In this document: positions 1 to 64,000 of the stretch, piece after piece
Position numbering within the stretch: position 1 is the stretch's first letter
Layout: the number at the start of each line of letters is the position of its first letter
DNA from: Candidatus Lindowbacteria bacterium RIFCSPLOWO2_12_FULL_62_27
GTDB lineage: Bacteria; Lindowbacteria; 2-12-FULL-62-27
Assembly: GCA_001784175.1 (NCBI GenBank)
Contig: MFPR01000019.1
Span: 1-64,000 of the forward strand
Length of the DNA stretch: 64,000 nucleotides
Reading direction: 5' to 3'
Notes under the pieces: generated by a model
The model's input: only the letters and a program-made list of their open reading frames with translations
The model's database searches: none
What the model was told of the DNA's origin: nothing
Translations under genes and position numbers: made by a program

Positions 1-3000
1 GTGCGCGCCATCGACGATCTCGCGAACGGGGGATCATATTCAACAACGCGAGGATTTGTGACGGACACGCTCGTGAACCAGGTGAGCCTGAGCCAGCCGT
101 CGGACGGCCACGAGACGACGGCGATCGACTTTCAGGTGAGCTGGAGCGCGAATGCGGACAGCGTGGGGGTGGACAGCTACGCGGTGGAGGTCTCGAAGAA
201 CACGGGCTTTACGAACATCGCGTTTACGGACACGGTGGACCAGGCGTTCACGGCCGACACGGTGACGGGGCTGTACAATGACACGTACTACTGGCGCGTG
301 CGCGCGATCGACGATCTTGCGAACGGCGGGTCGTATTCGGCGACACGTGGATTGGTGACGGACACGATCGTGAACGCGCCGACGTTGTCGCAGCCTGCGG
401 ATGGCCACGAGACGAGCGTGATCGACTTATTGGTGAGCTGGAGCCTGTCGGACAGCGTGGGGATCGACAGCTTTGCGATCGAGGTATCGAAGAACGCGGG
501 CTTCACGAACATCACCTTCACGGACACGATCGACGGCGCGACGGGCCTGACGAGCGACACGATGACGGGGTTGTACAACGACACGTACTACTGGCGGGTG
601 CGCGGGGTGGACGATCTGGCCAACGGCGGGTCCTTTGCGTCTGCCCGAGGATTTGTGACGGACACGATCGTGAACCAGGTGAGCGCGAGTCTGCCGGCGG
701 ACGCGCATGAGACGACGGCGATCAATTTCCAGGTGAGCTGGAGCGCGGTGTCGGACAGCGTGGGCGTGGACAGTTACGCGGTGGAGGTATCGAAGAACAC
801 GTCCTTCACGAACATTGCGTTCACGGACACGGTGGACCAGGCGTTCACGGCGGACACGGTGACCGGTCTCTATAACGACACCTATTACTGGCGTGTGCGC
901 GCGATCGACGATCTTGCGAACGGCGGATCATACTCGACGACGCGAGGATTTGTGACGGACACGATCGTGAACCAGGTGAGCCCGAGTCAGCCCGCGGACG
1001 GCCACGAGACGACCGCCATCGATTTCCAGGTGAGCTGGAGCGCGGTGAGCGACAGCGTGGGCGTGGATTCATACGCGGTAGAGGTCTCCAAGAACACGTC
1101 GTTCACGAACATCACATTTACGGACACGATCGACCAGGCGTTCACGGCGGACACGGTGACGGGGCTGTACAACGATACATACTACTGGCGCGTGCGTGCG
1201 ATTGACGATCTGGCGAACGGCGGGTCGTACTCGGCGACGCGCGGATTTGTGACGGACACGATCGTGAACCAGGCGAGCCTGAGCCAGCCGGCGGACGGTC
1301 ACGAGACGACGGCGATCGATTTCCAAGTGAGCTGGAGCGCGAACGCCGACAGCGTGGGCGTGGACAGTTACGCGGTGGAGGTATCGAAGAACACGTCCTT
1401 CACGAACATCGCGTTCACGGACACGGTGGACCAGGCGAACACGAGCGACACGGTGACGGGATTGTACAACGACACGTACTACTGGCGCGTGCGAGCGACG
1501 GATGATCTGGGCAATGGCGGATCGTTCTCGGCGACACGGGGATTTGTGACGGACACGATCGTGAACCAGGTGAGCGCGAGCCTGCCGGCGGACGGTCACG
1601 AGACGACGGCGATCGACTTTCAGGTGAGCTGGAGCGCGGTGAGCGACAGCGTGGGCGTGGATTCATACGCGGTGGAGGTATCAAAGAACACATCGTTCAC
1701 GAACATCACGTTCACCGACACGGTGGACCAGGCGTTCACGGCCGATACGGTGACGGGGCTGTACAACGACACCTATTACTGGCGCGTGCGCGCGATGGAC
1801 GACCTGGCGAACGGTGGATCGTTCTCGGCGACGCGGGGGTTCATCACCGACACGATCGTAAGCCAGGTGAGCCTGAGCCAGCCGGCGGACGGCCACGAGA
1901 CGACGGCGATAGATTTTCTGGCGAGCTGGAGCGCCGTCGGGGTGGACTCGGTGGGGATCGACAGCTACGCGGTGGAGGTGGCGAAGAGCACGGGATTCAC
2001 GAACATCACGTTCACGGACACGGTGGACGGGACGCGGTCGGATGACACGGTGACGGGGCTGTACAACGACACGTACTTCTGGCGGATGCGGGCGATCGAC
2101 GATCTGGGCAACAGCGGGCAGTATTCGAGCACGCGCGGGTTTGTGACGGACACGCTCGTGAACCAGGTGAGCGCGAGCCTGCCCGCGGACGCGCACGAGA
2201 CGACGGCGATCGACTTCCAAGTGAGCTGGACGGCGGTGAGCGACAGCGTGGGTGTGGACAGCTACGCGGTGGAGGTATCGAAGAACACGTCCTTCACGAA
2301 CATCGCGTTTACGGACACGGTGGACCAGGCGAACACGAGCGACACGGTGACGGGTCTGTACAACGACACGTATTACTGGCGTGTGCGCGCCATCGACGAT
2401 CTCGCGAACGGGGGATCATATTCAACCGCGCGAGGATTTGTGACGGACACAATCGTGAACCAGGTGAGCCTGGGTCTGCCCGCGGACGGCCACGAGACGA
2501 CGGCGATCGACTTTCAGGTGAGCTGGAGCGCGAATGCGGACAGCGTCGGTGTCGACAGTTACGCGGTGGAGGTGTCGAAGAACACAGGCTTCACGAACAT
2601 CACGTTCACGGACACGATCGACCAGGCGTTTACGGCCGACACGGTGACGGGACTGTACAACGATACATACTACTGGCGTGTGCGCGCGATCGACGATCTG
2701 GCGAACGGCGGGTCCTATTCGACGACGCGAGGGTTTGTGACCGACACCCTCGTCAATCAGACGAGCCTGAGCCAGCCCGCGGACGGCCACGAGACGAACG
2801 TGATCGACTTTTTGGTGAGCTGGCAGACGACGGCCGACAGCGTGGGCGTGGACAGTTACGCGATGGAGGTATCGAAGAACACAGCGTTCACGACCATCGC
2901 GTTCACGGACACGGTGCGGGGCGCGCTCACGGGCGACACGGTGACCGGCCTCTACAACGACACCTATTACTGGCGCGCGCGCGTGATCGACGATCTGAGC

Positions 3001-6000
3001 AACAGCGGGCAGTATTCGGCGACACGGGGATTCGTGACGGATACGATCGTGAATCAGGTGAGCCTGAGCCAGCCGGCGGACGCGCACGAGACGACGGCGA
3101 TCGACTTCCAAGTGAGCTGGACGGCGGTGAGCGACAGTGTGGGCGTGGATAGTTACGCGGTGGAGGTATCGAAGAACCCGGGCTTCACGAGCATCGCGTT
3201 CACGGACACGGTGGACCAGGCGTTCACGGCGGACACGGTGACCGGCCTCTACAACGACACGTACTACTGGCGCGTGCGCGCGATCGACGATCTGGGCAAC
3301 GGCGGGTCCTACGCGTCGACGCGGGGCTTTGTGACGGACACGATCGTGAACCAGGTGAGCCTGAGCCAGCCGGCGGACGGCCACGAGACGACGGCGATCG
3401 ATTTCCAGGTGAGCTGGAGCGCGAATGCGGACAGCGTCGGTGTCGACAGTTACGCGGTGGAGGTGTCGAAGAACACATCGTTCACGAACATCACGTTCAC
3501 CGATACGGTGGACCAGGCATTCACGGCCGACACGGTGACGGGGCTGTACAACGACACGTACTACTGGCGCGTGCGCGCGATCGACGATCTCGCGAACGGT
3601 GGATCGTACTCGGCGGCGCGCGGGTTCGTGGCGGACACGATCGTGAATCAGGCGAGCCTGAGCCAGCCTGCGGACGGTCACGAGACGAACGTGATCGACT
3701 TCCAGGTGAGCTGGAGCGCGAACGCGGACAGCGTGGGCGTGGACAGTTACGCGGTGGAGGTATCGAAGAACACGGCGTTTACGAGCATCGCCTTCACGGA
3801 CACGGTGGACGGCGCGCTCACGGCCGACACGGTGACCGGCCTCTACAACGACACTTACTACTGGCGCGTGCGTGCGATCGACGATCTGGCCAACGGCGGG
3901 TCCTATGCGTCGACGCGGGGGTTTGTGACGGACACGATCGTCAATCAGGTGAGCCTGAGCCAGCCGGCGGACGCGCACGAGACGACGGCGATCGGCTTTC
4001 AGGTGAGCTGGAGCGCCGTGAGCGACAGCGTGGGCGTGGACAGCTACGCGGTGGAGGTATCGAAGAACACGGCGTTTACGAACATCGCGTTCACCGACAC
4101 GGTGGACCAGGCGAACACCCTCGACACGGTGACGGGCCTCTACAACGACACCTACTACTGGCGCGTGCGCGCCATCGACGATCTGGGCAACGGCGGGTCC
4201 TACGCGTCGACGCGGGGATTCGTGACGGACACGATCGTGAACCAGGCGAGCCTGAGCCTGCCGGCGGACGGCCACGAAACGACGGCGATCGACTTTCAGG
4301 TGAGCTGGAGCGCGAATGCGGACAGCGTGGGTGTGGATTCATACGCGGTGGAGGTATCGAAGAACACGTCCTTCACGAACATCGCGTTCACCGACACGGT
4401 GGACCAGGCGTTCACGGCGGACACGGTGACGGGACTCTACAACGACACGTACTACTGGCGCGTGCGCGCGATCGACGATCTTGCGAACGGCGGATCGTAT
4501 TCGGCGACGCGCGGGTTTGTGACCGACACGATCGTGAACCAGACGAGCCTGTCGCAGCCCGCGGACGGTCACGAGACGAACGTGATCGACTTCCAGGTGA
4601 GCTGGATCGCGAATGCCGACAGCGTGGGCGTGGACAGTTACGCGGTGGAGGTATCGAAGAGCACGGCGTTTACGGCCATCGCCTTCACGGACACCGTGGA
4701 CCAGGCGAACACGGCCGACACGGTGACGGGACTCTACAACGACACCTATTACTGGCGCGTGCGCGCCATCGACGATCTGGGCAATGGCGGGCCGTACGCG
4801 TCGACGCGGGGATTCGTCGCGGACACGATCGTGAACCAGGTGAGCGCGAGCCAGCCGGCGGACGCACACGAGACGACGGCGATCGACTTCCAAGTGAGCT
4901 GGAGCGCGGTGAGCGACAGCGTGGGCGTGGACAGCTACGCGGTGGAGGTATCGAAGAACACGTCGTTCACGAATGTCACGTTCACGGACACAGTGGACCA
5001 GGCGAACACCCTCGACACGGTGACGGGGCTGTATAACGACACGTACTACTGGCGGGTGCGCGCCATCGACGATCTGGGCAACGGCGGGGCCTTCTCGACG
5101 ACGCGCGGTTTCCTGACGGACACCATCGTGAGCCAGGTGACGCTGTCCCAGCCTGCGGACGGCCACGAGACGAACGTCATCAATTTCCTGGTGAGCTGGG
5201 CGGCGGTCGGAACCGATTCCGTGGGAATCGACAGTTATGCGGTGGAGGTATCGAAGTCGACGGCCTTCACCAGTATCATCTTTTCCGACACCGTGGACGG
5301 CTTGAGGTCGGACGACACGGTGACTTCGCTGTACAACGACACATACTTCTGGCGAATGCGGGCCTTGGATGATCTCGGCAACAGCGGGCAGTATTCGTCG
5401 TCCCGGGGATTCGTCACCGATACGATCGTGAATCAGGTGAGCCTGAGCCAGCCGGCGGACGGGCATGAGACGACGGCGATCGACTTTCAGGTGAGCTGGA
5501 GCGCCGTGAGCGACAGCATCGGTGTGGACAGCTACGCCGTGGAGGTGTCGAAGAACACGTCGTTCACGAACATCACGTTCACAGACACGATCGACCAGGC
5601 ATTCACGGCCGACACGGTGACCGGCCTTTATAACGATACATATTATTGGCGCGTCCGCGCCATCGACGATCTGGCCAACGGCGGGTCCTACTCGGCCACG
5701 CGGGGCTTCGTCACGGACACCCGCGTCAATCAGGCGAGCCTGTCGCAGCCGGCCGACGGCCATGAGACGACGGCGATCAACATTCTCGTGAGCTGGAGCG
5801 CGGTCAGCGACAGCGTCGGCGTCGACAGTTACGCGGTGGAGGTGTCGAAGAATACAGCCTTCACCAACATCACCTTTACGGACACGCTCGACCAGGCGAA
5901 CACGAGCGACACGGTGACCGGCCTTTACAACGACACGTACTACTGGCGCCTGCGCGCGATCGACGATCTGGCCAACGGCGGGTCCTACTCGGCCACGCGG

Positions 6001-6310
6001 GGCTTCGTCACGGACACCCTCGTCAATCAGGTGACGGTGTCGCTGCCGGCCGACGGCCACGAGACGACCAATTTGAAGCCGGTCGCCCGTTGGAGCGCGG
6101 TTTCGGACAGCGTCTCCGTCGATTCCTATGTGGTGGAAGTATCCAAACTCCTGACCTTCGAAACAACCGTGCTGGTCGACACGGTCGACGGCGCCCTGAC
6201 CCAGGACACCCTTTCGACCCTGCCCGACCCCGACACCTACTACTGGCGCGTGCGCGCGATCGACGATCTGGCGAACAAGGGGCCGTATTCGGATACGCGC
6301 GGGTTTGCCC
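1..6310 (+). repeat. Tandem coding repeat A (Fn3-like), ~297-300 bp period, ~21 copies
   Basis: GHET/AHET motif recurs at about 106, 403, 703, 1000, 1297 ... 6055. Confidence 0.9.
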
Positions 6311-9300
6311 TCGTCACGCCCGCCACGCTGCTCATCTTTGAAGACGCCACGTTCACGGACGTCGTGGACACGCTCCTCACTCGGGACCTCATTTTCGTTG
6401 AAGTCTCCGACACGGACGAGAGCCGGAACGAGTCGGCGGTCGAAACCGTGACGGTCACCGCCTATGTCGCCGACGACGCGGCCGGCCTGGTCATCGACAC
6501 ACAGACGCTGATCCTGACGGAGACGTCGAATTCTTCCGGGATATTCCGAAGCGGCGCCATCCTGGTCACGGACACGGTCATTCCGGCCTTGAGCGACGGC
6601 ATTCTGAGCTGGGGCCGGTCGGACACGCTGCACGTGACCTATACGGACGCGAACTGCTCGGTCGACTCCTCCTACGACACCGCGCTGGCGCTGGAAATCG
6701 CGACGAGCGCGCGGGTGATCTTCTACGAGGACACGGCCTACGGAGACGAAGTCGACACCTATCTCACGCGGGACCTGATGTACGTGGCGGTCCATGACAC
6801 CGACGAGAACCGCAATCCGCAGTCTCTGGATACGGTGCAGGCGACCGTGTACGTGGGGAACGGCTACGCGGAGGGGACGGGGTCGGCGGGGGTGAGCGCG
6901 CAGGGGCTGGTGCTGGACACGCAGACCCTGGTGCTGACGGAGTCGGGCAAGGCGACCGGCGTATTCCAGAGCGATACGATCACGCTGACCGATACGGAGG
7001 TGCCGGTGACCGAAAACGGCCGCCTGAGCTGGGGCCGGCAGGACACCGCGCAGGTGACCTATACGGACGTGACAGGCACCAGCGAGACGTCGACCGATAC
7101 GGCGCTGGCGCTCGAAATCACGACAACCCTGGCGATCCAGCTCTTCGAAAACCAGGCCCTGACCGACGACGTCGACACCTACCAGACACGCGACCTCCTG
7201 TTCGTCATGGTGTCCGACACGGACGAGAACCGCAATCCGCAGATGAAGGACACCGTGAGCGTCATTGTCTACGTGGGCAACGGCACCGCGGGCAACGGCG
7301 CGGCCGGGCTCGTGATTGACACGGAGACACTGACGTTGACAGAGAGCGCTGAGACCTCCGCAATTTTCCAGAGCGACACCGTGGTCACGACCGATACGAA
7401 GGTACCCACCGTGAACGACGGCGTCCTGAGCTGGGGCCTCTCCGACACGATGCATCTTGTCTACACCGACGTGACGGGCACGAGCGAGACGGGGAATGAC
7501 ACCGCGCTGGCGCTCGAAATCAAGACGACGGCCGCCGTCCAATTCTACGAGGACGCGGCCTACACGGACGACGTCGACACCTTCCAGGTGAGAAACGACG
7601 TCGTGTATGTGGTCGTGTACGACACCGACGAGAACAAGAACCCGCAGTCGCCGGCGGAAACGGTGACCGTCACCGTGTATGTGGGTGACGCAAGCTGCGA
7701 GGCGGGAACCGCCATCGGCCTCGTGCTGGACACGGAGACGCTGGTGCTGACGGAGAGCGGGGAGACGACAGGAATCTTCCGCAGTGCGGCCATCGCGATT
7801 GTCGACACGGAGTTTCCGCTGGTCGCGGCCAACGGCCGGCTGGCGGCCGGATTGAACGATACGATTCACGTCACGTACACGGACAGCAACGACGCGACGG
7901 ACGCCCGGAGCGACACCGCGCTTCTGGTCGACGCGGCGACGGCGAGCGTGACGCAGATCTTCGAGGAGGCCGGATTCACAGATGAGGTCGACACGCTGCT
8001 CTCCCGGGACGTGATGTTCGTCCAGGTGACCGACACGGACGAAAACTGCGATCCGCAGGACCGGGACACCGTGCAGGTCACCGTGTTCGTCGGCAACGGC
8101 TATGCCGAAGGCTCGAGCGCCCAGGGCCTGGTGATCGACACGGAAACGCTGACGCTGACGGAGACGGGTGAAACCAGCGGCGTCTTCCGCAGCGACACGA
8201 TCGTGGTCACCGACACGAAGGCGCCCGTGGTGAACGACGGCGTCGTGAGCTGGGGCCGGAACGACACGCTGACCGTGAGGTACGGCGACAAGAACGGTTC
8301 CGACACGACGACGGACACGGCGCTGGCGCTTGAAATCGCGACCGCCGCGCGCGCAGTCCTCTATGAGGACGCCGCCTTCGGCGACGAGGTCGACACCTAC
8401 CAGACGCGCGACGTCCTGTACGTGGCGGTCCACGACACGGACGAGAATCGCAATCCGCAGTCGAAGGACACGGTCTCCGTCACGGTCTACATCGGAAACG
8501 GCTCGGTGGAGGGGTCCGACACGCAGGCGCTGGTGCTCGACACCCAGACGCTGGTCCTGACCGAAAGCGGCGAGACCACGGGCGTGTTCCAGAGCGCCGC
8601 GATCGCGCTGACCGACACGGAGAAACCCGCCGTGGAGAACGGCATGGTGAGCTGGGGCAGGAGCGACACGCTGCACATCGTCTACACCGACGTGACCGGC
8701 ACAAGCGAGACCACGACCGACACGGCGCTGGCCCTTGAGATCGCCGCCACCGCGCGCGTAATCTTCTACGAGGACGCCGCCTACGGCGACGAGGTCGATA
8801 CCTACCAGACGCGTGACATCATGTACGTCGCGGTCCATGACACGGACGAAAACCGAAATCCGCAGTACAAAGACACCGTCCAAGCGACCGTCTACGTGGG
8901 CAACGGCTACGCCGAGGGCTCGTACGCCCAGGGTCTCGTGCTCGACACGCAGACCCTGGTCTTGACCGAGAGCGGCGAGACCACGGGCGTCTTCCAGAGC
9001 GCCGCGATCGCGCTGACCGACACTGAGGTGCCGGTCACCGAAAACACGCGCCTCTCCTGGGGCCGCAGCGACACGATGCACGCGACCTACACGGACGTGA
9101 CGGGCACGAGCGAGACCACGAACGACACGGCGCTGGCGCTCGAGATCGCGACCGCTTCCGTCGTCCAGCTTTACGAGGACAGCGACTACACGGACGCGGT
9201 GGACACGTACCTCGTACGGAACGACGCCATGTTCATCTGGCTGGCGGACACCGACGAAAACCGCAATCCCCAGATGATCGACACGGTGAGCGTGACGATT

Positions 9301-12300
9301 TATGCGGGAGACGACGCGAGCGCGCTGGTGACCGACACCGAGATTATCGTGATGACCGAGACAACTGAAACCAGCGGCATCTTCCGCTTCTCCGGCCTGA
9401 CCGTCGCGGATACGGGAGTCTCGACATCCCAGAACGGGAGCCTGAACTGGGGCACGAGCGACACGGCGCATGTCTCCTACACGGACGTGACCGGCGGGAC
9501 GTCGGATGCGGCGTCCGATACGGCGTTGTCGATCGCTGTTCCGACCCAGAGCGTGGTACAGGTTTACGAGGACGCCCTCTACACAGACGATGTCGACACC
9601 TATCTGACGCGTGACATTCTTTACGTCGCCCTGTACGACACGGACGAGAATCAGAACCCGCAGAGCGTTGAAACCGTCACGGTGACCGTCTATGTCGGAA
9701 ACGGATACACGGAAGGCTCGACCGCGCAGGGTCTGATCATCGACACGGAAACGCTGACCTTGACGGAAGCGACCGACACGCCGGGAGTCTTCCGAAGCGG
9801 CGCGGTCGTCCTCACCGACACGACGAAGCCGGTCGTCAGCGACGGCGTCGTGAGCTGGGGCCGGGCGGACACGCTGACCGTAAAATATCTGGACAACGAC
9901 GACGCAACGGACACCTCGGCCGATACGGCCCTGGCGATCGAGATCGCCTCGACCGTGGCGTTGCAGTTGTTCGAGGACAACGGATACGCCGACGGCGTCG
10001 ACACCTATCTGACGCGCGATGTCATGCATCTTTGGGCGCAGGACACGGACGAAAACCGCAATCCCAGTCTCAAAGACACGATTGCGGTGACCGTGTACGT
10101 CGGCAACGGCGCCGCCGAGGGTGCGAGCGCGGCGGGACTCGTGCTGGACACGGAGGTGTTGACCCTGACGGAAACGACGGAGACGTCGTCGATCTTCGTG
10201 AGTGACACGGTCAACCTGACGGATACGAAGCTCCCCGGGGTGAGCGACGGCGTCATCAGTTGGGGCCGCTCGGACACGCTGCACGTCACCTACACCGACG
10301 TGACCGGCACGAGCGAATCGGCCAACGACACTGCGCTGGCCATTGAAAGCGCAACATCCGCACGGGCGATTTTCTATGAGGACCCGGCCTACGGCGACGA
10401 AGTCGACACCTACCTCACGCGCGACGTGATGTACGTGGCGGTTCATGACACGGACGAAAACCGCAACCCGCAACTGAAAGACACGGTACAGGTGACCGTC
10501 TACGCCGGGAACGGCTACGCCGAAGGCGGCTACGCGCAGGGCCTGGTGCTGGACACGCAGACGCTGGTCCTGACGGAGAGCGGCGAGACCACAGGGATAT
10601 TCTGGAGCGACACGGTGGTCCTGACCGACACCCTGACGCCGGCCGTCGAGAACAACCGCCTGAGCTGGGGCCGGCAGGACACGCTGTTTGTGACATACAC
10701 CGACGTGACAGGCACGAGCGAAACGGCGAACGACACGGCGCTGGCGCTTGAAATCGCGACGACCGCGCGGGCTGTCCTGTACGAAGACGGCGCCTACGGC
10801 GACGAGGTCGACACGTACCTGACACGTGACGTGATGTACGTGGCCGTCCACGACACAGACGAAAACCGAAACCCGCAATTCAAAGACACCGTGCAGGTGA
10901 CCGTCTACGTCGGAAACGGCTACGCCGAAGGGTCCTACGCGCAGGGTCTCGTGCTGGATACGCAGACGCTGGTGCTGACCGAGAGTGGCGAGACGACGGG
11001 CGTCTTCTGGAGTGACACACTGGTTCTGACCGACACAAGGACGCCGGCGGTGGAGGACAACCGCCTGTCGTGGGGCCGGTCGGACACCCTGCAGGTTGCC
11101 TACTCCGACGTGACGGGATCAAGCGAGTCCGCAACGGACACCGCGCTCGCGCTCGAAATCGCCAGCGCCCTCACACTGCAAATATACGAAAACGAAGGAA
11201 ACACGGACGACGTCGACACCTACCTGACCCGCGACGTCATGCACGTGTGGGTCATGGACACGGATGAGAACCGCAACCCGCAAATGCGCGACACCGTGCA
11301 GGTGACGGTCTACGTCGGAAACAGCTACTCCGAAGGAGGCTACGCCCAGGGCCTCGTCCTCGACACGGACGCGATCACGCTCACGGAGAGTTCCGAAACC
11401 TCGGGCATCTTCCGCAGCGACACCGTGAACCTCACCGATACAAAGTGGCCCGTCGTGAACGACGGCGTCGTGAGCTGGGGCCGCGCCGACACGCTGCACG
11501 TGCTCTACAGCGACGTCACGGGCACAAGCGAGAGCGGCAACGACACGGCGCTCGCGCTCGAGATCGCCACGACCGCCCGCGCCGTCCTGTACGAGGACGC
11601 CGCCTACGGCGACGAGGTCGACACGTACTTCACGCGCGACTTCCTGTACGTGGCCGTGCACGACACGGACGAAAACCGCAATCCCCAGGCCAAAGACACC
11701 GTGCAGGTGGTGGTATACATCGGCAACGGCACGGCCGAGGGCACGGCGTCATCGGGGATCGAGGCGGCGGCGCTGGTCATCGACACCCAGACGCTGGTCC
11801 TGACGGAGAGCGGCGAAACCACGGGCATCTTCCAGAGCGGCGCGATCCCGCTGACCGACACCGAAAAACCGGTCGTCGAAAACAGCCGGCTCAGTTGGGG
11901 CCGCTCCGACACCCTGCACCTCGTCTACACCGACGTGACCGGCACAAGCGAAACGACGAACGATACGGCGCTCGCCCTCGAAACGGGGACGGCGATGACG
12001 ATCCAGTTGTACGAGGACGCCAATTTCACCGACGACGTCGACACCTATTTGAAGCGCGACGTCATGTACATTCAGGTGCAGGACACCGACGAGAACCGCA
12101 ACCCGCAGGTGAAGGACACCGTCAGCGCGATCGTCCGGGTCGGCAACGACACCGATGGATCCTTCATCGACACCGAAACGATTGTCCTGACGGAAACAAG
12201 CGAAACGAGCGGCATCTTCCGCAGCGCTGCCATCAATCTGACCGACACGACCAGCCCGGTCGTCGGCGACGGCGTGGTGAGCTGGGGGCTCTCCGACACG

Positions 12301-15300
12301 ACGCACGTCGTGTACGTCGACGCGAGCGACGGCGCGGACCAGGGCTTCGACACGGCGCTGGCCATTGACATTCCGACGCCGAGCCGCGTGCTGTTCTACG
12401 AGGACGCGGGCTACGGCGACGAGGTCGACACCTTCTACACGCGCGACTTCCTCTACCTCGCCGTGCACGACACCGACGAAAACCGCAGCCCGCAGGGCGT
12501 CGACACGGTGACGGTGACGATGGTCGTCGGGAACGACCGGGACGGCCTCGTGCTCGATACGGAGACGCTGATCCTCACCGAGTCCGGCAGCACCACCGGC
12601 ATCTTCCGCAGCGACACGATCAACCTCACGGACACGAAGGTGCCGGCGGTCAACGACGGCATCGTCAGTTGGGGCGTGAGCGACACGCTGTTTGTGAAAT
12701 ATACGGACGCGAACGACGCGTCGGACAGCGCGACCGACACGGCCCTGGCGCTGGAGATCGCCAGCGCGGTGTCGATGCAGCTTTACGAGAACCACGGCAA
12801 CACCGACGACGTGGACACCTACCTGACGCGGGACGTGATGCACGTGTGGCTGATGGACACGGACGAAAACCGCAACCCGCAGTCGCGGGACACCGTGACC
12901 GTGACCGTCCACGTCGGCAACGGCGTGGCGGAGGGCGGCGCCGGGCAGGGGCTGGTGATCGACACGGAAACGCTGACGATGACGGAAACGGCGGAGACCT
13001 CGGGGATTTTCGTGAGCGACACCGTCAACCTCACCGACACGAAGGTCCCCGCCGCAAACGACGGCGTCGTGAGCTGGGGCCGGTCCGATACGCTGCAGGT
13101 CGTCTACACGGACGTGAGCGGGACGAGCGAGTCCGCAAACGACACCGCGCTGGCGATCGAAATTCCGTCCACGGCCGCCCTCCAGCTCTTTGACGACCTC
13201 GCGCTCACCGATCCCGTGGATACGTACCTCACAATCGACGCGATGTACGTGATGGTCCAGGACACCGACGAGAACCGCAATCCGGAACTGCGCGACACCG
13301 TCTACGTCACGGCCTACATCGGAAACGGCAGTTCCGTCGGCGGCGGCGCCGCGCTGGTCCTCGACACGATGACCATCGTTCTGACGGAAAGCGCCGAAAC
13401 CTCGGGCCTCTTCCGGAGCGACACCCTCACCCTGACGAACGTTGTGGTCCCGTCAACCTCCGACAGTGTTCTCTCCTGGGGCGAGATCGACACCCTGCAC
13501 GTCGTCTACGTCGACGCGCTGGGAACAAGCGAATCGGCCGGTGATACCGCGCTTGCGATCGAGGATCCGAAGACATCGACGGTCGAGATATATGAGGAGC
13601 TCACCTTCACCGACGTCGTCGATACGCTCTTCACGAGGGACGTCCTGTTCATCCAGGTGACCGACACCGACGAGAACCGCAACCCGCAGTCGACCGACAC
13701 CGTGAGCGTCACGATCTACGTCGGCAACGGCTACGCCGAGGGCGCCTCCGCCCAGGGACTCGTCCTTGACACCGCCACATGGGTGCTCACGGAGGTGAGC
13801 ACGGCCGCCTCCACATTCCGCAGCGACACGATCCCGCTGTCCGACACGGTCGTCCCGTCCGCATCCGACGGATTCCTGAGCTGGGGCCGGGCGGACACGC
13901 TGCACGTCACGTATACGGACGCGACCGCCGCCACCGACGCGAGCTACGACACGGCCCTGGCGCTCGAAATCGCGCAGACCGCGCGTGTCATTCTCTACGA
14001 GGACAGCGCGTTCTCCGACGATGTCGACACCTATCTGACCCGGGACCTCATGTTCGTGGCGGTGCATGACACGGACGAGAACCGCAATCCGCAACAGAAA
14101 GACACCGTGAGCGTGACCGTCTACGTGGGGAACAACTACGAGGGGCTGGTCCTCGATACCGAAACGCTCGTGTTGACGGAGAGCGGAGAAACGACCGGCG
14201 TCTTCCTGAGCGACACCGTGACCCTGACGGACACGGAGCAGCCGTCGGCCGAGAACAGCCGCATCAGTTGGGGCCGGTCCGACACGCTCTACGCAGGCTA
14301 CACGGACGTGACGGGTACGAGCGAAACCGCGACTGACACGGCCCTGGCGCTTGAAATCGCGTCGACCGCCGCTCTGCAGCTCTTCGAAGACGCGAATTAC
14401 ACGGACGACGTCGACACGTATCTCACGAGAGACGCAATGTACGTCTGGATGATGGACACGGACGAAAACCGCAACCCACAGAGCAAGGACACCGTGACCG
14501 TCACGGTCTATGTGGCCAACGCGACCTACGGCGGCGGCGCGGCCGCGCTGGTGATCGACACGGAAACCCTGACGCTGACCGAAAGCGGCGAGACCACGGC
14601 GATCTTCCGCAGCGGGTCTCTGACCGTGACCGATACGAAAGTCCCGTCCGTCAACGACGGCGTCCTGTCCTGGGGAGCTTCCGACACTCTGCACGTCGCG
14701 TACACCGACGCGACGGGCACTTCGGAGGAACGCTCGGACACGGCGCTTGCGGTTGAAATCGCGACCGCCGCCGCCGTCTACTTCTACGAGGACAGCGGCT
14801 ACACCGACATCGTCGACACCTATCTCATGCGCAACGACCTCGCCTATCTCGTGGTCTACGACACCGACGAGAACCGCAACCCGCAGGCCATCGAAACGGT
14901 GACGGTCACCGTTCATGTCGGCGACACGACCGGGCTCGTCCGAGACACCGAAACCTTCGTCCTCACAGAATCCGGCGAGACCACCGGCATCTTCCGCAGC
15001 GTCGCCGTCAACCTTGTCGATTCGGACGCGACCTCGCCCGCGTCGAACGGCAGGCTCGAGGTCCGAAAAGCCGACACCCTCCACATGGCCTACACCGATT
15101 CCAATGCCGGAACGGACATCGCCTACGACACCGCCCTCGTCAAATGGGTAACGAACGTCACGCTGGTCAGCCCGGCCAACGGCCACGAAACAACCAACGC
15201 CAAACCCGTGGTGCGCTGGAGCGGGGATGCGGACAGCGTGCTGGTGGATTCCTTCGTCGTCGAGGTCTCGAAGGTCTCGACGTTTGCTTCGACGGTGCTG

Positions 15301-18300
15301 GTGGACACGGTGGACGGAACGCTCGAGCAGGATTCCTTGGCGTCCCTCCCCGACAACGACACCTACTACTGGCGTGTCCGGGCCATCGACTACCTCGGCA
15401 TCGTCGGGTCCTACTCGGCGGAAACCCGATGGTTCACGATCGACACCAACGTCAATCAGGTGAACCTGTCTCTGCCGGCGGACGGCCACGAGACGTCGGC
15501 CGCAAGCTTCCTGTTGAGCTGGACCGCCGTGATCGACAGCGTCGGCGTCGACAGCTACGCGGTGGAGGTGTCGAAGAACACGGCCTTCACGAACATCGCC
15601 TTCACGGACACGCTCGACGCCGCGCTCACGAACGACACGGTCACCGGCCTCTACAACGACACCTACTACTGGCGCGTCCGCGCGATCGACAACTTGGCCA
15701 ACGGCGGCGCCTACGCAGCCACTCGCGGGTTCGTCTCGGACACCCTGGTGGGCAAAGTATCGCTCGTGACGCCGGTCGAGGCCTTCGAAACGGCCTCCAT
15801 CGTGCTCGTGGTGACTTGGACCGGCCTCTCAGACAGCGTTGGCATTGACAGCTACGCCCTGGAGGTTTCCCGCAACTCGGCCTTCACGAATATGACAATC
15901 CAGGACACGATCGACGGCTCGCTCACCACCTTCACCTGCACCAACCTCATCGCGGACACGTACCACTGGCGTGTCCGTGCGGTCGACGATCTCGGTAACA
16001 ACGGCGCCTACTCCGATTCCCGCTACTTCATCACCGATACGTCGGTCCAGCCCGTCACCTTCCTCCTGCCGGCGGATGGCCACGAAACGAATGCGTCGCC
16101 CTTCACGCTGACGTGGGCGGCCAACTCGGACAGCTCGGGAATCGACTCGTACGCGGTCGAAGTCTCAAAGAATACGCTGTTCACGGACATCGTGTTTACC
16201 GACACCATCGACGGCAGTTTCACCACCGACACGATCTCCGGCCTCTACAACGACACCTACTACTGGCGCGTGCGGGCGATGGACAATTTCCAGAACCCCG
16301 GGCCCTTCGCGGCCATCTGGGGATTCATCATGGACACCAACGTCAATCAGATTTCAACCGTCCTGCCGGCCGCGGGCCACGAGACGACCGCGACCAGCGT
16401 CGTCATGAGCTGGACCGCAATCACGGACAGCGTCGGCGTCGACTCCTACGCCGTCGAGGTTTCAAAGAATTCGGCCTTCACCAACATGGTCTTCACGGAT
16501 ACCGTCGACGCCGCCCTCACGACCGACACCGTCACGGGCCTCTATAACGACACCTACTTCTGGCACGTCCGCGGCGTCGACGACCTCGGCAACACCGGCC
16601 TCTACTCGACCACGATCGGATTCGTCACCGACACCATCGTCGACTCCGTTACGCTCTCTCTGCCCGCCGACGGCCACGAGACCAGCGTGATCGACTTCCT
16701 GGTAAGCTGGATCAGCGCCGGCGCCGATTCGGTGGGCTTCGACTCCTTCGCGCTGGAGGTTTCAAAGAGCACCGCCTTCACCTCCGTCGTCTTCACCGAC
16801 ACGCTGGACGGCGCATTCACGAGCGACACGGTGACCGGCCTCTACAACGATACGTACTACTGGCGAATGCGCGGCGTCGACGATCTGGCCAATGCCGGCC
16901 CCTACTCCGCCATCCGGGGCTTCGTGACCGACACGATCGTCGCCCAGGTCAGCGCAAGCCAGCCGGCCGACGCGCATGAAACGAGCGCCATCAACTTCCT
17001 GGTGAGCTGGACCGCAGTGACGGACAGCGTCGGCGTGGACAGCTACGCGGTCGAAGTGTCCAAGAATTCGGACTTCACGAACATCGCCTTCACCGACACC
17101 GTCGATCAGGCCAACACGTCCGACACGGTCACCGGCCTCTACAACGACACGCACTTCTGGCGCGTCCGGGCGATCGACGACCTCGGCAACGGCGGCGCCT
17201 TCTCGACCACGCGCGGCTTCGTGACCGACACGATCGTGAACCAGGTGTCCGCGAGCCAGCCGGCGGACGGCCATGAGACGACGGCCATCAGCCTCGTTGT
17301 GAGCTGGAGCGCCATCTCGGACAGCGTGGGCGTGGACAGCTACGCGCTGGAGGTGTCGACGAACGCGACGTTCACCGCCCTCGCGTTCACCGACACCGTC
17401 GACCAGGCGATCCTCAGTGACACGGTGACCGGCCTCTATAACGATACATACTACTGGCGCGTCCGGGCGATCGACGACCTCGCGAACGGCGGCGCTTATT
17501 CGACCACCCGCGGCTTCGTCACCGACACGCTGATCGCCCAAGTCAGCCTGTCCCAGCCGGCGGACGCGCACGAAACGAGCGCGGTCAATTTCCTCGTGAG
17601 CTGGCAGACACTGTCCGACAGCGTCGGCATCGACAGCTACGCGCTGGAAGTCTCGAAGAACACCGCGTTCACCAACATCGCCTTCACCGATACGGTCGAC
17701 GGCGCCCTGACGTCCGACACGGTGACCGGCCTCTACAACGACACCTACTACTGGCGCGTCCGCGCGATCGACGATCTGGCCAACGCCGGCGCGTTTTCCT
17801 CCACCCGCGGCTTCGTCGCCGACACGATCGTCGCCCAGGTGAGCGCGAGCCTCCCGGCCGACGCGCATGAAACGAACGCCATCAACTTCCTGGTGAGCTG
17901 GAGCGCCGTGACGGACAGCGTGGGCGTCGACTCCTACGCGGTGGAGGCGTCGAAGAACACAGCCTTCACGAACATCGCCTTCACCGACACGGTCGACCAG
18001 GCCAACACGTCCGACACGGTCACCGGTCTTTACAATGACACGTACTACTGGCGCGTCCGCGCGATCGACGATCTGGCCAACGCCGGAACTTATTCCTCCA
18101 CCCGCGGCTTCGTTACCGACACCCTCGTCGACACCCTGACGCTGTCCCTGCCGGCCGACGCGCACGAAACCTCGGCGATCAACCTCGTCGTGAGCTGGAG
18201 CGCCGGCGCCGACAGCGTGGGCGTCGACAGCTACGCGGTCGAGGTGTCAAAGAACTCGGCCTTCACGAACATCGCCTTCACCGACACCGTCGATCAGGCC

Positions 18301-21300
18301 AACACGTCCGACACCGTCACCGGCCTCTACAATGACACGTACTACTGGCGCGTCCGCGCGATCGACGACCTCGCCAACGGCGGCGCATTCTCGACCGCAC
18401 GCGGCTTCGTCACTGACACCATCGTCAATCAGGTGTCCCTGAGCCTGCCGGCGGACGGCCACGAGACGACCTCGAACAGCGTCGTCGTGAGTTGGAGCGC
18501 CAACGCCGACAGCGTCGGGATCGACTCCTACGCTGTCGAGGTTTCCCTCAGCACGGCCTTTACCTCGATGGCCTTCACCGACACGGTGGATCAGGCGCTC
18601 ACGAGCGACACGGTGACCGGCCTGTACAACGACACCTACTACTGGCGCGTCCGCGCGATCGACGACCTCGCCAACGGCGGCGCCTATTCGTCCACGCGGG
18701 GATTCGTCACCGACACCCTCGTCAACGCCGTGGCGCTGTCCCTGCCGGCCGACGGCCACGAAACGAGCGCGGCGAACTTCCTGGCGAGCTGGAGCATGAA
18801 CGCGGACAGTTCCGGCATCGATTCGTACGCCGTCGAAGTCTCGAAGAACACCGCCTTTACCTCCATCGCCTTCACCGACACCATCGATGGCGGCCAGACA
18901 AGCGACACGCTGACGGGCCTGTACAACGACACGTATTACTGGCGCGTCCGGGCCATCGACAACCGCGGTAATTTCGGCGTCTACGCCACGACGCGCGGGT
19001 TCGTCCACGACTCGAACGTCAACAAAGTCTCGCTGTCCGGCCCGTCCACGGGATCGTCCACGAACGACTCCCGGCTGACGCTCGCATGGAGCGCGATCAC
19101 CGACACCGTGGGTGTCGATTCCTACGTCCTTGAACTCTCAAAGTCCCCGGATTTCTCGTCGATCTTCTCGACCGACACCTTCGACGCGACCGTTACCTCG
19201 GACTCGAGCGAAACCGGCCTGATCTCGGACACCTACTACTGGCGCGTCCGGGCCGTCGATTACCTGCGGAACGCCGGCCTGAACTCCGACACATTCCAGT
19301 TCCTGATCGACACAACGCCCATCACGACCACCATCGTCTCGCCGGCCGACGCCCATGAAACCAGCGCGCGCCGGCCGGTCTTCCTCTGGACCTCCAACGC
19401 CGAAACCTTCACGCTCCAGATCGCCCGCGATTCGGCCTTTACCAACATCTTCTCCTCCACGACGGCCGTGAACGTCAGCGTCCTTCAGCCCGATACCAAT
19501 CTCACGATCGAGGACACCCATTACTGGCGTCTCATCAGCCGCAACCGCGCCGGCACCTTCGATACGACCAGCGCCCGCGGATTCCTGCTCGACACCACCG
19601 TCCGGCAGGTCACCCTCGTCGCGCCGGTCTACGACACCATCACGCCGGACACCACGCCCACGTTCTACTGGAGCGCCATCGCCGACAGCGTCGGCATCGA
19701 CTCCTACGTGCTCGAAATTTCCAGCGCCGACACGTTCGGCCCCATCGTCTATGTCGACACGGTCGACGGGACCGTCACCGTCGACACCGTTACGCCCGGC
19801 CTTGTCGCCGACACCTACTGGTGGCGCATCCGGGCCATCGACGATCTGGGCAACATCGGCCCCAACTCCGACAGCCGCACCATCGGCATTGACACCGGGT
19901 CGCCCTTCCAGGCCGTCGGGTCGGTCAACATCATCAGCGGCAACCACCAGCTCGCCGAAGTTCAGCAGACCCTGACCCTCCCGTTCCGCGTCCGTGTCCT
20001 CGACACGACCGTCCTGACCCTGCCGGTGCCCAACTCGCCGGTCCGGTTCGTGATCTCGCGGCCCAGCGGCGGCGACGGCTATTTCGGGATTGCGGGGATC
20101 ACCTCCAAGACCGCCTTCACCGATTCGGACGGGTACGCCTCCGAGACGCTGACGCTCGGAACCAAAGGCGGCGTGTATGAAATCCAGGCCATCTCCGACT
20201 CCCGGCCCAGCCTCTACGCCATCTTCCTCGCCTATGCCGACGGTATCGAGATCACCGCAAGCAAATGGAGGATGATCAGCCCCAACAAGGTCACGCTGAG
20301 CGCCACGACGGTGGATGCGTCCATCAAGGACGATCTCTCCGACGCGCTCGTCTATTGGTGGAATGAGAGCACGACGGAAGATCCCACGTTCTCGAAATAC
20401 GTCAAGCCCACGACCATCAGCCGCGGGACCGGATACTGGGTGTACAGCAAGACCGGCGGCAAGCTCGTGACGCAGGGAACCGCCGGATTCGACACCCTCA
20501 CCTACGCGCTCACCACGGCGTGGAACATGATCGGCACCGGGCATTACTTCTTCGTCGACTGGGATTCCAGTGTCCGCTTCCAGACCGCCACGTCCGGCGC
20601 CCTGACGCCCACGGAGGCGGCGAGCGCGGGCCTCATCGAAAACGCCGTCTACTGGTACAATGGCAACGGCTACAGTTGGGGCCCGGACGCCCGGACGACC
20701 ACGCTGACCCGCATCCAGCTCAAGCCGATGGTCGGATTTGCTCTCTATGTATTGCAATCCTGCTCTATGGTGATCTATCCCAACCCGGCCACGCCGCTGG
20801 ACACGTCCACCGAAATCTACGACCAGTCGCCGAAATTCAACGCCGCCCTCTACCAGGATCCCTCCGAGCAGGACTGGGCCGTCCGGGTCGTCGCTCATCG
20901 CGGCGCGATTCAGGACGTGCAGAACTACATCGGTGTGAAGGCCACGCCGGACGAAGCCCGCCTCTCCGCCCGGCGCGAGCCGCCGCCCGTCGCGCTCGAG
21001 TACCTCAGCGTCGCCTTCGAAGACGCCCAGGGCGTCCAGCGGTCCGCCAGTTTCGTCGATCCGATCACGACCGCGAACGTCTGGACCGTCAAGCTCGCCA
21101 CCGACCTCCAGGGGCCGGTGCTCGTGTCGTTTGACGGCGTGGCCGGCGTTCCGAAAAAATACGACGCCTACCTGGTCGGCGGCCCGCAGGGCCCGATGAA
21201 CCTGCGCGAGCAGACCACGGTCCTCATGTCCGACGTCGGCACCCTGCGCGCGCCCAGCCAGTACAGCGTCATTGTCGGCCTGCCGGAATTTCTGCTGCCG

Positions 21301-21603
21301 TACCTGTCGGCGCCGCTGGCCAAGGATCAGTCCTTCGTCTATCCCAATCCCGGCCCGGATCCCAACACGGGGTTCATGACCTTCAAGTACAACCTCGGCG
21401 CCGCCGCTCCGGTCACCATCCGCATCTTCGACGTCGCCGGCCGCCTCGTGAAACAGGTCGAGGCCCTGGGCATGCCGGGATCCAACAAGACCGTCTGGGA
21501 CACGACCGACCGCTTCGGGCAGCGGGTCGGATCGGGCGTGTATATTTACATGATTAACTCGAGCGGAACCAAACTCGTTGATAAACTGGCCATCGTGAGG
21601 TGA
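1..21603 (+). CDS. Giant repetitive secreted/surface protein (5'-partial, >7200 aa): ~21 Fn3-like 99-aa repeats, ~22 Ig-like ~135-aa repeats, ~16 more Fn3-like repeats, an Ig-like region and a C-terminal FlgD-Ig/T9SS-CTD-like domain
   Basis: Open frame from base 1 to TGA 21603. Repeat A: PADGHETT..VSW..DSVGVDSYAVEVS..GLYNDTYYWRVRAIDD. Repeat B: YED..D.VDTYLTRD..DTDENRNPQ..LTESGETTG.F.S..SWG.SDTL. C-terminus: VYPNP..FKYNL..IRIFDVAGRLVK..VWDTTDRFGQRVGSGVYIY..KLAIVR. Confidence 0.93.
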   Translation: MRAIDDLANGGSYSTTRGFVTDTLVNQVSLSQPSDGHETTAIDFQVSWSANADSVGVDSYAVEVSKNTGFTNIAFTDTVDQAFTADTVTGLYNDTYYWRVRAIDDLANGGSYSATRGLVTDTIVNAPTLSQPADGHETSVIDLLVSWSLSDSVGIDSFAIEVSKNAGFTNITFTDTIDGATGLTSDTMTGLYNDTYYWRVRGVDDLANGGSFASARGFVTDTIVNQVSASLPADAHETTAINFQVSWSAVSDSVGVDSYAVEVSKNTSFTNIAFTDTVDQAFTADTVTGLYNDTYYWRVRAIDDLANGGSYSTTRGFVTDTIVNQVSPSQPADGHETTAIDFQVSWSAVSDSVGVDSYAVEVSKNTSFTNITFTDTIDQAFTADTVTGLYNDTYYWRVRAIDDLANGGSYSATRGFVTDTIVNQASLSQPADGHETTAIDFQVSWSANADSVGVDSYAVEVSKNTSFTNIAFTDTVDQANTSDTVTGLYNDTYYWRVRATDDLGNGGSFSATRGFVTDTIVNQVSASLPADGHETTAIDFQVSWSAVSDSVGVDSYAVEVSKNTSFTNITFTDTVDQAFTADTVTGLYNDTYYWRVRAMDDLANGGSFSATRGFITDTIVSQVSLSQPADGHETTAIDFLASWSAVGVDSVGIDSYAVEVAKSTGFTNITFTDTVDGTRSDDTVTGLYNDTYFWRMRAIDDLGNSGQYSSTRGFVTDTLVNQVSASLPADAHETTAIDFQVSWTAVSDSVGVDSYAVEVSKNTSFTNIAFTDTVDQANTSDTVTGLYNDTYYWRVRAIDDLANGGSYSTARGFVTDTIVNQVSLGLPADGHETTAIDFQVSWSANADSVGVDSYAVEVSKNTGFTNITFTDTIDQAFTADTVTGLYNDTYYWRVRAIDDLANGGSYSTTRGFVTDTLVNQTSLSQPADGHETNVIDFLVSWQTTADSVGVDSYAMEVSKNTAFTTIAFTDTVRGALTGDTVTGLYNDTYYWRARVIDDLSNSGQYSATRGFVTDTIVNQVSLSQPADAHETTAIDFQVSWTAVSDSVGVDSYAVEVSKNPGFTSIAFTDTVDQAFTADTVTGLYNDTYYWRVRAIDDLGNGGSYASTRGFVTDTIVNQVSLSQPADGHETTAIDFQVSWSANADSVGVDSYAVEVSKNTSFTNITFTDTVDQAFTADTVTGLYNDTYYWRVRAIDDLANGGSYSAARGFVADTIVNQASLSQPADGHETNVIDFQVSWSANADSVGVDSYAVEVSKNTAFTSIAFTDTVDGALTADTVTGLYNDTYYWRVRAIDDLANGGSYASTRGFVTDTIVNQVSLSQPADAHETTAIGFQVSWSAVSDSVGVDSYAVEVSKNTAFTNIAFTDTVDQANTLDTVTGLYNDTYYWRVRAIDDLGNGGSYASTRGFVTDTIVNQASLSLPADGHETTAIDFQVSWSANADSVGVDSYAVEVSKNTSFTNIAFTDTVDQAFTADTVTGLYNDTYYWRVRAIDDLANGGSYSATRGFVTDTIVNQTSLSQPADGHETNVIDFQVSWIANADSVGVDSYAVEVSKSTAFTAIAFTDTVDQANTADTVTGLYNDTYYWRVRAIDDLGNGGPYASTRGFVADTIVNQVSASQPADAHETTAIDFQVSWSAVSDSVGVDSYAVEVSKNTSFTNVTFTDTVDQANTLDTVTGLYNDTYYWRVRAIDDLGNGGAFSTTRGFLTDTIVSQVTLSQPADGHETNVINFLVSWAAVGTDSVGIDSYAVEVSKSTAFTSIIFSDTVDGLRSDDTVTSLYNDTYFWRMRALDDLGNSGQYSSSRGFVTDTIVNQVSLSQPADGHETTAIDFQVSWSAVSDSIGVDSYAVEVSKNTSFTNITFTDTIDQAFTADTVTGLYNDTYYWRVRAIDDLANGGSYSATRGFVTDTRVNQASLSQPADGHETTAINILVSWSAVSDSVGVDSYAVEVSKNTAFTNITFTDTLDQANTSDTVTGLYNDTYYWRLRAIDDLANGGSYSATRGFVTDTLVNQVTVSLPADGHETTNLKPVARWSAVSDSVSVDSYVVEVSKLLTFETTVLVDTVDGALTQDTLSTLPDPDTYYWRVRAIDDLANKGPYSDTRGFALVTPATLLIFEDATFTDVVDTLLTRDLIFVEVSDTDESRNESAVETVTVTAYVADDAAGLVIDTQTLILTETSNSSGIFRSGAILVTDTVIPALSDGILSWGRSDTLHVTYTDANCSVDSSYDTALALEIATSARVIFYEDTAYGDEVDTYLTRDLMYVAVHDTDENRNPQSLDTVQATVYVGNGYAEGTGSAGVSAQGLVLDTQTLVLTESGKATGVFQSDTITLTDTEVPVTENGRLSWGRQDTAQVTYTDVTGTSETSTDTALALEITTTLAIQLFENQALTDDVDTYQTRDLLFVMVSDTDENRNPQMKDTVSVIVYVGNGTAGNGAAGLVIDTETLTLTESAETSAIFQSDTVVTTDTKVPTVNDGVLSWGLSDTMHLVYTDVTGTSETGNDTALALEIKTTAAVQFYEDAAYTDDVDTFQVRNDVVYVVVYDTDENKNPQSPAETVTVTVYVGDASCEAGTAIGLVLDTETLVLTESGETTGIFRSAAIAIVDTEFPLVAANGRLAAGLNDTIHVTYTDSNDATDARSDTALLVDAATASVTQIFEEAGFTDEVDTLLSRDVMFVQVTDTDENCDPQDRDTVQVTVFVGNGYAEGSSAQGLVIDTETLTLTETGETSGVFRSDTIVVTDTKAPVVNDGVVSWGRNDTLTVRYGDKNGSDTTTDTALALEIATAARAVLYEDAAFGDEVDTYQTRDVLYVAVHDTDENRNPQSKDTVSVTVYIGNGSVEGSDTQALVLDTQTLVLTESGETTGVFQSAAIALTDTEKPAVENGMVSWGRSDTLHIVYTDVTGTSETTTDTALALEIAATARVIFYEDAAYGDEVDTYQTRDIMYVAVHDTDENRNPQYKDTVQATVYVGNGYAEGSYAQGLVLDTQTLVLTESGETTGVFQSAAIALTDTEVPVTENTRLSWGRSDTMHATYTDVTGTSETTNDTALALEIATASVVQLYEDSDYTDAVDTYLVRNDAMFIWLADTDENRNPQMIDTVSVTIYAGDDASALVTDTEIIVMTETTETSGIFRFSGLTVADTGVSTSQNGSLNWGTSDTAHVSYTDVTGGTSDAASDTALSIAVPTQSVVQVYEDALYTDDVDTYLTRDILYVALYDTDENQNPQSVETVTVTVYVGNGYTEGSTAQGLIIDTETLTLTEATDTPGVFRSGAVVLTDTTKPVVSDGVVSWGRADTLTVKYLDNDDATDTSADTALAIEIASTVALQLFEDNGYADGVDTYLTRDVMHLWAQDTDENRNPSLKDTIAVTVYVGNGAAEGASAAGLVLDTEVLTLTETTETSSIFVSDTVNLTDTKLPGVSDGVISWGRSDTLHVTYTDVTGTSESANDTALAIESATSARAIFYEDPAYGDEVDTYLTRDVMYVAVHDTDENRNPQLKDTVQVTVYAGNGYAEGGYAQGLVLDTQTLVLTESGETTGIFWSDTVVLTDTLTPAVENNRLSWGRQDTLFVTYTDVTGTSETANDTALALEIATTARAVLYEDGAYGDEVDTYLTRDVMYVAVHDTDENRNPQFKDTVQVTVYVGNGYAEGSYAQGLVLDTQTLVLTESGETTGVFWSDTLVLTDTRTPAVEDNRLSWGRSDTLQVAYSDVTGSSESATDTALALEIASALTLQIYENEGNTDDVDTYLTRDVMHVWVMDTDENRNPQMRDTVQVTVYVGNSYSEGGYAQGLVLDTDAITLTESSETSGIFRSDTVNLTDTKWPVVNDGVVSWGRADTLHVLYSDVTGTSESGNDTALALEIATTARAVLYEDAAYGDEVDTYFTRDFLYVAVHDTDENRNPQAKDTVQVVVYIGNGTAEGTASSGIEAAALVIDTQTLVLTESGETTGIFQSGAIPLTDTEKPVVENSRLSWGRSDTLHLVYTDVTGTSETTNDTALALETGTAMTIQLYEDANFTDDVDTYLKRDVMYIQVQDTDENRNPQVKDTVSAIVRVGNDTDGSFIDTETIVLTETSETSGIFRSAAINLTDTTSPVVGDGVVSWGLSDTTHVVYVDASDGADQGFDTALAIDIPTPSRVLFYEDAGYGDEVDTFYTRDFLYLAVHDTDENRSPQGVDTVTVTMVVGNDRDGLVLDTETLILTESGSTTGIFRSDTINLTDTKVPAVNDGIVSWGVSDTLFVKYTDANDASDSATDTALALEIASAVSMQLYENHGNTDDVDTYLTRDVMHVWLMDTDENRNPQSRDTVTVTVHVGNGVAEGGAGQGLVIDTETLTMTETAETSGIFVSDTVNLTDTKVPAANDGVVSWGRSDTLQVVYTDVSGTSESANDTALAIEIPSTAALQLFDDLALTDPVDTYLTIDAMYVMVQDTDENRNPELRDTVYVTAYIGNGSSVGGGAALVLDTMTIVLTESAETSGLFRSDTLTLTNVVVPSTSDSVLSWGEIDTLHVVYVDALGTSESAGDTALAIEDPKTSTVEIYEELTFTDVVDTLFTRDVLFIQVTDTDENRNPQSTDTVSVTIYVGNGYAEGASAQGLVLDTATWVLTEVSTAASTFRSDTIPLSDTVVPSASDGFLSWGRADTLHVTYTDATAATDASYDTALALEIAQTARVILYEDSAFSDDVDTYLTRDLMFVAVHDTDENRNPQQKDTVSVTVYVGNNYEGLVLDTETLVLTESGETTGVFLSDTVTLTDTEQPSAENSRISWGRSDTLYAGYTDVTGTSETATDTALALEIASTAALQLFEDANYTDDVDTYLTRDAMYVWMMDTDENRNPQSKDTVTVTVYVANATYGGGAAALVIDTETLTLTESGETTAIFRSGSLTVTDTKVPSVNDGVLSWGASDTLHVAYTDATGTSEERSDTALAVEIATAAAVYFYEDSGYTDIVDTYLMRNDLAYLVVYDTDENRNPQAIETVTVTVHVGDTTGLVRDTETFVLTESGETTGIFRSVAVNLVDSDATSPASNGRLEVRKADTLHMAYTDSNAGTDIAYDTALVKWVTNVTLVSPANGHETTNAKPVVRWSGDADSVLVDSFVVEVSKVSTFASTVLVDTVDGTLEQDSLASLPDNDTYYWRVRAIDYLGIVGSYSAETRWFTIDTNVNQVNLSLPADGHETSAASFLLSWTAVIDSVGVDSYAVEVSKNTAFTNIAFTDTLDAALTNDTVTGLYNDTYYWRVRAIDNLANGGAYAATRGFVSDTLVGKVSLVTPVEAFETASIVLVVTWTGLSDSVGIDSYALEVSRNSAFTNMTIQDTIDGSLTTFTCTNLIADTYHWRVRAVDDLGNNGAYSDSRYFITDTSVQPVTFLLPADGHETNASPFTLTWAANSDSSGIDSYAVEVSKNTLFTDIVFTDTIDGSFTTDTISGLYNDTYYWRVRAMDNFQNPGPFAAIWGFIMDTNVNQISTVLPAAGHETTATSVVMSWTAITDSVGVDSYAVEVSKNSAFTNMVFTDTVDAALTTDTVTGLYNDTYFWHVRGVDDLGNTGLYSTTIGFVTDTIVDSVTLSLPADGHETSVIDFLVSWISAGADSVGFDSFALEVSKSTAFTSVVFTDTLDGAFTSDTVTGLYNDTYYWRMRGVDDLANAGPYSAIRGFVTDTIVAQVSASQPADAHETSAINFLVSWTAVTDSVGVDSYAVEVSKNSDFTNIAFTDTVDQANTSDTVTGLYNDTHFWRVRAIDDLGNGGAFSTTRGFVTDTIVNQVSASQPADGHETTAISLVVSWSAISDSVGVDSYALEVSTNATFTALAFTDTVDQAILSDTVTGLYNDTYYWRVRAIDDLANGGAYSTTRGFVTDTLIAQVSLSQPADAHETSAVNFLVSWQTLSDSVGIDSYALEVSKNTAFTNIAFTDTVDGALTSDTVTGLYNDTYYWRVRAIDDLANAGAFSSTRGFVADTIVAQVSASLPADAHETNAINFLVSWSAVTDSVGVDSYAVEASKNTAFTNIAFTDTVDQANTSDTVTGLYNDTYYWRVRAIDDLANAGTYSSTRGFVTDTLVDTLTLSLPADAHETSAINLVVSWSAGADSVGVDSYAVEVSKNSAFTNIAFTDTVDQANTSDTVTGLYNDTYYWRVRAIDDLANGGAFSTARGFVTDTIVNQVSLSLPADGHETTSNSVVVSWSANADSVGIDSYAVEVSLSTAFTSMAFTDTVDQALTSDTVTGLYNDTYYWRVRAIDDLANGGAYSSTRGFVTDTLVNAVALSLPADGHETSAANFLASWSMNADSSGIDSYAVEVSKNTAFTSIAFTDTIDGGQTSDTLTGLYNDTYYWRVRAIDNRGNFGVYATTRGFVHDSNVNKVSLSGPSTGSSTNDSRLTLAWSAITDTVGVDSYVLELSKSPDFSSIFSTDTFDATVTSDSSETGLISDTYYWRVRAVDYLRNAGLNSDTFQFLIDTTPITTTIVSPADAHETSARRPVFLWTSNAETFTLQIARDSAFTNIFSSTTAVNVSVLQPDTNLTIEDTHYWRLISRNRAGTFDTTSARGFLLDTTVRQVTLVAPVYDTITPDTTPTFYWSAIADSVGIDSYVLEISSADTFGPIVYVDTVDGTVTVDTVTPGLVADTYWWRIRAIDDLGNIGPNSDSRTIGIDTGSPFQAVGSVNIISGNHQLAEVQQTLTLPFRVRVLDTTVLTLPVPNSPVRFVISRPSGGDGYFGIAGITSKTAFTDSDGYASETLTLGTKGGVYEIQAISDSRPSLYAIFLAYADGIEITASKWRMISPNKVTLSATTVDASIKDDLSDALVYWWNESTTEDPTFSKYVKPTTISRGTGYWVYSKTGGKLVTQGTAGFDTLTYALTTAWNMIGTGHYFFVDWDSSVRFQTATSGALTPTEAASAGLIENAVYWYNGNGYSWGPDARTTTLTRIQLKPMVGFALYVLQSCSMVIYPNPATPLDTSTEIYDQSPKFNAALYQDPSEQDWAVRVVAHRGAIQDVQNYIGVKATPDEARLSARREPPPVALEYLSVAFEDAQGVQRSASFVDPITTANVWTVKLATDLQGPVLVSFDGVAGVPKKYDAYLVGGPQGPMNLREQTTVLMSDVGTLRAPSQYSVIVGLPEFLLPYLSAPLAKDQSFVYPNPGPDPNTGFMTFKYNLGAAAPVTIRIFDVAGRLVKQVEALGMPGSNKTVWDTTDRFGQRVGSGVYIYMINSSGTKLVDKLAIVR
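6320..15150 (+). repeat. Tandem coding repeat B (~387-420 bp period), ~22 copies
   Basis: DTDEN(R)NPQ motif recurs from ~6409 to ~14860. Confidence 0.9.
15150..19890 (+). repeat. Second block of repeat A, ~16 more diverged copies
   Basis: HET..W..DS..YYWRVRA.D motif at ~300 bp spacing. Confidence 0.85.
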
Positions 21604-23090
21604 TGCTTGCCATGAATCGCATTCTAAAGTGGTCTTCCGTGGGACTGATCTCTCTTGCCGCTTGCCTGCTGCCGGTCGCGTCTCCGGAATCCCGCGCCCA
21701 GCTTTCCGAAGAGGAGCTGCGCCGGGAGCGGCTCGAGACCGTCGAGGAACTGCGGCGCACGGAAACAGAATGGGAAAAGTACATCCGGAGCCGCGGCTGG
21801 AGCGTCAGTTACGGCGGATGGCTCTCCTCCTCCTTCGGCTCCTCCGACAACGACGACCGGAACCGGTCGGTCCAGGATTCGCTCGATCACACCTGGGACC
21901 AGGAATTCCGCTGGTTCTACTCCGGGCGCAGCGGCACCGGCCGCACCCGCTGGTACGCGCGGTTCGGAACGAACTACACCTTCTCGAGCGCCATCATCCC
22001 GTCCATCCGCCACTCCGACTGGGTCCAGCCGGGAATCGACATGATCTATATGGAAAGGGATTTCAAATCGGCCCGCCGCAAGCACACGTTGACCGTCGGC
22101 CGCCAGTTCGTCCAGGTCGAAAACTCCATCGCGCTCGCGCAGGTCGCCGACGGCCTCAAATACGATCTTCGCACGGCGCGCCAGACGTTCGAGGTGTTCC
22201 TGCTCCGGCAGCAGTCGGGCGACAACAACGTCGATTTCCTGGCGCCCCGCGCGGGCCGCACCCGACGCTGGTTCACGGGGCTTCAATATACGGCGTCGTA
22301 CCTTCCCACGCAGTCTGTGAATTTCTTCTGGGTCTGGAACAACGACGGCAATTCCGAATCGCCCGACGCCGCCGGCCAGCGCCACCAGCTTGATTCGCGG
22401 TACCTCGGCCTGACGCTGTCGGGCAGATTCTTTTCAAAATTGAAATATGATCTCCAGTACATTCAGGAGTTCGGCACGACCTACTCCGGATCGAACGCGA
22501 CCAACGCCTCCAACACGGCGCCGAGCGCGAAGATCAAAGTCGACGCCAACGCATTCACCGGCGGCCTGAAATACTATTTCGGCGGCATTCTCAGCATGGT
22601 CGCGCACTCCACATATTATTCCGGCAGCGGCGACCCCGACGCCATCGACGCCTTCACCAGCACGGGCGGCAGCGGCTCCCTGGACGGCAGCGGCACGGGC
22701 GGCCGGGACAAACGATTCATGGCATTCGGCGGGAAAAGCCTGGGCTATGCCCTCGCGCCAACGCTCACAAACCTTAGCGTCATCAAAAACGGCTTCAGCC
22801 TGAAACCCTTCGGCTGGTCCGAAAACCGCTTCTGGGAGGACCTGAGCGTCCACCCGCAGGTGTTCTTCTACCGCCGGAACGAGCCCACGGGCAAAACGTC
22901 GGATCCCTACATCAACATCGGCGCCGGCGCGTCGGCGAAGGTCGGCCACGAAGTCGACCTCGACATCTCGTGGCGGCTCATGAGCGACGTGAAATACAAT
23001 CTCAAGTGGGGCAAATTCTTCCCGGGATCCGCCTATCCGACACGCTCGGCGGAGTCGATCCTGCGCTTCCGGATATCGGTGGACCTGTGA
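21600..23090 (+). CDS. Outer-membrane beta-barrel protein, alginate-export (AlgE)-like
   Basis: Signal peptide; amphipathic beta strands; motifs LTVGRQ, DGLKY, SGSGD, GHEVDL..W, FFPG.AY; ends in a beta strand (FRISVDL); start overlaps the giant gene stop. Confidence 0.65.
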   Translation: MMLAMNRILKWSSVGLISLAACLLPVASPESRAQLSEEELRRERLETVEELRRTETEWEKYIRSRGWSVSYGGWLSSSFGSSDNDDRNRSVQDSLDHTWDQEFRWFYSGRSGTGRTRWYARFGTNYTFSSAIIPSIRHSDWVQPGIDMIYMERDFKSARRKHTLTVGRQFVQVENSIALAQVADGLKYDLRTARQTFEVFLLRQQSGDNNVDFLAPRAGRTRRWFTGLQYTASYLPTQSVNFFWVWNNDGNSESPDAAGQRHQLDSRYLGLTLSGRFFSKLKYDLQYIQEFGTTYSGSNATNASNTAPSAKIKVDANAFTGGLKYYFGGILSMVAHSTYYSGSGDPDAIDAFTSTGGSGSLDGSGTGGRDKRFMAFGGKSLGYALAPTLTNLSVIKNGFSLKPFGWSENRFWEDLSVHPQVFFYRRNEPTGKTSDPYINIGAGASAKVGHEVDLDISWRLMSDVKYNLKWGKFFPGSAYPTRSAESILRFRISVDL

Positions 23091-24289
23091 TGGCCCGCGC
23101 CGTGCGTGCCGCCCGGATTCTGCTCCTGGGACTGATCGTGTCCGCGGTCGCCCTTGCCGCCGCGCGCCCGGCCCGCGCGGCGTCGATCGTGGAGGGGAAG
23201 ATCACGGAAGTCTCCGGCGCCGTGGAGGTCCGCAAGCGCGGCGGCGAGGACTGGATCGCGGCCTACCCCGGCATGAAGATCACGCCGGGCGACCAGATCA
23301 CCACCGGCATCGGCGGCCGCGCGGTTCTGGAGCTCAAGGACAGCAAAACCGAAATCCTCGCGCTCACGCAGTTCGTCGTCGGCCGGTGCGTCGAGGACGA
23401 GAAGACCAATTACTCCGAGCTGTTCCTCCAGATCGGCAAGGTCGCCTCCGAGGTATCGAAGCAGTCCGCCAAGGCCAACAAATTCAATATCGTCACCCCG
23501 ACCACCGTGGCCGGCGTGCGGGGAACCCGAATGACCGTGTCTCACCTGCCGGCGCTGGGAACGCAGGTGCAGATCCTCGAAGGCCGCGGCTACACCATCC
23601 CTCTGCCCCCGCCCGCGCCGATGCCGGCCCTGACCGTTCCGGCCGCGCGGGAGGAAAAGAAGGCGAAAGAGGAGAAAGAGAAAAAAGAGAAGGAAGACAA
23701 GAGGGAGGCGAGAGAGGATCGCAAGGAGGAGCGGAAAGCGGAGAGAGAAGAACGCCGCGCGGAACGGGCCGAAGCGCGCGCCGCCCCCGCCGAACCGCTG
23801 ACGATCGAGCAGATCATGACCGCCTCGGCCGCCTCGCCGGAAGCCGCCGTCGAGGTCTTCAACCAGTTCCTCGAAAGCTTCGACCAGTCGATCTCGCCTG
23901 ACCTCAAAACCGAGGACCTCGGCGTGCTGGACGTCAAGACGTTCGAGACCGTGATCGAAGTCGACGTCGGCCAGCGGGTCGAAATGACCTCGGCGACCGC
24001 GACCGACTTCTCCGCGATCGTCACCCCGACCCGCGCCCTCGAACTCGACGCCCTGACCTCCCTGGCGCCGGCCGGCCTCTCCGCCACCGAGATCCAGGCC
24101 ACGACCACCACCGTCGAATCGACCGTCGCCCCCGAGGCCGTTCAGATCCGGCAGGAACTCTCAACCTCCAATCAGGTCACCGAAAGCGCCACCGCCACGT
24201 CCACCTCCCAGGGCGGGTTGCCTCCCTCCACCGAACTCGTCCCGCCTTCCTTGCCGGACCGCACGAACAAAAGCAACTTGACGAATTAG
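23090..24289 (+). CDS. FecR-domain secreted protein with a charged K/E/R-rich linker
   Basis: Signal peptide; V.G.VEV..W....GM.I..GDQI.TG..G.A.L and F.I.TPT.VAGVRGT FecR motifs; ATG overlaps the upstream TGA. Confidence 0.75.
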   Translation: MARAVRAARILLLGLIVSAVALAAARPARAASIVEGKITEVSGAVEVRKRGGEDWIAAYPGMKITPGDQITTGIGGRAVLELKDSKTEILALTQFVVGRCVEDEKTNYSELFLQIGKVASEVSKQSAKANKFNIVTPTTVAGVRGTRMTVSHLPALGTQVQILEGRGYTIPLPPPAPMPALTVPAAREEKKAKEEKEKKEKEDKREAREDRKEERKAEREERRAERAEARAAPAEPLTIEQIMTASAASPEAAVEVFNQFLESFDQSISPDLKTEDLGVLDVKTFETVIEVDVGQRVEMTSATATDFSAIVTPTRALELDALTSLAPAGLSATEIQATTTTVESTVAPEAVQIRQELSTSNQVTESATATSTSQGGLPPSTELVPPSLPDRTNKSNLTN

Positions 24290-24299
24290 GCCGCGCAGC

Positions 24300-24758
24300 A
24301 TGTCCGAAGGAGCGGTGGCCACCAACCGCAAGGCGTTCGCCGACTACGAAATCCTTGAGAAATACGAGGCGGGTCTCGCGCTCCTCGGCAGCGAAGTCAA
24401 ATCGCTCCGGCAGGGCAACGCCAATTTACGCGACGCCTTCGCCACCCTCCACGGCAGCGAACTCATGCTGCTCAACTGCCACATCGGCCCCTACAAACAA
24501 GCCGGCCCCCTCGGCCACGCCCCGACCCGCTCCCGCAAGCTTCTCCTGCACAAGGAGGAGATCAAACGGCTGATCGGGAAAGTCCAGCAGAAAGGCCTCA
24601 CGCTGATCCCGCTGAAAATTTACTTCAACAAGAAAAATCTCGCCAAGGTGGAACTCGCGCTCGGCAAGGGCAAAACCCACGCCGACCGGCGCGAGGACAT
24701 CAAGCGCCGGGACGTGAGCCGGGAGATTTCGAGGGCGTTAAAACAGAGAAACCGCTGA
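24300..24758 (+). CDS. smpB: SsrA-binding protein SmpB
   Basis: NRKA..DYEILEKYEAGL.L.GSEVKSLR, RKLLLHK.EI, ALGKGK...D.RE.IK.RD. Confidence 0.97.
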   Translation: MSEGAVATNRKAFADYEILEKYEAGLALLGSEVKSLRQGNANLRDAFATLHGSELMLLNCHIGPYKQAGPLGHAPTRSRKLLLHKEEIKRLIGKVQQKGLTLIPLKIYFNKKNLAKVELALGKGKTHADRREDIKRRDVSREISRALKQRNR

Positions 24759-26402
24759 TCACCGACCTTCCGGCGCCACGTGGGTGACCCTGTAAACCGC
24801 GAACTGATCGATGTAGTCTTCCTTCGAAAAACCGAACGGCGCCGGCCCGTAGAGCGAGCTGTAAAATCCCGCGTGGGACGTGGGGCTCATCAGGTGAAAC
24901 GGGTATGGGTTGGGAAACGCGCGCTGCGTGACGGGCTGCATCGGCACCTGGATCTTCCGGACGTTCGTGTTGATCCCCGGCATCACGATGAGGTCTCCGG
25001 CCGCGAGGTCCTGCCCCTGATAATTGAACGGCCCGGCGCCTTCGCGTTCCATGTAATATTGAAAGCCCCAGTGGCCTGAAAACCATATCCGCGGGTGATC
25101 CCGTTTCAGGTCCCGCACGGTGGTCTCAACGAACGTCCGGCTCGCGTTGGCATGCCGAAGGTCCACGAGCGCCAGGAGGAACGACAGGCCCAGCGTCAGC
25201 GCCACGGCGACCTTCAGCCACGACGTCCAGTACGCGGCGCCGCCGCCCTCCATCGACTCCAGCCAGCGCACGAGGAGCAGCGCGGACGGGAAGGCCGCCG
25301 GAAGGATCACCCGCGCGGCCACCGTCCAGTTGAAGAACATCGCAAACGCGATCGTCCCGCCGAGCCACAAGACCAGCAGCGCCGAATCGGCGTCGGGCCG
25401 GGCCCGCCACGAAGCGGCGGCGAACAGCGCCGTCACGACTCCGCCGGCGGCCATGACAATCCAAAGACCCCGGATGTCCTCCGGTACCCGGCCCAGGCCC
25501 AGCCACAGGACGGCGCCGACCAACACCGCCCCCGCCGCAAGACCCGCCGGCCGCAGGCGAATCGCGAGCGGAAACAGGAACAGCGGCCACGCGAGCGTCC
25601 CCCCCAGAAACGCCATCGTGTTCGCGGTCTGTTGCCGCAGGTCCCTCGTTGTCTCGACGGCGTAGGAGGCGGCGCTCAGTGGATGAATCACGCCGCCGTG
25701 CGCTTTCGAGTACCAGCTCCACAGGACCAGCATGGCCACCGGCATGAGAAGTCCCGCGAGATGGACCGTCCAGCGGCGGTGTTTGTAAAGAAAATAGACG
25801 GCGAGGAGCGGCACAAGCGCAGCGGCAAAATACTTGGTCATCACCGCCGCACTCGCGGCGGCGCCGGCGCCCCAGAGCCGGGCGCCGTCCGGGTGAAGAC
25901 ATAAATAAACGGACAGCAGCCACAGCCCCAGCATCGGGATCTCCGCCATCACGTTCCCCGCGCTCACCAGAAACGCCGGGCTGGCCACCGTCAGGGCCGC
26001 CGCCAAAAACGCGTTCCGGCAGAATGACTGCGCGATCAAGTACATCAGCGCGGCGCATCCGGCGGCCATGACCGCATACACCGCGTGGAAAACAAACTCG
26101 CGCCCGCCCGCGGCCGCCGACACCGCCGCCAGGACATACGCGTTCAAAGGCGGATTGTTGCTCGTGACCCACCGCGACTGCGGCGACCGGTACCAGTTCC
26201 ATTCATAATCATACGGCCGCAGGGGCGCTTCCAGAATCTGCCGGGCATCCCGCAGAAACGCCGTGTCGTCCAGGTGAAACGCCTTGTTCAAAAACGGCGC
26301 CAGAATCGCCAGCGTGATCAGCCCGGCCAGCCACGGCCGGCTCAGCCGGGACAACTGCGCCGGGCCGGCCTCCTCTTTCTCCGCGCGCTTGTGTCGTTTC
26401 AT
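24759..26402 (-). CDS. Multi-pass GT-C glycosyltransferase (ArnT/PMT-like)
   Basis: Many TM segments; acidic DD in the first loop (AFHLDD); NPPL and A.MTKY motifs typical of ArnT/PMT_2-like proteins. Confidence 0.75.
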   Translation of the reverse strand: MKRHKRAEKEEAGPAQLSRLSRPWLAGLITLAILAPFLNKAFHLDDTAFLRDARQILEAPLRPYDYEWNWYRSPQSRWVTSNNPPLNAYVLAAVSAAAGGREFVFHAVYAVMAAGCAALMYLIAQSFCRNAFLAAALTVASPAFLVSAGNVMAEIPMLGLWLLSVYLCLHPDGARLWGAGAAASAAVMTKYFAAALVPLLAVYFLYKHRRWTVHLAGLLMPVAMLVLWSWYSKAHGGVIHPLSAASYAVETTRDLRQQTANTMAFLGGTLAWPLFLFPLAIRLRPAGLAAGAVLVGAVLWLGLGRVPEDIRGLWIVMAAGGVVTALFAAASWRARPDADSALLVLWLGGTIAFAMFFNWTVAARVILPAAFPSALLLVRWLESMEGGGAAYWTSWLKVAVALTLGLSFLLALVDLRHANASRTFVETTVRDLKRDHPRIWFSGHWGFQYYMEREGAGPFNYQGQDLAAGDLIVMPGINTNVRKIQVPMQPVTQRAFPNPYPFHLMSPTSHAGFYSSLYGPAPFGFSKEDYIDQFAVYRVTHVAPEGR

Positions 26403-26486
26403 AAGGCTCAATATTCAATGTTCAATGCTCAATTTTCAAGGTGGAAAACTTGAGAATTGAAAATTGAACATTGAATATTGAGCCTT
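26403..26486. repeat. Long imperfect inverted repeat built from 7-bp units (TCAATNT) between divergent genes
   Basis: aaggctcaatattcaatgttcaatgctcaattttcaag ... cttgagaattgaaaattgaacattgaatattgagcctt. Confidence 0.9.
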
Positions 26487-26512
26487 GATCTGTAAGCATA
26501 CCCTCGCAGGGG

Positions 26513-28399
26513 GTGAGTCGGATCGAGCAGAATATTCTCCGGTCATTGCGGATTGTCCGGCCGGGCGGGTCCTTCAAACTGGCCTACAAAATTCACGTCC
26601 TCGTCACCCTGGTGGTGATCGTGGTCGAGGCGGTCATCGTCTTTTTTGCGCTGGCCGAATACCGCACCAGCATGTACGAGCAGCTCCTCCGCCGGTCCTT
26701 CAACAACCTCCAGACGGTCGATGACCGGTTCCAGGCGCGGCTCTGGACCCGGACCGGCCGGCTGCGCGGCATGACCACCAAGAGCCTCACCGCGAAGACC
26801 CGGCTGCCGCAGGAACTCGTGTACCAGATCGAAAAGGTTTTCGACGCGGCCATCCAGACGGATCCCTCGATCACCTACTTCATCCTCTACACCCGCGCCG
26901 GCGCGCACGTCTATCCGGGCGCGCCGCGGTCGAAGGCGGCCTCCCTCCGGCAGGACGCCGCGGCCGTTCAGCACATCGAGCACGTCGGCGCGCGATACAA
27001 CGAGCACAGCGGATACATCGAAGTCTACCGGACGCTCCTCGACAAGGAGCAGAACCCGTGGGCCCGGGTCGAAATGGGCGTCAACCCGTCGGTGGTCCGG
27101 GACGGGATCCTGAGGACGATCTGGAGCAGCGTCGTGATCGCGTGGGTGGCCGCCATCGCCGGACTCTACGCCGCCTTCCGGTTTTCCGACGTGATCCTCG
27201 TGCCGATCCAGCGTCTCCGCAAGACCGCCGAGTCCCTGTCGGCCGGCGATCTCACCCAGCGCGCGACTGTCACCACCCGCGACGAGATCGCCGACCTCTC
27301 GGCTTCATTCAATACGATGGCCGACCACCTGCAAAAACGGATCGAGGACCTCCGCGCCATCCAGATGCTCAGCACCGAAATCAGCGCCACCCTGACCCAG
27401 AACGACCTTCAGCGCGTCATCGCTCAGACATTCCACAAAATCGCCCATGCCGATTTCTGCGCCCTCCTCGCCCGCGCCGACCATTCCTCCGTCCTCACGG
27501 TGGCCGCGGGCATCGGCGTCGCCAATTCGGAGCTTCAGATGCAGACCGCCACGCCTGTCCTCGCGGAGGCCTGCGGACACAGCCGCGAGGTCCTGACGAC
27601 CATCGCGGCCGCGCCGGACCTCGCGCGATTATTCCTGCCGGACGGACCCGCGCTGGCCGCGCCGCTCCCCGGAACCACGGTGGATCGCCCGCTCGTGCCG
27701 ATCCCCCCTCCGCCGCCTTCCGCGCCGCTCATGGTCCTGCCCTTCATCTATGACGGCGAGGTTCGCTCGGTTCTCCTCCTGGGCGGCGAGAAGCTCAAGA
27801 AGGAGGACGAGGACATCAACTTTTTCCGGACCCTCTCCGGCCACGCGTCGGTGGCCCTGCAAAACGCGCGGCTCTATCAGCTCTCCATCACCGACGGCCT
27901 CACCGGTCTTTATCTTCGCCGCCATTTCCTTTTCGAGCTTGAACGCCTTCTTACTCCGCCGGCCGACGGCGGCCGACTGGCGCTCCTCATGACGGACATC
28001 GACCACTTCAAAAATGTCAATGACTCTTTCGGCCATCCCGAAGGCGATTTCATCCTGATCCACGTCGCCCGCACGATCTGGAAAACCCTCCGCACCCATG
28101 ACGTCACCGGCACCGGCCGCGCCTACGACATGGTCGGCCGTTACGGCGGCGAGGAATTCATCGCGCTCGTCCGCAACGTCACCCCGGAGGGCGCCCAGCG
28201 GTCGGCCGAACGCGTCCGGGCCGCGATCGAGGGCCAGGTTTTCAAGAGCGACAAGCGCGAGCACCGGATCACGACCAGCGTCGGCGTCTGCCCCTTCCAG
28301 CCGGGCCTCACCGTGCAGGACTGGATCGACCGCGCCGACCAGGCCCTCTATCAATCCAAATCCGGCGGCCGCAACCGCGTGACGGTGTACCATGGCTAG
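26513..28399 (+). CDS. Membrane sensor diguanylate cyclase (2 TM, HAMP, GAF, GGDEF)
   Basis: TDGLTGL, DIDHFK.VND.FGH..GD, RAYD I-site five residues before GGEEF, ADQALY.SK..GRNRV. Confidence 0.93.
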   Translation: MSRIEQNILRSLRIVRPGGSFKLAYKIHVLVTLVVIVVEAVIVFFALAEYRTSMYEQLLRRSFNNLQTVDDRFQARLWTRTGRLRGMTTKSLTAKTRLPQELVYQIEKVFDAAIQTDPSITYFILYTRAGAHVYPGAPRSKAASLRQDAAAVQHIEHVGARYNEHSGYIEVYRTLLDKEQNPWARVEMGVNPSVVRDGILRTIWSSVVIAWVAAIAGLYAAFRFSDVILVPIQRLRKTAESLSAGDLTQRATVTTRDEIADLSASFNTMADHLQKRIEDLRAIQMLSTEISATLTQNDLQRVIAQTFHKIAHADFCALLARADHSSVLTVAAGIGVANSELQMQTATPVLAEACGHSREVLTTIAAAPDLARLFLPDGPALAAPLPGTTVDRPLVPIPPPPPSAPLMVLPFIYDGEVRSVLLLGGEKLKKEDEDINFFRTLSGHASVALQNARLYQLSITDGLTGLYLRRHFLFELERLLTPPADGGRLALLMTDIDHFKNVNDSFGHPEGDFILIHVARTIWKTLRTHDVTGTGRAYDMVGRYGGEEFIALVRNVTPEGAQRSAERVRAAIEGQVFKSDKREHRITTSVGVCPFQPGLTVQDWIDRADQALYQSKSGGRNRVTVYHG

Positions 28400-28985
28400 C
28401 AGAAAACTCCTCACCGCTGTCGCCGTCCTGCTGGTCATCACCGGCTGTGTCACCGATCCCTCGCACGACATGATCGAGGAATTCGTGTCCATGGAGCAGG
28501 CCCGGATCGCCGGCGAATCTATCGGCGAGGACCGCGCCTCCCGCAAAAAATGGCAGGACCGCACGGAGCGGATCAAGAAAATTGTCGGCAAGGATTTCGT
28601 GACCTACATCCACGACATGCGCGGAACCCGGGGGCTGGCCATGGTCGAAAACGTCGAAGTCTACGTCGACGGCGCCGACATCGGCGAGAAGGTCAAGCTG
28701 CGGATCCGCAAATCCCCCAGCGGCGCCGGACTCGGCGACATCCTCGAGCGGCTGGGCAGCGCCCGCGTGGCCGCGCAGGGCGAGGAGGCGGAGGAAGGGC
28801 AGATTTACTCGCTCGAAATCATCGGCCGCACGCCGGCCGGCGATTATTACGGGCTGATCGATAAGACGAAAGCATACGTGCTCGGCGCGCGGAAAGTCGG
28901 CGAAAAGGTCCGCGCGAAAGTGATGGGGTTGGACACGCTGGACGGCAGGGAGGACGTGGTGTACCTGAAAATAATCGGATCCTGA
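28392..28985 (+). CDS. Putative lipoprotein with TRAM-like domains
   Basis: Lipobox ITGC; G.A.VE..EVYVDGA.IGEKV..RI and ..VLGA..VGEKV.AKV TRAM-like motifs. Confidence 0.6.
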   Translation: MASRKLLTAVAVLLVITGCVTDPSHDMIEEFVSMEQARIAGESIGEDRASRKKWQDRTERIKKIVGKDFVTYIHDMRGTRGLAMVENVEVYVDGADIGEKVKLRIRKSPSGAGLGDILERLGSARVAAQGEEAEEGQIYSLEIIGRTPAGDYYGLIDKTKAYVLGARKVGEKVRAKVMGLDTLDGREDVVYLKIIGS

Positions 28986-28987
28986 TT

Positions 28988-29389
28988 TTAGACCGCCTGC
29001 CGCCCCGCAAACCCGGCGTCCAGATCGTGCCAGTGTCCGATTTCGCTTTCGCCCTCCTTCCAGCACAAATACACTTCCCGGCCGTCCCGCTGCGAATAAA
29101 AATCGACAAGGATCGGCGCCAGGCCCTTGACCTCGCATGAGTATTTCGTCTTGAGCCCGAGGATCATCCTCTGGATCTCCCGCTCCGACCGGCCCAGCGA
29201 CTTGGCGAGCTGGTCGATGTACGTGGCCGAAATGTCGCCGCCGTTGAGCGCGATGGCGAGCATGATCTCCGACAGCGCCTTCTGCTTCTCCTGCCGCGCG
29301 TCCTCCGCCTTCCGGATCCTCGCCACGATCCCCCGGACCTCCGGCAATACGGCGTTGGCCTCATCGAGCGTGTAGTATTTCTTACTCAA
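28988..29389 (-). CDS. DUF2203 family protein
   Basis: YT.DEANA.LP, VK..LVDF...DGREVYLCWKEGE..I.HWH....GFAGRQ. Confidence 0.85.
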   Translation of the reverse strand: MSKKYYTLDEANAVLPEVRGIVARIRKAEDARQEKQKALSEIMLAIALNGGDISATYIDQLAKSLGRSEREIQRMILGLKTKYSCEVKGLAPILVDFYSQRDGREVYLCWKEGESEIGHWHDLDAGFAGRQAV

Positions 29390-30251
29390 GGAGCCCCCTC
29401 AGCGTTCGCAAATTCATCACGTCCTCCTTCATGTCCGGCCCCTTCGGCGTTTCCAGCACCATGGGAAGGCCGCCGAACCGGCGGTCATTCAGAAGAAACC
29501 GGAACGCGTCGAGGCCGATTTCTCCCCGGCCGATGTGCTCATGCCGGTCTACCCGGCTTCCCAGGCCTCGCAATGAATCGTTCAGGTGAAAGGCCCGGAC
29601 GGCCCGCAGGCCGACGGCCCGGTCGAGTTCGCTCATCGTCGCCTCGTATCCCCGCCGCGACCGGATCTCATATCCGGCCGCAAAAATATGGCACGTATCA
29701 ACGCACACGCCCAGCCGCCGCGCCCCCGCCGCACCGAGCTTGGAGCGCACGGCCCGGCGCAAGGATCGGAGATGCTCGAATTTCCAGCCGAGCGAATTCC
29801 CCTGGCCGGCGGTCGTCTCAAGCAAAATGCCGGCCCGAAATCCCGCTGTTTTCTTGAGCAGTCTCGTCAGAGATTCCGCCACCCGCCCAAGGCCCCACGC
29901 CTCGCCCCGGCCGCCGTGACTCCCCGGATGCAGAACAACCCACGCCAGCCCCAGCGTCTCCGCGCGGACCAGCTCGTCCTGCATCGACGCCATCGATCGG
30001 CGATGAATGTCCCTGTCCGACCCGCAGAGGTTGATCAGGTATCCGGCGTGCGACACGAGATTGCGCCGCCCAAAGGCCCGCGCGCGATCCCGGAATCGCC
30101 TGACCTCCGCCGCCTCCAGCGGCGCCTCCCGCCAGCATTTGTTGTTCTTCGCAAATATCTGCGCCGCCTCGCACCGGATCCGCTCCGCCCGCTCCAGCCC
30201 CACGCTCACCCCTCCAGCCACCGACACATGCGCGCCCAAAAACGGCGTCAT
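29382..30251 (-). CDS. nfo: Endonuclease IV (AP endonuclease)
   Basis: GAHVS.AGG, QIF, HAGYLINL, HPGSH, LETTAGQG, DTCHIFAAGY, HLNDS, DRHEHIG.G, LETP; true start MTPFLGAH at 30251. Confidence 0.95.
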   Translation of the reverse strand: MTPFLGAHVSVAGGVSVGLERAERIRCEAAQIFAKNNKCWREAPLEAAEVRRFRDRARAFGRRNLVSHAGYLINLCGSDRDIHRRSMASMQDELVRAETLGLAWVVLHPGSHGGRGEAWGLGRVAESLTRLLKKTAGFRAGILLETTAGQGNSLGWKFEHLRSLRRAVRSKLGAAGARRLGVCVDTCHIFAAGYEIRSRRGYEATMSELDRAVGLRAVRAFHLNDSLRGLGSRVDRHEHIGRGEIGLDAFRFLLNDRRFGGLPMVLETPKGPDMKEDVMNLRTLRGLLE

Positions 30252-30901
30252 TCCGCAATCTTCAGGCTGATCCCGACCCCGTCCCGCACCGGAACGACCG
30301 ACGTGACGTATCGCCGGTCGGCCAGGATCAGGTCCGTGTAGCGCTTCACCCCAAGCGTACTCGCCTCGGTGTTCTGCATGTCGATCACGCGCCCGTCCCA
30401 CAGAAGATTGTCCACGATCACGAGCGCTCCAGCCCGCAGGCGGTCCTTGAACGACTGATACGCGCGCGGGTACTGCTCCTTGTCGATGTCCATGAACAGA
30501 ATGTCGGGCGAAGCGCCGCTCTTTTCGAATGATTCGATCGCGTCGCCTTCGTGGAACCGCACGCGATCCAGTATCTTCGCGCGCGAAAGGTAAGCCCGGG
30601 CCTTCTCCCGGTTCTCCCCGCTCCGGTCCGTGTGATGCACCTCGCCGCCCGGACCGACCGCCCGCGCGAACCACAGGGTCGAATAGCCGTAGCCGGACCC
30701 CAGTTCGAACACGACGCGCGCGCGCCTAAGAAGGGTCAGCACCTGGAGGAGCCGGCCCACCTGCGGACCGACAATCGGAAAATTTCGCTCGATCCCGACG
30801 GCCTCCATCTCGAGGAGAACCTCGTCCTCTTTGGCCGCCGCAAGCTGCGTGAGATACGCGTCAATGTACGGATTGATGACCTCCAGCCGTCCCGTGTCCA
30901 T
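30248..30901 (-). CDS. Class I SAM-dependent O-methyltransferase
   Basis: FPIVG..VG.LL, ELGSGYGYS.LW, FMDIDK..Y, DNLLW.G, P.RDG. Confidence 0.9.
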   Translation of the reverse strand: MDTGRLEVINPYIDAYLTQLAAAKEDEVLLEMEAVGIERNFPIVGPQVGRLLQVLTLLRRARVVFELGSGYGYSTLWFARAVGPGGEVHHTDRSGENREKARAYLSRAKILDRVRFHEGDAIESFEKSGASPDILFMDIDKEQYPRAYQSFKDRLRAGALVIVDNLLWDGRVIDMQNTEASTLGVKRYTDLILADRRYVTSVVPVRDGVGISLKIAE

Positions 30902-30988
30902 CCCACCCAGCAAAAATCAAACCCCGCCCCTCCGTCAACCCCTGAACGGTTGAATTATTCTTGAAATCTTATAAAATGACGTTCACTT

Positions 30989-31957
30989 GTGAAAATGAAA
31001 ACAACGAGCGCGGTGCTTCAGGCACCCCATCGGCCTATTCCGGTTCGTGATGAAAAGGAAAAACTGGCGTTGAACCTGTTCGACGCCCTCTGGGTCCGCT
31101 ACCGGCGGCGCGTGGCGCATGTGCGCGCCTACGAGCAGGTCATCCGTCGGCACGGCGCGACGTTCGTGAACGACCACATCGCCTTTCGGACCCTCGCCCT
31201 CCAGAAACCGATGACCGGCATTTTCACCCTTTCCAGAATTTTCATGTCTCTGGGCTGGTCGCCGGCCGCCTGCCATGAATTCCCGGACAAGCACATGAGT
31301 TCCATTCACCTTGAACACGCCAACACCCTCTTTCCGAAACTGTTCGTCACCGAACTCAAAACGTGGGAACTCCCGGACGCCGCGCGGAAAATCATCCGGC
31401 AGGCGATCAAATCCCACGGGCCGCAATTCTCCGATAACGATCTCACGGACCTCCGGAACGCAAACCAAATCCGGCCCGCCCGGCGGCGGGCTCTGCTCAA
31501 GTCGCTCATCCGGTTCTTCACCGCGCTGCCATGGAAGATCCCGCGGCGCGAGTGGGTGGCGGCGATCGACCGGGAAACGCAGTTCGGCGCGTGGGTGCTT
31601 CTGAACGGCTATGAGGTCAACCACTTTACCGCCTCGGTCAATTCCCACGGTGTCGCGAGCCTCGATGACATCGACAAGACAGTTGCCGCCATGAAAAAAG
31701 CCGGCGTGCCGATGAAAAAGGAAATCGAGGGCGCGCCGGGCAGCGTCCTGCGGCAGACCTCGACGGAATCGGTCGTCCTGCCCTTTCGGGTGCGCGGAAA
31801 ACGCGGGCCGGAAAAACTCGACTGGACCTGCGCCTATTTCGAAATCGCCGAGCGCGGCTATTGGGTGGACCCGCTGAGCGGCCTCCGGCGGCGGTTCGAG
31901 GGATTCCTGGGCGCACAGGCCACGCACCTGTTCGACATGACGAGGCTGCAAAAATAA
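30989..31957 (+). CDS. DUF1338 (HGLS / 2-oxoadipate dioxygenase-like) protein
   Basis: NDHIAFRT, PK.FV.EL, NHFT, LRQTS, YFE.AER, FEGF...A..LF. Confidence 0.8.
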   Translation: MKMKTTSAVLQAPHRPIPVRDEKEKLALNLFDALWVRYRRRVAHVRAYEQVIRRHGATFVNDHIAFRTLALQKPMTGIFTLSRIFMSLGWSPAACHEFPDKHMSSIHLEHANTLFPKLFVTELKTWELPDAARKIIRQAIKSHGPQFSDNDLTDLRNANQIRPARRRALLKSLIRFFTALPWKIPRREWVAAIDRETQFGAWVLLNGYEVNHFTASVNSHGVASLDDIDKTVAAMKKAGVPMKKEIEGAPGSVLRQTSTESVVLPFRVRGKRGPEKLDWTCAYFEIAERGYWVDPLSGLRRRFEGFLGAQATHLFDMTRLQK

Positions 31958-31966
31958 ATATATGGT

Positions 31967-33310
31967 ATGCTGTGGCCGATGAGTGTCCTGTGTCTGATCG
32001 TGGCGTTGCTCTGTCCCGTAACCGCGTGGGCCGCGCCGGCGTCTGAGATCGAGAAAGGTTTTCTGGCGGAGATCAAGGCCAATCCCGAAGACGGCGCCGC
32101 CTATTATGCCCTCGGCCTGATCCGCTTCAAGGAAAGCCGGCTCGCCGAGGCCAACTACTATTTCAAGTCCGCCGCGCGGCTCATGCCGGACGACCCCAAC
32201 TGCCGGGTGCGGCTCGGCATGACCCTTGAGCGCATGGGCCTGACAGAACGCGCGCGGGCCATGTTCGGCGAAGCCCTGAAGCTCGACCCGGACCACGCGG
32301 AGGCCCGGGCGCATCTTGAGCCGCCCTCCGGAGGCGATGACCCGGGTCCCGCCATCCCAAAAGATACATCCCCCCCACCTATTATTTTTGAGAAATCACC
32401 GCCGCCTGCTCCTGCGAAACAGGCGCCCGTAGAGAAAAAGGATACATCTCCCCCCAAGATCGACGTAAACGAGGCCCGCGCCGGTTTCCGGGCCGAATCC
32501 CGCGACCGGATCCTGGCCGAAACTCGCCCCTTGGTCGCCGTCGTCGATACGATCCCGCGTCTTCGCCTGCCGCCTCCATCCCCGGACACGGCCGTGGCCC
32601 GGCGCGATACGCCGGCGCAGGCGCGCGAGACGCACGAGGCCCGCAAGGCGCCGGACTTGGCCAGGCTGCCGGCCCCGAAACTTCAGTGGCCGGTCTCTAC
32701 CGCCGCCAAACCGGAAACGGCCCTCGTGCGTCCGCCGGCGCCGGCTCAGTCGTCGGCGCCTCCGCCACCACCGCCCCCGCCGCCCCCTCCTCCCGCGCCC
32801 GAAATCTCCGCGTCGCGCGAGGACCTGAGCCGCGTCCACGAGCTGATTCGCGTCACCGAACTGTCCATCCGCGGCATGGAGCGTCAAGCCGAGACGATCC
32901 GGGACAAGGTGCGTGAAACGGAGAAAGGCATCGACGGCCTCGGCGCCCGGACGGACCAGAAGGAGAGCGAGATCAAAAAACAATACAAGGAACAGATTCT
33001 CCGCCAGGAGGCCGAGCTCGAACGGCTCCGCCAGAGGCTCCGCGCCCTCGAAGAGCGCCAGTGGATGGAACCCCGCGTCACGTGGAACCCGCCGCCCCCG
33101 ACGCCCTCCCTCGCCGGCTTGAACCTCAACACCGCCACGCTCAAGGAGCTCGAATCCCTCCCCGGCGTCGACCGCCGGCTGGCCGAGAACATCCTCTGGT
33201 ATCGCGAGAACGTCGGGCCTTTCCTCGGACCCCGCGATATGCTATTTGTGCCGGGCATGACGGAAGACCGCTATCTGGATCTCATCAACCGCGGGGTGGA
33301 CGTGCGTTGA
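31967..33310 (+). CDS. Secreted TPR / Pro-rich / coiled-coil protein with C-terminal helix-hairpin-helix (ComEA-like) domain
   Basis: Signal peptide; TPR repeats; poly-Pro; LNLNTAT.KELESLPGV...LAENI..YR...GPF....L..VPG. Confidence 0.8.
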   Translation: MLWPMSVLCLIVALLCPVTAWAAPASEIEKGFLAEIKANPEDGAAYYALGLIRFKESRLAEANYYFKSAARLMPDDPNCRVRLGMTLERMGLTERARAMFGEALKLDPDHAEARAHLEPPSGGDDPGPAIPKDTSPPPIIFEKSPPPAPAKQAPVEKKDTSPPKIDVNEARAGFRAESRDRILAETRPLVAVVDTIPRLRLPPPSPDTAVARRDTPAQARETHEARKAPDLARLPAPKLQWPVSTAAKPETALVRPPAPAQSSAPPPPPPPPPPPPAPEISASREDLSRVHELIRVTELSIRGMERQAETIRDKVRETEKGIDGLGARTDQKESEIKKQYKEQILRQEAELERLRQRLRALEERQWMEPRVTWNPPPPTPSLAGLNLNTATLKELESLPGVDRRLAENILWYRENVGPFLGPRDMLFVPGMTEDRYLDLINRGVDVR

Positions 33311-33666
33311 AAAAGAAGGATTTTTACACCGAGGTCGACAAGGTCGGCGACCAGGACCGGGCGACGCTGGTCAAGATCCACGGATTTTTGGACGAGGCGA
33401 CCGCGCCCGAAATGGACAAGCAGCTCGTGTCGATGATCGACAAGGGCCGCATCCGGTTCGTCTTTGACTGCACCGAGATGAAGTACATCGCTTCCAGCGG
33501 CATCGGCGTCTTCATCCGGCTCTTCGGCGTCGTTTCCGAAAAGGACGGCGATTTCGTGTTCATCCATGTCCGCCCCGAAATCCAGCGCATCTTCTCCATG
33601 CTCGGGCTTGAAAAGCTCTTCAAGTTCCGACCCAGCCTCCAGGCGGCCCTGAAAGAATTCTCGTAA
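33307..33666 (+). CDS. STAS-domain anti-sigma-factor antagonist
   Basis: G.LD..TAP, D....YIASSGIG, IF..LG; TTG start overlapping the upstream TGA. Confidence 0.88.
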   Translation: MKKKDFYTEVDKVGDQDRATLVKIHGFLDEATAPEMDKQLVSMIDKGRIRFVFDCTEMKYIASSGIGVFIRLFGVVSEKDGDFVFIHVRPEIQRIFSMLGLEKLFKFRPSLQAALKEFS

Positions 33667-33668
33667 TC

Positions 33669-35309
33669 TTGCTCCGGAAAACGAAAACGCGGGCCCGGAC
33701 GCGGCCGGGTCAGCGCCTCCGGCGCCGGCCGTCCCCCGCGCCGGACCTGACCTATCCGCCCGGCGATTTCGCCGACAACGTCATTCGCAGCATGGTTGAC
33801 ACCCTGATCGTGACGGACGCGCGCGGGGTGGTCCGGCGCGTCAACGAAGTGACGTGCAGGCTGTCCGGCTATGTTGAACGCGAACTCGTCGGCCGGCCGG
33901 TGGGGATCCTGTTTGTCGAGCAGAAAAAAATGCCGTTCATGGAATACTGGATGAAAAAACTGGACACCGGCATGGTCGCCCGGGACGTCGGCATGACCCT
34001 GCGGACCAAATCCGGCGTCGACATCCCCATGTTCTTCTCCGGGTCCGTCATGAAAAACCGCCGCGGCGACGTCCTCGGCAGCGTCTTTGTCGGCCGCGAC
34101 ATGCGCGAGACCCAGAAACTCATGCAGTCCTCGACCGAGGCCATCCTCGACGCGCGCCAGAAAGCCACCGAGCTTCGGAAACACGCCCAGGAGCTGGCGG
34201 ACCAGAAGGCCTACAACGAGGAGATCGTGTCGGCCATCCCGACCGCCCTCCTTGTCCTCAATACCGAGTTCGACATCCTGTCCGTGAACCGCCGCTATCA
34301 GGAACTCTTCGGCCTCGGCGCCGAGGAGGTGTACCTCCGGCCCTTCGTCGAATGCGTGGGCGAGATCAGCGACGAAACGCGTGCGCGGATTCTCGAGCGC
34401 CTCGAACAGCTCAAGTCCCAGGGCGGGGCCATGGCAAGTTTCGAGTTCCCGTTCCTCCGGGCCGACCGCGCCTCCGGCGCCGAACCCGCGGCGAAAATCG
34501 TCTCGATGTCGGCCGTCGTCCTTCGGCTGACCCGCGACGTGAGGCTCCTCATCCTGCTGGAAGACGTCACCGAATCCAAGCGCCTCATGGAGCATCTGGT
34601 CCGGAGCGAAAAGCTGGAGGCGACCACCAACCTCGCCGCCGGCCTGGCCCACGAAATCAAAAACCCGCTCGGCATCATCCTCGGCCATATTCAGCTTCTG
34701 TCCATGAAACTCAAAGCCCAACAGGCCGCCGATGGCGACGTGAAGCACAGCGTCCAGGTCATCGAAAAAATGGTCGACCGCGCGACCTCGCTGGTCCGCG
34801 GCCTCATGGATTTCGCCCGCGAAACCGAAGTGCGGCCCAAGCCCATTCAGCTTCACGAGTTCCTCTCCGGCATCCTCGACATGGTCTTCCCCCGCATGAA
34901 CGAACACAAAATCCACCTCATCCAGCAGTATCCCCGGCGACGGCCCATGACCATCCGCGCCGACGAAACCATGATGACACAGCTCTTCACCAACCTCCTC
35001 TTCAACGCCATCGAAAGCATGACCGACGGCGGGGAACTCCGCGTCGAAACGCTAGCCGTCGAGGAGACGAACATGGCGCAGGTCCGCATCGCCGACTCCG
35101 GATGCGGCATTCCGCCCGAACATCTCGCCCGCGTCTTTCAGCCGTTTTTCTCCACCAAACCCAAGGGCACCGGCATGGGCCTGCCCGTCTGTTACGGGAT
35201 CGTCGAAAAGCACGGCGGCCAGATCGACATCCAGAGCGAGGCCGGCCGGGGCACGACCGTCACCGTGTGGCTGCCGCTGCACGCGCCGAAGCACGCCGGA
35301 ACGCCCTGA
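33669..35309 (+). CDS. PAS-PAS histidine kinase (NtrB-like)
   Basis: H-box AHEIKNPL, N-box NLLFNA, G boxes DSGCGI and GTGMGL, F-box FQPFFSTK. Confidence 0.93.
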   Translation: MLRKTKTRARTRPGQRLRRRPSPAPDLTYPPGDFADNVIRSMVDTLIVTDARGVVRRVNEVTCRLSGYVERELVGRPVGILFVEQKKMPFMEYWMKKLDTGMVARDVGMTLRTKSGVDIPMFFSGSVMKNRRGDVLGSVFVGRDMRETQKLMQSSTEAILDARQKATELRKHAQELADQKAYNEEIVSAIPTALLVLNTEFDILSVNRRYQELFGLGAEEVYLRPFVECVGEISDETRARILERLEQLKSQGGAMASFEFPFLRADRASGAEPAAKIVSMSAVVLRLTRDVRLLILLEDVTESKRLMEHLVRSEKLEATTNLAAGLAHEIKNPLGIILGHIQLLSMKLKAQQAADGDVKHSVQVIEKMVDRATSLVRGLMDFARETEVRPKPIQLHEFLSGILDMVFPRMNEHKIHLIQQYPRRRPMTIRADETMMTQLFTNLLFNAIESMTDGGELRVETLAVEETNMAQVRIADSGCGIPPEHLARVFQPFFSTKPKGTGMGLPVCYGIVEKHGGQIDIQSEAGRGTTVTVWLPLHAPKHAGTP

Positions 35310-35314
35310 GCGCG

Positions 35315-36754
35315 ATGTCCGCGAAGCAGATCCTCGTCGTGGACGATGAGGAAGAGTTCGGCTGGTTTCTGAAGAAGGCGCTCGAACAGGAGGGGTACCA
35401 GGTCGATCACGTTCTCTCCGCCGAAGCCGCCCTCCAGCGGGCGCTGTCGAAGGACCCGGTGGACCTGATGATTCTGGACCACAAGATGCCGGGCATGAGC
35501 GGCGTCGATCTCTTGAAGCGGCTGAGTTTCGAGAAGAAACTTCCGCGGACCATCATGATGACCGCCTTCGGGCACCGCGCCATGGCCGTCGAGTGCCTCG
35601 AGCTTGGCGTGTTTGACTTCGTCCAAAAACCCTTCAACCTCGACAACATGCTCTTCCGCGTCTACCGCGCGTTCGAGGGAAAGGCCGGCGCGCCGGACGC
35701 GGTCGGGGGAAAATCCAAGTGGCGCAAGAGCACCGCCGGGATCACCTACGCCAGCCCCGTGATGAAAAATATTCTGAACACGATCGACAAAGTCGCCAAG
35801 GAAAACGTGCCGGTCCTGATCCTCGGCGAAACCGGCACCGGCAAGGAACTCATCGCGTCGGCCATCCATCACAACACCTACAATCCCCGCAAGGACCGGA
35901 CCTTCATCGCGATCAACTGCAGTTCGCTTTCGGAATCGCTTCTCGAAAGCGAGCTGTTCGGGCACGCCAGGGGCGCCTTCACCGGCGCGGTGGGCACGAA
36001 GCTCGGCATATTCGAGGCCGCAGCCGGCGGCACGCTCTTTCTGGACGAGATCGTCGACGCTTCGCCGGCGATCCAGGCCAAGCTCCTGCGGGTCCTCGAC
36101 TCGGGCGAGTATTTCAAGCTCGGCGAGACGCGGCCCCGCAAGGCCGACGTGCGGATCCTCGCAGCTACCAACCAGGATATTCCGGACCGGATCGCCGCCG
36201 GCGCGTTCCGGGAGGATCTGTACCAGCGACTCAAGGGCGTCCAGATTTTCATCCCGCCGCTCCGGGAGCGCCCGGAGGACATCCCGATCCTGATCGATTT
36301 TTATCTCGACTATTACAACCGCCTCGCCGAAAAGGACGTAACCCTGAGCGACGACGCGCGGGCGGCGCTGACAAAATACGAATGGATCGGAAACATCCGC
36401 GAGCTCAGCCACCTCGTGCAGAACCTCGTGATCGTCTCCGAAGGCTCCGTGGTCCGGCTGTCCGACCTGCCCGATTCCGTCACCCGGACGGCGGCCCAAA
36501 CCCGCCCGAAGGGAACGGCCGGCCCGGTCATCAACATGGAGAGCATCCCGCCGGGCGCGTCGCTTTCGGAACTTCGGGCCGGCGCCCTCGAGCAGGTCGA
36601 GCGCGCCTATTTCGTGCAGCTTCTGAAAGCGCACCACGGCAAAATCCAGGCGGTGGCCGACTCGGCCAAAGTCACGCGCCGGCACGTGTCGCAGAAACTG
36701 AAAGAACTCGGAATCAACCCCAAACAGTACAAGGTCCGCAAGCGCAAAAAATGA
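35315..36754 (+). CDS. Sigma-54-dependent response regulator (NtrC family)
   Basis: REC domain (VVDDE, D..MPG, KPF); Walker A GETGTGKE; ESELFGH..GAFTGA; LFLDEI. Confidence 0.95.
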   Translation: MSAKQILVVDDEEEFGWFLKKALEQEGYQVDHVLSAEAALQRALSKDPVDLMILDHKMPGMSGVDLLKRLSFEKKLPRTIMMTAFGHRAMAVECLELGVFDFVQKPFNLDNMLFRVYRAFEGKAGAPDAVGGKSKWRKSTAGITYASPVMKNILNTIDKVAKENVPVLILGETGTGKELIASAIHHNTYNPRKDRTFIAINCSSLSESLLESELFGHARGAFTGAVGTKLGIFEAAAGGTLFLDEIVDASPAIQAKLLRVLDSGEYFKLGETRPRKADVRILAATNQDIPDRIAAGAFREDLYQRLKGVQIFIPPLRERPEDIPILIDFYLDYYNRLAEKDVTLSDDARAALTKYEWIGNIRELSHLVQNLVIVSEGSVVRLSDLPDSVTRTAAQTRPKGTAGPVINMESIPPGASLSELRAGALEQVERAYFVQLLKAHHGKIQAVADSAKVTRRHVSQKLKELGINPKQYKVRKRKK

Positions 36755-37614
36755 CACTCGACCCGCGCGCGCGGGAGGTTCTGCAAAGGATCGAGGGCAT
36801 TGCGGCCCTGCCGACCATCGCCCGCCGGGCGATCGACCTTCTGGACAACCCGCATTCGAACGTCGACCAGATCTGCGCCGTGGCCTCGGTCGACCCGGGC
36901 CTGGTGACGCTCCTTCTTCGCACCGTCAACTCCGCCTACTTCGGACTGCGCTCGCGCGTGACGTCGGTCAAGCACGCGCTGGTGATTCTGGGCATCGAAA
37001 AATTCCGCCGGCTGATCGTGGCCTCGGCCCTCATGCAGAAATTCCGGGGCGTGTCCAAGGCCGTCGACGAGGCCTTCTGGGACCACGCCCTGCACGCGGC
37101 CCAGTGGTCCAAGGAAATCGGCCGGCATCTGCGGCTCGACAACCCCGACGACCTGTACATCTGCGGCCTCATCCACAATACGGGCCATTTCGTGATCCTC
37201 CTGTATTTCAAATCCGAATCCAAGATCATCGAAGCCGCCGTCCGGTCCGGCGCGCCGCCGGTCCGGGCCGAAAAGGACATCCTGGGATGGACCCACGCCG
37301 AAATCGGCGCCTGGCTGTTTCACCACTGGAAAATGCCGGAAGAAATCATCGAAAGCGCCTTCTATCATCACCACGACCTGCGCCGCGTCAAACCCAAAAA
37401 AGACCTGCGCTCCTCAACCCTCGTCGTCCATCTCGCCGCCGCCCTCACCGACATCGATCCCGCGTCCGGCGCCTACGACTACGACGAGAAACTGGAAAAA
37501 ACCTTCCGGTCGCACGAGGGCCTGCTGGCCTTGCAGGACATCGACGCCGTCAAACTCTCAGACGAAGTCAGCGCCGCCTGCGAGGCGGTCAGAAAAATAT
37601 TTGCTAAGTCCTGA
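36751..37614 (+). CDS. HDOD-domain protein
   Basis: LP, DP.L...LL..VNSAYFG, FW.H, GL.H..G, E..LG..HAEIG..L...W..P. Confidence 0.9.
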   Translation: MTLDPRAREVLQRIEGIAALPTIARRAIDLLDNPHSNVDQICAVASVDPGLVTLLLRTVNSAYFGLRSRVTSVKHALVILGIEKFRRLIVASALMQKFRGVSKAVDEAFWDHALHAAQWSKEIGRHLRLDNPDDLYICGLIHNTGHFVILLYFKSESKIIEAAVRSGAPPVRAEKDILGWTHAEIGAWLFHHWKMPEEIIESAFYHHHDLRRVKPKKDLRSSTLVVHLAAALTDIDPASGAYDYDEKLEKTFRSHEGLLALQDIDAVKLSDEVSAACEAVRKIFAKS

Positions 37615-38269
37615 TAATCTCCGCGACCACCGTCCGGATTTTGCCGGTCATCCACTGGAGTTCCTGGTCGGTGAGCGCCAGCTTGGTTCCCTCGACGTTG
37701 ATCACCTCCAGCCGCCGGTTGATGGCGGCGACCAGCTCATGTGTCTCCAGGGTGCGTTTCAGGTCTTCACAGGCAACGCGAAAGGCCTCCGGATAACACT
37801 CGTGGAGAACGCACAAATCGTGGATGTCCGTCGGTTCGATCCGGTTCACGATGCAGCGCATTTTTTCAACGGCCATGTCCTCGGGGGACAGGACCGGCAG
37901 TTGCAGGTCCGGATCGATCAGAACGCTTAGAGGCCTCCATATCTTGCCGATGTCGACCTTGATCGGCTTTCCCGCGGTCGGGTACTCCACATAAATCTGG
38001 CAAAAATGCTCGCCCCGGCGCTCGACCCGGTGGCCGATCTTGTCTTTCTCGCAGGTCTGCACAAGCTCTCGCATGGCCCTGTAACTCGACACTTCTTCCT
38101 TTGGGCTGAACACATCGATATCCGTGCTGGTCCTCGCCTGCCGCGGATTTCGCAGCGTGAGCCATGTGCCGCCGCCCAGCGCGAAATTCTCGCGGATCAG
38201 CGGATGGGCCATCACCCATTGGGCAAGCGCCAGGACATCCTCGCGAAGAATGACGCGTTGTTCAGCCAT
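37604..38269 (-). CDS. AbiEii/AbiGii-family nucleotidyltransferase toxin
   Basis: LGGGT.L, R.S.DIDVF, K....R.E..D..DL; start MAEQ at 38269 overlaps the partner stop. Confidence 0.8.
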   Translation of the reverse strand: MAEQRVILREDVLALAQWVMAHPLIRENFALGGGTWLTLRNPRQARTSTDIDVFSPKEEVSSYRAMRELVQTCEKDKIGHRVERRGEHFCQIYVEYPTAGKPIKVDIGKIWRPLSVLIDPDLQLPVLSPEDMAVEKMRCIVNRIEPTDIHDLCVLHECYPEAFRVACEDLKRTLETHELVAAINRRLEVINVEGTKLALTDQELQWMTGKIRTVVAEIIRT

Positions 38270-38594
38270 AGAGACCTTCAACCAGTCCAAGGCGCGCGTT
38301 CCGTTCGAGGGCGGTGGGGGCGGACCGCGCAAATCGCAGGGCGGTTCGTCGGTTGAGCGCTTTGGGTATGAGTTGCGGGGCCCTCGTATACAGCACGCGG
38401 GCGATTTCCATGAGGGTCATCCGGCCCTCCTCCCTCCAGAAAATGGGCCTTAACTCCCTTGGGATATCGATTGCCCACCGGGTTCTTGCGGCCTCGACCG
38501 CCGCCGCCCGCTTGGCGGCGCTTCGGATCCCCTTGGTGGCCCTGCCTCCCAGCCTTCCCAGCGCCACGGCATGCGGGTTTTTTCGTCTTCTCAT
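38262..38594 (-). CDS. Putative antitoxin partner of the AbiEii-like toxin (basic KNP.AVALGRLGG N-terminus)
   Basis: Directly upstream of and overlapping the toxin; IP..LRPIFW motif; has its own promoter. Confidence 0.6.
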   Translation of the reverse strand: MRRRKNPHAVALGRLGGRATKGIRSAAKRAAAVEAARTRWAIDIPRELRPIFWREEGRMTLMEIARVLYTRAPQLIPKALNRRTALRFARSAPTALERNARLGLVEGLYG

Positions 38595-38600
38595 AGGCTA

Positions 38601-38629
38601 TTTATACAACAGCGCTGTCGCATTATCAA
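38601..38629 (-). promoter_or_regulatory. Sigma70-like promoter, probably leaderless, with a palindromic operator
   Basis: TTGATA-17-TATAAA, 6 nt before ATG 38594; ACAGCGCTGT palindrome (38609-38618) in the spacer. Confidence 0.6.
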
Positions 38630-38657
38630 TGGACCCCCATTTTTCATATCGAGATTA

Positions 38658-38803
38658 TTAAACGTACCAGTCTTCGGTCCGAAGACCCGTAAACAGGCGG
38701 AAGTGTTTGGTGTTGTGGGTGACGAGGGTGGCGCGGTGGACGAGGGCCGTGGCCGCGATGAAGGTGTCCACGTCGCCGACGGGACGGCCCCGGCCGGCGA
38801 GGC
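38658..38803 (-). pseudogene. 3' remnant of a PIN/VapC gene, paralogous to 47174-47617
   Basis: Near-identical to 47174-47367 minus a 48-bp insert; encodes ..PVGDVDTFIAATALVHRATLVTHNTKHF..LRTEDWYV*. Confidence 0.88.
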
Positions 38804-38835
38804 GGTCAGAAAAATCTTTGGAAATCCGGGGTTTC

Positions 38836-38858
38836 GTCCCCCCTTGAAAAGGGGGGAC
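38836..38858. terminator. Perfect GC hairpin downstream of the minus-strand operon (terminator or REP-like)
   Basis: GTCCCCCCTT-GAA-AAGGGGGGAC. Confidence 0.5.
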
Positions 38859-38909
38859 TGAGGGGGGTTCGCCTTTTCTTCACCTCCTTCCCCGAATCCG
38901 CCCGGACCC

Positions 38910-41900
38910 TTACCTCACAATCGCCAGCTTGTCCACGAATTTCGCCCCGCCGATTTCGAGAATGTAGATATAAACGCCGGACCCCACCCTCTGCCCGTGC
39001 CGGTCGGTCGTGTCCCATTTCAAGGTCGAGTTGGTTCCCGGCGCGCCCGCCTCTTTGAGTTCCTTCACCAGGCGTCCTCCAACGTCATAGATTTTCAGCG
39101 TCACCTCTCCGGCGGATTGTAGATTGTATTTGAATATCATGTTGCCCGCCGCGTCCGGCCCCGGGTTCGGAAAGACGAAGGTCCGATCCTTGCTGAAATT
39201 TGGCGCGAGAAGCGCCGATAGATAGTCCGCATATCCGACAGCCACCATCAACGTCACCGGCGACCGGTCGTCCGTGATCTGCAGGACCGCCGAGGAGGTT
39301 TGGGTCATGTCCACCGCCCCGTCCGGTCCGCCCACGAGAAACGCGCGATATTCCGGCGGCAGCGCGCCCGCATCCCACTTGAGCGTGACGGCGCCCGCCG
39401 GCCCGCGGACGCTGAGGGGCCAGAACGTCGCGGTCTTCACAGGCGCCGCGATGCTCGCGCCGTAATAATGAGCGGTTGGCGCGCCGCCGGGCGCCGCCGG
39501 ATCCTGCTGCATTCCCGACGCGTCTCCGACGAACACCTGCAAGTCTCCATACAGCCCGGGCGCTTTCCAGAGATCGTTCACGTCTTCGCCGTCGGCCGCG
39601 GCAGGCGCTACGCCGATGAAAGAGAACTCGTCCCGGATTTCGCTCTTCGATCCGTAGGCCATGAGACGCAGACGCCAGTTCGTCATGTCCCTCTCCATAT
39701 TCTTATACAAGGCCGCCTGGCGTTTTGAGTTTGCTGTTTGAGGCAGGCGCGGGTTGGGATAAAACACCAGCGTGCAGGCCTGGTTGACTTTGACCCACAT
39801 CCCAACCCACGGTTTGAGCTGCGCCGCCGTGTCGCCGCTTCCCATCGGATTGATGTACTGCTCCGCGCTCTGGTCCCGCCATTGCAAACGCGTGTCGATG
39901 ACCGACGCCGAATTCAACCCGCGCAGCAGGACCACGGGCGCCGTCCCGGACGGATCCGTATCCACGGCGACGTCATCCAGCCAGTCGATGAAATGCGTGA
40001 AAGGATTGCCGATCATGTTGGCCCCGGTCGCGAGCGGCAGGAGGAAGGTGTCCGGGTTCGGGATGGGTGAATCCGCCAGCCCGACGCCAGTCGCAACCGT
40101 GGACTTGAACCAGTACCCACGCCCGGCCGCATAGGAGTCGAATTCCCCATTGGCGGAATTGTTCGGCGCCGACTGACCGGCCACCGATTTATATCTGTCA
40201 AATGTGCCGTTCGCCGAGGCGATGGCGGGATCGTACCAGTAGGATGTCGCGGTTCCGCTGTAGGACAACTGTGAGAGCCCGGCCAAACGGGTGTCCGGAT
40301 GTTTGAACGGCGCGATGAGCGTCCACTTGTTTGCCGGCACATCCCGCCGGTCCGTATACGCCACGAGCGTGCCGTTCCCGCCGCCGGTGGATGCCGACGC
40401 CTTCACGATGTAGACCCCGTTCCCCGCGCCCAGTGTCAGCGTGCAGGCCAAGATGCCGTCCGCCGGCGTGATGGTGGTAGTCCCGGCCGTCACGGATGCG
40501 CCGCCGGCGGCGCCGCTTCCATTATAATCAATCGCGAACGTGACGGTTTCATTGGACACCGTATCGCCGGCGGCGTCATAGACGGCGATCGAAAACGGCG
40601 CCAATTGGCCCGCAGCGACGACTGGATGGTTGCCGCTGAATACCGCAACCGAATCTCCGGCAAGCCCGCCGCCCGTCATGGTCGCCGACGCCGTCACTGC
40701 GATGTATCGAGGAATGTCGATGTAAGTGACTTTGATGGAATCCCCGGGACGGACATAGAGCTTCCCGTCATTGCCGATGTTCGAGGCGCTGATCGACACG
40801 GCCACCGTGCCCTGAAAGGTCGACGAGTTCGCCGACTGTTCGCTCAGCACGACCGTTTCGATCTCGGTTCCCAAGGTGACATTCGTAATCGTCACGGCCG
40901 TGGTTTCGATGGCACCGGCATTGGCGTTGGGATCCGTGTCGTTGACCTCCACCACGATGCTGTCCATGGCGCGCGCCCGGTAGCTCGCCGCCGCCGGCCC
41001 GTTCGGTTGAATCAACCGCACGGCGCCGAAACTCACATTCGTATCGATCCGGAGGACGCGGACCGCGGACGGCGCACCGGTATTCCCTAGGCGGTCGATC
41101 GCCCGGATCCGCCAGGAATAGGTGTCGTTGTACAGACCGCTGACGGTGTCGGCCGTTCGGGAGCCGCCGACGGTGTCCGCAAAGACCAGCCCGGTGAACG
41201 CCGAACTCGTCGACACCTCCACAACGAAACTGTCGATCCCGACGCTGTCGGCGGGCGCAAGCCACGAAACCACCGGCCGGAACTGGCTCGTTTCATGGCC
41301 GTCCGCGGGCAGGAGGGCGCTGACCTGCCTCACGGACGTGTCCAGAATCAGAATGCGTCCGCTCGTCGTTTCATACGTGTTCGTGTCTCTCCCGATCACC
41401 CGCCAGTAGAAGGTGTCCTCGTGTGGAACGTCCCTGAGGATCGATGTGGATTTCGTGTCCACAATGCTGTCCACCAGACTTGTAAACGACGCGTTCTTGG
41501 ACAACTGCCACGTATACGTTTCAGCCTCCTGCGAAGACCACGCAAACCGAACCGTGGCCTGGCTGGTTTCATGTCCGCTCGCCGGCGCGACAAGGGCGAT
41601 TCCCAGGCCCGTATCAGCGACCGTCAGCGCCAGCGTTACGGTCTCCGCCGACGGCAACGACACCGCCGTTGAAGTTGCGCTGAGCAGAAGCGTGTCGGCC
41701 GACCCGTCGGCGGCGGCCGCCGGCGCCTGCACCAGCACGAGGACCACGGTTTCCGCAAGCTCTCGAAGAACGACGGTGCTCACGGGCGGATCGGAGGCGT
41801 CATAGACGCTGTCGCCATCCGCGTCCAGATACATCCCCCTCACAAAATTGGCGGTCGACTCGCCCCGGACCTGATAGGTGTCGTAGCCGTTGCCCAGATT

Positions 41901-42200
41901 CCGTATATGTTTGATGAAGACGTAGCTGTCCGCCGGCTGGATATCGGCGGTCTCAAGATTCGTCGCCACGTCCACCGCCGACAAGAGCGCCACCGTCTCG
42001 TAGGCGGTGTCCGTATAGACGGTCCGGCTGTCTCCAAACAACTGGCCGGTGGATCTCAGGAGCCATGTGTACTGGAATGAGGCCACGTTGGTCAGAAGCG
42101 TGTTCGCCGGCGTGTGCGTTTCGCCGTGGATCGCGGCCGCATGGGGCAGACCGGCGCCGAGACTCATGAGAACAAGAATGAGTGCGATCGTCCGTTTCAT
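38910..42200 (-). CDS. Secreted multi-domain protein: N-terminal T.A.T...N strand, Fn3 repeats, a repeat-B-like domain, and a C-terminal FlgD-Ig/T9SS-CTD-like domain (putative pilus anchor)
   Basis: Signal peptide from MKRTIALIL (42200); TPANTLLTNVASFQY; DADGD motif; C-terminal ~480 aa resemble the giant-1 C-terminus, both ending VDKLAIVR. Confidence 0.85.
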   Translation of the reverse strand: MKRTIALILVLMSLGAGLPHAAAIHGETHTPANTLLTNVASFQYTWLLRSTGQLFGDSRTVYTDTAYETVALLSAVDVATNLETADIQPADSYVFIKHIRNLGNGYDTYQVRGESTANFVRGMYLDADGDSVYDASDPPVSTVVLRELAETVVLVLVQAPAAAADGSADTLLLSATSTAVSLPSAETVTLALTVADTGLGIALVAPASGHETSQATVRFAWSSQEAETYTWQLSKNASFTSLVDSIVDTKSTSILRDVPHEDTFYWRVIGRDTNTYETTSGRILILDTSVRQVSALLPADGHETSQFRPVVSWLAPADSVGIDSFVVEVSTSSAFTGLVFADTVGGSRTADTVSGLYNDTYSWRIRAIDRLGNTGAPSAVRVLRIDTNVSFGAVRLIQPNGPAAASYRARAMDSIVVEVNDTDPNANAGAIETTAVTITNVTLGTEIETVVLSEQSANSSTFQGTVAVSISASNIGNDGKLYVRPGDSIKVTYIDIPRYIAVTASATMTGGGLAGDSVAVFSGNHPVVAAGQLAPFSIAVYDAAGDTVSNETVTFAIDYNGSGAAGGASVTAGTTTITPADGILACTLTLGAGNGVYIVKASASTGGGNGTLVAYTDRRDVPANKWTLIAPFKHPDTRLAGLSQLSYSGTATSYWYDPAIASANGTFDRYKSVAGQSAPNNSANGEFDSYAAGRGYWFKSTVATGVGLADSPIPNPDTFLLPLATGANMIGNPFTHFIDWLDDVAVDTDPSGTAPVVLLRGLNSASVIDTRLQWRDQSAEQYINPMGSGDTAAQLKPWVGMWVKVNQACTLVFYPNPRLPQTANSKRQAALYKNMERDMTNWRLRLMAYGSKSEIRDEFSFIGVAPAAADGEDVNDLWKAPGLYGDLQVFVGDASGMQQDPAAPGGAPTAHYYGASIAAPVKTATFWPLSVRGPAGAVTLKWDAGALPPEYRAFLVGGPDGAVDMTQTSSAVLQITDDRSPVTLMVAVGYADYLSALLAPNFSKDRTFVFPNPGPDAAGNMIFKYNLQSAGEVTLKIYDVGGRLVKELKEAGAPGTNSTLKWDTTDRHGQRVGSGVYIYILEIGGAKFVDKLAIVR

Positions 42201-42528
42201 GATCGGTCTTCGGGCGCAGTCTCTCCCCGCCGGGTTGCGAGACTCGCAATCCGTCATCGAAACTACACGCGTCATGATGAACTTGCCCTCCGCCCTGTGC
42301 TCCACGGGTGGAGGATGGTCCCGTACACGAACATCCATAATAAGTGCGCTCGCTCTACTCCAGAGCGTTCGTCGCCTCCTATCTTCGGTTCCCTCGGCGC
42401 GCGCCTGCGTCCTCATGGATGGGCGCGCCTGAAGGTCTTCCGCTCGGGCGGTGATTTCCGCCCATCAGAAACTCGTTCCCGCTACACGCTCCTTCCTCGC
42501 AGTTCCGCCGCGGCGCTTCGTCTTCCGC

Positions 42529-43743
42529 TTACTGAATGACCACCCGGTACGCCACGCGCCCGTTGTCGTAGACGCCGTCCGCGAAATTGACCATCCCCTT
42601 CGCGTCGCCGTTGTTCTCGCCCAAGTTCGTCTCCAGCGACCACCGGATCGCGCGCACCTGCTGGTTCACGCCCGTCGTCGGCGCCGTGTCCGACTGGTGA
42701 CCCTCCGTGTCCTTGAAGTCCAGCTCGGTCCCCGGCGCGTCCGTGTCGAACGTCACCGTGATGTCCGAATCCCCGTACGCCGTCGCCGTCTGGTTCGAGT
42801 TCCCCAGGTAAATCCCGCTGTCCGCCGAATTGCGCACATACCGCGTGTTGGTCGGAATCGCGTCCATCAGCTCGCAACCGCGCGCCGTGTCGCCGCCGTC
42901 GTTGTCGAACGTGATGTTGATGATGAGCGTGTCGCCCGGCCGGGACCGGCCCGACGTCTCCTCGGACATCGTCTTGTCCACAAACACGTTCGGCGCCAAG
43001 ACCGTCGTCACCGTCGTGTCGTACTGCGTGTCCCGCTCATTCGACACCGCTCCCACCGGAACGCTGTCCTGCCACCCGTCGCCCGACGTGCCGCCGTTGC
43101 CGACCGGCGCGCGGTTCGTGACCAGAATGAACGCCGCCGTCGTTTCGTTGTCGTTGGCGTCCGTCGGAATCAGCACCACCAAAACCACCGTGTCAGACGC
43201 CCCGGCCGCCAACTGGATGAAGTTGCTCGCGCCCTGGTAGGCGCCGATAATCGTGTCGCCGTTGTCCCAGCCGCCGTCGTTGTCCGAATCCGTGTACACC
43301 TTGTAACTGCCCGTGATGTTCCAGTTTGTGCTCCCGGCGCTCGGCCCCGAATCCCCCTGGCTCGACGGATGTCCCGCCGAGTCGAAATAGATCCGCATCG
43401 TCGCGTTCCCTTCGTTCTTCACGTAGTACGGGTAGCTCGCCGTATCTCCAGCGGCCCACCGCGTGTCCGCGGGCGTCCCGATATTCGCGAGGTCGTATCC
43501 CGTGTCCACCGAAATCTGCGCCACGCTCGTGGGTCCCCGGAAGGCCGAATCGCTGCTGCCGGACGACCTCATGTACGAGACCGACACCTCGCCGCGCGCC
43601 TGCGGCTCCGTGTCGCCTGTCACAAACACGCCGTTCGTGATGCTGTCCGTACTCGCCGTCCCGGCTGCCATGGCGGTCCCCGCCATGAGACCGATCAGCG
43701 CCAGTGCCATCGTTAAAACCAAACCTTTCTTCAATCCGTTCAT
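42529..43743 (-). CDS. DUF11-domain secreted protein, 404 aa (putative major shaft pilin)
   Basis: AAAGGAGG RBS before MNGLKK; signal peptide ending AMA-AGT; DSDNDG Ca-binding-like loop; VDKT..RPGDTL.INITFDNDG..A....MDAIP.NTRYV. Confidence 0.85.
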   Translation of the reverse strand: MNGLKKGLVLTMALALIGLMAGTAMAAGTASTDSITNGVFVTGDTEPQARGEVSVSYMRSSGSSDSAFRGPTSVAQISVDTGYDLANIGTPADTRWAAGDTASYPYYVKNEGNATMRIYFDSAGHPSSQGDSGPSAGSTNWNITGSYKVYTDSDNDGGWDNGDTIIGAYQGASNFIQLAAGASDTVVLVVLIPTDANDNETTAAFILVTNRAPVGNGGTSGDGWQDSVPVGAVSNERDTQYDTTVTTVLAPNVFVDKTMSEETSGRSRPGDTLIINITFDNDGGDTARGCELMDAIPTNTRYVRNSADSGIYLGNSNQTATAYGDSDITVTFDTDAPGTELDFKDTEGHQSDTAPTTGVNQQVRAIRWSLETNLGENNGDAKGMVNFADGVYDNGRVAYRVVIQ

Positions 43744-43813
43744 CTCAGTGCCTCCTTTGGCTTTGTTCCCGTCCAACTTCCCTTCATCTATGCTCATGTC
43801 CTCGTGTCACCCA

Positions 43814-45028
43814 TCACTCAATGACGACGCGGTAGGCCACGCGCCCGTTGTCGTAGTCGCCGTTGTTGAAATTCACGGTCCCCTTCGCGTCCCCGTTGTT
43901 CTCTCCCAGCGGCGTCTCCAGCGACCACCGGATCGCGCGCACGGTCTGGTTCGGGCCCGTCGTCGGCGCCGTGTCCGACTGATGGCCCTCCGTGTCCTTG
44001 AAGTCCATCTCCGCGCCCGGCGCGTCCGTGTCGAACGTCACCGTGATGTCCGAATCCCCGTACGACGTGGCCGTCTGGTTCGAATTGCCCAGATAGATCC
44101 CGCTGTCCGCGGAGTTGCGGACGTACCGGGTGTTGTTCGGGATCGCGTCCATGATCTCGACCCCGCGCGCCGTGTCGCCGCCGTCGTTGTCGAACGTGAT
44201 GTTGATGACCAGCGTGTCGCCCGGCCGGGACCGGCCCGGTGTCTCCTCGGACATCGTCTTGTCCAAAAACACGTTCGGGCCGACCACCGTCGTCACCGTC
44301 GTGTCGTACTGCGTGTCCCGCTCCGTGCCCGTGTACGGCACGCTGTCCTGCCAGCCGTCGCCGGTCGTCGAGCCGTTCCCGACCGGCGCGCGGTTCGTCA
44401 CCAAAAGAAACGCCGTCGTCGTCTCTCCGTCGTTCGCGTCGCCCGGGATCGCCACCACGAGAACCATGGTGTCCGACGCATCCGGCGCAAGCTGGATGTA
44501 GTTGGCGGCGCCCTGGTAGGGCCCGATGATCGTGTCGCCGTTGTCCCAGCTCCCGTCGTTGTCCGAATCGGTGTACACCTTGTAACTGCCCGGGATGCTC
44601 CAGTTCGCGCTTCCCGCCGCCGGGCCCGAATCGCCCTGGCTCGCCGGATGCCCCGCCGAGTCGAAATAGATGCGGAGGGTCGCGTTGCCGGTATTCTTGA
44701 TCCAGTAGCCGTAACTGACCGTGTCGCCGATCGCCGCGCGCGAGTCCGGCGGCGTGCCGATCAGCGCCATGTCGTAGCCCGTGTCGACCGTGACGCTCAC
44801 GCCCGCGGAGGTGAAACCGGAGTAGATGGAATCCGGAACGCTGGCTGAAATCTGGTAGGCCACGGACAGCCGGCCCGCGGCCTGCGGAACGGTATCGCCC
44901 GGCGTGAATACCCCGTTCGTAATGGTGGTCTGGCTCGACGTGCCGGCGCCCCGGGCCGGGATGGCGAGCGCTGCCCACACGAGAAGCGCCGCCATCCACC
45001 TCACTGCGGAAGCAGGCCGGATCGTCAT
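43814..45028 (-). CDS. DUF11-domain secreted protein, 404 aa, tandem paralog of 42529-43743
   Basis: Start MTIRPAS at 45028, coupled to the upstream stop; signal ARG-AGT; highly similar mature sequence. Confidence 0.85.
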   Translation of the reverse strand: MTIRPASAVRWMAALLVWAALAIPARGAGTSSQTTITNGVFTPGDTVPQAAGRLSVAYQISASVPDSIYSGFTSAGVSVTVDTGYDMALIGTPPDSRAAIGDTVSYGYWIKNTGNATLRIYFDSAGHPASQGDSGPAAGSANWSIPGSYKVYTDSDNDGSWDNGDTIIGPYQGAANYIQLAPDASDTMVLVVAIPGDANDGETTTAFLLVTNRAPVGNGSTTGDGWQDSVPYTGTERDTQYDTTVTTVVGPNVFLDKTMSEETPGRSRPGDTLVINITFDNDGGDTARGVEIMDAIPNNTRYVRNSADSGIYLGNSNQTATSYGDSDITVTFDTDAPGAEMDFKDTEGHQSDTAPTTGPNQTVRAIRWSLETPLGENNGDAKGTVNFNNGDYDNGRVAYRVVIE

Positions 45029-46161
45029 TATTTGACTATAATCTTCAAGGTTAAGGTGTCCGAAGGTGTCGCCGTACTCGGATCCATGCGGTTGTTCCGC
45101 GTGAATCGGACCATCGTGGCCGAGTCGGCCATCGGCGTCTGCCAGACGTCCTCGCCTCCGCCGCCCGTGACGCGATACTCGATGCTCCACCCGCTCTGCG
45201 CGCTCGCCGCCGTGGACGAATCCGCGAAGACGGTATTGGCCGGAAGATAATCGTAGACGACAACGCCCTTGGCGGGCGCATAGCCGTTGTTCCGCACGGT
45301 GATGCTGTAGACCACCGTGTCGCCGGGCCGGGGCCGGCCGGTCGGCGCGCTGGAATCGGCCGACACCGCCTTGACCACATCCACATTCGGCGCCGACCAC
45401 AACGCCGACGAGTCGCTCAAATTCCCGTGGGTGTCCGACGCCACCACATAATAGAATTGACTATCCCCCTGGGATGCAGTTGTGTCGAGACAACCCCGCG
45501 TGTCCACAAGGAGGCTTGCGTTGATGCGCGAGGACAAACGGCTGTCGGTTGTCGCCGACCGGAACACGTGGTAGCCGGACGAGTCCGGCGCGGCCGACGT
45601 GTTCCAAGTCACATAAACGCCGGTCTCCGCCCCGCTCAGATTGGCCACGGCCTGTACTCCGGTCACGAGCGCGGGTTTCTCGTTGTCGATCCCGATATTC
45701 TGCGTCGTGTCCGCCGGCCCGGTTCCCGACGCGTCGGCCACCGCAATCCGCAGTTGAACTCTTGATGTGATCGTATCCGGCAGGTCGGTCTTCGACAACC
45801 ACACAACAGTTTTCGTGTCCCCCAGGGTGGGACAATAAAGGTTTGATATAACCGATGTTCCGCTCAACGTCGCCGTCAGCCAGGTGCTTCCGCTGTCCTT
45901 GCTGAACTCCACCGTCGCGGTGCAAAAGTCGCTGTCTGCGTCTATCGCCAGAAACTGTACAGTGACTGCCGCGGAATAGGTCTCCCCATCAACTGGATTG
46001 AGAATCGTGTCGTAGGGTTGAACGGCGAGTGCGGAGGGACACGGAAGAAACAGTGATGCGACAGCGCCCGTGACGGCCCCAATCCCCGCGCGGAGGAAGT
46101 ATCGGAACAGACCGTTCAAGAAAACATGGCGCCGAGTGGTATCTATTTGGTACTCAGACAT
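45028..46161 (-). CDS. Secreted Ig/Fn3 + C-terminal DUF11 protein (putative tip subunit)
   Basis: Signal-like N-terminus; Ig and Fn3 motifs; VVKAV..RPGDTVVYSITVRNNG..A..V.VYDYLPANT.F. Confidence 0.8.
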   Translation of the reverse strand: MSEYQIDTTRRHVFLNGLFRYFLRAGIGAVTGAVASLFLPCPSALAVQPYDTILNPVDGETYSAAVTVQFLAIDADSDFCTATVEFSKDSGSTWLTATLSGTSVISNLYCPTLGDTKTVVWLSKTDLPDTITSRVQLRIAVADASGTGPADTTQNIGIDNEKPALVTGVQAVANLSGAETGVYVTWNTSAAPDSSGYHVFRSATTDSRLSSRINASLLVDTRGCLDTTASQGDSQFYYVVASDTHGNLSDSSALWSAPNVDVVKAVSADSSAPTGRPRPGDTVVYSITVRNNGYAPAKGVVVYDYLPANTVFADSSTAASAQSGWSIEYRVTGGGGEDVWQTPMADSATMVRFTRNNRMDPSTATPSDTLTLKIIVK

Positions 46162-46392
46162 AAGCTCGCTAATGCCTTCACCACAACATTGACGGAAGGA
46201 TAAGAATACTTATTGTAATATATACATACAAGGGAAAGCTGGATTTGTTATGTCATAGTGACCCAAATCGGTTGACGGCCCGGGGGGCGGATACTGTGAG
46301 TAACGGGATGGATTGGAGCGGTTGACTACGCTTTGGCTGTCACCGCAAGTCCTGATCTTGCTAAAATTGACTGGAGTTTTCTATATCACGTC

Positions 46393-47124
46393 CTACCCCT
46401 CGAAATGTTTCCCCAATTCCTCCCGCCCGGCCTTGGTGACGGCCCGGACAAGTTTCGGAACGGCCGTCTCCATCCACCGCCGGTGCGCGCGGGTGAGTCG
46501 GACTTTCCCCGCCGGTCCCTCTTCGGTTTCGAGACAGCGATTGATGTAAACCAGGAGGGCGTTGGCCTCCATGCTGGCGATGAGCCGGGCGAGCGCCTTG
46601 TCGAATTCGTCTGGGAATTGTTCGTGGAGCACGCATAGGTCGTACAGATCGGTGGGTTCAATGCGATCAACGACGCACTGGAGTTTCTCCGATACCATTT
46701 CCAGAGGGGAAGGACGTTGTATCCGTGCGACGCCATACAGTTCGTCCATCATGGCCTGTCGGGCAATTTTTTGCAGTCGGGTTTTCGAGGCATTGACGAA
46801 TTTCCGGCAAGCCTCGCGGGAAACGGTCGCCGGCAACAGCGCCGGCAGGCGTGTCGAAATGGTTTTGGCGCGGTCCGCGGCCGACATGCGGCCGGGGCGT
46901 TCTCTCCAGAGAATGGCGCCGGCAAGACGCCGGTCGAGCGGCGGCCGGCCGGGCCGGTACTGTTTCCTGATTTCCACGAATTGCGCAACGGACTCCCGAG
47001 GAATGAGCCATGTCCGCCCTTTGAGCGCGGCGCCCTGAATTCTCCCTTGCCTGCAATATTTGGCGACGAGTTCCTCTGAAACGCCAATGACCTTGGCGGC
47101 GTCCGGGCCGGTCAGGATATCCAT
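46393..47124 (-). CDS. Excisionase-type HTH fused to an AbiE antitoxin-like region and an AbiEii C-terminal helical domain (NTase domain absent)
   Basis: AA..IGVS...V..YCRQGRI....G..WLIP; C-terminal part similar to the C-terminus of 37604-38269 (EK..C..RIEPTD..DLCVLHE). Confidence 0.75.
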   Translation of the reverse strand: MDILTGPDAAKVIGVSEELVAKYCRQGRIQGAALKGRTWLIPRESVAQFVEIRKQYRPGRPPLDRRLAGAILWRERPGRMSAADRAKTISTRLPALLPATVSREACRKFVNASKTRLQKIARQAMMDELYGVARIQRPSPLEMVSEKLQCVVDRIEPTDLYDLCVLHEQFPDEFDKALARLIASMEANALLVYINRCLETEEGPAGKVRLTRAHRRWMETAVPKLVRAVTKAGREELGKHFEG

Positions 47125-47131
47125 GTTCTAT

Positions 47132-47159
47132 ATTATACGTTTTTCCGAATAGTTTTCAA
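47132..47159 (-). promoter_or_regulatory. Sigma70-like promoter, probably leaderless
   Basis: TTGAAA-16-TATAAT, 7 nt before ATG 47124; no RBS. Confidence 0.65.
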
Positions 47160-47173
47160 GTAAAAAGCGCGTG

Positions 47174-47617
47174 CTATACGTACCAGTCTTCGGTCCGAAG
47201 ACCCGGAAACAGGTTGAAGTGTTTGGTGTTGTGGGTGACCAGGGTGGCGTGGTGGACGAGGGCCGTGGCTGCGATGAAAGTGTCGACGTCGCCGACGGGA
47301 AGTCCCCGGCCGGCGTCAGAGACGCCGGCACTTGGGGCGCCGGAGGCGCTGACCCGGCCGGCGAGGCCGGCTTTGAGTTCTCCGAACCGGCGGCAGACTT
47401 CGCGGTCGATCGGAAGGAGGATGATATTCTCCGCGAGTTCCTCGACCCGCGTCAGGTTGGCCTGCTTCTTCTGGGATCGGCAGGCGCCGTAATAGAGTTC
47501 ACCCAGCGTGGGAGATGCAACCGCCAGATGCTGGAGGCCGGCCTCGCCGGCCTTTTGGACGACGGGCTTGACGCCGTTGAGAAAGTAGATGACCGTGTCG
47601 GTGTCGAGGACGATCAT
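47174..47617 (-). CDS. vapC: PIN/VapC toxin with a 16-aa in-frame insertion
   Basis: VLDTD, EL..G, D..IAATAL, LVT.N.KHF. Confidence 0.88.
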   Translation of the reverse strand: MIVLDTDTVIYFLNGVKPVVQKAGEAGLQHLAVASPTLGELYYGACRSQKKQANLTRVEELAENIILLPIDREVCRRFGELKAGLAGRVSASGAPSAGVSDAGRGLPVGDVDTFIAATALVHHATLVTHNTKHFNLFPGLRTEDWYV

Positions 47618-47868
47618 GCAAGTTCCGCTCTCCCTTCACCGGAGGTTCGTCTCGCATACACGTCCTCGACGATCTCTTCCGGCGACCGCTCATCCATCCA
47701 TGACCCGGCCAGGGCCTTAAGCCGGCCCGCCCGGTCCGACCGTGGCCCCTGCCGGAGCGCTTCGGACAAGAGTTCCGACACAACCTCCGACCGGCTCCGT
47801 TTCTCCCGCCGGGCCCGCCGGTCGACCCGCCTAATCAGCGACTCATCGAGATAAATCGATACCTGCAT
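47614..47868 (-). CDS. CopG/RHH antitoxin
   Basis: SIYLD..L...D..A......RSEVV; ATGA overlap with the PIN gene. Confidence 0.85.
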   Translation of the reverse strand: MQVSIYLDESLIRRVDRRARREKRSRSEVVSELLSEALRQGPRSDRAGRLKALAGSWMDERSPEEIVEDVYARRTSGEGRAELA

Positions 47869-47907
47869 CGCGCCTCTCCCTCACGTGGTATGGATATAAC
47901 ATATTAT

Positions 47908-47935
47908 ATTATGTGTATTTTATTCGAAAAGTCAA
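47908..47935 (-). promoter_or_regulatory. Sigma70-like promoter of the RHH-PIN operon
   Basis: TTGACT-16-CATAAT in an AT-rich spacer. Confidence 0.5.
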
Positions 47936-47961
47936 GGACCGGGTGGACCCTTCCGTGACGG

Positions 47962-48423
47962 TCAGGGGGCGGGAGATACGATGGAGAGATCCTTGAAATA
48001 GGCGCGATAGAATCCGAGGTCGCGGGTGAGGAATTGGTCGGCGCAGGTTTGGGCGTGGGACGCGACCAGAAAATCGGGGAGGATGCGGGTTCGCGATCCG
48101 CCGCCGGCCATGGACGGCCCAGTGCCGGTCCTGACACGGATGTCAGAGGACCGGCCGCCGGCGCGGTACTGTTTCCACATGAGCCCCGCGAGGAGGCACG
48201 CATGGCCGGGTGTGGATGCAAGCGAGATTCCGGTGTCGGACATGAATTTCTGAGTCGTCGCCTCCTCTCCGATTTGCGCCGCAAGCTCCGCAAGAACGAC
48301 TTCGCACACCACCAGTTGCCCCTGTTGGAGCGCCGCATAGAGCGCGGCGCTGGACGCGGCGCGCCATTGGGGATCGGGGAGAAGGACGTCGAGCAGGATG
48401 TTGGTGTCGACGGCGGTGATCAT
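47962..48423 (-). CDS. vapC: PIN/VapC toxin with an 18-aa in-frame insertion
   Basis: VDTNILLD, V.AEL, DFLV..HA, LTRD..FY; start MITAVD at 48423. Confidence 0.88.
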   Translation of the reverse strand: MITAVDTNILLDVLLPDPQWRAASSAALYAALQQGQLVVCEVVLAELAAQIGEEATTQKFMSDTGISLASTPGHACLLAGLMWKQYRAGGRSSDIRVRTGTGPSMAGGGSRTRILPDFLVASHAQTCADQFLTRDLGFYRAYFKDLSIVSPAP

Positions 48424-48638
48424 GAAGGATGCCCGCGCATCTTTTTGACCAGCCGGTCGCTCGACTGGGGCCGCTTGAGGGCGCCGGCCCAGCCCTCGAA
48501 GGGGTTTGGGCCGATCTTCTTGGTAATGACGATCCTGCCGCCGTCGATCGCAAACTCGACTTCGGAATTCTCCTCGATCCCCGTCTTTCGCCGGATCTCC
48601 CTGGGAATCGTCACCTGCCCGCGCCGCGTGACTTTCAT
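48420..48638 (-). CDS. AbrB/MazE/SpoVT-family antitoxin
   Basis: MKVT.RGQVTIP..IR...GI.....VEF; AGGAG RBS 8 nt upstream. Confidence 0.9.
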   Translation of the reverse strand: MKVTRRGQVTIPREIRRKTGIEENSEVEFAIDGGRIVITKKIGPNPFEGWAGALKRPQSSDRLVKKMRGHPS

Positions 48639-48688
48639 GCTCACAGCTCCTTTTGTCAGCCCCAGGTAAAGCGCGACGAAAACATCTG

Positions 48689-48789
48689 CCACGAACGAAC
48701 ACGAACTTGGAACACGAACGAACACGAACATTTTCACATGGGATTAATGTTCTTTCGTGTCCGTTCGTGATCGTTCGTGACGTTCGTGG
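48689..48789. repeat. Imperfect hairpin with ~9-bp periodic arms (CACGAAC / GTTCGTG)
   Basis: ccacgaacgaacacgaac...gttcgtgacgttcgtgg. Confidence 0.85.
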
Positions 48790-49618
48790 TCATGGGGTTG
48801 CGATGTTTCCCCTTCTATCTACCAATATCCTATTTCCTATTCCTACTTCTTGTAATATTATTCCGCATCTGGGCGATCCGGTCAAGCCTACTACCAGTAA
48901 ATATATATACTAAAAGCTCTAAAATATGATGAACCCGGATTTCCCGTTTTGAAACTACGCGCGGATCGCGTCGTAACTTCCATGTTAGTCAATAAGCTAT
49001 AATCGTTTCTCTGCATATCATGGGAAGCCACGCTTCTCCTTCTTGCAAAATGGCCCATCCATAAATGACCCATCCGCTGTGTGGTTAACTTTCTACAAAT
49101 TAATAGCTTATAAATAACCTCTTCGCGGCGGAGTCTCTGGGTCGGATTTTGCACTGCTGTATGTATATGTATATTCCTATGGTAATTCGACCCATCTGTT
49201 TCAAGGCTTCTTCGGGGTTCTATCCCGGCCATCCGGTCCCGGATGCCCGGGGCCGGACCGTTGTCACCAGTTACCGATTCCCGATCACCGACTTCCAGAA
49301 ATCCTGATCATGATATCAAGGGCGCTCACACTTGTTGTCTATCCCGTATATATATTTCCAAAAGCAGTTCAAATCCCCTCGATCCCGCCGGTCAGCCGCT
49401 AATCCCATGTCCCTCCGCCGAATCCCCCCAGGTATCCTCACGGCGGTCTTATATACATACAAGTTATTGCGACGCGGTTGGGGTAACTTAACAACTTGCG
49501 GTCTGGCCCAGAAAGTCCATAACTCAATACCCGGCACCATCGCCGCTCTGGGGAAGAGGATCGCGGATTCGATTGTGATTTTTGAGGCGCCCGCGGTCCG
49601 TTGTGGGGCTGGGAACGG

Positions 49619-49915
49619 TTATCTAAATTTGAGGAACAGGCCAAGCACGACGGCGGCCTGGCCGAGCCAGAAGAGGAACATCCATTTAATGATTTCGGCG
49701 CGGAGTTTGCCGAGTTCGTCATGCATTTCAACGCGGAGTTTGCCGAGTTCTTCCGCGAGGCGGCGTTCGAATCGTTCGGCGGCGAGTTCAATCACGTCCC
49801 TTTTGTTCTCATTGAGCGCGCCATTGACGACGCCATTGACGAATTCCACCAGCCGGTCGGCGCCGTCCTCGCCCAATTTCTCGCGCAGCGCTTTAGGCAC
49901 CGTCACCACCGGCAT
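49619..49915 (-). CDS. Small coiled-coil protein with a C-terminal TM (DUF1640/CCDC90-like)
   Basis: P..LREKLGEDGA..LV, FERRL.EE, IIKWMFLFWLGQ; GGAGG RBS; promoter TTGACT-18-TATACT at 49946-49975. Confidence 0.75.
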   Translation of the reverse strand: MPVVTVPKALREKLGEDGADRLVEFVNGVVNGALNENKRDVIELAAERFERRLAEELGKLRVEMHDELGKLRAEIIKWMFLFWLGQAAVVLGLFLKFR

Positions 49916-49998
49916 GGCAAACCTCCTTCAGCTTTCATCCTTGTCAGTATACCTGCGCCTGCAGAGGGAAGTCAAATGAGCCGGGTATTTCGGATTTT

Positions 49999-50032
49999 AA
50001 ATCCAAAATCCAAAATCCAAAATCCAAAATCC
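49999..50032 (+). repeat. Heptamer tandem repeat (AATCCAA)n
   Basis: aaatccaaaatccaaaatccaaaatccaaaatcc; similar tracts at ~50851-50925 and ~51773-51808. Confidence 0.9.
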
Positions 50033-50048
50033 CAACTCCCAGCCCCGG

Positions 50049-50164
50049 CCCGCCGCCCGAATCTGTCCCGGTTCCTGGTTTCCGGATTCGCGATCCCCTC
50101 CCTCGCTCTCCTCGCGCCGGCGCCGGCGATGGGGAAGAGGATGGCGGATTCTAGTGTGATTTTC
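50049..50164 (+). repeat. Truncated copy of the signal-peptide-coding 5' end of the 52560 giant gene
   Basis: Encodes RPNLSRFLVSGFAIPSLALLAPAPAMGKRMADSSVIF versus RPILSRFLVSGFAILSLALLAPQPAIGKMMSDSIVIF; other copies at ~49540-49612, 50935-51052 and 51818-52040. Confidence 0.92.
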
Positions 50165-50173
50165 GGCGAAGGG

Positions 50174-50515
50174 TTATTTTCGGCCGTTGAGGATGGCGGT
50201 GTACAACTGGTCGATGCGGGCGTTCAGATCGGCGAATTTCTGGTCGATGGCGGCGAATTTCTGGTCAATCGCGGAAAACCGCTGGTCCATTTTCTGGTCC
50301 AAGGCTTCAAACCGGCGGTTGATTTCGGACTGGAGGGTGTCAAACCTGGTTTCCACATGCTCGACGCGCCGCCGAAGTTCAGTAACCTCATGTCTGAGTT
50401 CCGACACGTCCTGTCTGAGGTCCGACAAACCTTCTTTCAACGTTTCCGTCCGTTTGTCGATCACGTCATACAGCATTTCATTGGTGATCCGTTTGACGAT
50501 GTCCTGAGCTTTCAT
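50174..50515 (-). CDS. Small heptad-repeat coiled-coil protein
   Basis: MKAQDIVKRIT.EMLY..; F.AIDQK heptads; promoter TTGACT-17-TAGGAT 7 nt before the ATG. Confidence 0.7.
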   Translation of the reverse strand: MKAQDIVKRITNEMLYDVIDKRTETLKEGLSDLRQDVSELRHEVTELRRRVEHVETRFDTLQSEINRRFEALDQKMDQRFSAIDQKFAAIDQKFADLNARIDQLYTAILNGRK

Positions 50516-50598
50516 CGCCCTCATCCTACCAACCGCATCGAGGGCAGTCAAGATTTCCGTGCCCGTGAACGTGCCCGAACCCGGGATCGGGTATTATG

Positions 50599-50664
50599 GC
50601 CACAAAAGGCGCAAAAGTCACAAGAAAACTCACAAAATTATGTGCATTTTGTGCTTTTTGTGGC
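50599..50664. repeat. Imperfect hairpin with 9-bp periodic arms (CACAA / TTGTG)
   Basis: gccacaaaaggcgcaaaagtcacaa...ttatgtgcattttgtgctttttgtggc. Confidence 0.8.
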
Positions 50665-50738
50665 TGGATCATCAACGACCGTTTTGCAGAAGGCTCCGCA
50701 GTCATGACCTGCCGGCAGATCGAGAAAAAGAATCTTGA

Positions 50739-50820
50739 ACTACGAAAGGACGCGAAAGGACGCGAAAGGGGCAAATTCCACCATGAAATTTTTCGCGAAC
50801 TTTTGCGTTCCATTCGTAGT
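50739..50820. repeat. Imperfect hairpin with 10-bp periodic arms (CGCGAAAGGA)
   Basis: actacgaaaggacgcgaaaggacgcgaaa...tttcgcgaacttttgcgttccattcgtagt. Confidence 0.75.
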
Positions 50821-51085
50821 AAATGGAATTATCGAGTTTGGCAACTTTTGAAATCCGAAATCCGAATCTCGAAATCCGAAACAAATCAGAATGTTCCAAA
50901 TCCAAAATCCAAAATCCAAAATCCCAACCGCCGTCCCGCCGCCCGATCCTGTCCCGGTTCCTGGTTTCCGGATTCTCGATTCTCTCCCTTGCGCTCCTTT
51001 CGCCGGCGCCGGCGCTGGGGAAGATGATGGCGGATTCGACTGTGATTTTTGAGGAGCCTGCGATCAGTTGCGGGGCTGGGAAGGG

Positions 51086-51448
51086 TTATCTAAATTTCAG
51101 GAACAGGCCAAGCACGACGGCGGCCTGGCCGAGCCAGAAGAGGAACATCCATTTAATGATCTCGGCGCGGAGTTTGCCGAGTTCGTCGTGCATTTCGGCG
51201 CGGAGTTTGCCGATCTCCGAATGGAGGGCGCCGAAGAATTCGGCGCGGAGTTTGCCGAGTTCGTCGTGCATTTCGACGCGGAGTTTGCCGATCTCTTCGG
51301 AAAGTCTGCGGGCGAATTTGTCATCGACCAACGAAACGATTTCAGATCGCAGGGCGCCGTTGGTGCGGGCAACAAACTCCACCAGCCCCTCAACGCCGTC
51401 ATCGCCCATTTTTTCCCTGAGCACGCGCGGAACCGTCATGACGGTCAT
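51086..51448 (-). CDS. DUF1640/CCDC90-like protein, paralog of 49619-49915 with an extra 22-aa repeat
   Basis: Identical C-terminus IIKWMFLFWLGQAAVVLGLFLKFR. Confidence 0.75.
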   Translation of the reverse strand: MTVMTVPRVLREKMGDDGVEGLVEFVARTNGALRSEIVSLVDDKFARRLSEEIGKLRVEMHDELGKLRAEFFGALHSEIGKLRAEMHDELGKLRAEIIKWMFLFWLGQAAVVLGLFLKFR

Positions 51449-51657
51449 GCCCGTCCGTTCTCCTTCTTCACCTGCGCGAAATACTCCGCCAGACCTTTGG
51501 CCGCCTCGTCCCCGAGTTTATCGAGAAGCAGGTGCGGCATGACCCGGAGGTTCGCGTCCGTGTCCGGCGTGGCGGCATTGAAGAAATCGACCAGCGCGTC
51601 CGCTCCATCCTCGCCCAGTTTCTTCCGCAGCACCTTCGGCACCGTTACAATCGTCAT
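51445..51657 (-). CDS. Small protein made of two copies of the DUF1640-like N-terminal motif
   Basis: PKVLRKKLGEDGADALVDFF / PHLLLDKLGDEAAKGLAEYF; ATGA overlap; promoter TTGACT-17-TAGACT 6 nt before the ATG. Confidence 0.65.
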   Translation of the reverse strand: MTIVTVPKVLRKKLGEDGADALVDFFNAATPDTDANLRVMPHLLLDKLGDEAAKGLAEYFAQVKKENGRA

Positions 51658-51910
51658 GTCTGAAGTCTACCGATGGCGCCGTCCGAAGTCAACCGTTCCC
51701 GGAGGCCAACCATGACCCGCCGTGCGCCATTGACTTGGATATTTCGGATTGTGGATCGGGGACTGCGGATTTTAAATCCAAAATCCAAAATCCAAAATCC
51801 AAAATCCCAAACGCCGTCCCGCCGCCCGAATCTGTTCCGGTTTCTCGTTTCAGGATTCGCGATTCTCTCCCTCGCTCTGCTCGCGCCGGCGCTGGGGATG
51901 GCGGATTCTA

Positions 51911-52028
51911 GAAGCTATCTCAAAAATCATTACTGGCCACAAGAAGCACAAGAGTCACAAGATGCTCAAGGGAAACTCGGAATTTTTGTGCCTCCTGTGC
52001 CTCTTGCGGCTAATTTTGAGACAGGTTC
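51911..52028. mobile_element. MITE-like 118-bp insertion with 15-bp imperfect TIRs and a TA (or CTAG) duplication
   Basis: GAAGCTATCTCAAAA ... TTTTGAGACAGGTTC (13/15 match); the empty site gattcTAgtgtg is present in the paralogous copy at ~50147-50158. Confidence 0.8.
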
Positions 52029-52050
52029 TAGTGTGATTTTCGGCGAAGGG

Positions 52051-52317
52051 TTATTTTCGGCCGTTGAGGATGGCGGTATAGAGCTGATCGATGCGTCGGT
52101 TGAGGTCGGCGAATTTCCGGTCCATGGCCTCGAACCGGCGGTTGATGTCCGACTGCAGGTTGTCGAATCGCAATTTCAGATGTTCCATTCTCCGGCGCGG
52201 TTCTCCCACGTCCTGTTTGAAGTCCGACAACCCTTCTTTCAACGAGTCCATCCGTTTGTCGATCAAATCATACAGCATTTCCTTGGTGATCCGTTTGACG
52301 ATGTCCTGAGCTTTCAT
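52051..52317 (-). CDS. Small coiled-coil protein, shorter paralog of 50174-50515
   Basis: MKAQDIVKRITKEMLY..IDQLYTAILNGRK; same promoter layout. Confidence 0.7.
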   Translation of the reverse strand: MKAQDIVKRITKEMLYDLIDKRMDSLKEGLSDFKQDVGEPRRRMEHLKLRFDNLQSDINRRFEAMDRKFADLNRRIDQLYTAILNGRK

Positions 52318-52397
52318 CGCCCTCATCCTACCCACCGCGTCGACGGCAGTCAAGAAAGCGCGGAGAGCTTACGTAAGGGGTCGGTGGAAGGGGGCAT

Positions 52398-52532
52398 GAA
52401 ACAATTTCACACGAATGAACACGAATGTCCGAGCACGAATGAGCACGAATTTTTTTATGGTTTAAACTTCGAAAATCTCTTATTCGTGGGCGTTCGTGTT
52501 CCATATTCGTGTCCATTCGTGTCAAATGTTTC
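52398..52532. repeat. Long imperfect hairpin with 9-bp periodic arms (CACGAAT / ATTCGTG) just upstream of the giant-gene start
   Basis: gaaacaatttcacacgaatgaacacgaat...attcgtgtccattcgtgtcaaatgtttc. Confidence 0.85.
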
Positions 52533-52559
52533 CTCTGTTTACCAACCGGGTACGAGCTT

Positions 52560-55500
52560 ATGTTGACCCCCCGCCCGATTCTGTCCCGGTTCCTGGTTTC
52601 CGGATTCGCGATCCTCTCCCTCGCCCTCCTCGCGCCACAGCCGGCGATCGGGAAGATGATGTCGGATTCGATTGTGATTTTTGAAGTCTCTGTTGGGGCC
52701 GGAGCTGTGGCAGATGAGTACATGACGCTGTACAATCCCACGCCGGACTCCAAAGGATTGACGGCGTATCGCATGACACGGGCAACTGCAACGATGGCGA
52801 CTATGAGCGTCATTACGTCGAGAATTGACAGTACTGTTGCAGACACGATTGGCCCTTTTGGATTTTACCGGCTGGTTTCAGTGGGCGCCAATGCCGTTCT
52901 TCGAGGAACAGCAGACAGCGTGTCAAGCACGGCCACCTTGGCCGCGGACAATCAGATAATGCTTGGCCAAGCCACTTCGAACACAAACTATACGGACAGT
53001 AGAGATCGGCTGGGGTGGGGTGCCGTCACTACTCGAAAGTTTACTGAAACGCAGGCGGTGACAGACACTACACCCGGCAATCCGCCAGCCGGCAAGGCGC
53101 TCTATCGTTTTCCGGGCAAGATTGCCGGGGGCATGATCGACCGACAACGAAACGGATTTGATTTTGATACGGCTTTGGTCACGGATACGTTCAACACAGG
53201 GACGCGCCACCGCCGCGTTGTATTTTCATGCACGACGCCGACCAAGGCGGTGCGGGTCGGATTGGCATTCAACCTCTACTGTACGGCCACCGTCGTATAT
53301 GGCGACACCTACTGGATACAGGACACGAACGTGGTCGCCTCCTATAGCGGAGATTCCGCGTGGGCGGATCTGACCGGATGGGGGAAGGACACGCTGGTGG
53401 TGGACAGTTCGGGCGACACGGCGGACACAACGGGGATATTCAGGAACGGGCTTTGTACAATGACGCTGCGGTTTACACCCTTTGCTCGCATCGCCGACAC
53501 GGTTCGGATTGTGGCTTCGGACGCCTATTGTACAGGCTTCATCATTTTGCGCGTTTTCGACTCGCCGACCGCTGATCTTCCCGCGATTGGCCATGAGACG
53601 AACGTGATTGATTTTCTTGTTAGGTGGACCATGTCGGACAGCTCGGGATTCGACAGTTACGAAATCGAGGTGTCAAAGAGCGTTGGCTTCTCGAGCATCG
53701 CCTTTGCCGACACCATCGACATCACGCAGACCAGCGACACGATCACGGGATTGTACAACGACACGTACTATTGGCGCGTGCGGTTCATCGACAATTTCGG
53801 CGTACGCGGGAACTGGTCGGAGACGCGGTCGTTTGTGACGGACACCCTCATCGGCGCGCCGACGGCCTCGTATCCCGCGGACGCGCATGAGACGACGTCA
53901 TCGTCCGTGGTCGTCGGCTGGACGCAGGTGTCGTCCGACAGCGTGGGGATCGACAGTTACGCGGTTGAGGCGTCGACCAATGCGGGGTTCACGGCGATGG
54001 TCTTGACGGACACCGTCGACGGCACGCGCGACAACGACACGGTGACGGCGGCGACGGAGGCCACCTACTCCTGGCGTGTCCGCGCGATCGACGATCTGGG
54101 CAATGGCGGGTCGTATTCAACGACGAGGACATTTGTGCGGACATCGGCGTCGGCGTCGCCGACGCCGAGCGTGAAGGTCGACGGCGACAGTTCGGACTGG
54201 GTGGGGACGCGGTCGAGCACCGTTCACGACACGGTCATATCGCTGGGCGAGTGGATATATTCAGGCGACCCGAATGATGTGCGGGGGGAAGGCACGGACC
54301 CCGACGAGAATTACGACATCACGGAGGCGCGGCTGTCAGGCGATACGCTTCATCTTTTCATGCTCGTCGTCATGGAGGGCATCTCCTCCAACACACTGCC
54401 GTTTGTGGGTCTGTCGGTCGACGTGGATCAAGTTTCCTACGGCATGGACTGGGCCCTGGCGGACGACGGCATGGCGAACGGCTACCCGTCCTCCGACAGA
54501 TATTCCGAAACCAATGTGAGTTTCCATAGGGTGTCCGGCTCAGACACAATCGAGATGTTCGAGGCCAGCGGGTCGTGGGGCGGAAATTGGTGGCATTCTC
54601 CAGTCGCCACGCCCCGTGCCGCGGATTCGATATCGATCAGCACGACGAACGAGGTTGTGGAGGCGGCGCTTCGCTGGGAAGATCTCAGCGTGACGCTGCC
54701 CAAACGGCTCAAATTCGTGCTGGCCAGCGCCGAAAACGACGGCACCTCGTGCGACAACGACGGCACGGTGGACAGAGCCGATGCCGACATCCTTGACGTC
54801 GTCACGCCGTATTACTCCGGCTCGGCGAGTTCATGGACGCGCGACATCATCGACGATGAATACGATTACTCGTTCGTTGTCAACTTCAACAAAAACGGCA
54901 AAGTCAATCACCCGCCGGACACCCCGACTTTGAGCTCTCCGGCGGACGGCACGATTTACACGTCCGCCACCACCGTGACGATGTCGTGGACCCTGAACGA
55001 CGCGACGGCCGACGTCTCCAAGGACTCGATGGTCCATATCCAGATCGGCACCAACTCGGACTCGAACGACGTGCTGGACACGAAGATCCATGGCGCCGAC
55101 CTCGATCTGGACTTCCGGTTCTGGATGGAGGACACCTACTACTGGCGCATCCGCCATGCCGACGATTTCAACACGTCGCCGTGGACGAAGTCCCGGCAAT
55201 TCGGGATACAGCTTTCGGCCACGACCGGGTTCGCCGTGGACGGCGACACGTCGGAGTGGACCGGGACGCCCTCATCGACGGCGCATGACACGGCGATCTC
55301 GAACGGCGAGTTCATCTACACCGGCGTCGCCTACGACATGCGGACCGACCCGGACATCTGGACGGATTCCAACTACGACATCACACAGGTGCGGTTTTCC
55401 GGAGACACGAACCATCTCTACCTCATGGTGGCGATCTCGGTATTGAGCGACCGCCGCGCGCCGCACATTGCGTTCAATGTGGACCTCGATCAGCTTTCGG

Positions 55501-58500
55501 GCGATGGTTCGCTCGACTGGATCGGCCCGGACGACGGCGCGACCCTTGCGGGCACCACGCAGTACGGCGAGACAAACGTTTCTCTGCACGTCGCCGGCCG
55601 GGGGACTTCGTACGACTCGGCCACCTATCCCGAAATCGAGATGTTCGCGCAGGACTGGACGAGCTGGCATTCTCCGTCGGCCGGGTCGTACGATTCGGTG
55701 GCGATCAGCAACGCGAACAACGTGATCGAAGCGGGATTTCGGTGGCCGGACATCATCGGCGGCGGCGGAACGCTTCCGAAGAAAATCCGGATCGCGCTGG
55801 CCTCCTACAGCAACAACACGTCATGGAACAGCAACAGCGCCGCGACGCATGACGTTACGGGATCGGCCGACGCGATGGACAACATCCGGCCGTATGCCGG
55901 CACCACCTGCGCCGCCTGTCCCGCTTCTTGGGACTGGGACCTCGTCGACGCCGATTATGACACGTCGGTCACGATCGAATTCAACAGGACCGGCCGCGTG
56001 AACCATATTCCCGGCCAGCCGTCCGTGTACTCTCCCGCGAACGGTTCATCTTTCTCGGAAGCGGACAATCTCATCACCCTGCAATGGTCGATCAACGACG
56101 CGGACAGTTGGACCGCGCTGGACTCGGCCGTCTTCGTGCAGGTCACCAACCGCCGCGGCATCTTGATTCTGGACACCGAACTCGTCGGCCCCGACGCCGA
56201 TCTCGTCTACCGGTTCCCGGCCGGCGACAGCTTCTACTGGCGTGTGCGGCACTCGGACGATTTCGAAACCTCGCCCTGGTCGGACAGCGGCTATTTCTCC
56301 GTCAGCGACACGATTGACATCAAGACCCCGGTGGACGCGACGGGCGGGACGCAAGAGACGACCAACGCGACGGTGACGCTGACCGGATACGCCGGTTCGA
56401 GCGACACGACGTCCGACACAGTGCAGGTCACGGTGAACGGCGCCGAGACGACCGTGATGTTTCTATCGAGCGCCGGCGTGTGGTCCTGTTCGGCGACGCT
56501 GGCCGACCGTGCCGGCGAATCGGTCATCATCCGGCTGTTCAACAACGGCGTGCAGACGGCGAACGACACGATCAACCTGTTCTATGACGCGACGAAACCG
56601 CGGATCACCAAAATCTCCGACTCGTCCCTGCGGGACGCTTCGAGCGCCAGTGTGAGCGACACGGTGTTTTTCTACATCTTCGACACCGGCGTCGGATTCG
56701 GCGGCGACGGCGGCTGTACGTTGTACTGGCACATCGACAGCGGCGCGAACACGAACTGGTCCGTCGCGACGGAGAGCAGTTCCAGCCCGTCCGGCACGAC
56801 GACGATCGAGGCGATGATTCCGGTCAGCACATTCAATCCGCTGGTCGACACGCAGGTGGGATTCTGGTGGATTTGCCGGGACGACCTCGGGAACCTCATG
56901 GATTCGACTTCGCTGTCCCCCAGTTACCTGGATGTGAGACCCGGCACATTCACAGTCGAGGTCGTCGGCGTCCGGGACATCGTGATCAACGAAATCATGT
57001 GGGGCGGCAGTGGGGGAGAATACATTGAATTGCGGAATATGACGGGCGTGGCCATCCGACTTACGAACTGGGTCCTGAAGGACCTCGCAAGTGACCCGAC
57101 AAGCATGTTCGCCTTCCAATCTGCGGACAGCATCCCGGCCTACGGGTTTTTCCTGGCATTGGATTCGGGTGCGATTGACGACACGAGCAGTCATGCCACC
57201 AGGTTTCCACGGACCAACTCGGCCCTCACTTTGACCAATACTGGAGACTCGATATCGCTGGTCTCCGATGGCGGTCTCGATATTGACTCCGCATGGTTCA
57301 ACGGCGGCTGGCCCGCCGGTTCCGCGACGGGCGACGGCACTTCGATGGAGCGCAAGCCTTCTCCCGGCTACGGCAACGCGTCCTCGGACTGGGACGACTG
57401 CACCACGACTCTTTATCCGGGCACGGGCGGCCGGACCACCGGCACGCCCGGGCACCGCAACACGAACGTGGACAGTGTGACGTTCAGCGTGGTCTCTTCC
57501 GGCGGCACGTATGAAACGAACGCGACGGGGATCACGCTGACCGGCTTCTGCTCCTTGCAGTCCGGAGATTCCGTTTGGATTTTCATCAGCAACACCGCGG
57601 CCGAATCGACGGTTCTCACCAGCGGCGGCGTCTGGAGCGTGTCCGGCATCGATCTTTCGGGCACGAAGCGCGGGGAGAGCATCGCGATCTACACGTTCGA
57701 TGACAGCGTCTATGCCCGATCCGACACGATCACCATCGTCTATGACGCGGTCGTGAGTCAGGTGAGCCTCTCGGCCCCGGCGACCGGCCACGAGACGACA
57801 TCGATCAGCGTGGTGTTGAGCTGGAGCGCGGTGTCGGACACCGTGGACATCGACAGCTACGCGTTGGAGGTGTCGAAGAACACGGACTTCACGAACATGG
57901 TTTTCACGGACACCCTCGACGGCACGCGGACGAACGACACCTCGACGGGTCTTTACAACGACACGTACTACTGGCGAGTGCGCGCGATCGACGATCTGGG
58001 CAACGGCGGCCCGTATTCGGACACGCGCGGATTCGTGACGGACACGATCGTGGGCGCCCCGACGTTGTCGCAGCCGTCGGACGGGCACGAGACGACCTCG
58101 ATCAGCGTGGTGGTGAGCTGGAGCCTGTCCGACAGCGTTGGGATCGACAGCTTCGCGGTGGAGGCGTCGAAGAATACGGCCTTCACAAACATCGCCTTCA
58201 CGGACACGATCGACGGCTCGCGGACGAACGACACGGTGACAGGTCTGTACAACGACACGTACTACTGGCGCGTGCGCGCGATCGACGATCTGGGCAATCG
58301 CGGCCCGTATTCGGACACGCGCGGATTCGTGACGGACACCCTGGTCGGCACGCCGGCGGCCTCGTATCCGGCGGAAGCGCATGAGACGACCGTGACATCC
58401 GTGGTGGTCGGCTGGTCGGCCGTGTCGTCGGACAGCGTGGGGATCGACAGTTACGCGGTGGAGGTGTCGAGGAACGGGGCCTTCACGGAGATGGCGCTGA

Positions 58501-61500
58501 CGGACACGATCGACGGCACGCGGACGAACGACACGGTGTCGGCGTCGACCCCGGCCACCTACTCCTGGCGTGTGCGCGCGATCGACGATCTGGGCAACTC
58601 CGGCGCCTATTCGTCCACGGCGACGTTCGTCCGGACGGTGACCCAGAGCATCACCATCGATGGAGACAGCAATGATTGGCCGGGCACGCCGTCGACGACC
58701 GCTCATGACACGGTGATTTCAAGCGGGGTGTTCATCTACACGGGCGTGGCGGGCGACGAGCGAACGGAGGTGAACGACTGGTCGGACCTCAATTACGACA
58801 TCACCCAGGTCCGTTTCTTCGGCGACACCAATTTCTTCTATGTCCTGGTCGTCATGCAGGACATCACCGACAGCCGCGGCCCGTACGTCGGCCTTGGAAT
58901 CGACAAGGATTCCGCGACCTCGGACGGCGACCTGAACTGGATCGCGGACGAGGACGGCCTGACCGTCGCGGGCGCCAACCACGATCCGGAGTCGTCCGTC
59001 CGGCTGTCCGTGGCGGGCCGGTCGAACGGAAGCGCTCCGGAAATCGAGATCACCGACGAGGCGGCCGGCCTCGGTTCGTGGCAAGCTCCGACGAATTCGG
59101 GCGGGCACGCGGCGACCGCGTACGAATCCGTCGCGATCAGCGTCTCCAACAACGTGATCGAGGCGGCCCTCCAGTGGAAGGATCTCAGCGTCACACTCCC
59201 GGCCAGACTGAACTTGACCCTGGCTGCGTACAGCAACACGACTCCGGCGGACTGGGCCAACAACAACGACGCCACCGCAGACAACGGCGCCATCGACGGC
59301 GCCGACGTGATGACGCCCTATTGCACGAACGGCGACAACGCCTGGGGCCGGGATTTATCGGACGCCGACTTCGACAGTTTCGTGACCGTCGGTTTCAACA
59401 AGACCGGCCAGGTCAACTATCGGCCCTTCGTGCCGACGCAGGACACGCCGGGGAATCTGTATGTATTCACAGAATCGAACAACTCGATCACGTTGCAGTG
59501 GCAGATCAGCGACGCCGACAGCAACGTGGCCAAGGATTCGATGGCCCAAATTCAGGTGACGACCGGCACGGGCCGGACGGTTCTGGACACGAAGATTCAA
59601 GGCTGGGACCCCGACCTCGTTTACAGGTTCCTGTCGGGCGACAGTTATTACTGGCGTGTCCGGTACGCGGACGATTTCGAGACAACGACGTGGACGGACA
59701 GCCTCGTGTTCAGGGTGTCGGACACGATCGACATCAAGACGCCGGTGGACGCGACGGGCGGGACGCATGAGACGACGACGCAGGTGGTGGTGTTGACGGG
59801 TTATGCCGGCTCAGGCGATACGACAACCGACACGGTGCAGGTCACGGTGAACGGGGCCGAGACGACCGTCATGTTTTTATCGAGCGCCGGCGTGTGGTCC
59901 TGTTCGGCGACGTTGCGGGACCTCGCGGGTGAATCAGTGATCGTCCGGTTGTTCAACAACGGCATTCAGACCGCCAACGACACGATCAATCTGTTTTACG
60001 ACGCGACGCCCCCGCGGATCACCCGAATCGGCGACACGTCCGTGCGGAACGACTCGACGGTTCGCGGGTCGTCGGACACGATCTTTTTCTATGTGTTTGA
60101 CACCGGCGTCGGATTCGGCAGCGCCGGCGGCTGTACGCTGTACTGGCACGCCGACACGGGCACGAACATCAACTGGGTGGTCGCGTCGGAGAGCAGTTCC
60201 AGTCCGTCGGGCACGACGACGATCGAAGCGATGATCCCGGCCGCCACTTGGAGCCCGTCCGTGGACACGGATATTGGTTTTTGGTGGGTGTGCCGGGACG
60301 ATCTGGGCAACACGATGGACTCGACGTCGCTGTCGCCCAGCTACATCGAGTCGCGGCCGGGAACCTACACGGTCGACGTCCTCACCGTGGGCGACGTGGT
60401 CATCAACGAAATCATGTGGGGCGGCCGGTCCGGTTCCGGCGAATACATCGAGCTTCGAAACGCGTCGAGCCTGGCCGTCAGTTTGACGAACTGGGTTTTG
60501 CGCGACAAGGGCGGCGGGTCGAGCGGATTTTCGATCACCTTTCAAAGCGCGGACAGCATCCCGGCCGGCGGATTTTTTCTGGTGATGGATTCCGGCGCGA
60601 TCGACGACACAAGCAGCCACTACGTCCGTTTCCCTCCGAAGACCGGCGGCATCGCGTTGACGGACGGCGGCGACTCGATCGAGTTGCTCACCGACGTCGG
60701 CGCCGAGATGGACTCGGCCGTTTTCACAAGCGGCTGGCCGGCAGGCTCTGCAACAGGGGACGGCAAGTCGATGGACCGCACGCCGACGCCGGGCTACGGG
60801 AACACTTCGACGAACTGGGAGAACGGCTGGGACAGCGCAGCCGACGGCGGCCGGGCGAACGGTTCGCCCGGACACCGCAACCCGAACGCGTCGCCGTATG
60901 TGACGGTCTCTCCGGATTCGACGCCGGCGGCGACGGGCGGCCGCGGGGTGTGGACATTCACGTTCACGAACGGCCAGACGGCGTTTACGAGCGGCCGGCT
61001 TGTGATGCAGATCGACACCGGCGGGTCGACCGACCAGACCAACAACTGGACCCAGCCGCAGACGTCGACGTCGTCTTCGCCCGGCTATGTCACCACGAGC
61101 GTGTCGAACGGCACGCTGGGCACGGTCACGACATCCGGCGATTCCGTCATCATCGACGTGACGTCTCTCACGGCGACCACCGGCCAGATCACGATCACGT
61201 ACGGAAGCGTCACGGCCAACACCGGGGGCGCCGCCAAAGTCCGGACGACCACCGGCCGGGCCTATTTCCGTTTTTATTATGATGAGGACAGCACCGTCAC
61301 CGCGCCCGTGCGGGACACGGCCGAGGTGACGATCCCGATCGTTTCGCTGTCCGGCGGATCGTTCGCGGACACCGACCCGGCCTCCAACCCGCAGAGTTTT
61401 ATCGGTTCGGAATACGCCGTGACCATCAAGGTCAAGGACTCGAACAACAACGCGGTGCACGCCGCCCATGTCTGGGCCACGCTGCCGGCCGACGGCGCCG

Positions 61501-64000
61501 ACTCGCAGTTGTCGGAGTACTCGTCGTTCGGCGGCGCCTACGACACGACCGGCAACGGCGTCACGCGGATCGGCGGCTACACGAACGGTTCCGGCAATTT
61601 CCAATTTAATCTGAAAGTTTCCGCGACCGTCGGCCTCAATCAGGTCAAGATCGACGACACGGACGTGTCGTCGCTCGGTCCGACCACCTACTCCGACTCG
61701 GCGCGTCTGCCGTCGCTGGTGATCAGCGAGATCATGTGGGCCGGCGGCGGCGAGTACATCGAGCTGTACAATCCGACGCACGAAACGCAATCGCTCAACA
61801 ATTTCGGCATCTGGACGCAGGCGGCCACGGACGACGCCAACCGGATTCAATCCGTCGACACGGCGACGATGGGCAAGGTCGGATATTTGAACCCATTTTC
61901 CTACGCGCTCATCGCCGGCGCCGCCGATCTGGCCCAGGACAGCGGGTTTTCCCCGGTCAATACCGGCCCCATCGATGTCCCCACGCTGGCGGACGCCGGA
62001 GAAAGTTTCTGGCTCGTGAACGCGCAGGGCGGAACGCTCGATCGCATTTACAAAACCACGACGGGCTTTTTTGCCGGGAGTTCAAACCCCGCCGGAGACA
62101 CGTCGATGGAGCGCGTCAACCCCTCGCGCGGCGGCGGCATTTCCTCGTCCTGGGACGCGTCCGACTCCGTCCTGAACACGTCCGACGGCGGCGGCGGCGG
62201 CGGATCTCCGGGCCGGCCCAACGCGAAGTCGTTGTATTCGACGGAAGTCGACCGGCTGGATTCCTTCATCGGCCGAGCGAACGGATCGACGATGGACACG
62301 GCGCGCGTGACGCTGATTCTAAAAATCGCGAACGGCGACACCCAGCCCAACCAGGAGATCGGTCTATCGGCGGTGGTCAGTCTGGGCCCGCAGAATCAGG
62401 ATTCGACCTGGTACCTCTCCTATCCGTCGACGACCAACAGCGCCGGCACGGCGGCGATCACCGTCTCGGCGAACGGAAACAACACCTCCGGCACCGTTCA
62501 CATCCGTCTGCGCCAGCCGTACGGCGCGACCGACAGCGCGTTCATCGTGTTCGACCGCGGGGACAGCATGGCGTACGTGTTCACGTCCTCCGAGACGAAC
62601 GTATGGGACACATCAGCGACGAATGCGATGCTGGTCTACGTCGCCTTTTACGACTCGTTCTCCGGCATCGACACGGCCATCATGCCGAAACTGCAGTGGA
62701 AGATCGGCGCCGCCGGCACGTTCTCGACCATGACGAACATGACGAACGTATCGGGCGAGACGCACCTGGCGAGGATCGACATCTCGACCGACACGTGGTC
62801 CAAGATCGCGCACGATTCGATCTACTGGCGCGTGACATGGCGCGACAAGGCCGGCAATTACGACACGTCGCCGGACAATAACGCGGCCACGGCCGAATAC
62901 ATCGACAACACGAAGGCGCGGGACACGCTGACCTATCCGACCACGACCGACACCCTGTCGGGCACGAGCGCGAATGTCAAGTTCAAACTGGTGGATGCGG
63001 CGAACGACGCGTGCACGGTCATTCTCAAGTACGACAGTTACAGCAACGGCAACTGGCAAACCATCACGATGAACTCCGGGTACAATCAGCTCTCCTCCAT
63101 CCGCTCGACCCCCGACGGTCTTTTGTACGACACCCTGCAGTGGAACACGATCACGGACCTTCCGGAGACCCGCGTTTACAGCATCCGGCTTCGCATCGAA
63201 GTGTTCGACGGCTACGACACGTATACGGAGACGAGTTCCACGTTCACCGTCGACAATCTGCCGCCCGACACCGCGCAGATCGTGATTCCTGTGGCGATGG
63301 GCAATCTGGAAAACACGACGACGGTCCAGATCCGGTGGAGGTTCACCAGCAGTGTCGCCGACGACACGCAGGGCTCGTGGCTGATGGAGATCGACACAGG
63401 CCCAAATCCGGACTGGGCGCAGCTTGCGGACAGCCAGAGCCGCGGCAACAGCCGGAACGAAACGTACACGGCGCCGCTGGCGGGCGGCCAGCGGTATCAC
63501 GTGCGGATCCGGACGTGGGGCAAGTACGGCGTGGCGGGTCCGTATTCGAGCGACACGTGGTTCTGGGTCCCGCGCCGGGTGATGGACGGGCAGATGAACG
63601 ACTGGCAGCAAGACACGTCGGGCGCGGACACGGACGCGGGATTCGTGGCGGGCGGTGAATTCATCTGGATGGACCGGATCGGGGACAGGCGGAACGACGC
63701 GGCGGTGGATGACGATTATGACCTGCACGAATTCCGGGTCATCTCGGACTCGTACTTCTACTACTTCCTCTTCCGCAACGTATCCATGACGACCACGTCG
63801 ATCCTGTACTCGATCTCGATCGATTCGGACCGGTCGGGTGCGGACACGGATTTGAACTGGTTCGGCGACGAATCGAACGGCGGCGGCAGCACGTCGATGG
63901 GCCGGGGCGGCGAGCAGTACGGCGAGTTCAATTTCGACTATGCCCTGGCCGGCGCCGACTCTCCGATCTGGTTTTACACCGACACGACGGGGACATGGCG
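52560..64000 (+). CDS. Second giant secreted protein (3'-partial, >3800 aa): signal peptide, lamin-tail domains, Fn3-like repeats, DOMON/glucodextranase-like domains
   Basis: Not in the ORF track (no stop before the window end). ATG 52560 MLTPRPILSRFLVSGFAILSLALLAPQPAIG. Frame translated fully to ~53.7 kb and spot-checked to 64 kb. VINEIMWGG..EYIELRN at ~56990 and ~60400 with a variant at ~61720; VDGD.SDW-type motifs at ~54180, 55240, 58660; repeat A at 53590 and 57780-58340. Confidence 0.9.
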   Translation, partial: MLTPRPILSRFLVSGFAILSLALLAPQPAIGKMMSDSIVIFEVSVGAGAVADEYMTLYNPTPDSKGLTAYRMTRATATMATMSVITSRIDSTVADTIGPFGFYRLVSVGANAVLRGTADSVSSTATLAADNQIMLGQATSNTNYTDSRDRLGWGAVTTRKFTETQAVTDTTPGNPPAGKALYRFPGKIAGGMIDRQRNGFDFDTALVTDTFNTGTRHRRVVFSCTTPTKAVRVGLAFNLYCTATVVYGDTYWIQDTNVVASYSGDSAWADLTGWGKDTLVVDSSGDTADTTGIFRNGLCTMTLRFTPFARIADTVRIVASDAYCTGFIILRVFDSPTADLPAIGHETNVIDFLVRWTMSDSSGFDSYEIEVSKSVGFSSIAFADTIDITQTSDTITGLYNDTYYWRVRFIDNFGVRGNWSETRSFVTDTLIGAPTASYPADAHETTSSSVVVGWTQVSSDSVGIDSYAVEASTNAGFTAMVLTDTVDGTRDNDTVTAATEATYSWRVRAIDDLGNGGSYSTTRTFVRTSASASPTPSVKVDGDSSDWVGTRSSTVHDTVISLGEWIYSGDPNDVRGEGTDPDENYDITEARLSGDTLHLFMLVVMEGISSNTLPFVGLSVDVDQVSYGMDWALADDGMANGYPSSDRYSETNVSFHRVSGSDTIEMFEASGSWGGNWWHSPVATPRAADSISISTTNEVVEAALRWEDLSVTLPKRLKFVLASAENDGTSCDNDGTVDRADADILDVVTPYYSGSASSWTRDIIDDEYDYSFVVNFNKNGKVNHPPDTPTLSSPADGTIYTSATTVTMSWTLNDATADVSKDSMVHIQIGTNSDSNDVLDTKIHGADLDLDFRFWMEDTYYWRIRHADDFNTSPWTKSRQFGIQLSATTGFAVDGDTSEWTGTPSSTAHDTAISNGEFIYTGVAYDMRTDPDIWTDSNYDITQVRFSGDTNHLYLMVAISVLSDRRAPHIAFNVDLDQLSGDGSLDWIGPDDGATLAGTTQYGETNVSLHVAGRGTSYDSATYPEIEMFAQDWTSWHSPSAGSYDSVAISNANNVIEAGFRWPDIIGGGGTLPKKIRIALASYSNNTSWNSNSAATHDVTGSADAMDNIRPYAGTTCAACPASWDWDLVDADYDTSVTIEFNRTGRVNHIPGQPSVYSPANGSSFSEADNLITLQWSINDADSWTALDSAVFVQVTNRRGILILDTELVGPDADLVYRFPAGDSFYWRVRHSDDFETSPWSDSGYFSVSDTIDIKTPVDATGGTQETTNATVTLTGYAGSSDTTSDTVQVTVNGAETTVMFLSSAGVWSCSATLADRAGESVIIRLFNNGVQTANDTINLFYDATKPRITKISDSSLRDASSASVSDTVFFYIFDTGVGFGGDGGCTLYWHIDSGANTNWSVATESSSSPSGTTTIEAMIPVSTFNPLVDTQVGFWWICRDDLGNLMDSTSLSPSYLDVRPGTFTVEVVGVRDIVINEIMWGGSGGEYIELRNMTGVAIRLTNWVLKDLASDPTSMFAFQSADSIPAYGFFLALDSGAIDDTSSHATRFPRTNSALTLTNTGDSISLVSDGGLDIDSAWFNGGWPAGSATGDGTSMERKPSPGYGNASSDWDDCTTTLYPGTGGRTTGTPGHRNTNVDSVTFSVVSSGGTYETNATGITLTGFCSLQSGDSVWIFISNTAAESTVLTSGGVWSVSGIDLSGTKRGESIAIYTFDDSVYARSDTITIVYDAVVSQVSLSAPATGHETTSISVVLSWSAVSDTVDIDSYALEVSKNTDFTNMVFTDTLDGTRTNDTSTGLYNDTYYWRVRAIDDLGNGGPYSDTRGFVTDTIVGAPTLSQPSDGHETTSISVVVSWSLSDSVGIDSFAVEASKNTAFTNIAFTDTIDGSRTNDTVTGLYNDTYYWRVRAIDDLGNRGPYSDTRGFVTDTLVGTPAASYPAEAHETTVTSVVVGWSAVSSDSVGIDSYAVEVSRNGAFTEMALTDTIDGTRTNDTVSASTPATYSWRVRAIDDLGNSGAYSSTATFVRTVTQSITIDGDSNDWPGTPSTTAHDTVISSGVFIYTGVAGDERTEVNDWSDLNYDITQVRFFGDTNFFYVLVVMQDITDSRGPYVGLGIDKDSATSDGDLNWIADEDGLTVAGANHDPESSVRLSVAGRSNGSAPEIEITDEAAGLGSWQAPTNSGGHAATAYESVAISVSNNVIEAALQWKDLSVTLPARLNLTLAAYSNTTPADWANNNDATADNGAIDGADVMTPYCTNGDNAWGRDLSDADFDSFVTVGFNKTGQVNYRPFVPTQDTPGNLYVFTESNNSITLQWQISDADSNVAKDSMAQIQVTTGTGRTVLDTKIQGWDPDLVYRFLSGDSYYWRVRYADDFETTTWTDSLVFRVSDTIDIKTPVDATGGTHETTTQVVVLTGYAGSGDTTTDTVQVTVNGAETTVMFLSSAGVWSCSATLRDLAGESVIVRLFNNGIQTANDTINLFYDATPPRITRIGDTSVRNDSTVRGSSDTIFFYVFDTGVGFGSAGGCTLYWHADTGTNINWVVASESSSSPSGTTTIEAMIPAATWSPSVDTDIGFWWVCRDDLGNTMDSTSLSPSYIESRPGTYTVDVLTVGDVVINEIMWGGRSGSGEYIELRNASSLAVSLTNWVLRDKGGGSSGFSITFQSADSIPAGGFFLVMDSGAIDDTSSHYVRFPPKTGGIALTDGGDSIELLTDVGAEMDSAVFTSGWPAGSATGDGKSMDRTPTPGYGNTSTNWENGWDSAADGGRANGSPGHRNPNASPYVTVSPDSTPAATGGRGVWTFTFTNGQTAFTSGRLVMQIDTGGSTDQTNNWTQPQTSTSSSPGYVTTSVSNGTLGTVTTSGDSVIIDVTSLTATTGQITITYGSVTANTGGAAKVRTTTGRAYFRFYYDEDSTVTAPVRDTAEVTIPIVSLSGGSFADTDPASNPQSFIGSEYAVTIKVKDSNNNAVHAAHVWATLPADGADSQLSEYSSFGGAYDTTGNGVTRIGGYTNGSGNFQFNLKVSATVGLNQVKIDDTDVSSLGPTTYSDSARLPSLVISEIMWAGGGEYIELYNPTHETQSLNNFGIWTQAATDDANRIQSVDTATMGKVGYLNPFSYALIAGAADLAQDSGFSPVNTGPIDVPTLADAGESFWLVNAQGGTLDRIYKTTTGFFAGSSNPAGDTSMERVNPSRGGGISSSWDASDSVLNTSDGGGGGGSPGRPNAKSLYSTEVDRLDSFIGRANGSTMDTARVTLILKIANGDTQPNQEIGLSAVVSLGPQNQDSTWYLSYPSTTNSAGTAAITVSANGNNTSGTVHIRLRQPYGATDSAFIVFDRGDSMAYVFTSSETNVWDTSATNAMLVYVAFYDSFSGIDTAIMPKLQWKIGAAGTFSTMTNMTNVSGETHLARIDISTDTWSKIAHDSIYWRVTWRDKAGNYDTSPDNNAATAEYIDNTKARDTLTYPTTTDTLSGTSANVKFKLVDAANDACTVILKYDSYSNGNWQTITMNSGYNQLSSIRSTPDGLLYDTLQWNTITDLPETRVYSIRLRIEVFDGYDTYTETSSTFTVDNLPPDTAQIVIPVAMGNLENTTTVQIRWRFTSSVADDTQGSWLMEIDTGPNPDWAQLADSQSRGNSRNETYTAPLAGGQRYHVRIRTWGKYGVAGPYSSDTWFWVPRRVMDGQMNDWQQDTSGADTDAGFVAGGEFIWMDRIGDRRNDAAVDDDYDLHEFRVISDSYFYYFLFRNVSMTTTSILYSISIDSDRSGADTDLNWFGDESNGGGSTSMGRGGEQYGEFNFDYALAGADSPIWFYTDTTGTW

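Follow-up and report, generated by a model that had tools for sequence, protein, structure and literature searches.

SpyTag/SpyCatcher is an engineered split CnaB2 domain with a Lys-Asp-Glu triad, in which a strand and the remainder of the domain rejoin and bond spontaneously. CLIPPER domains (DUF11, PF01345) are intramolecular isopeptide domains of fibrillar adhesins, with an in-chain Asn strand and an internal bond, and no intermolecular CLIPPER is described in the available part of that study (PMC12617251). BsaA of Clostridium perfringens, a member of the TasA family, assembles by 'donor-strand exchange and lock'; according to the accessible portion of the preprint, its disordered N-terminal strand enters the adjoining subunit, and a spontaneous intermolecular isopeptide bond arises from an Asn-acid-Lys triad without sortase (bioRxiv 10.1101/2024.11.04.621531). 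The archaeal thread of Saci_0406, built from a single subunit type, combines donor-strand complementation by an N-terminal tail with proposed intermolecular isopeptide bonds, in which the amino group of the N-terminus is linked to an Asn of a subunit two positions along (PMC9715654).

The window (the whole analysed stretch of 64,000 nucleotides) carries four genes, referred to as A, B, C, and D, whose products are read here, with a probability of about one half, as secreted proteins joined head to tail via a naturally split DUF11/CLIPPER (CnaA-like) isopeptide domain. As in SpyTag/SpyCatcher, an isopeptide domain would be divided into a strand and the rest; that pair is a man-made CnaB, whereas a natural split of a CnaA-like fold would be present here. 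The A, B, and C proteins fall into the same Pfam and TIGRFAM family as CLIPPER and possess the first-strand Lys and the catalytic Asp (+37 here versus +33/+34), but their chains appear to end before the Asn strand, the best match to which in a profile slide lies N-terminally in the protein encoded by the adjacent gene. The closest precedents are BsaA and the archaeal threads. The elements of BsaA, an N-terminal donor with Asn and an acceptor with Lys and an acid, are present and conserved at the sequence level; the locus differs in fold and family (no TasA-type Pfam or NCBIfam match in A-D), in having Asp in place of Glu as the acid, in its diderm host, in dividing the putative tip, adaptor, and anchor roles among separate proteins, and in having a C-terminal sorting domain. 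The cluster showed no SipW-type gene. Conserved first residues directly past the signal peptidase site are shared with Saci_0406, but the fold is unrelated and the host of that thread is archaeal. The tip, adaptor, major subunit, and base logic within one cluster resembles that of sortase-dependent and chaperone-usher pili.

Gene order and domain composition

All four ORFs are located on the minus strand, at positions 45028-46161 (A), 43814-45028 (B), 42529-43743 (C), and 38910-42200 (D); the ATG of B and the stop codon of A share one base. Gene A encodes 377 aa, including a signal peptide, an Ig/fn3-like region, and a C-terminal DUF11/CLIPPER domain, and, having no donor motif, was classed as acceptor-only ('tip'). 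Genes B and C encode 404-aa paralogs with 75% identity, each with a donor and an acceptor, representing the first-position and second-position shaft types, respectively; their post-signal-peptide starts are AGTSSQTTITNG (B) and AGTASTDSITNG (C). A ribosome-binding site (AAAGGAGG) was read from the sequence at 43751-43758 on the minus strand, 7 nt upstream of the ATG of C. In the 1096-aa product of gene D, the N-terminal donor segment is accompanied by a homologue of the middle domain of the shafts, by fn3-like repeats, and by a sorting domain at the C-terminus; lacking an acceptor, this protein was classed as donor-only ('anchor'). The homology between the shaft middle domain and the N-terminal module of D-like proteins was detected by hhalign (probability 96.7%, E 4.4e-10). 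The ORF positions, the paralog pair with its mature starts, and a ribosome-binding site on the likely major subunit had been given in a preliminary description of this DNA and were confirmed. Its designation of B and C as 'shaft, shaft' can be made more precise: the main divergence between them is in the donor region, and this difference pattern is kept across genomes, which fits an adaptor and a major subunit. The products of B and C are likely the adaptor and the major subunit, respectively.

The acceptor domains are encoded on the minus strand at 45031-45399 in A (about residues 255-377), 43817-44320 in B (residues 237-404, with K257, D294, and the C-terminal end RVAYRVVIE), and 42532-43035 in C (89% identity to that of B). 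The Pfam DUF11 scores were 38.9, 34.2, and 24.5 bits for A, B, and C, respectively, the last being just below the cut-off of 24.6 bits, and the TIGR01451 scores (46.1, 39.8, and 27.5 bits) all exceeded the cut-off of 24 bits. The family-model matches span just positions 4-67 of 114, i.e., the first half. The first-strand Lys and the D.IP Asp noted earlier in B and C were found as FLDKT/FVDKT and DAIP, and the motifs noted in A as VVKAV (Lys), YDYLP (Asp), and LKIIVK directly before the stop codon. K257 is invariant in 37/37 relatives, D294, at a spacing of +37, is kept in at least 90% of them, and Lys and Asp are both invariant in 8/8 aligned tip/shaft domains.

The donor segment of B (44843-44947, minus strand; residues 28-62) consists of AGTSSQTTITNGVF, a Pro-containing loop, and GRLSVAYQIS, and includes Asn38. 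That of C (43561-43665, minus strand; residues 27-61) begins with AGTASTDSITNGVF, and that of D (42066-42131, minus strand) is HGETHTPANTLLTNVASFQY, the start of D after the signal peptide. Asn38 occurs in 33/36 rows possessing an N-terminus, and the donor and acceptor residues proposed earlier are thus conserved beyond chance. Three family members without Asn38 still have the Lys, which counts against a split domain, as do the distant paralogs on contig C28, in which the IING motif is kept and the Lys is seemingly absent, and, as weak evidence, the failure to find a fused form with the donor after the acceptor. The putative bond position in D-like donors is Asn or Asp in 5/5 and Asp in 3/5; the Asn of D is thus not kept as Asn. 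Every donor of the seven loci read contains Asn or Asp, both of which are known bond partners.

Position of the Asn strand

A canonical DUF11 consensus was built from 338 units of 116 long proteins. Its repeats have Lys in 309/333, Asp in 334/338, and Asn in 322/334 cases, with spacings of +34 (Lys-Asp) and +89 (Lys-Asn), similar to those of structure 9IFR, whose triad is given as K715, D748, and N806 in the available part of the paper (PMC12617251). In an ungapped slide against this consensus, five shaft segments (strands A, B, C, Trp, and last) were placed, in order, on columns 1-12, 15-30, 35-50, 60-69, and 74-85, each at its top offset (z 3.8 to 6.6). The last strand of B corresponded to the canonical strand preceding the Asn strand (z 3.82). 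Residues 33-42 of the shaft N-terminus were placed on columns 91-100, which form the Asn strand, with the top score of all offsets (z 3.67), and the Asn strand was also the best match of the D-like N-termini profile (columns 90-101, z 4.18). The MAFFT summary of relatives contained no Asn among the invariant or at least 90% conserved columns past D294. Since no Asn is kept there and the last strand corresponds to the one before the Asn strand, the internal Asn strand of described CLIPPER domains appears to be lacking, with the forced hhalign alignment and the 9IFR superposition ambiguous on this point.

Some of the alignments count against this register. In the slide, the last strand of tip-type acceptors matched the B strand best (z 4.06), with the strand ahead of the Asn strand in second place (z 3.44). 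An 8-column motif scan gave the top match at the N-terminus in only 5/37 sequences, most of the top matches falling on the xIxNxGNAT loop within the middle domain. Local hhalign aligned just the first half of the domain and did not align the N-terminus with the Asn strand (probability 0.4), and forced hhalign produced, at low confidence, an alternative register leaving the domain complete. The absence of the Asn strand from the acceptors, claimed at the outset, is consequently backed by the ungapped profile slide but not by local or forced hhalign.

Export machinery and recurrence of the locus

The C-terminal sorting domain of D (38919-39176, minus strand) is of the T9SS type A/FlgD_ig-like kind, as was first suggested. 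It scored 29.6 bits with TIGR04183 (cut-off 23), and the matches of the D C-terminus to PF18962 (22.7 bits) and PF13860 (FlgD_ig, 25.7 bits) were both below 27. No sorting domain was detected in A, B, or C by Pfam/NCBIfam, and its restriction to D counts against the split-domain reading, which does not account for how A, B, and C would cross the outer membrane. As for the T9SS core, there was one SprA-like match of 69.9 bits versus a cut-off of 200, 16 PorV-like matches, the best with 70.5 bits versus a cut-off of 250, and a PorU match confined to the C-terminal domain part; GldL, GldM, and SprA_N gave no match, with the controls equally silent. The search for sortases yielded 0 matches in the 94% complete genome, with positive controls detected in three cases, and that for ushers 0 matches in the genome, with the positive control detected in E. 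coli, in agreement with the sortase and usher independence proposed earlier. The LPXTG motif is absent, the C-termini being RVVIE/Q (B/C) and IIVK (A). The locus was therefore not assigned to sortase-dependent pili (no sortase match and no LPXTG) or to chaperone-usher pili (no usher match). Type V pili (FimA/Mfa1) were also rejected: the cleavage sites (AMA|AGT, ARG|AGT) lack the Cys of a lipoprotein signal peptide, and Pfam gave no match to the family.

Other loci show this order again: first an acceptor-only protein (often giant), next one or two shafts, and finally a donor-only protein whose C-terminus is a sorting domain. The synteny set comprised six further loci from three genomes, of which L009 and L012 are truncated downstream of the shafts and L045 begins at a shaft; the complete order was observed in the window, L010, L011, and L044. 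Two giant proteins encoded in the genome, of 2175 and about 5500 aa, end with the same C-terminal module as A and make up, with A, the acceptor-only group. The donor-only proteins with a sorting domain are D, the product of C23:10088-20533, and the L045 protein. The synteny suggested for verification was thus found, and, along with the sequence logic, it backs the acceptor-only, donor-plus-acceptor, and donor-only roles in the gene order first described.

Alternative explanations and proposed assembly

A divergent but complete DUF11 fold of the C-terminal domain, with an internal K257-D345 bond or none, is unlikely; the N-terminal segment would then serve its own protein, and four separate surface proteins would be co-encoded by chance. 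The residue D345 is kept in at least 90% of relatives, 88 residues past K257 and near the canonical Lys-Asn spacing, and could, judging by its position, be the internal partner of K257; tip-type acceptors, however, have Thr/Ser at this position and retain Lys and Asp. All strands are present in the forced hhalign register, but the segment that this register assigns to the Asn strand varies and is missing from P0097, P0117, P0147, and P0168. In the ungapped slide, the FxD segment and ITVTFD fit no canonical strand well (z under 3), and neither is placed on the Asn strand. The AlphaFold2 models (mean pLDDT 61.8 and 57.7) have about eight strands in the C-terminal domain, which speaks for a complete fold; a complete CLIPPER domain is a nine-strand sandwich. 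Their structural match to 9IFR (Z 5.6, rmsd 2.3, 88 aligned) points the same way, covering chain positions 21-109 versus model positions 15-168, but is seemingly shifted by one strand and not decisive. A complete fold leaves unexplained the fixed order of acceptor-only and donor-only proteins in three genomes. It is very improbable that each shaft is a closed monomer whose N-terminal strand has folded back into the C-terminal domain of the same chain, only A and D needing a partner. The tail of about 55 residues is long enough to reach back, but the AlphaFold2 monomer does not dock it in cis: residues 21-83 are unplaced, with pLDDT under 50, though among the best-conserved segments. In canonical tandem repeats, the Asn strand runs on into the next domain, which matches a tail preceding the middle domain of the subsequent subunit rather than a fold-back. 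A and the giants, which are acceptor-only, and D, which is donor-only, require trans partners anyway.

Strand insertion in trans without a covalent bond, i.e., pure donor-strand complementation of the kind seen in chaperone-usher or TasA fibres, with Lys and Asp used for packing or ion binding, is unlikely, though it shares the architecture and register evidence with the split isopeptide domain. It would accommodate the D-like donors without a kept Asn (Asp in 3/5) and the three shaft relatives lacking Asn38, and, in the part of the BsaA preprint available, the N35A oligomer is stable in SDS-PAGE buffer and gel and depolymerises only at 95 C (bioRxiv 10.1101/2024.11.04.621531). The conservation of Lys (37/37) and Asp (at least 90%) and the Asn or Asp in every donor argue for a bond; bond-free DUF11 domains do not conserve these positions, according to the accessible part of the CLIPPER study (PMC12617251).

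The domain families, the conserved residues, the slide register, and the synteny are observed; in our reading, the split CLIPPER domain would be completed in trans and probably locked by a Lys-Asn/Asp isopeptide bond. In A, B, and C, the C-terminus would consist of strands one to seven of the domain, bearing the bond-forming Lys and the catalytic Asp, and the polypeptide would stop just short of the strand bringing the Asn, which would instead sit at the mature N-terminus of B, C (GT..ITNG), and D. After Sec export, this strand would enter the open domain of the preceding gene's product; a spontaneous reaction of the Lys with the Asn, or with Asp for some D-like proteins, would then yield a covalent chain. 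We infer an order of A at the distal, adhesive end, B as the adaptor, C in one or many copies, and D, which carries the sorting domain and would keep the assembly attached to the outer membrane. The product could be a cell-anchored chain or fibre, either a polymer or a defined A-B-C-D chain. The preliminary interpretation is partly supported: the roles, conserved residues, gene order, and absence of sortase and usher are retained, the 'shaft, shaft' label is refined, and the Asn of D is corrected to a position occupied by Asn or Asp.

A broader idea, which we regard as doubtful, is that this lineage builds giant surface adhesins from separately encoded modules, ligated post-export by the split CLIPPER domain into one covalent, nearly linear chain with a single sorting domain and exported or displayed as a unit. 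If true, this would be a combinatorial counterpart of SpyTag/SpyCatcher occurring in nature, and diderm bacteria would have a new class of pilus or adhesin assembly. One genome contains three tip-type acceptors, at least five shafts, and several anchors, so that modules could be mixed. The sizes of the modules reach about 5500 aa for tips and range from 1100 to over 7200 aa for anchors.

Organization and recurrence of the four-gene cluster

The cluster is encoded on the minus strand and comprises gene A (45028-46161, 377 aa), gene B (43814-45028, 404 aa), gene C (42529-43743, 404 aa), and gene D (38910-42200, 1096 aa). The stop codon of A and the ATG of B overlap by one base, the sequence AAAGGAGG is found upstream of C, 7 nt from its ATG, and C and D are separated by 330 nt, a gap in which a promoter/terminator scan detected no minus-strand terminator. 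Sec-type signal peptides, judged by eye, are present at the start of all four products. In Pfam and NCBIfam searches, A, B, and C matched DUF11/TIGR01451 near their C-termini, in each case over the first half of the model only (profile positions 4-67 of 114). B and C also matched DUF7507 weakly in their middle parts, and the end of D matched a T9SS type A sorting domain as well as FlgD_ig. These gene coordinates and domain matches agree with the preliminary description of the four ORFs and their domains, which was thus correct, and the observation on the four-gene cluster is confirmed.

The cluster had been described as a pilus operon (tip, shaft, shaft, anchor), in which an acceptor, that is, a C-terminal DUF11 (CLIPPER) domain ending before its Asn strand, is completed by a donor, the N-terminal segment with Asn or Asp of a neighboring protein. 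The acceptor is present and the donor absent in A, and the reverse was found for D; B and C carry both. The Lys, the RPGDT motif, and the Asp were invariant in eight aligned tip and shaft domains, all of which end on the same strand. By hhalign, the N-terminal module of D and the middle domain of the shafts are homologous (probability 96.7%, E 4.4e-10), and the donor position in the five D-like proteins is occupied by Asn in two and by Asp in three. The fn3-plus-acceptor module of A also ends two giant proteins of the same genome, one of 2175 aa on contig C23 (C23:789-7316) and one described below.

Architecture and synteny are the strongest evidence for the split-domain reading. The recurrent gene order is an acceptor-only gene, an optional gene for an fn3 and F5/8 type C domain protein of about 390 aa, one or two shafts, and a D-like gene. 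This order, from acceptor-only to D-like, was observed in the window, on C23 (locus L010), in a groundwater genome (L011), and in a third genome (L044), so the proposed succession of acceptor-only, donor-plus-acceptor, and donor-only roles holds beyond the window. Loci L009, at the end of the window's own contig (C19), and L012 are cut after the shafts, and L045 starts at a shaft, after which comes a D-like protein carrying the donor LTVDNTAS as well as a sorting domain; a C-terminal sorting domain is likewise present in the D-like protein of C23. Across the seven loci, Lys and Asp were present in all acceptors read and Asn or Asp in all donors, and complete loci have as many donors as acceptors (three of each in the window). 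Scans of the sequence collections returned few loci, two from genome_contigs and five from metagenome_contigs, two of the latter being the window's own contig. The shaft gene was found in three of the four genomes of the phylum in the collection, this genome included.

The L009 locus is a second one of the A-D kind on the window's contig, extending from window 52509-64000 (+) on to C19:69071 and then over C19:69068-71993. It contains the second giant acceptor-only protein, a 5542-aa open frame with an A-type acceptor (window 52509 to C19:69071, +), a 424-aa protein with fn3 and F5/8 type C domains, and two shafts, a B-type one 82% identical to B and a C-type one truncated by the contig end. 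The opposite contig end holds a long open frame (window 1-21603, +), at least 7200 aa in length, whose start lies beyond the contig and which terminates in the sorting domain type of D. Downstream of it are genes for an Alginate_exp-like outer-membrane barrel (21600-23090, +; 34.8 bits) and a FecR-domain protein (22970-24289, +; 36.8 bits). The missing N-terminus of the long open frame could carry a donor, and the frame may be the anchor of the second locus.

Conserved residues and the two kinds of shaft

The search with B retrieved 24 proteins at E up to 0.001 from an index of 5.8 billion proteins. Among the best 150 matches of an exhaustive search against 1.84 billion representatives, 20 were full-length single-stretch relatives (331-453 aa), and the other 130 were long proteins (≥698 aa) with several matching stretches each, most of them tandem DUF11 proteins of more than 1000 aa aligned chiefly via the first half of DUF11. 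The shaft family is rare, with few full-length relatives, and the phylum in which three of four genomes carry it is small and uncultured. An alignment of 37 relatives (A3) showed K257 (VDKT), P269, D271, T272, N281, and G283 of B to be invariant and G29, T30, D294 (DAIP), F343, and D345 to be conserved in at least 90%. Of the 36 rows with an N-terminus, 33 carry the donor residue Asn38 (ITNG motif), the exceptions being P0014, P0022, and P0153. Every member stops at a common end column, one residue after RVxI, and the A3 summary shows no invariant or nearly invariant Asn beyond D294.

In a quick tree, the two shafts of each genome paired together. Within a genome, acceptor domains were 89% (B and C) and 75% (P0007 and P0009) identical, and across the two genomes 51-54%. 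The donor regions (residues 28-92) were 67-88% identical within the second-gene type (C, P0006, and P0009), 63-74% within the first-gene type (B, P0002, and P0007), and 51-60% between the two types; by these identities they group by gene position and not by genome. An old split between B and C was rejected, since the tree pairs shafts by genome and only the N-terminal region follows gene position. We infer three donor types (B-, C-, and D-type) and two acceptor types (tip and shaft), a set that would fit the roles of tip, adaptor, major subunit, and terminator-anchor. The designation of B and C, paralogs with both donor and acceptor, as two shafts can be refined accordingly: the grouping of their donor regions would fit an adaptor and a major subunit, and the strong ribosome-binding site on C agrees with this assignment.

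Where the shaft domain stops and how it may be completed

CLIPPER is the new name of DUF11, and its structure (PDB 9IFR) is described as a CnaA-like sandwich of nine strands with an internal isopeptide bond from first-strand Lys715 to Asn806, with Asp748 adjoining, and one last strand after the Asn strand (PMC12617251). A consensus of the canonical repeat, which holds the Asn strand, was built from 338 units of 116 long proteins among the B search matches (relevant parts: ...itKt...PGDtlTYTItvtNtG...vvtDtLP...tVTWniGtL..GasvtvTFtVtV......GTvItNtAtv...). The Lys was found in 309 of 333 units, the Asp in 334 of 338, and the Asn in 322 of 334, at spacings (Asp at Lys+34, Asn at Lys+89) similar to those of 9IFR. 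Shaft segments were moved along this consensus in an ungapped profile-to-profile slide, and the top offsets were taken. The A, B, and C strands of the shaft fell on columns 1-12 (z 4.9), 15-30 (z 6.3), and 35-50 (z 6.6), the IRW strand on columns 60-69, the Trp strand (z 4.6), and the last strand, DNGRVxFRVVIx, on columns 74-85, the strand before the Asn strand (z 3.8). The mature N-terminus matched the Asn strand itself, with residues 33-42 on columns 91-100, GTVITNTATV (z 3.67), and residues 29-42 on columns 87-100 (z 3.3); D-like N-termini matched columns 90-101 (z 4.18). As these offsets are in order, the shaft pieces are colinear with one canonical domain. The chain break would then lie in the loop preceding the Asn strand, and the missing strand would be supplied by the next protein. 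For the tip-type last strand, the best slide offset was the B strand (z 4.06), and the strand before the Asn strand was second (z 3.44).

The main alternative is that the C-terminal domain is complete internally. A forced, global hhalign run gave a register with all of the domain, at a confidence of only 0-1; however, the segment that would serve as the Asn strand in this register varies among the members of A3 and is missing from four of them (P0097, P0117, P0147, and P0168), and we regard this reading as unlikely. Local hhalign of the C-terminal domain, the N-terminal region, and the whole mature protein to the canonical profile aligned the first half of the domain only (probability 98-99) and did not align the N-terminus to the Asn strand (probability 0.4), and the forced runs with paralogs from contig C28 aligned the core alone. 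An 8-column motif scan for the canonical Asn strand ranked the N-terminus top in only 5 of 37 sequences, most top matches being an xIxNxGNAT loop of the middle domain, and was dropped as non-discriminating. The proposed absence of the Asn strand is therefore favored by the slide, which places the shaft end before it, and receives no support from either hhalign mode or the motif scan. No fused donor-after-acceptor form was found among the longer proteins searched, which yielded one unrelated match. Two long relatives, P0103 and P0142, have a shaft-like unit inside a continuous chain and do not decide the register, because these units have no Lys. In their repeat unit, a CBM-like domain and a shaft-like middle domain are combined with a DUF11 domain lacking the Lys; the motif after each DUF11 unit (DDTVNDFDG), which may belong to either DUF11 or the next domain, recurs as EDSVNDYDG at the mature N-terminus.

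The AlphaFold2 monomer of B (mean pLDDT 61.8) has modelled middle and C-terminal domains, and residues 21-83 have pLDDT below 50 and no strand, yet are among the best conserved parts. The domain-only model (mean pLDDT 57.7) matched 9IFR at rank 42 (Z 5.6, rmsd 2.3, 88 residues aligned), a superposition set aside because its ranges (model 15-168 vs. chain 21-109) look shifted by one strand. For a pair of mature B chains (residues 28-404, A3), both runs of complex prediction gave a score of 0.00, which speaks neither for nor against a dimer. Searches of solved structures returned a single chance match for the domain sequence (8wac, E 0.067) and none for profile A2, and Foldseek with the full model returned generic tandem Ig matches only, e.g., integrin and complement. 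Taking sequence and synteny together, completion in trans with a covalent lock is the best reading, with a probability of about 0.5. Completion in trans with no bond appears rather improbable, and self-stapling very improbable.

Two systems of this mechanism class, in which strand insertion is combined with an intermolecular isopeptide bond that forms by itself, have already been described: BsaA of Clostridium perfringens, whose triad is N-E-K (bioRxiv 10.1101/2024.11.04.621531), and the archaeal thread (PMC9715654); the CLIPPER fold with an internal bond is likewise known. A full-text literature search, mostly at abstract level, returned no description of a split or intermolecular DUF11/CLIPPER domain. 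If correct, completion in trans with a covalent lock would add a third natural case to those of archaeal threads and clostridial BsaA; it would be the first example with the CnaA-like CLIPPER fold and the first from a diderm bacterium in which tip, adaptor, shaft, and anchor are separate proteins. Covalent surface polymers would then be possible without sortase or usher, new orthogonal protein-ligation pairs could become available for biotechnology, and split-domain ligation may explain very large adhesins built from pieces.

Secretion machinery and genomic surroundings

Neither sortase nor usher was matched in the 94% complete genome, with positive controls, in agreement with the sortase- and usher-independent assembly proposed earlier. 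The sorting domain occurs in at least 32 ORFs of this genome, many of them giant, and is absent from A, B, and C. Several of these ORFs reach extreme lengths, with open frames of 22286, 10454, 9114, and 8313 aa. Among T9SS components, 16 weak PorV-like matches and one SprA-like match below the cut-off were obtained, with none for the PorU body, GldL, or GldM; the controls for GldL, GldM, and SprA_N were silent too, and these negatives do not demonstrate absence. Speculatively, A, B, and C might reach the surface by being ligated in the periplasm, the covalent chain then being exported via the sorting domain of D.

A further cluster of distant relatives, all ending in RIRF.VVI(K/R), is located on contig C28 (C28:195720-215828). 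Its plus strand encodes four proteins (490-576 aa) whose N-termini bear an IING-type motif; three of these proteins (555-576 aa) show no Lys at the expected first-strand position. A sorting-domain protein (201399-205028) and a PorV-like gene accompany them. Two proteins encoded on the minus strand keep the Lys, one of 731 aa that is acceptor-only and one of 403 aa that has both donor and acceptor.

AbiEii-family genes lie on both sides of genes A-D, at window 37604-38332 (-) and 46393-47124 (-), with matches of 69.7 and 27.3 bits, respectively; the latter gene also has an HTH_17 domain. Over 46-54 kb of the window, the G+C content is 0.55-0.585, down from about 0.63. With its AbiEii genes and lowered G+C content, the stretch around A-D may be mobile or recently rearranged.
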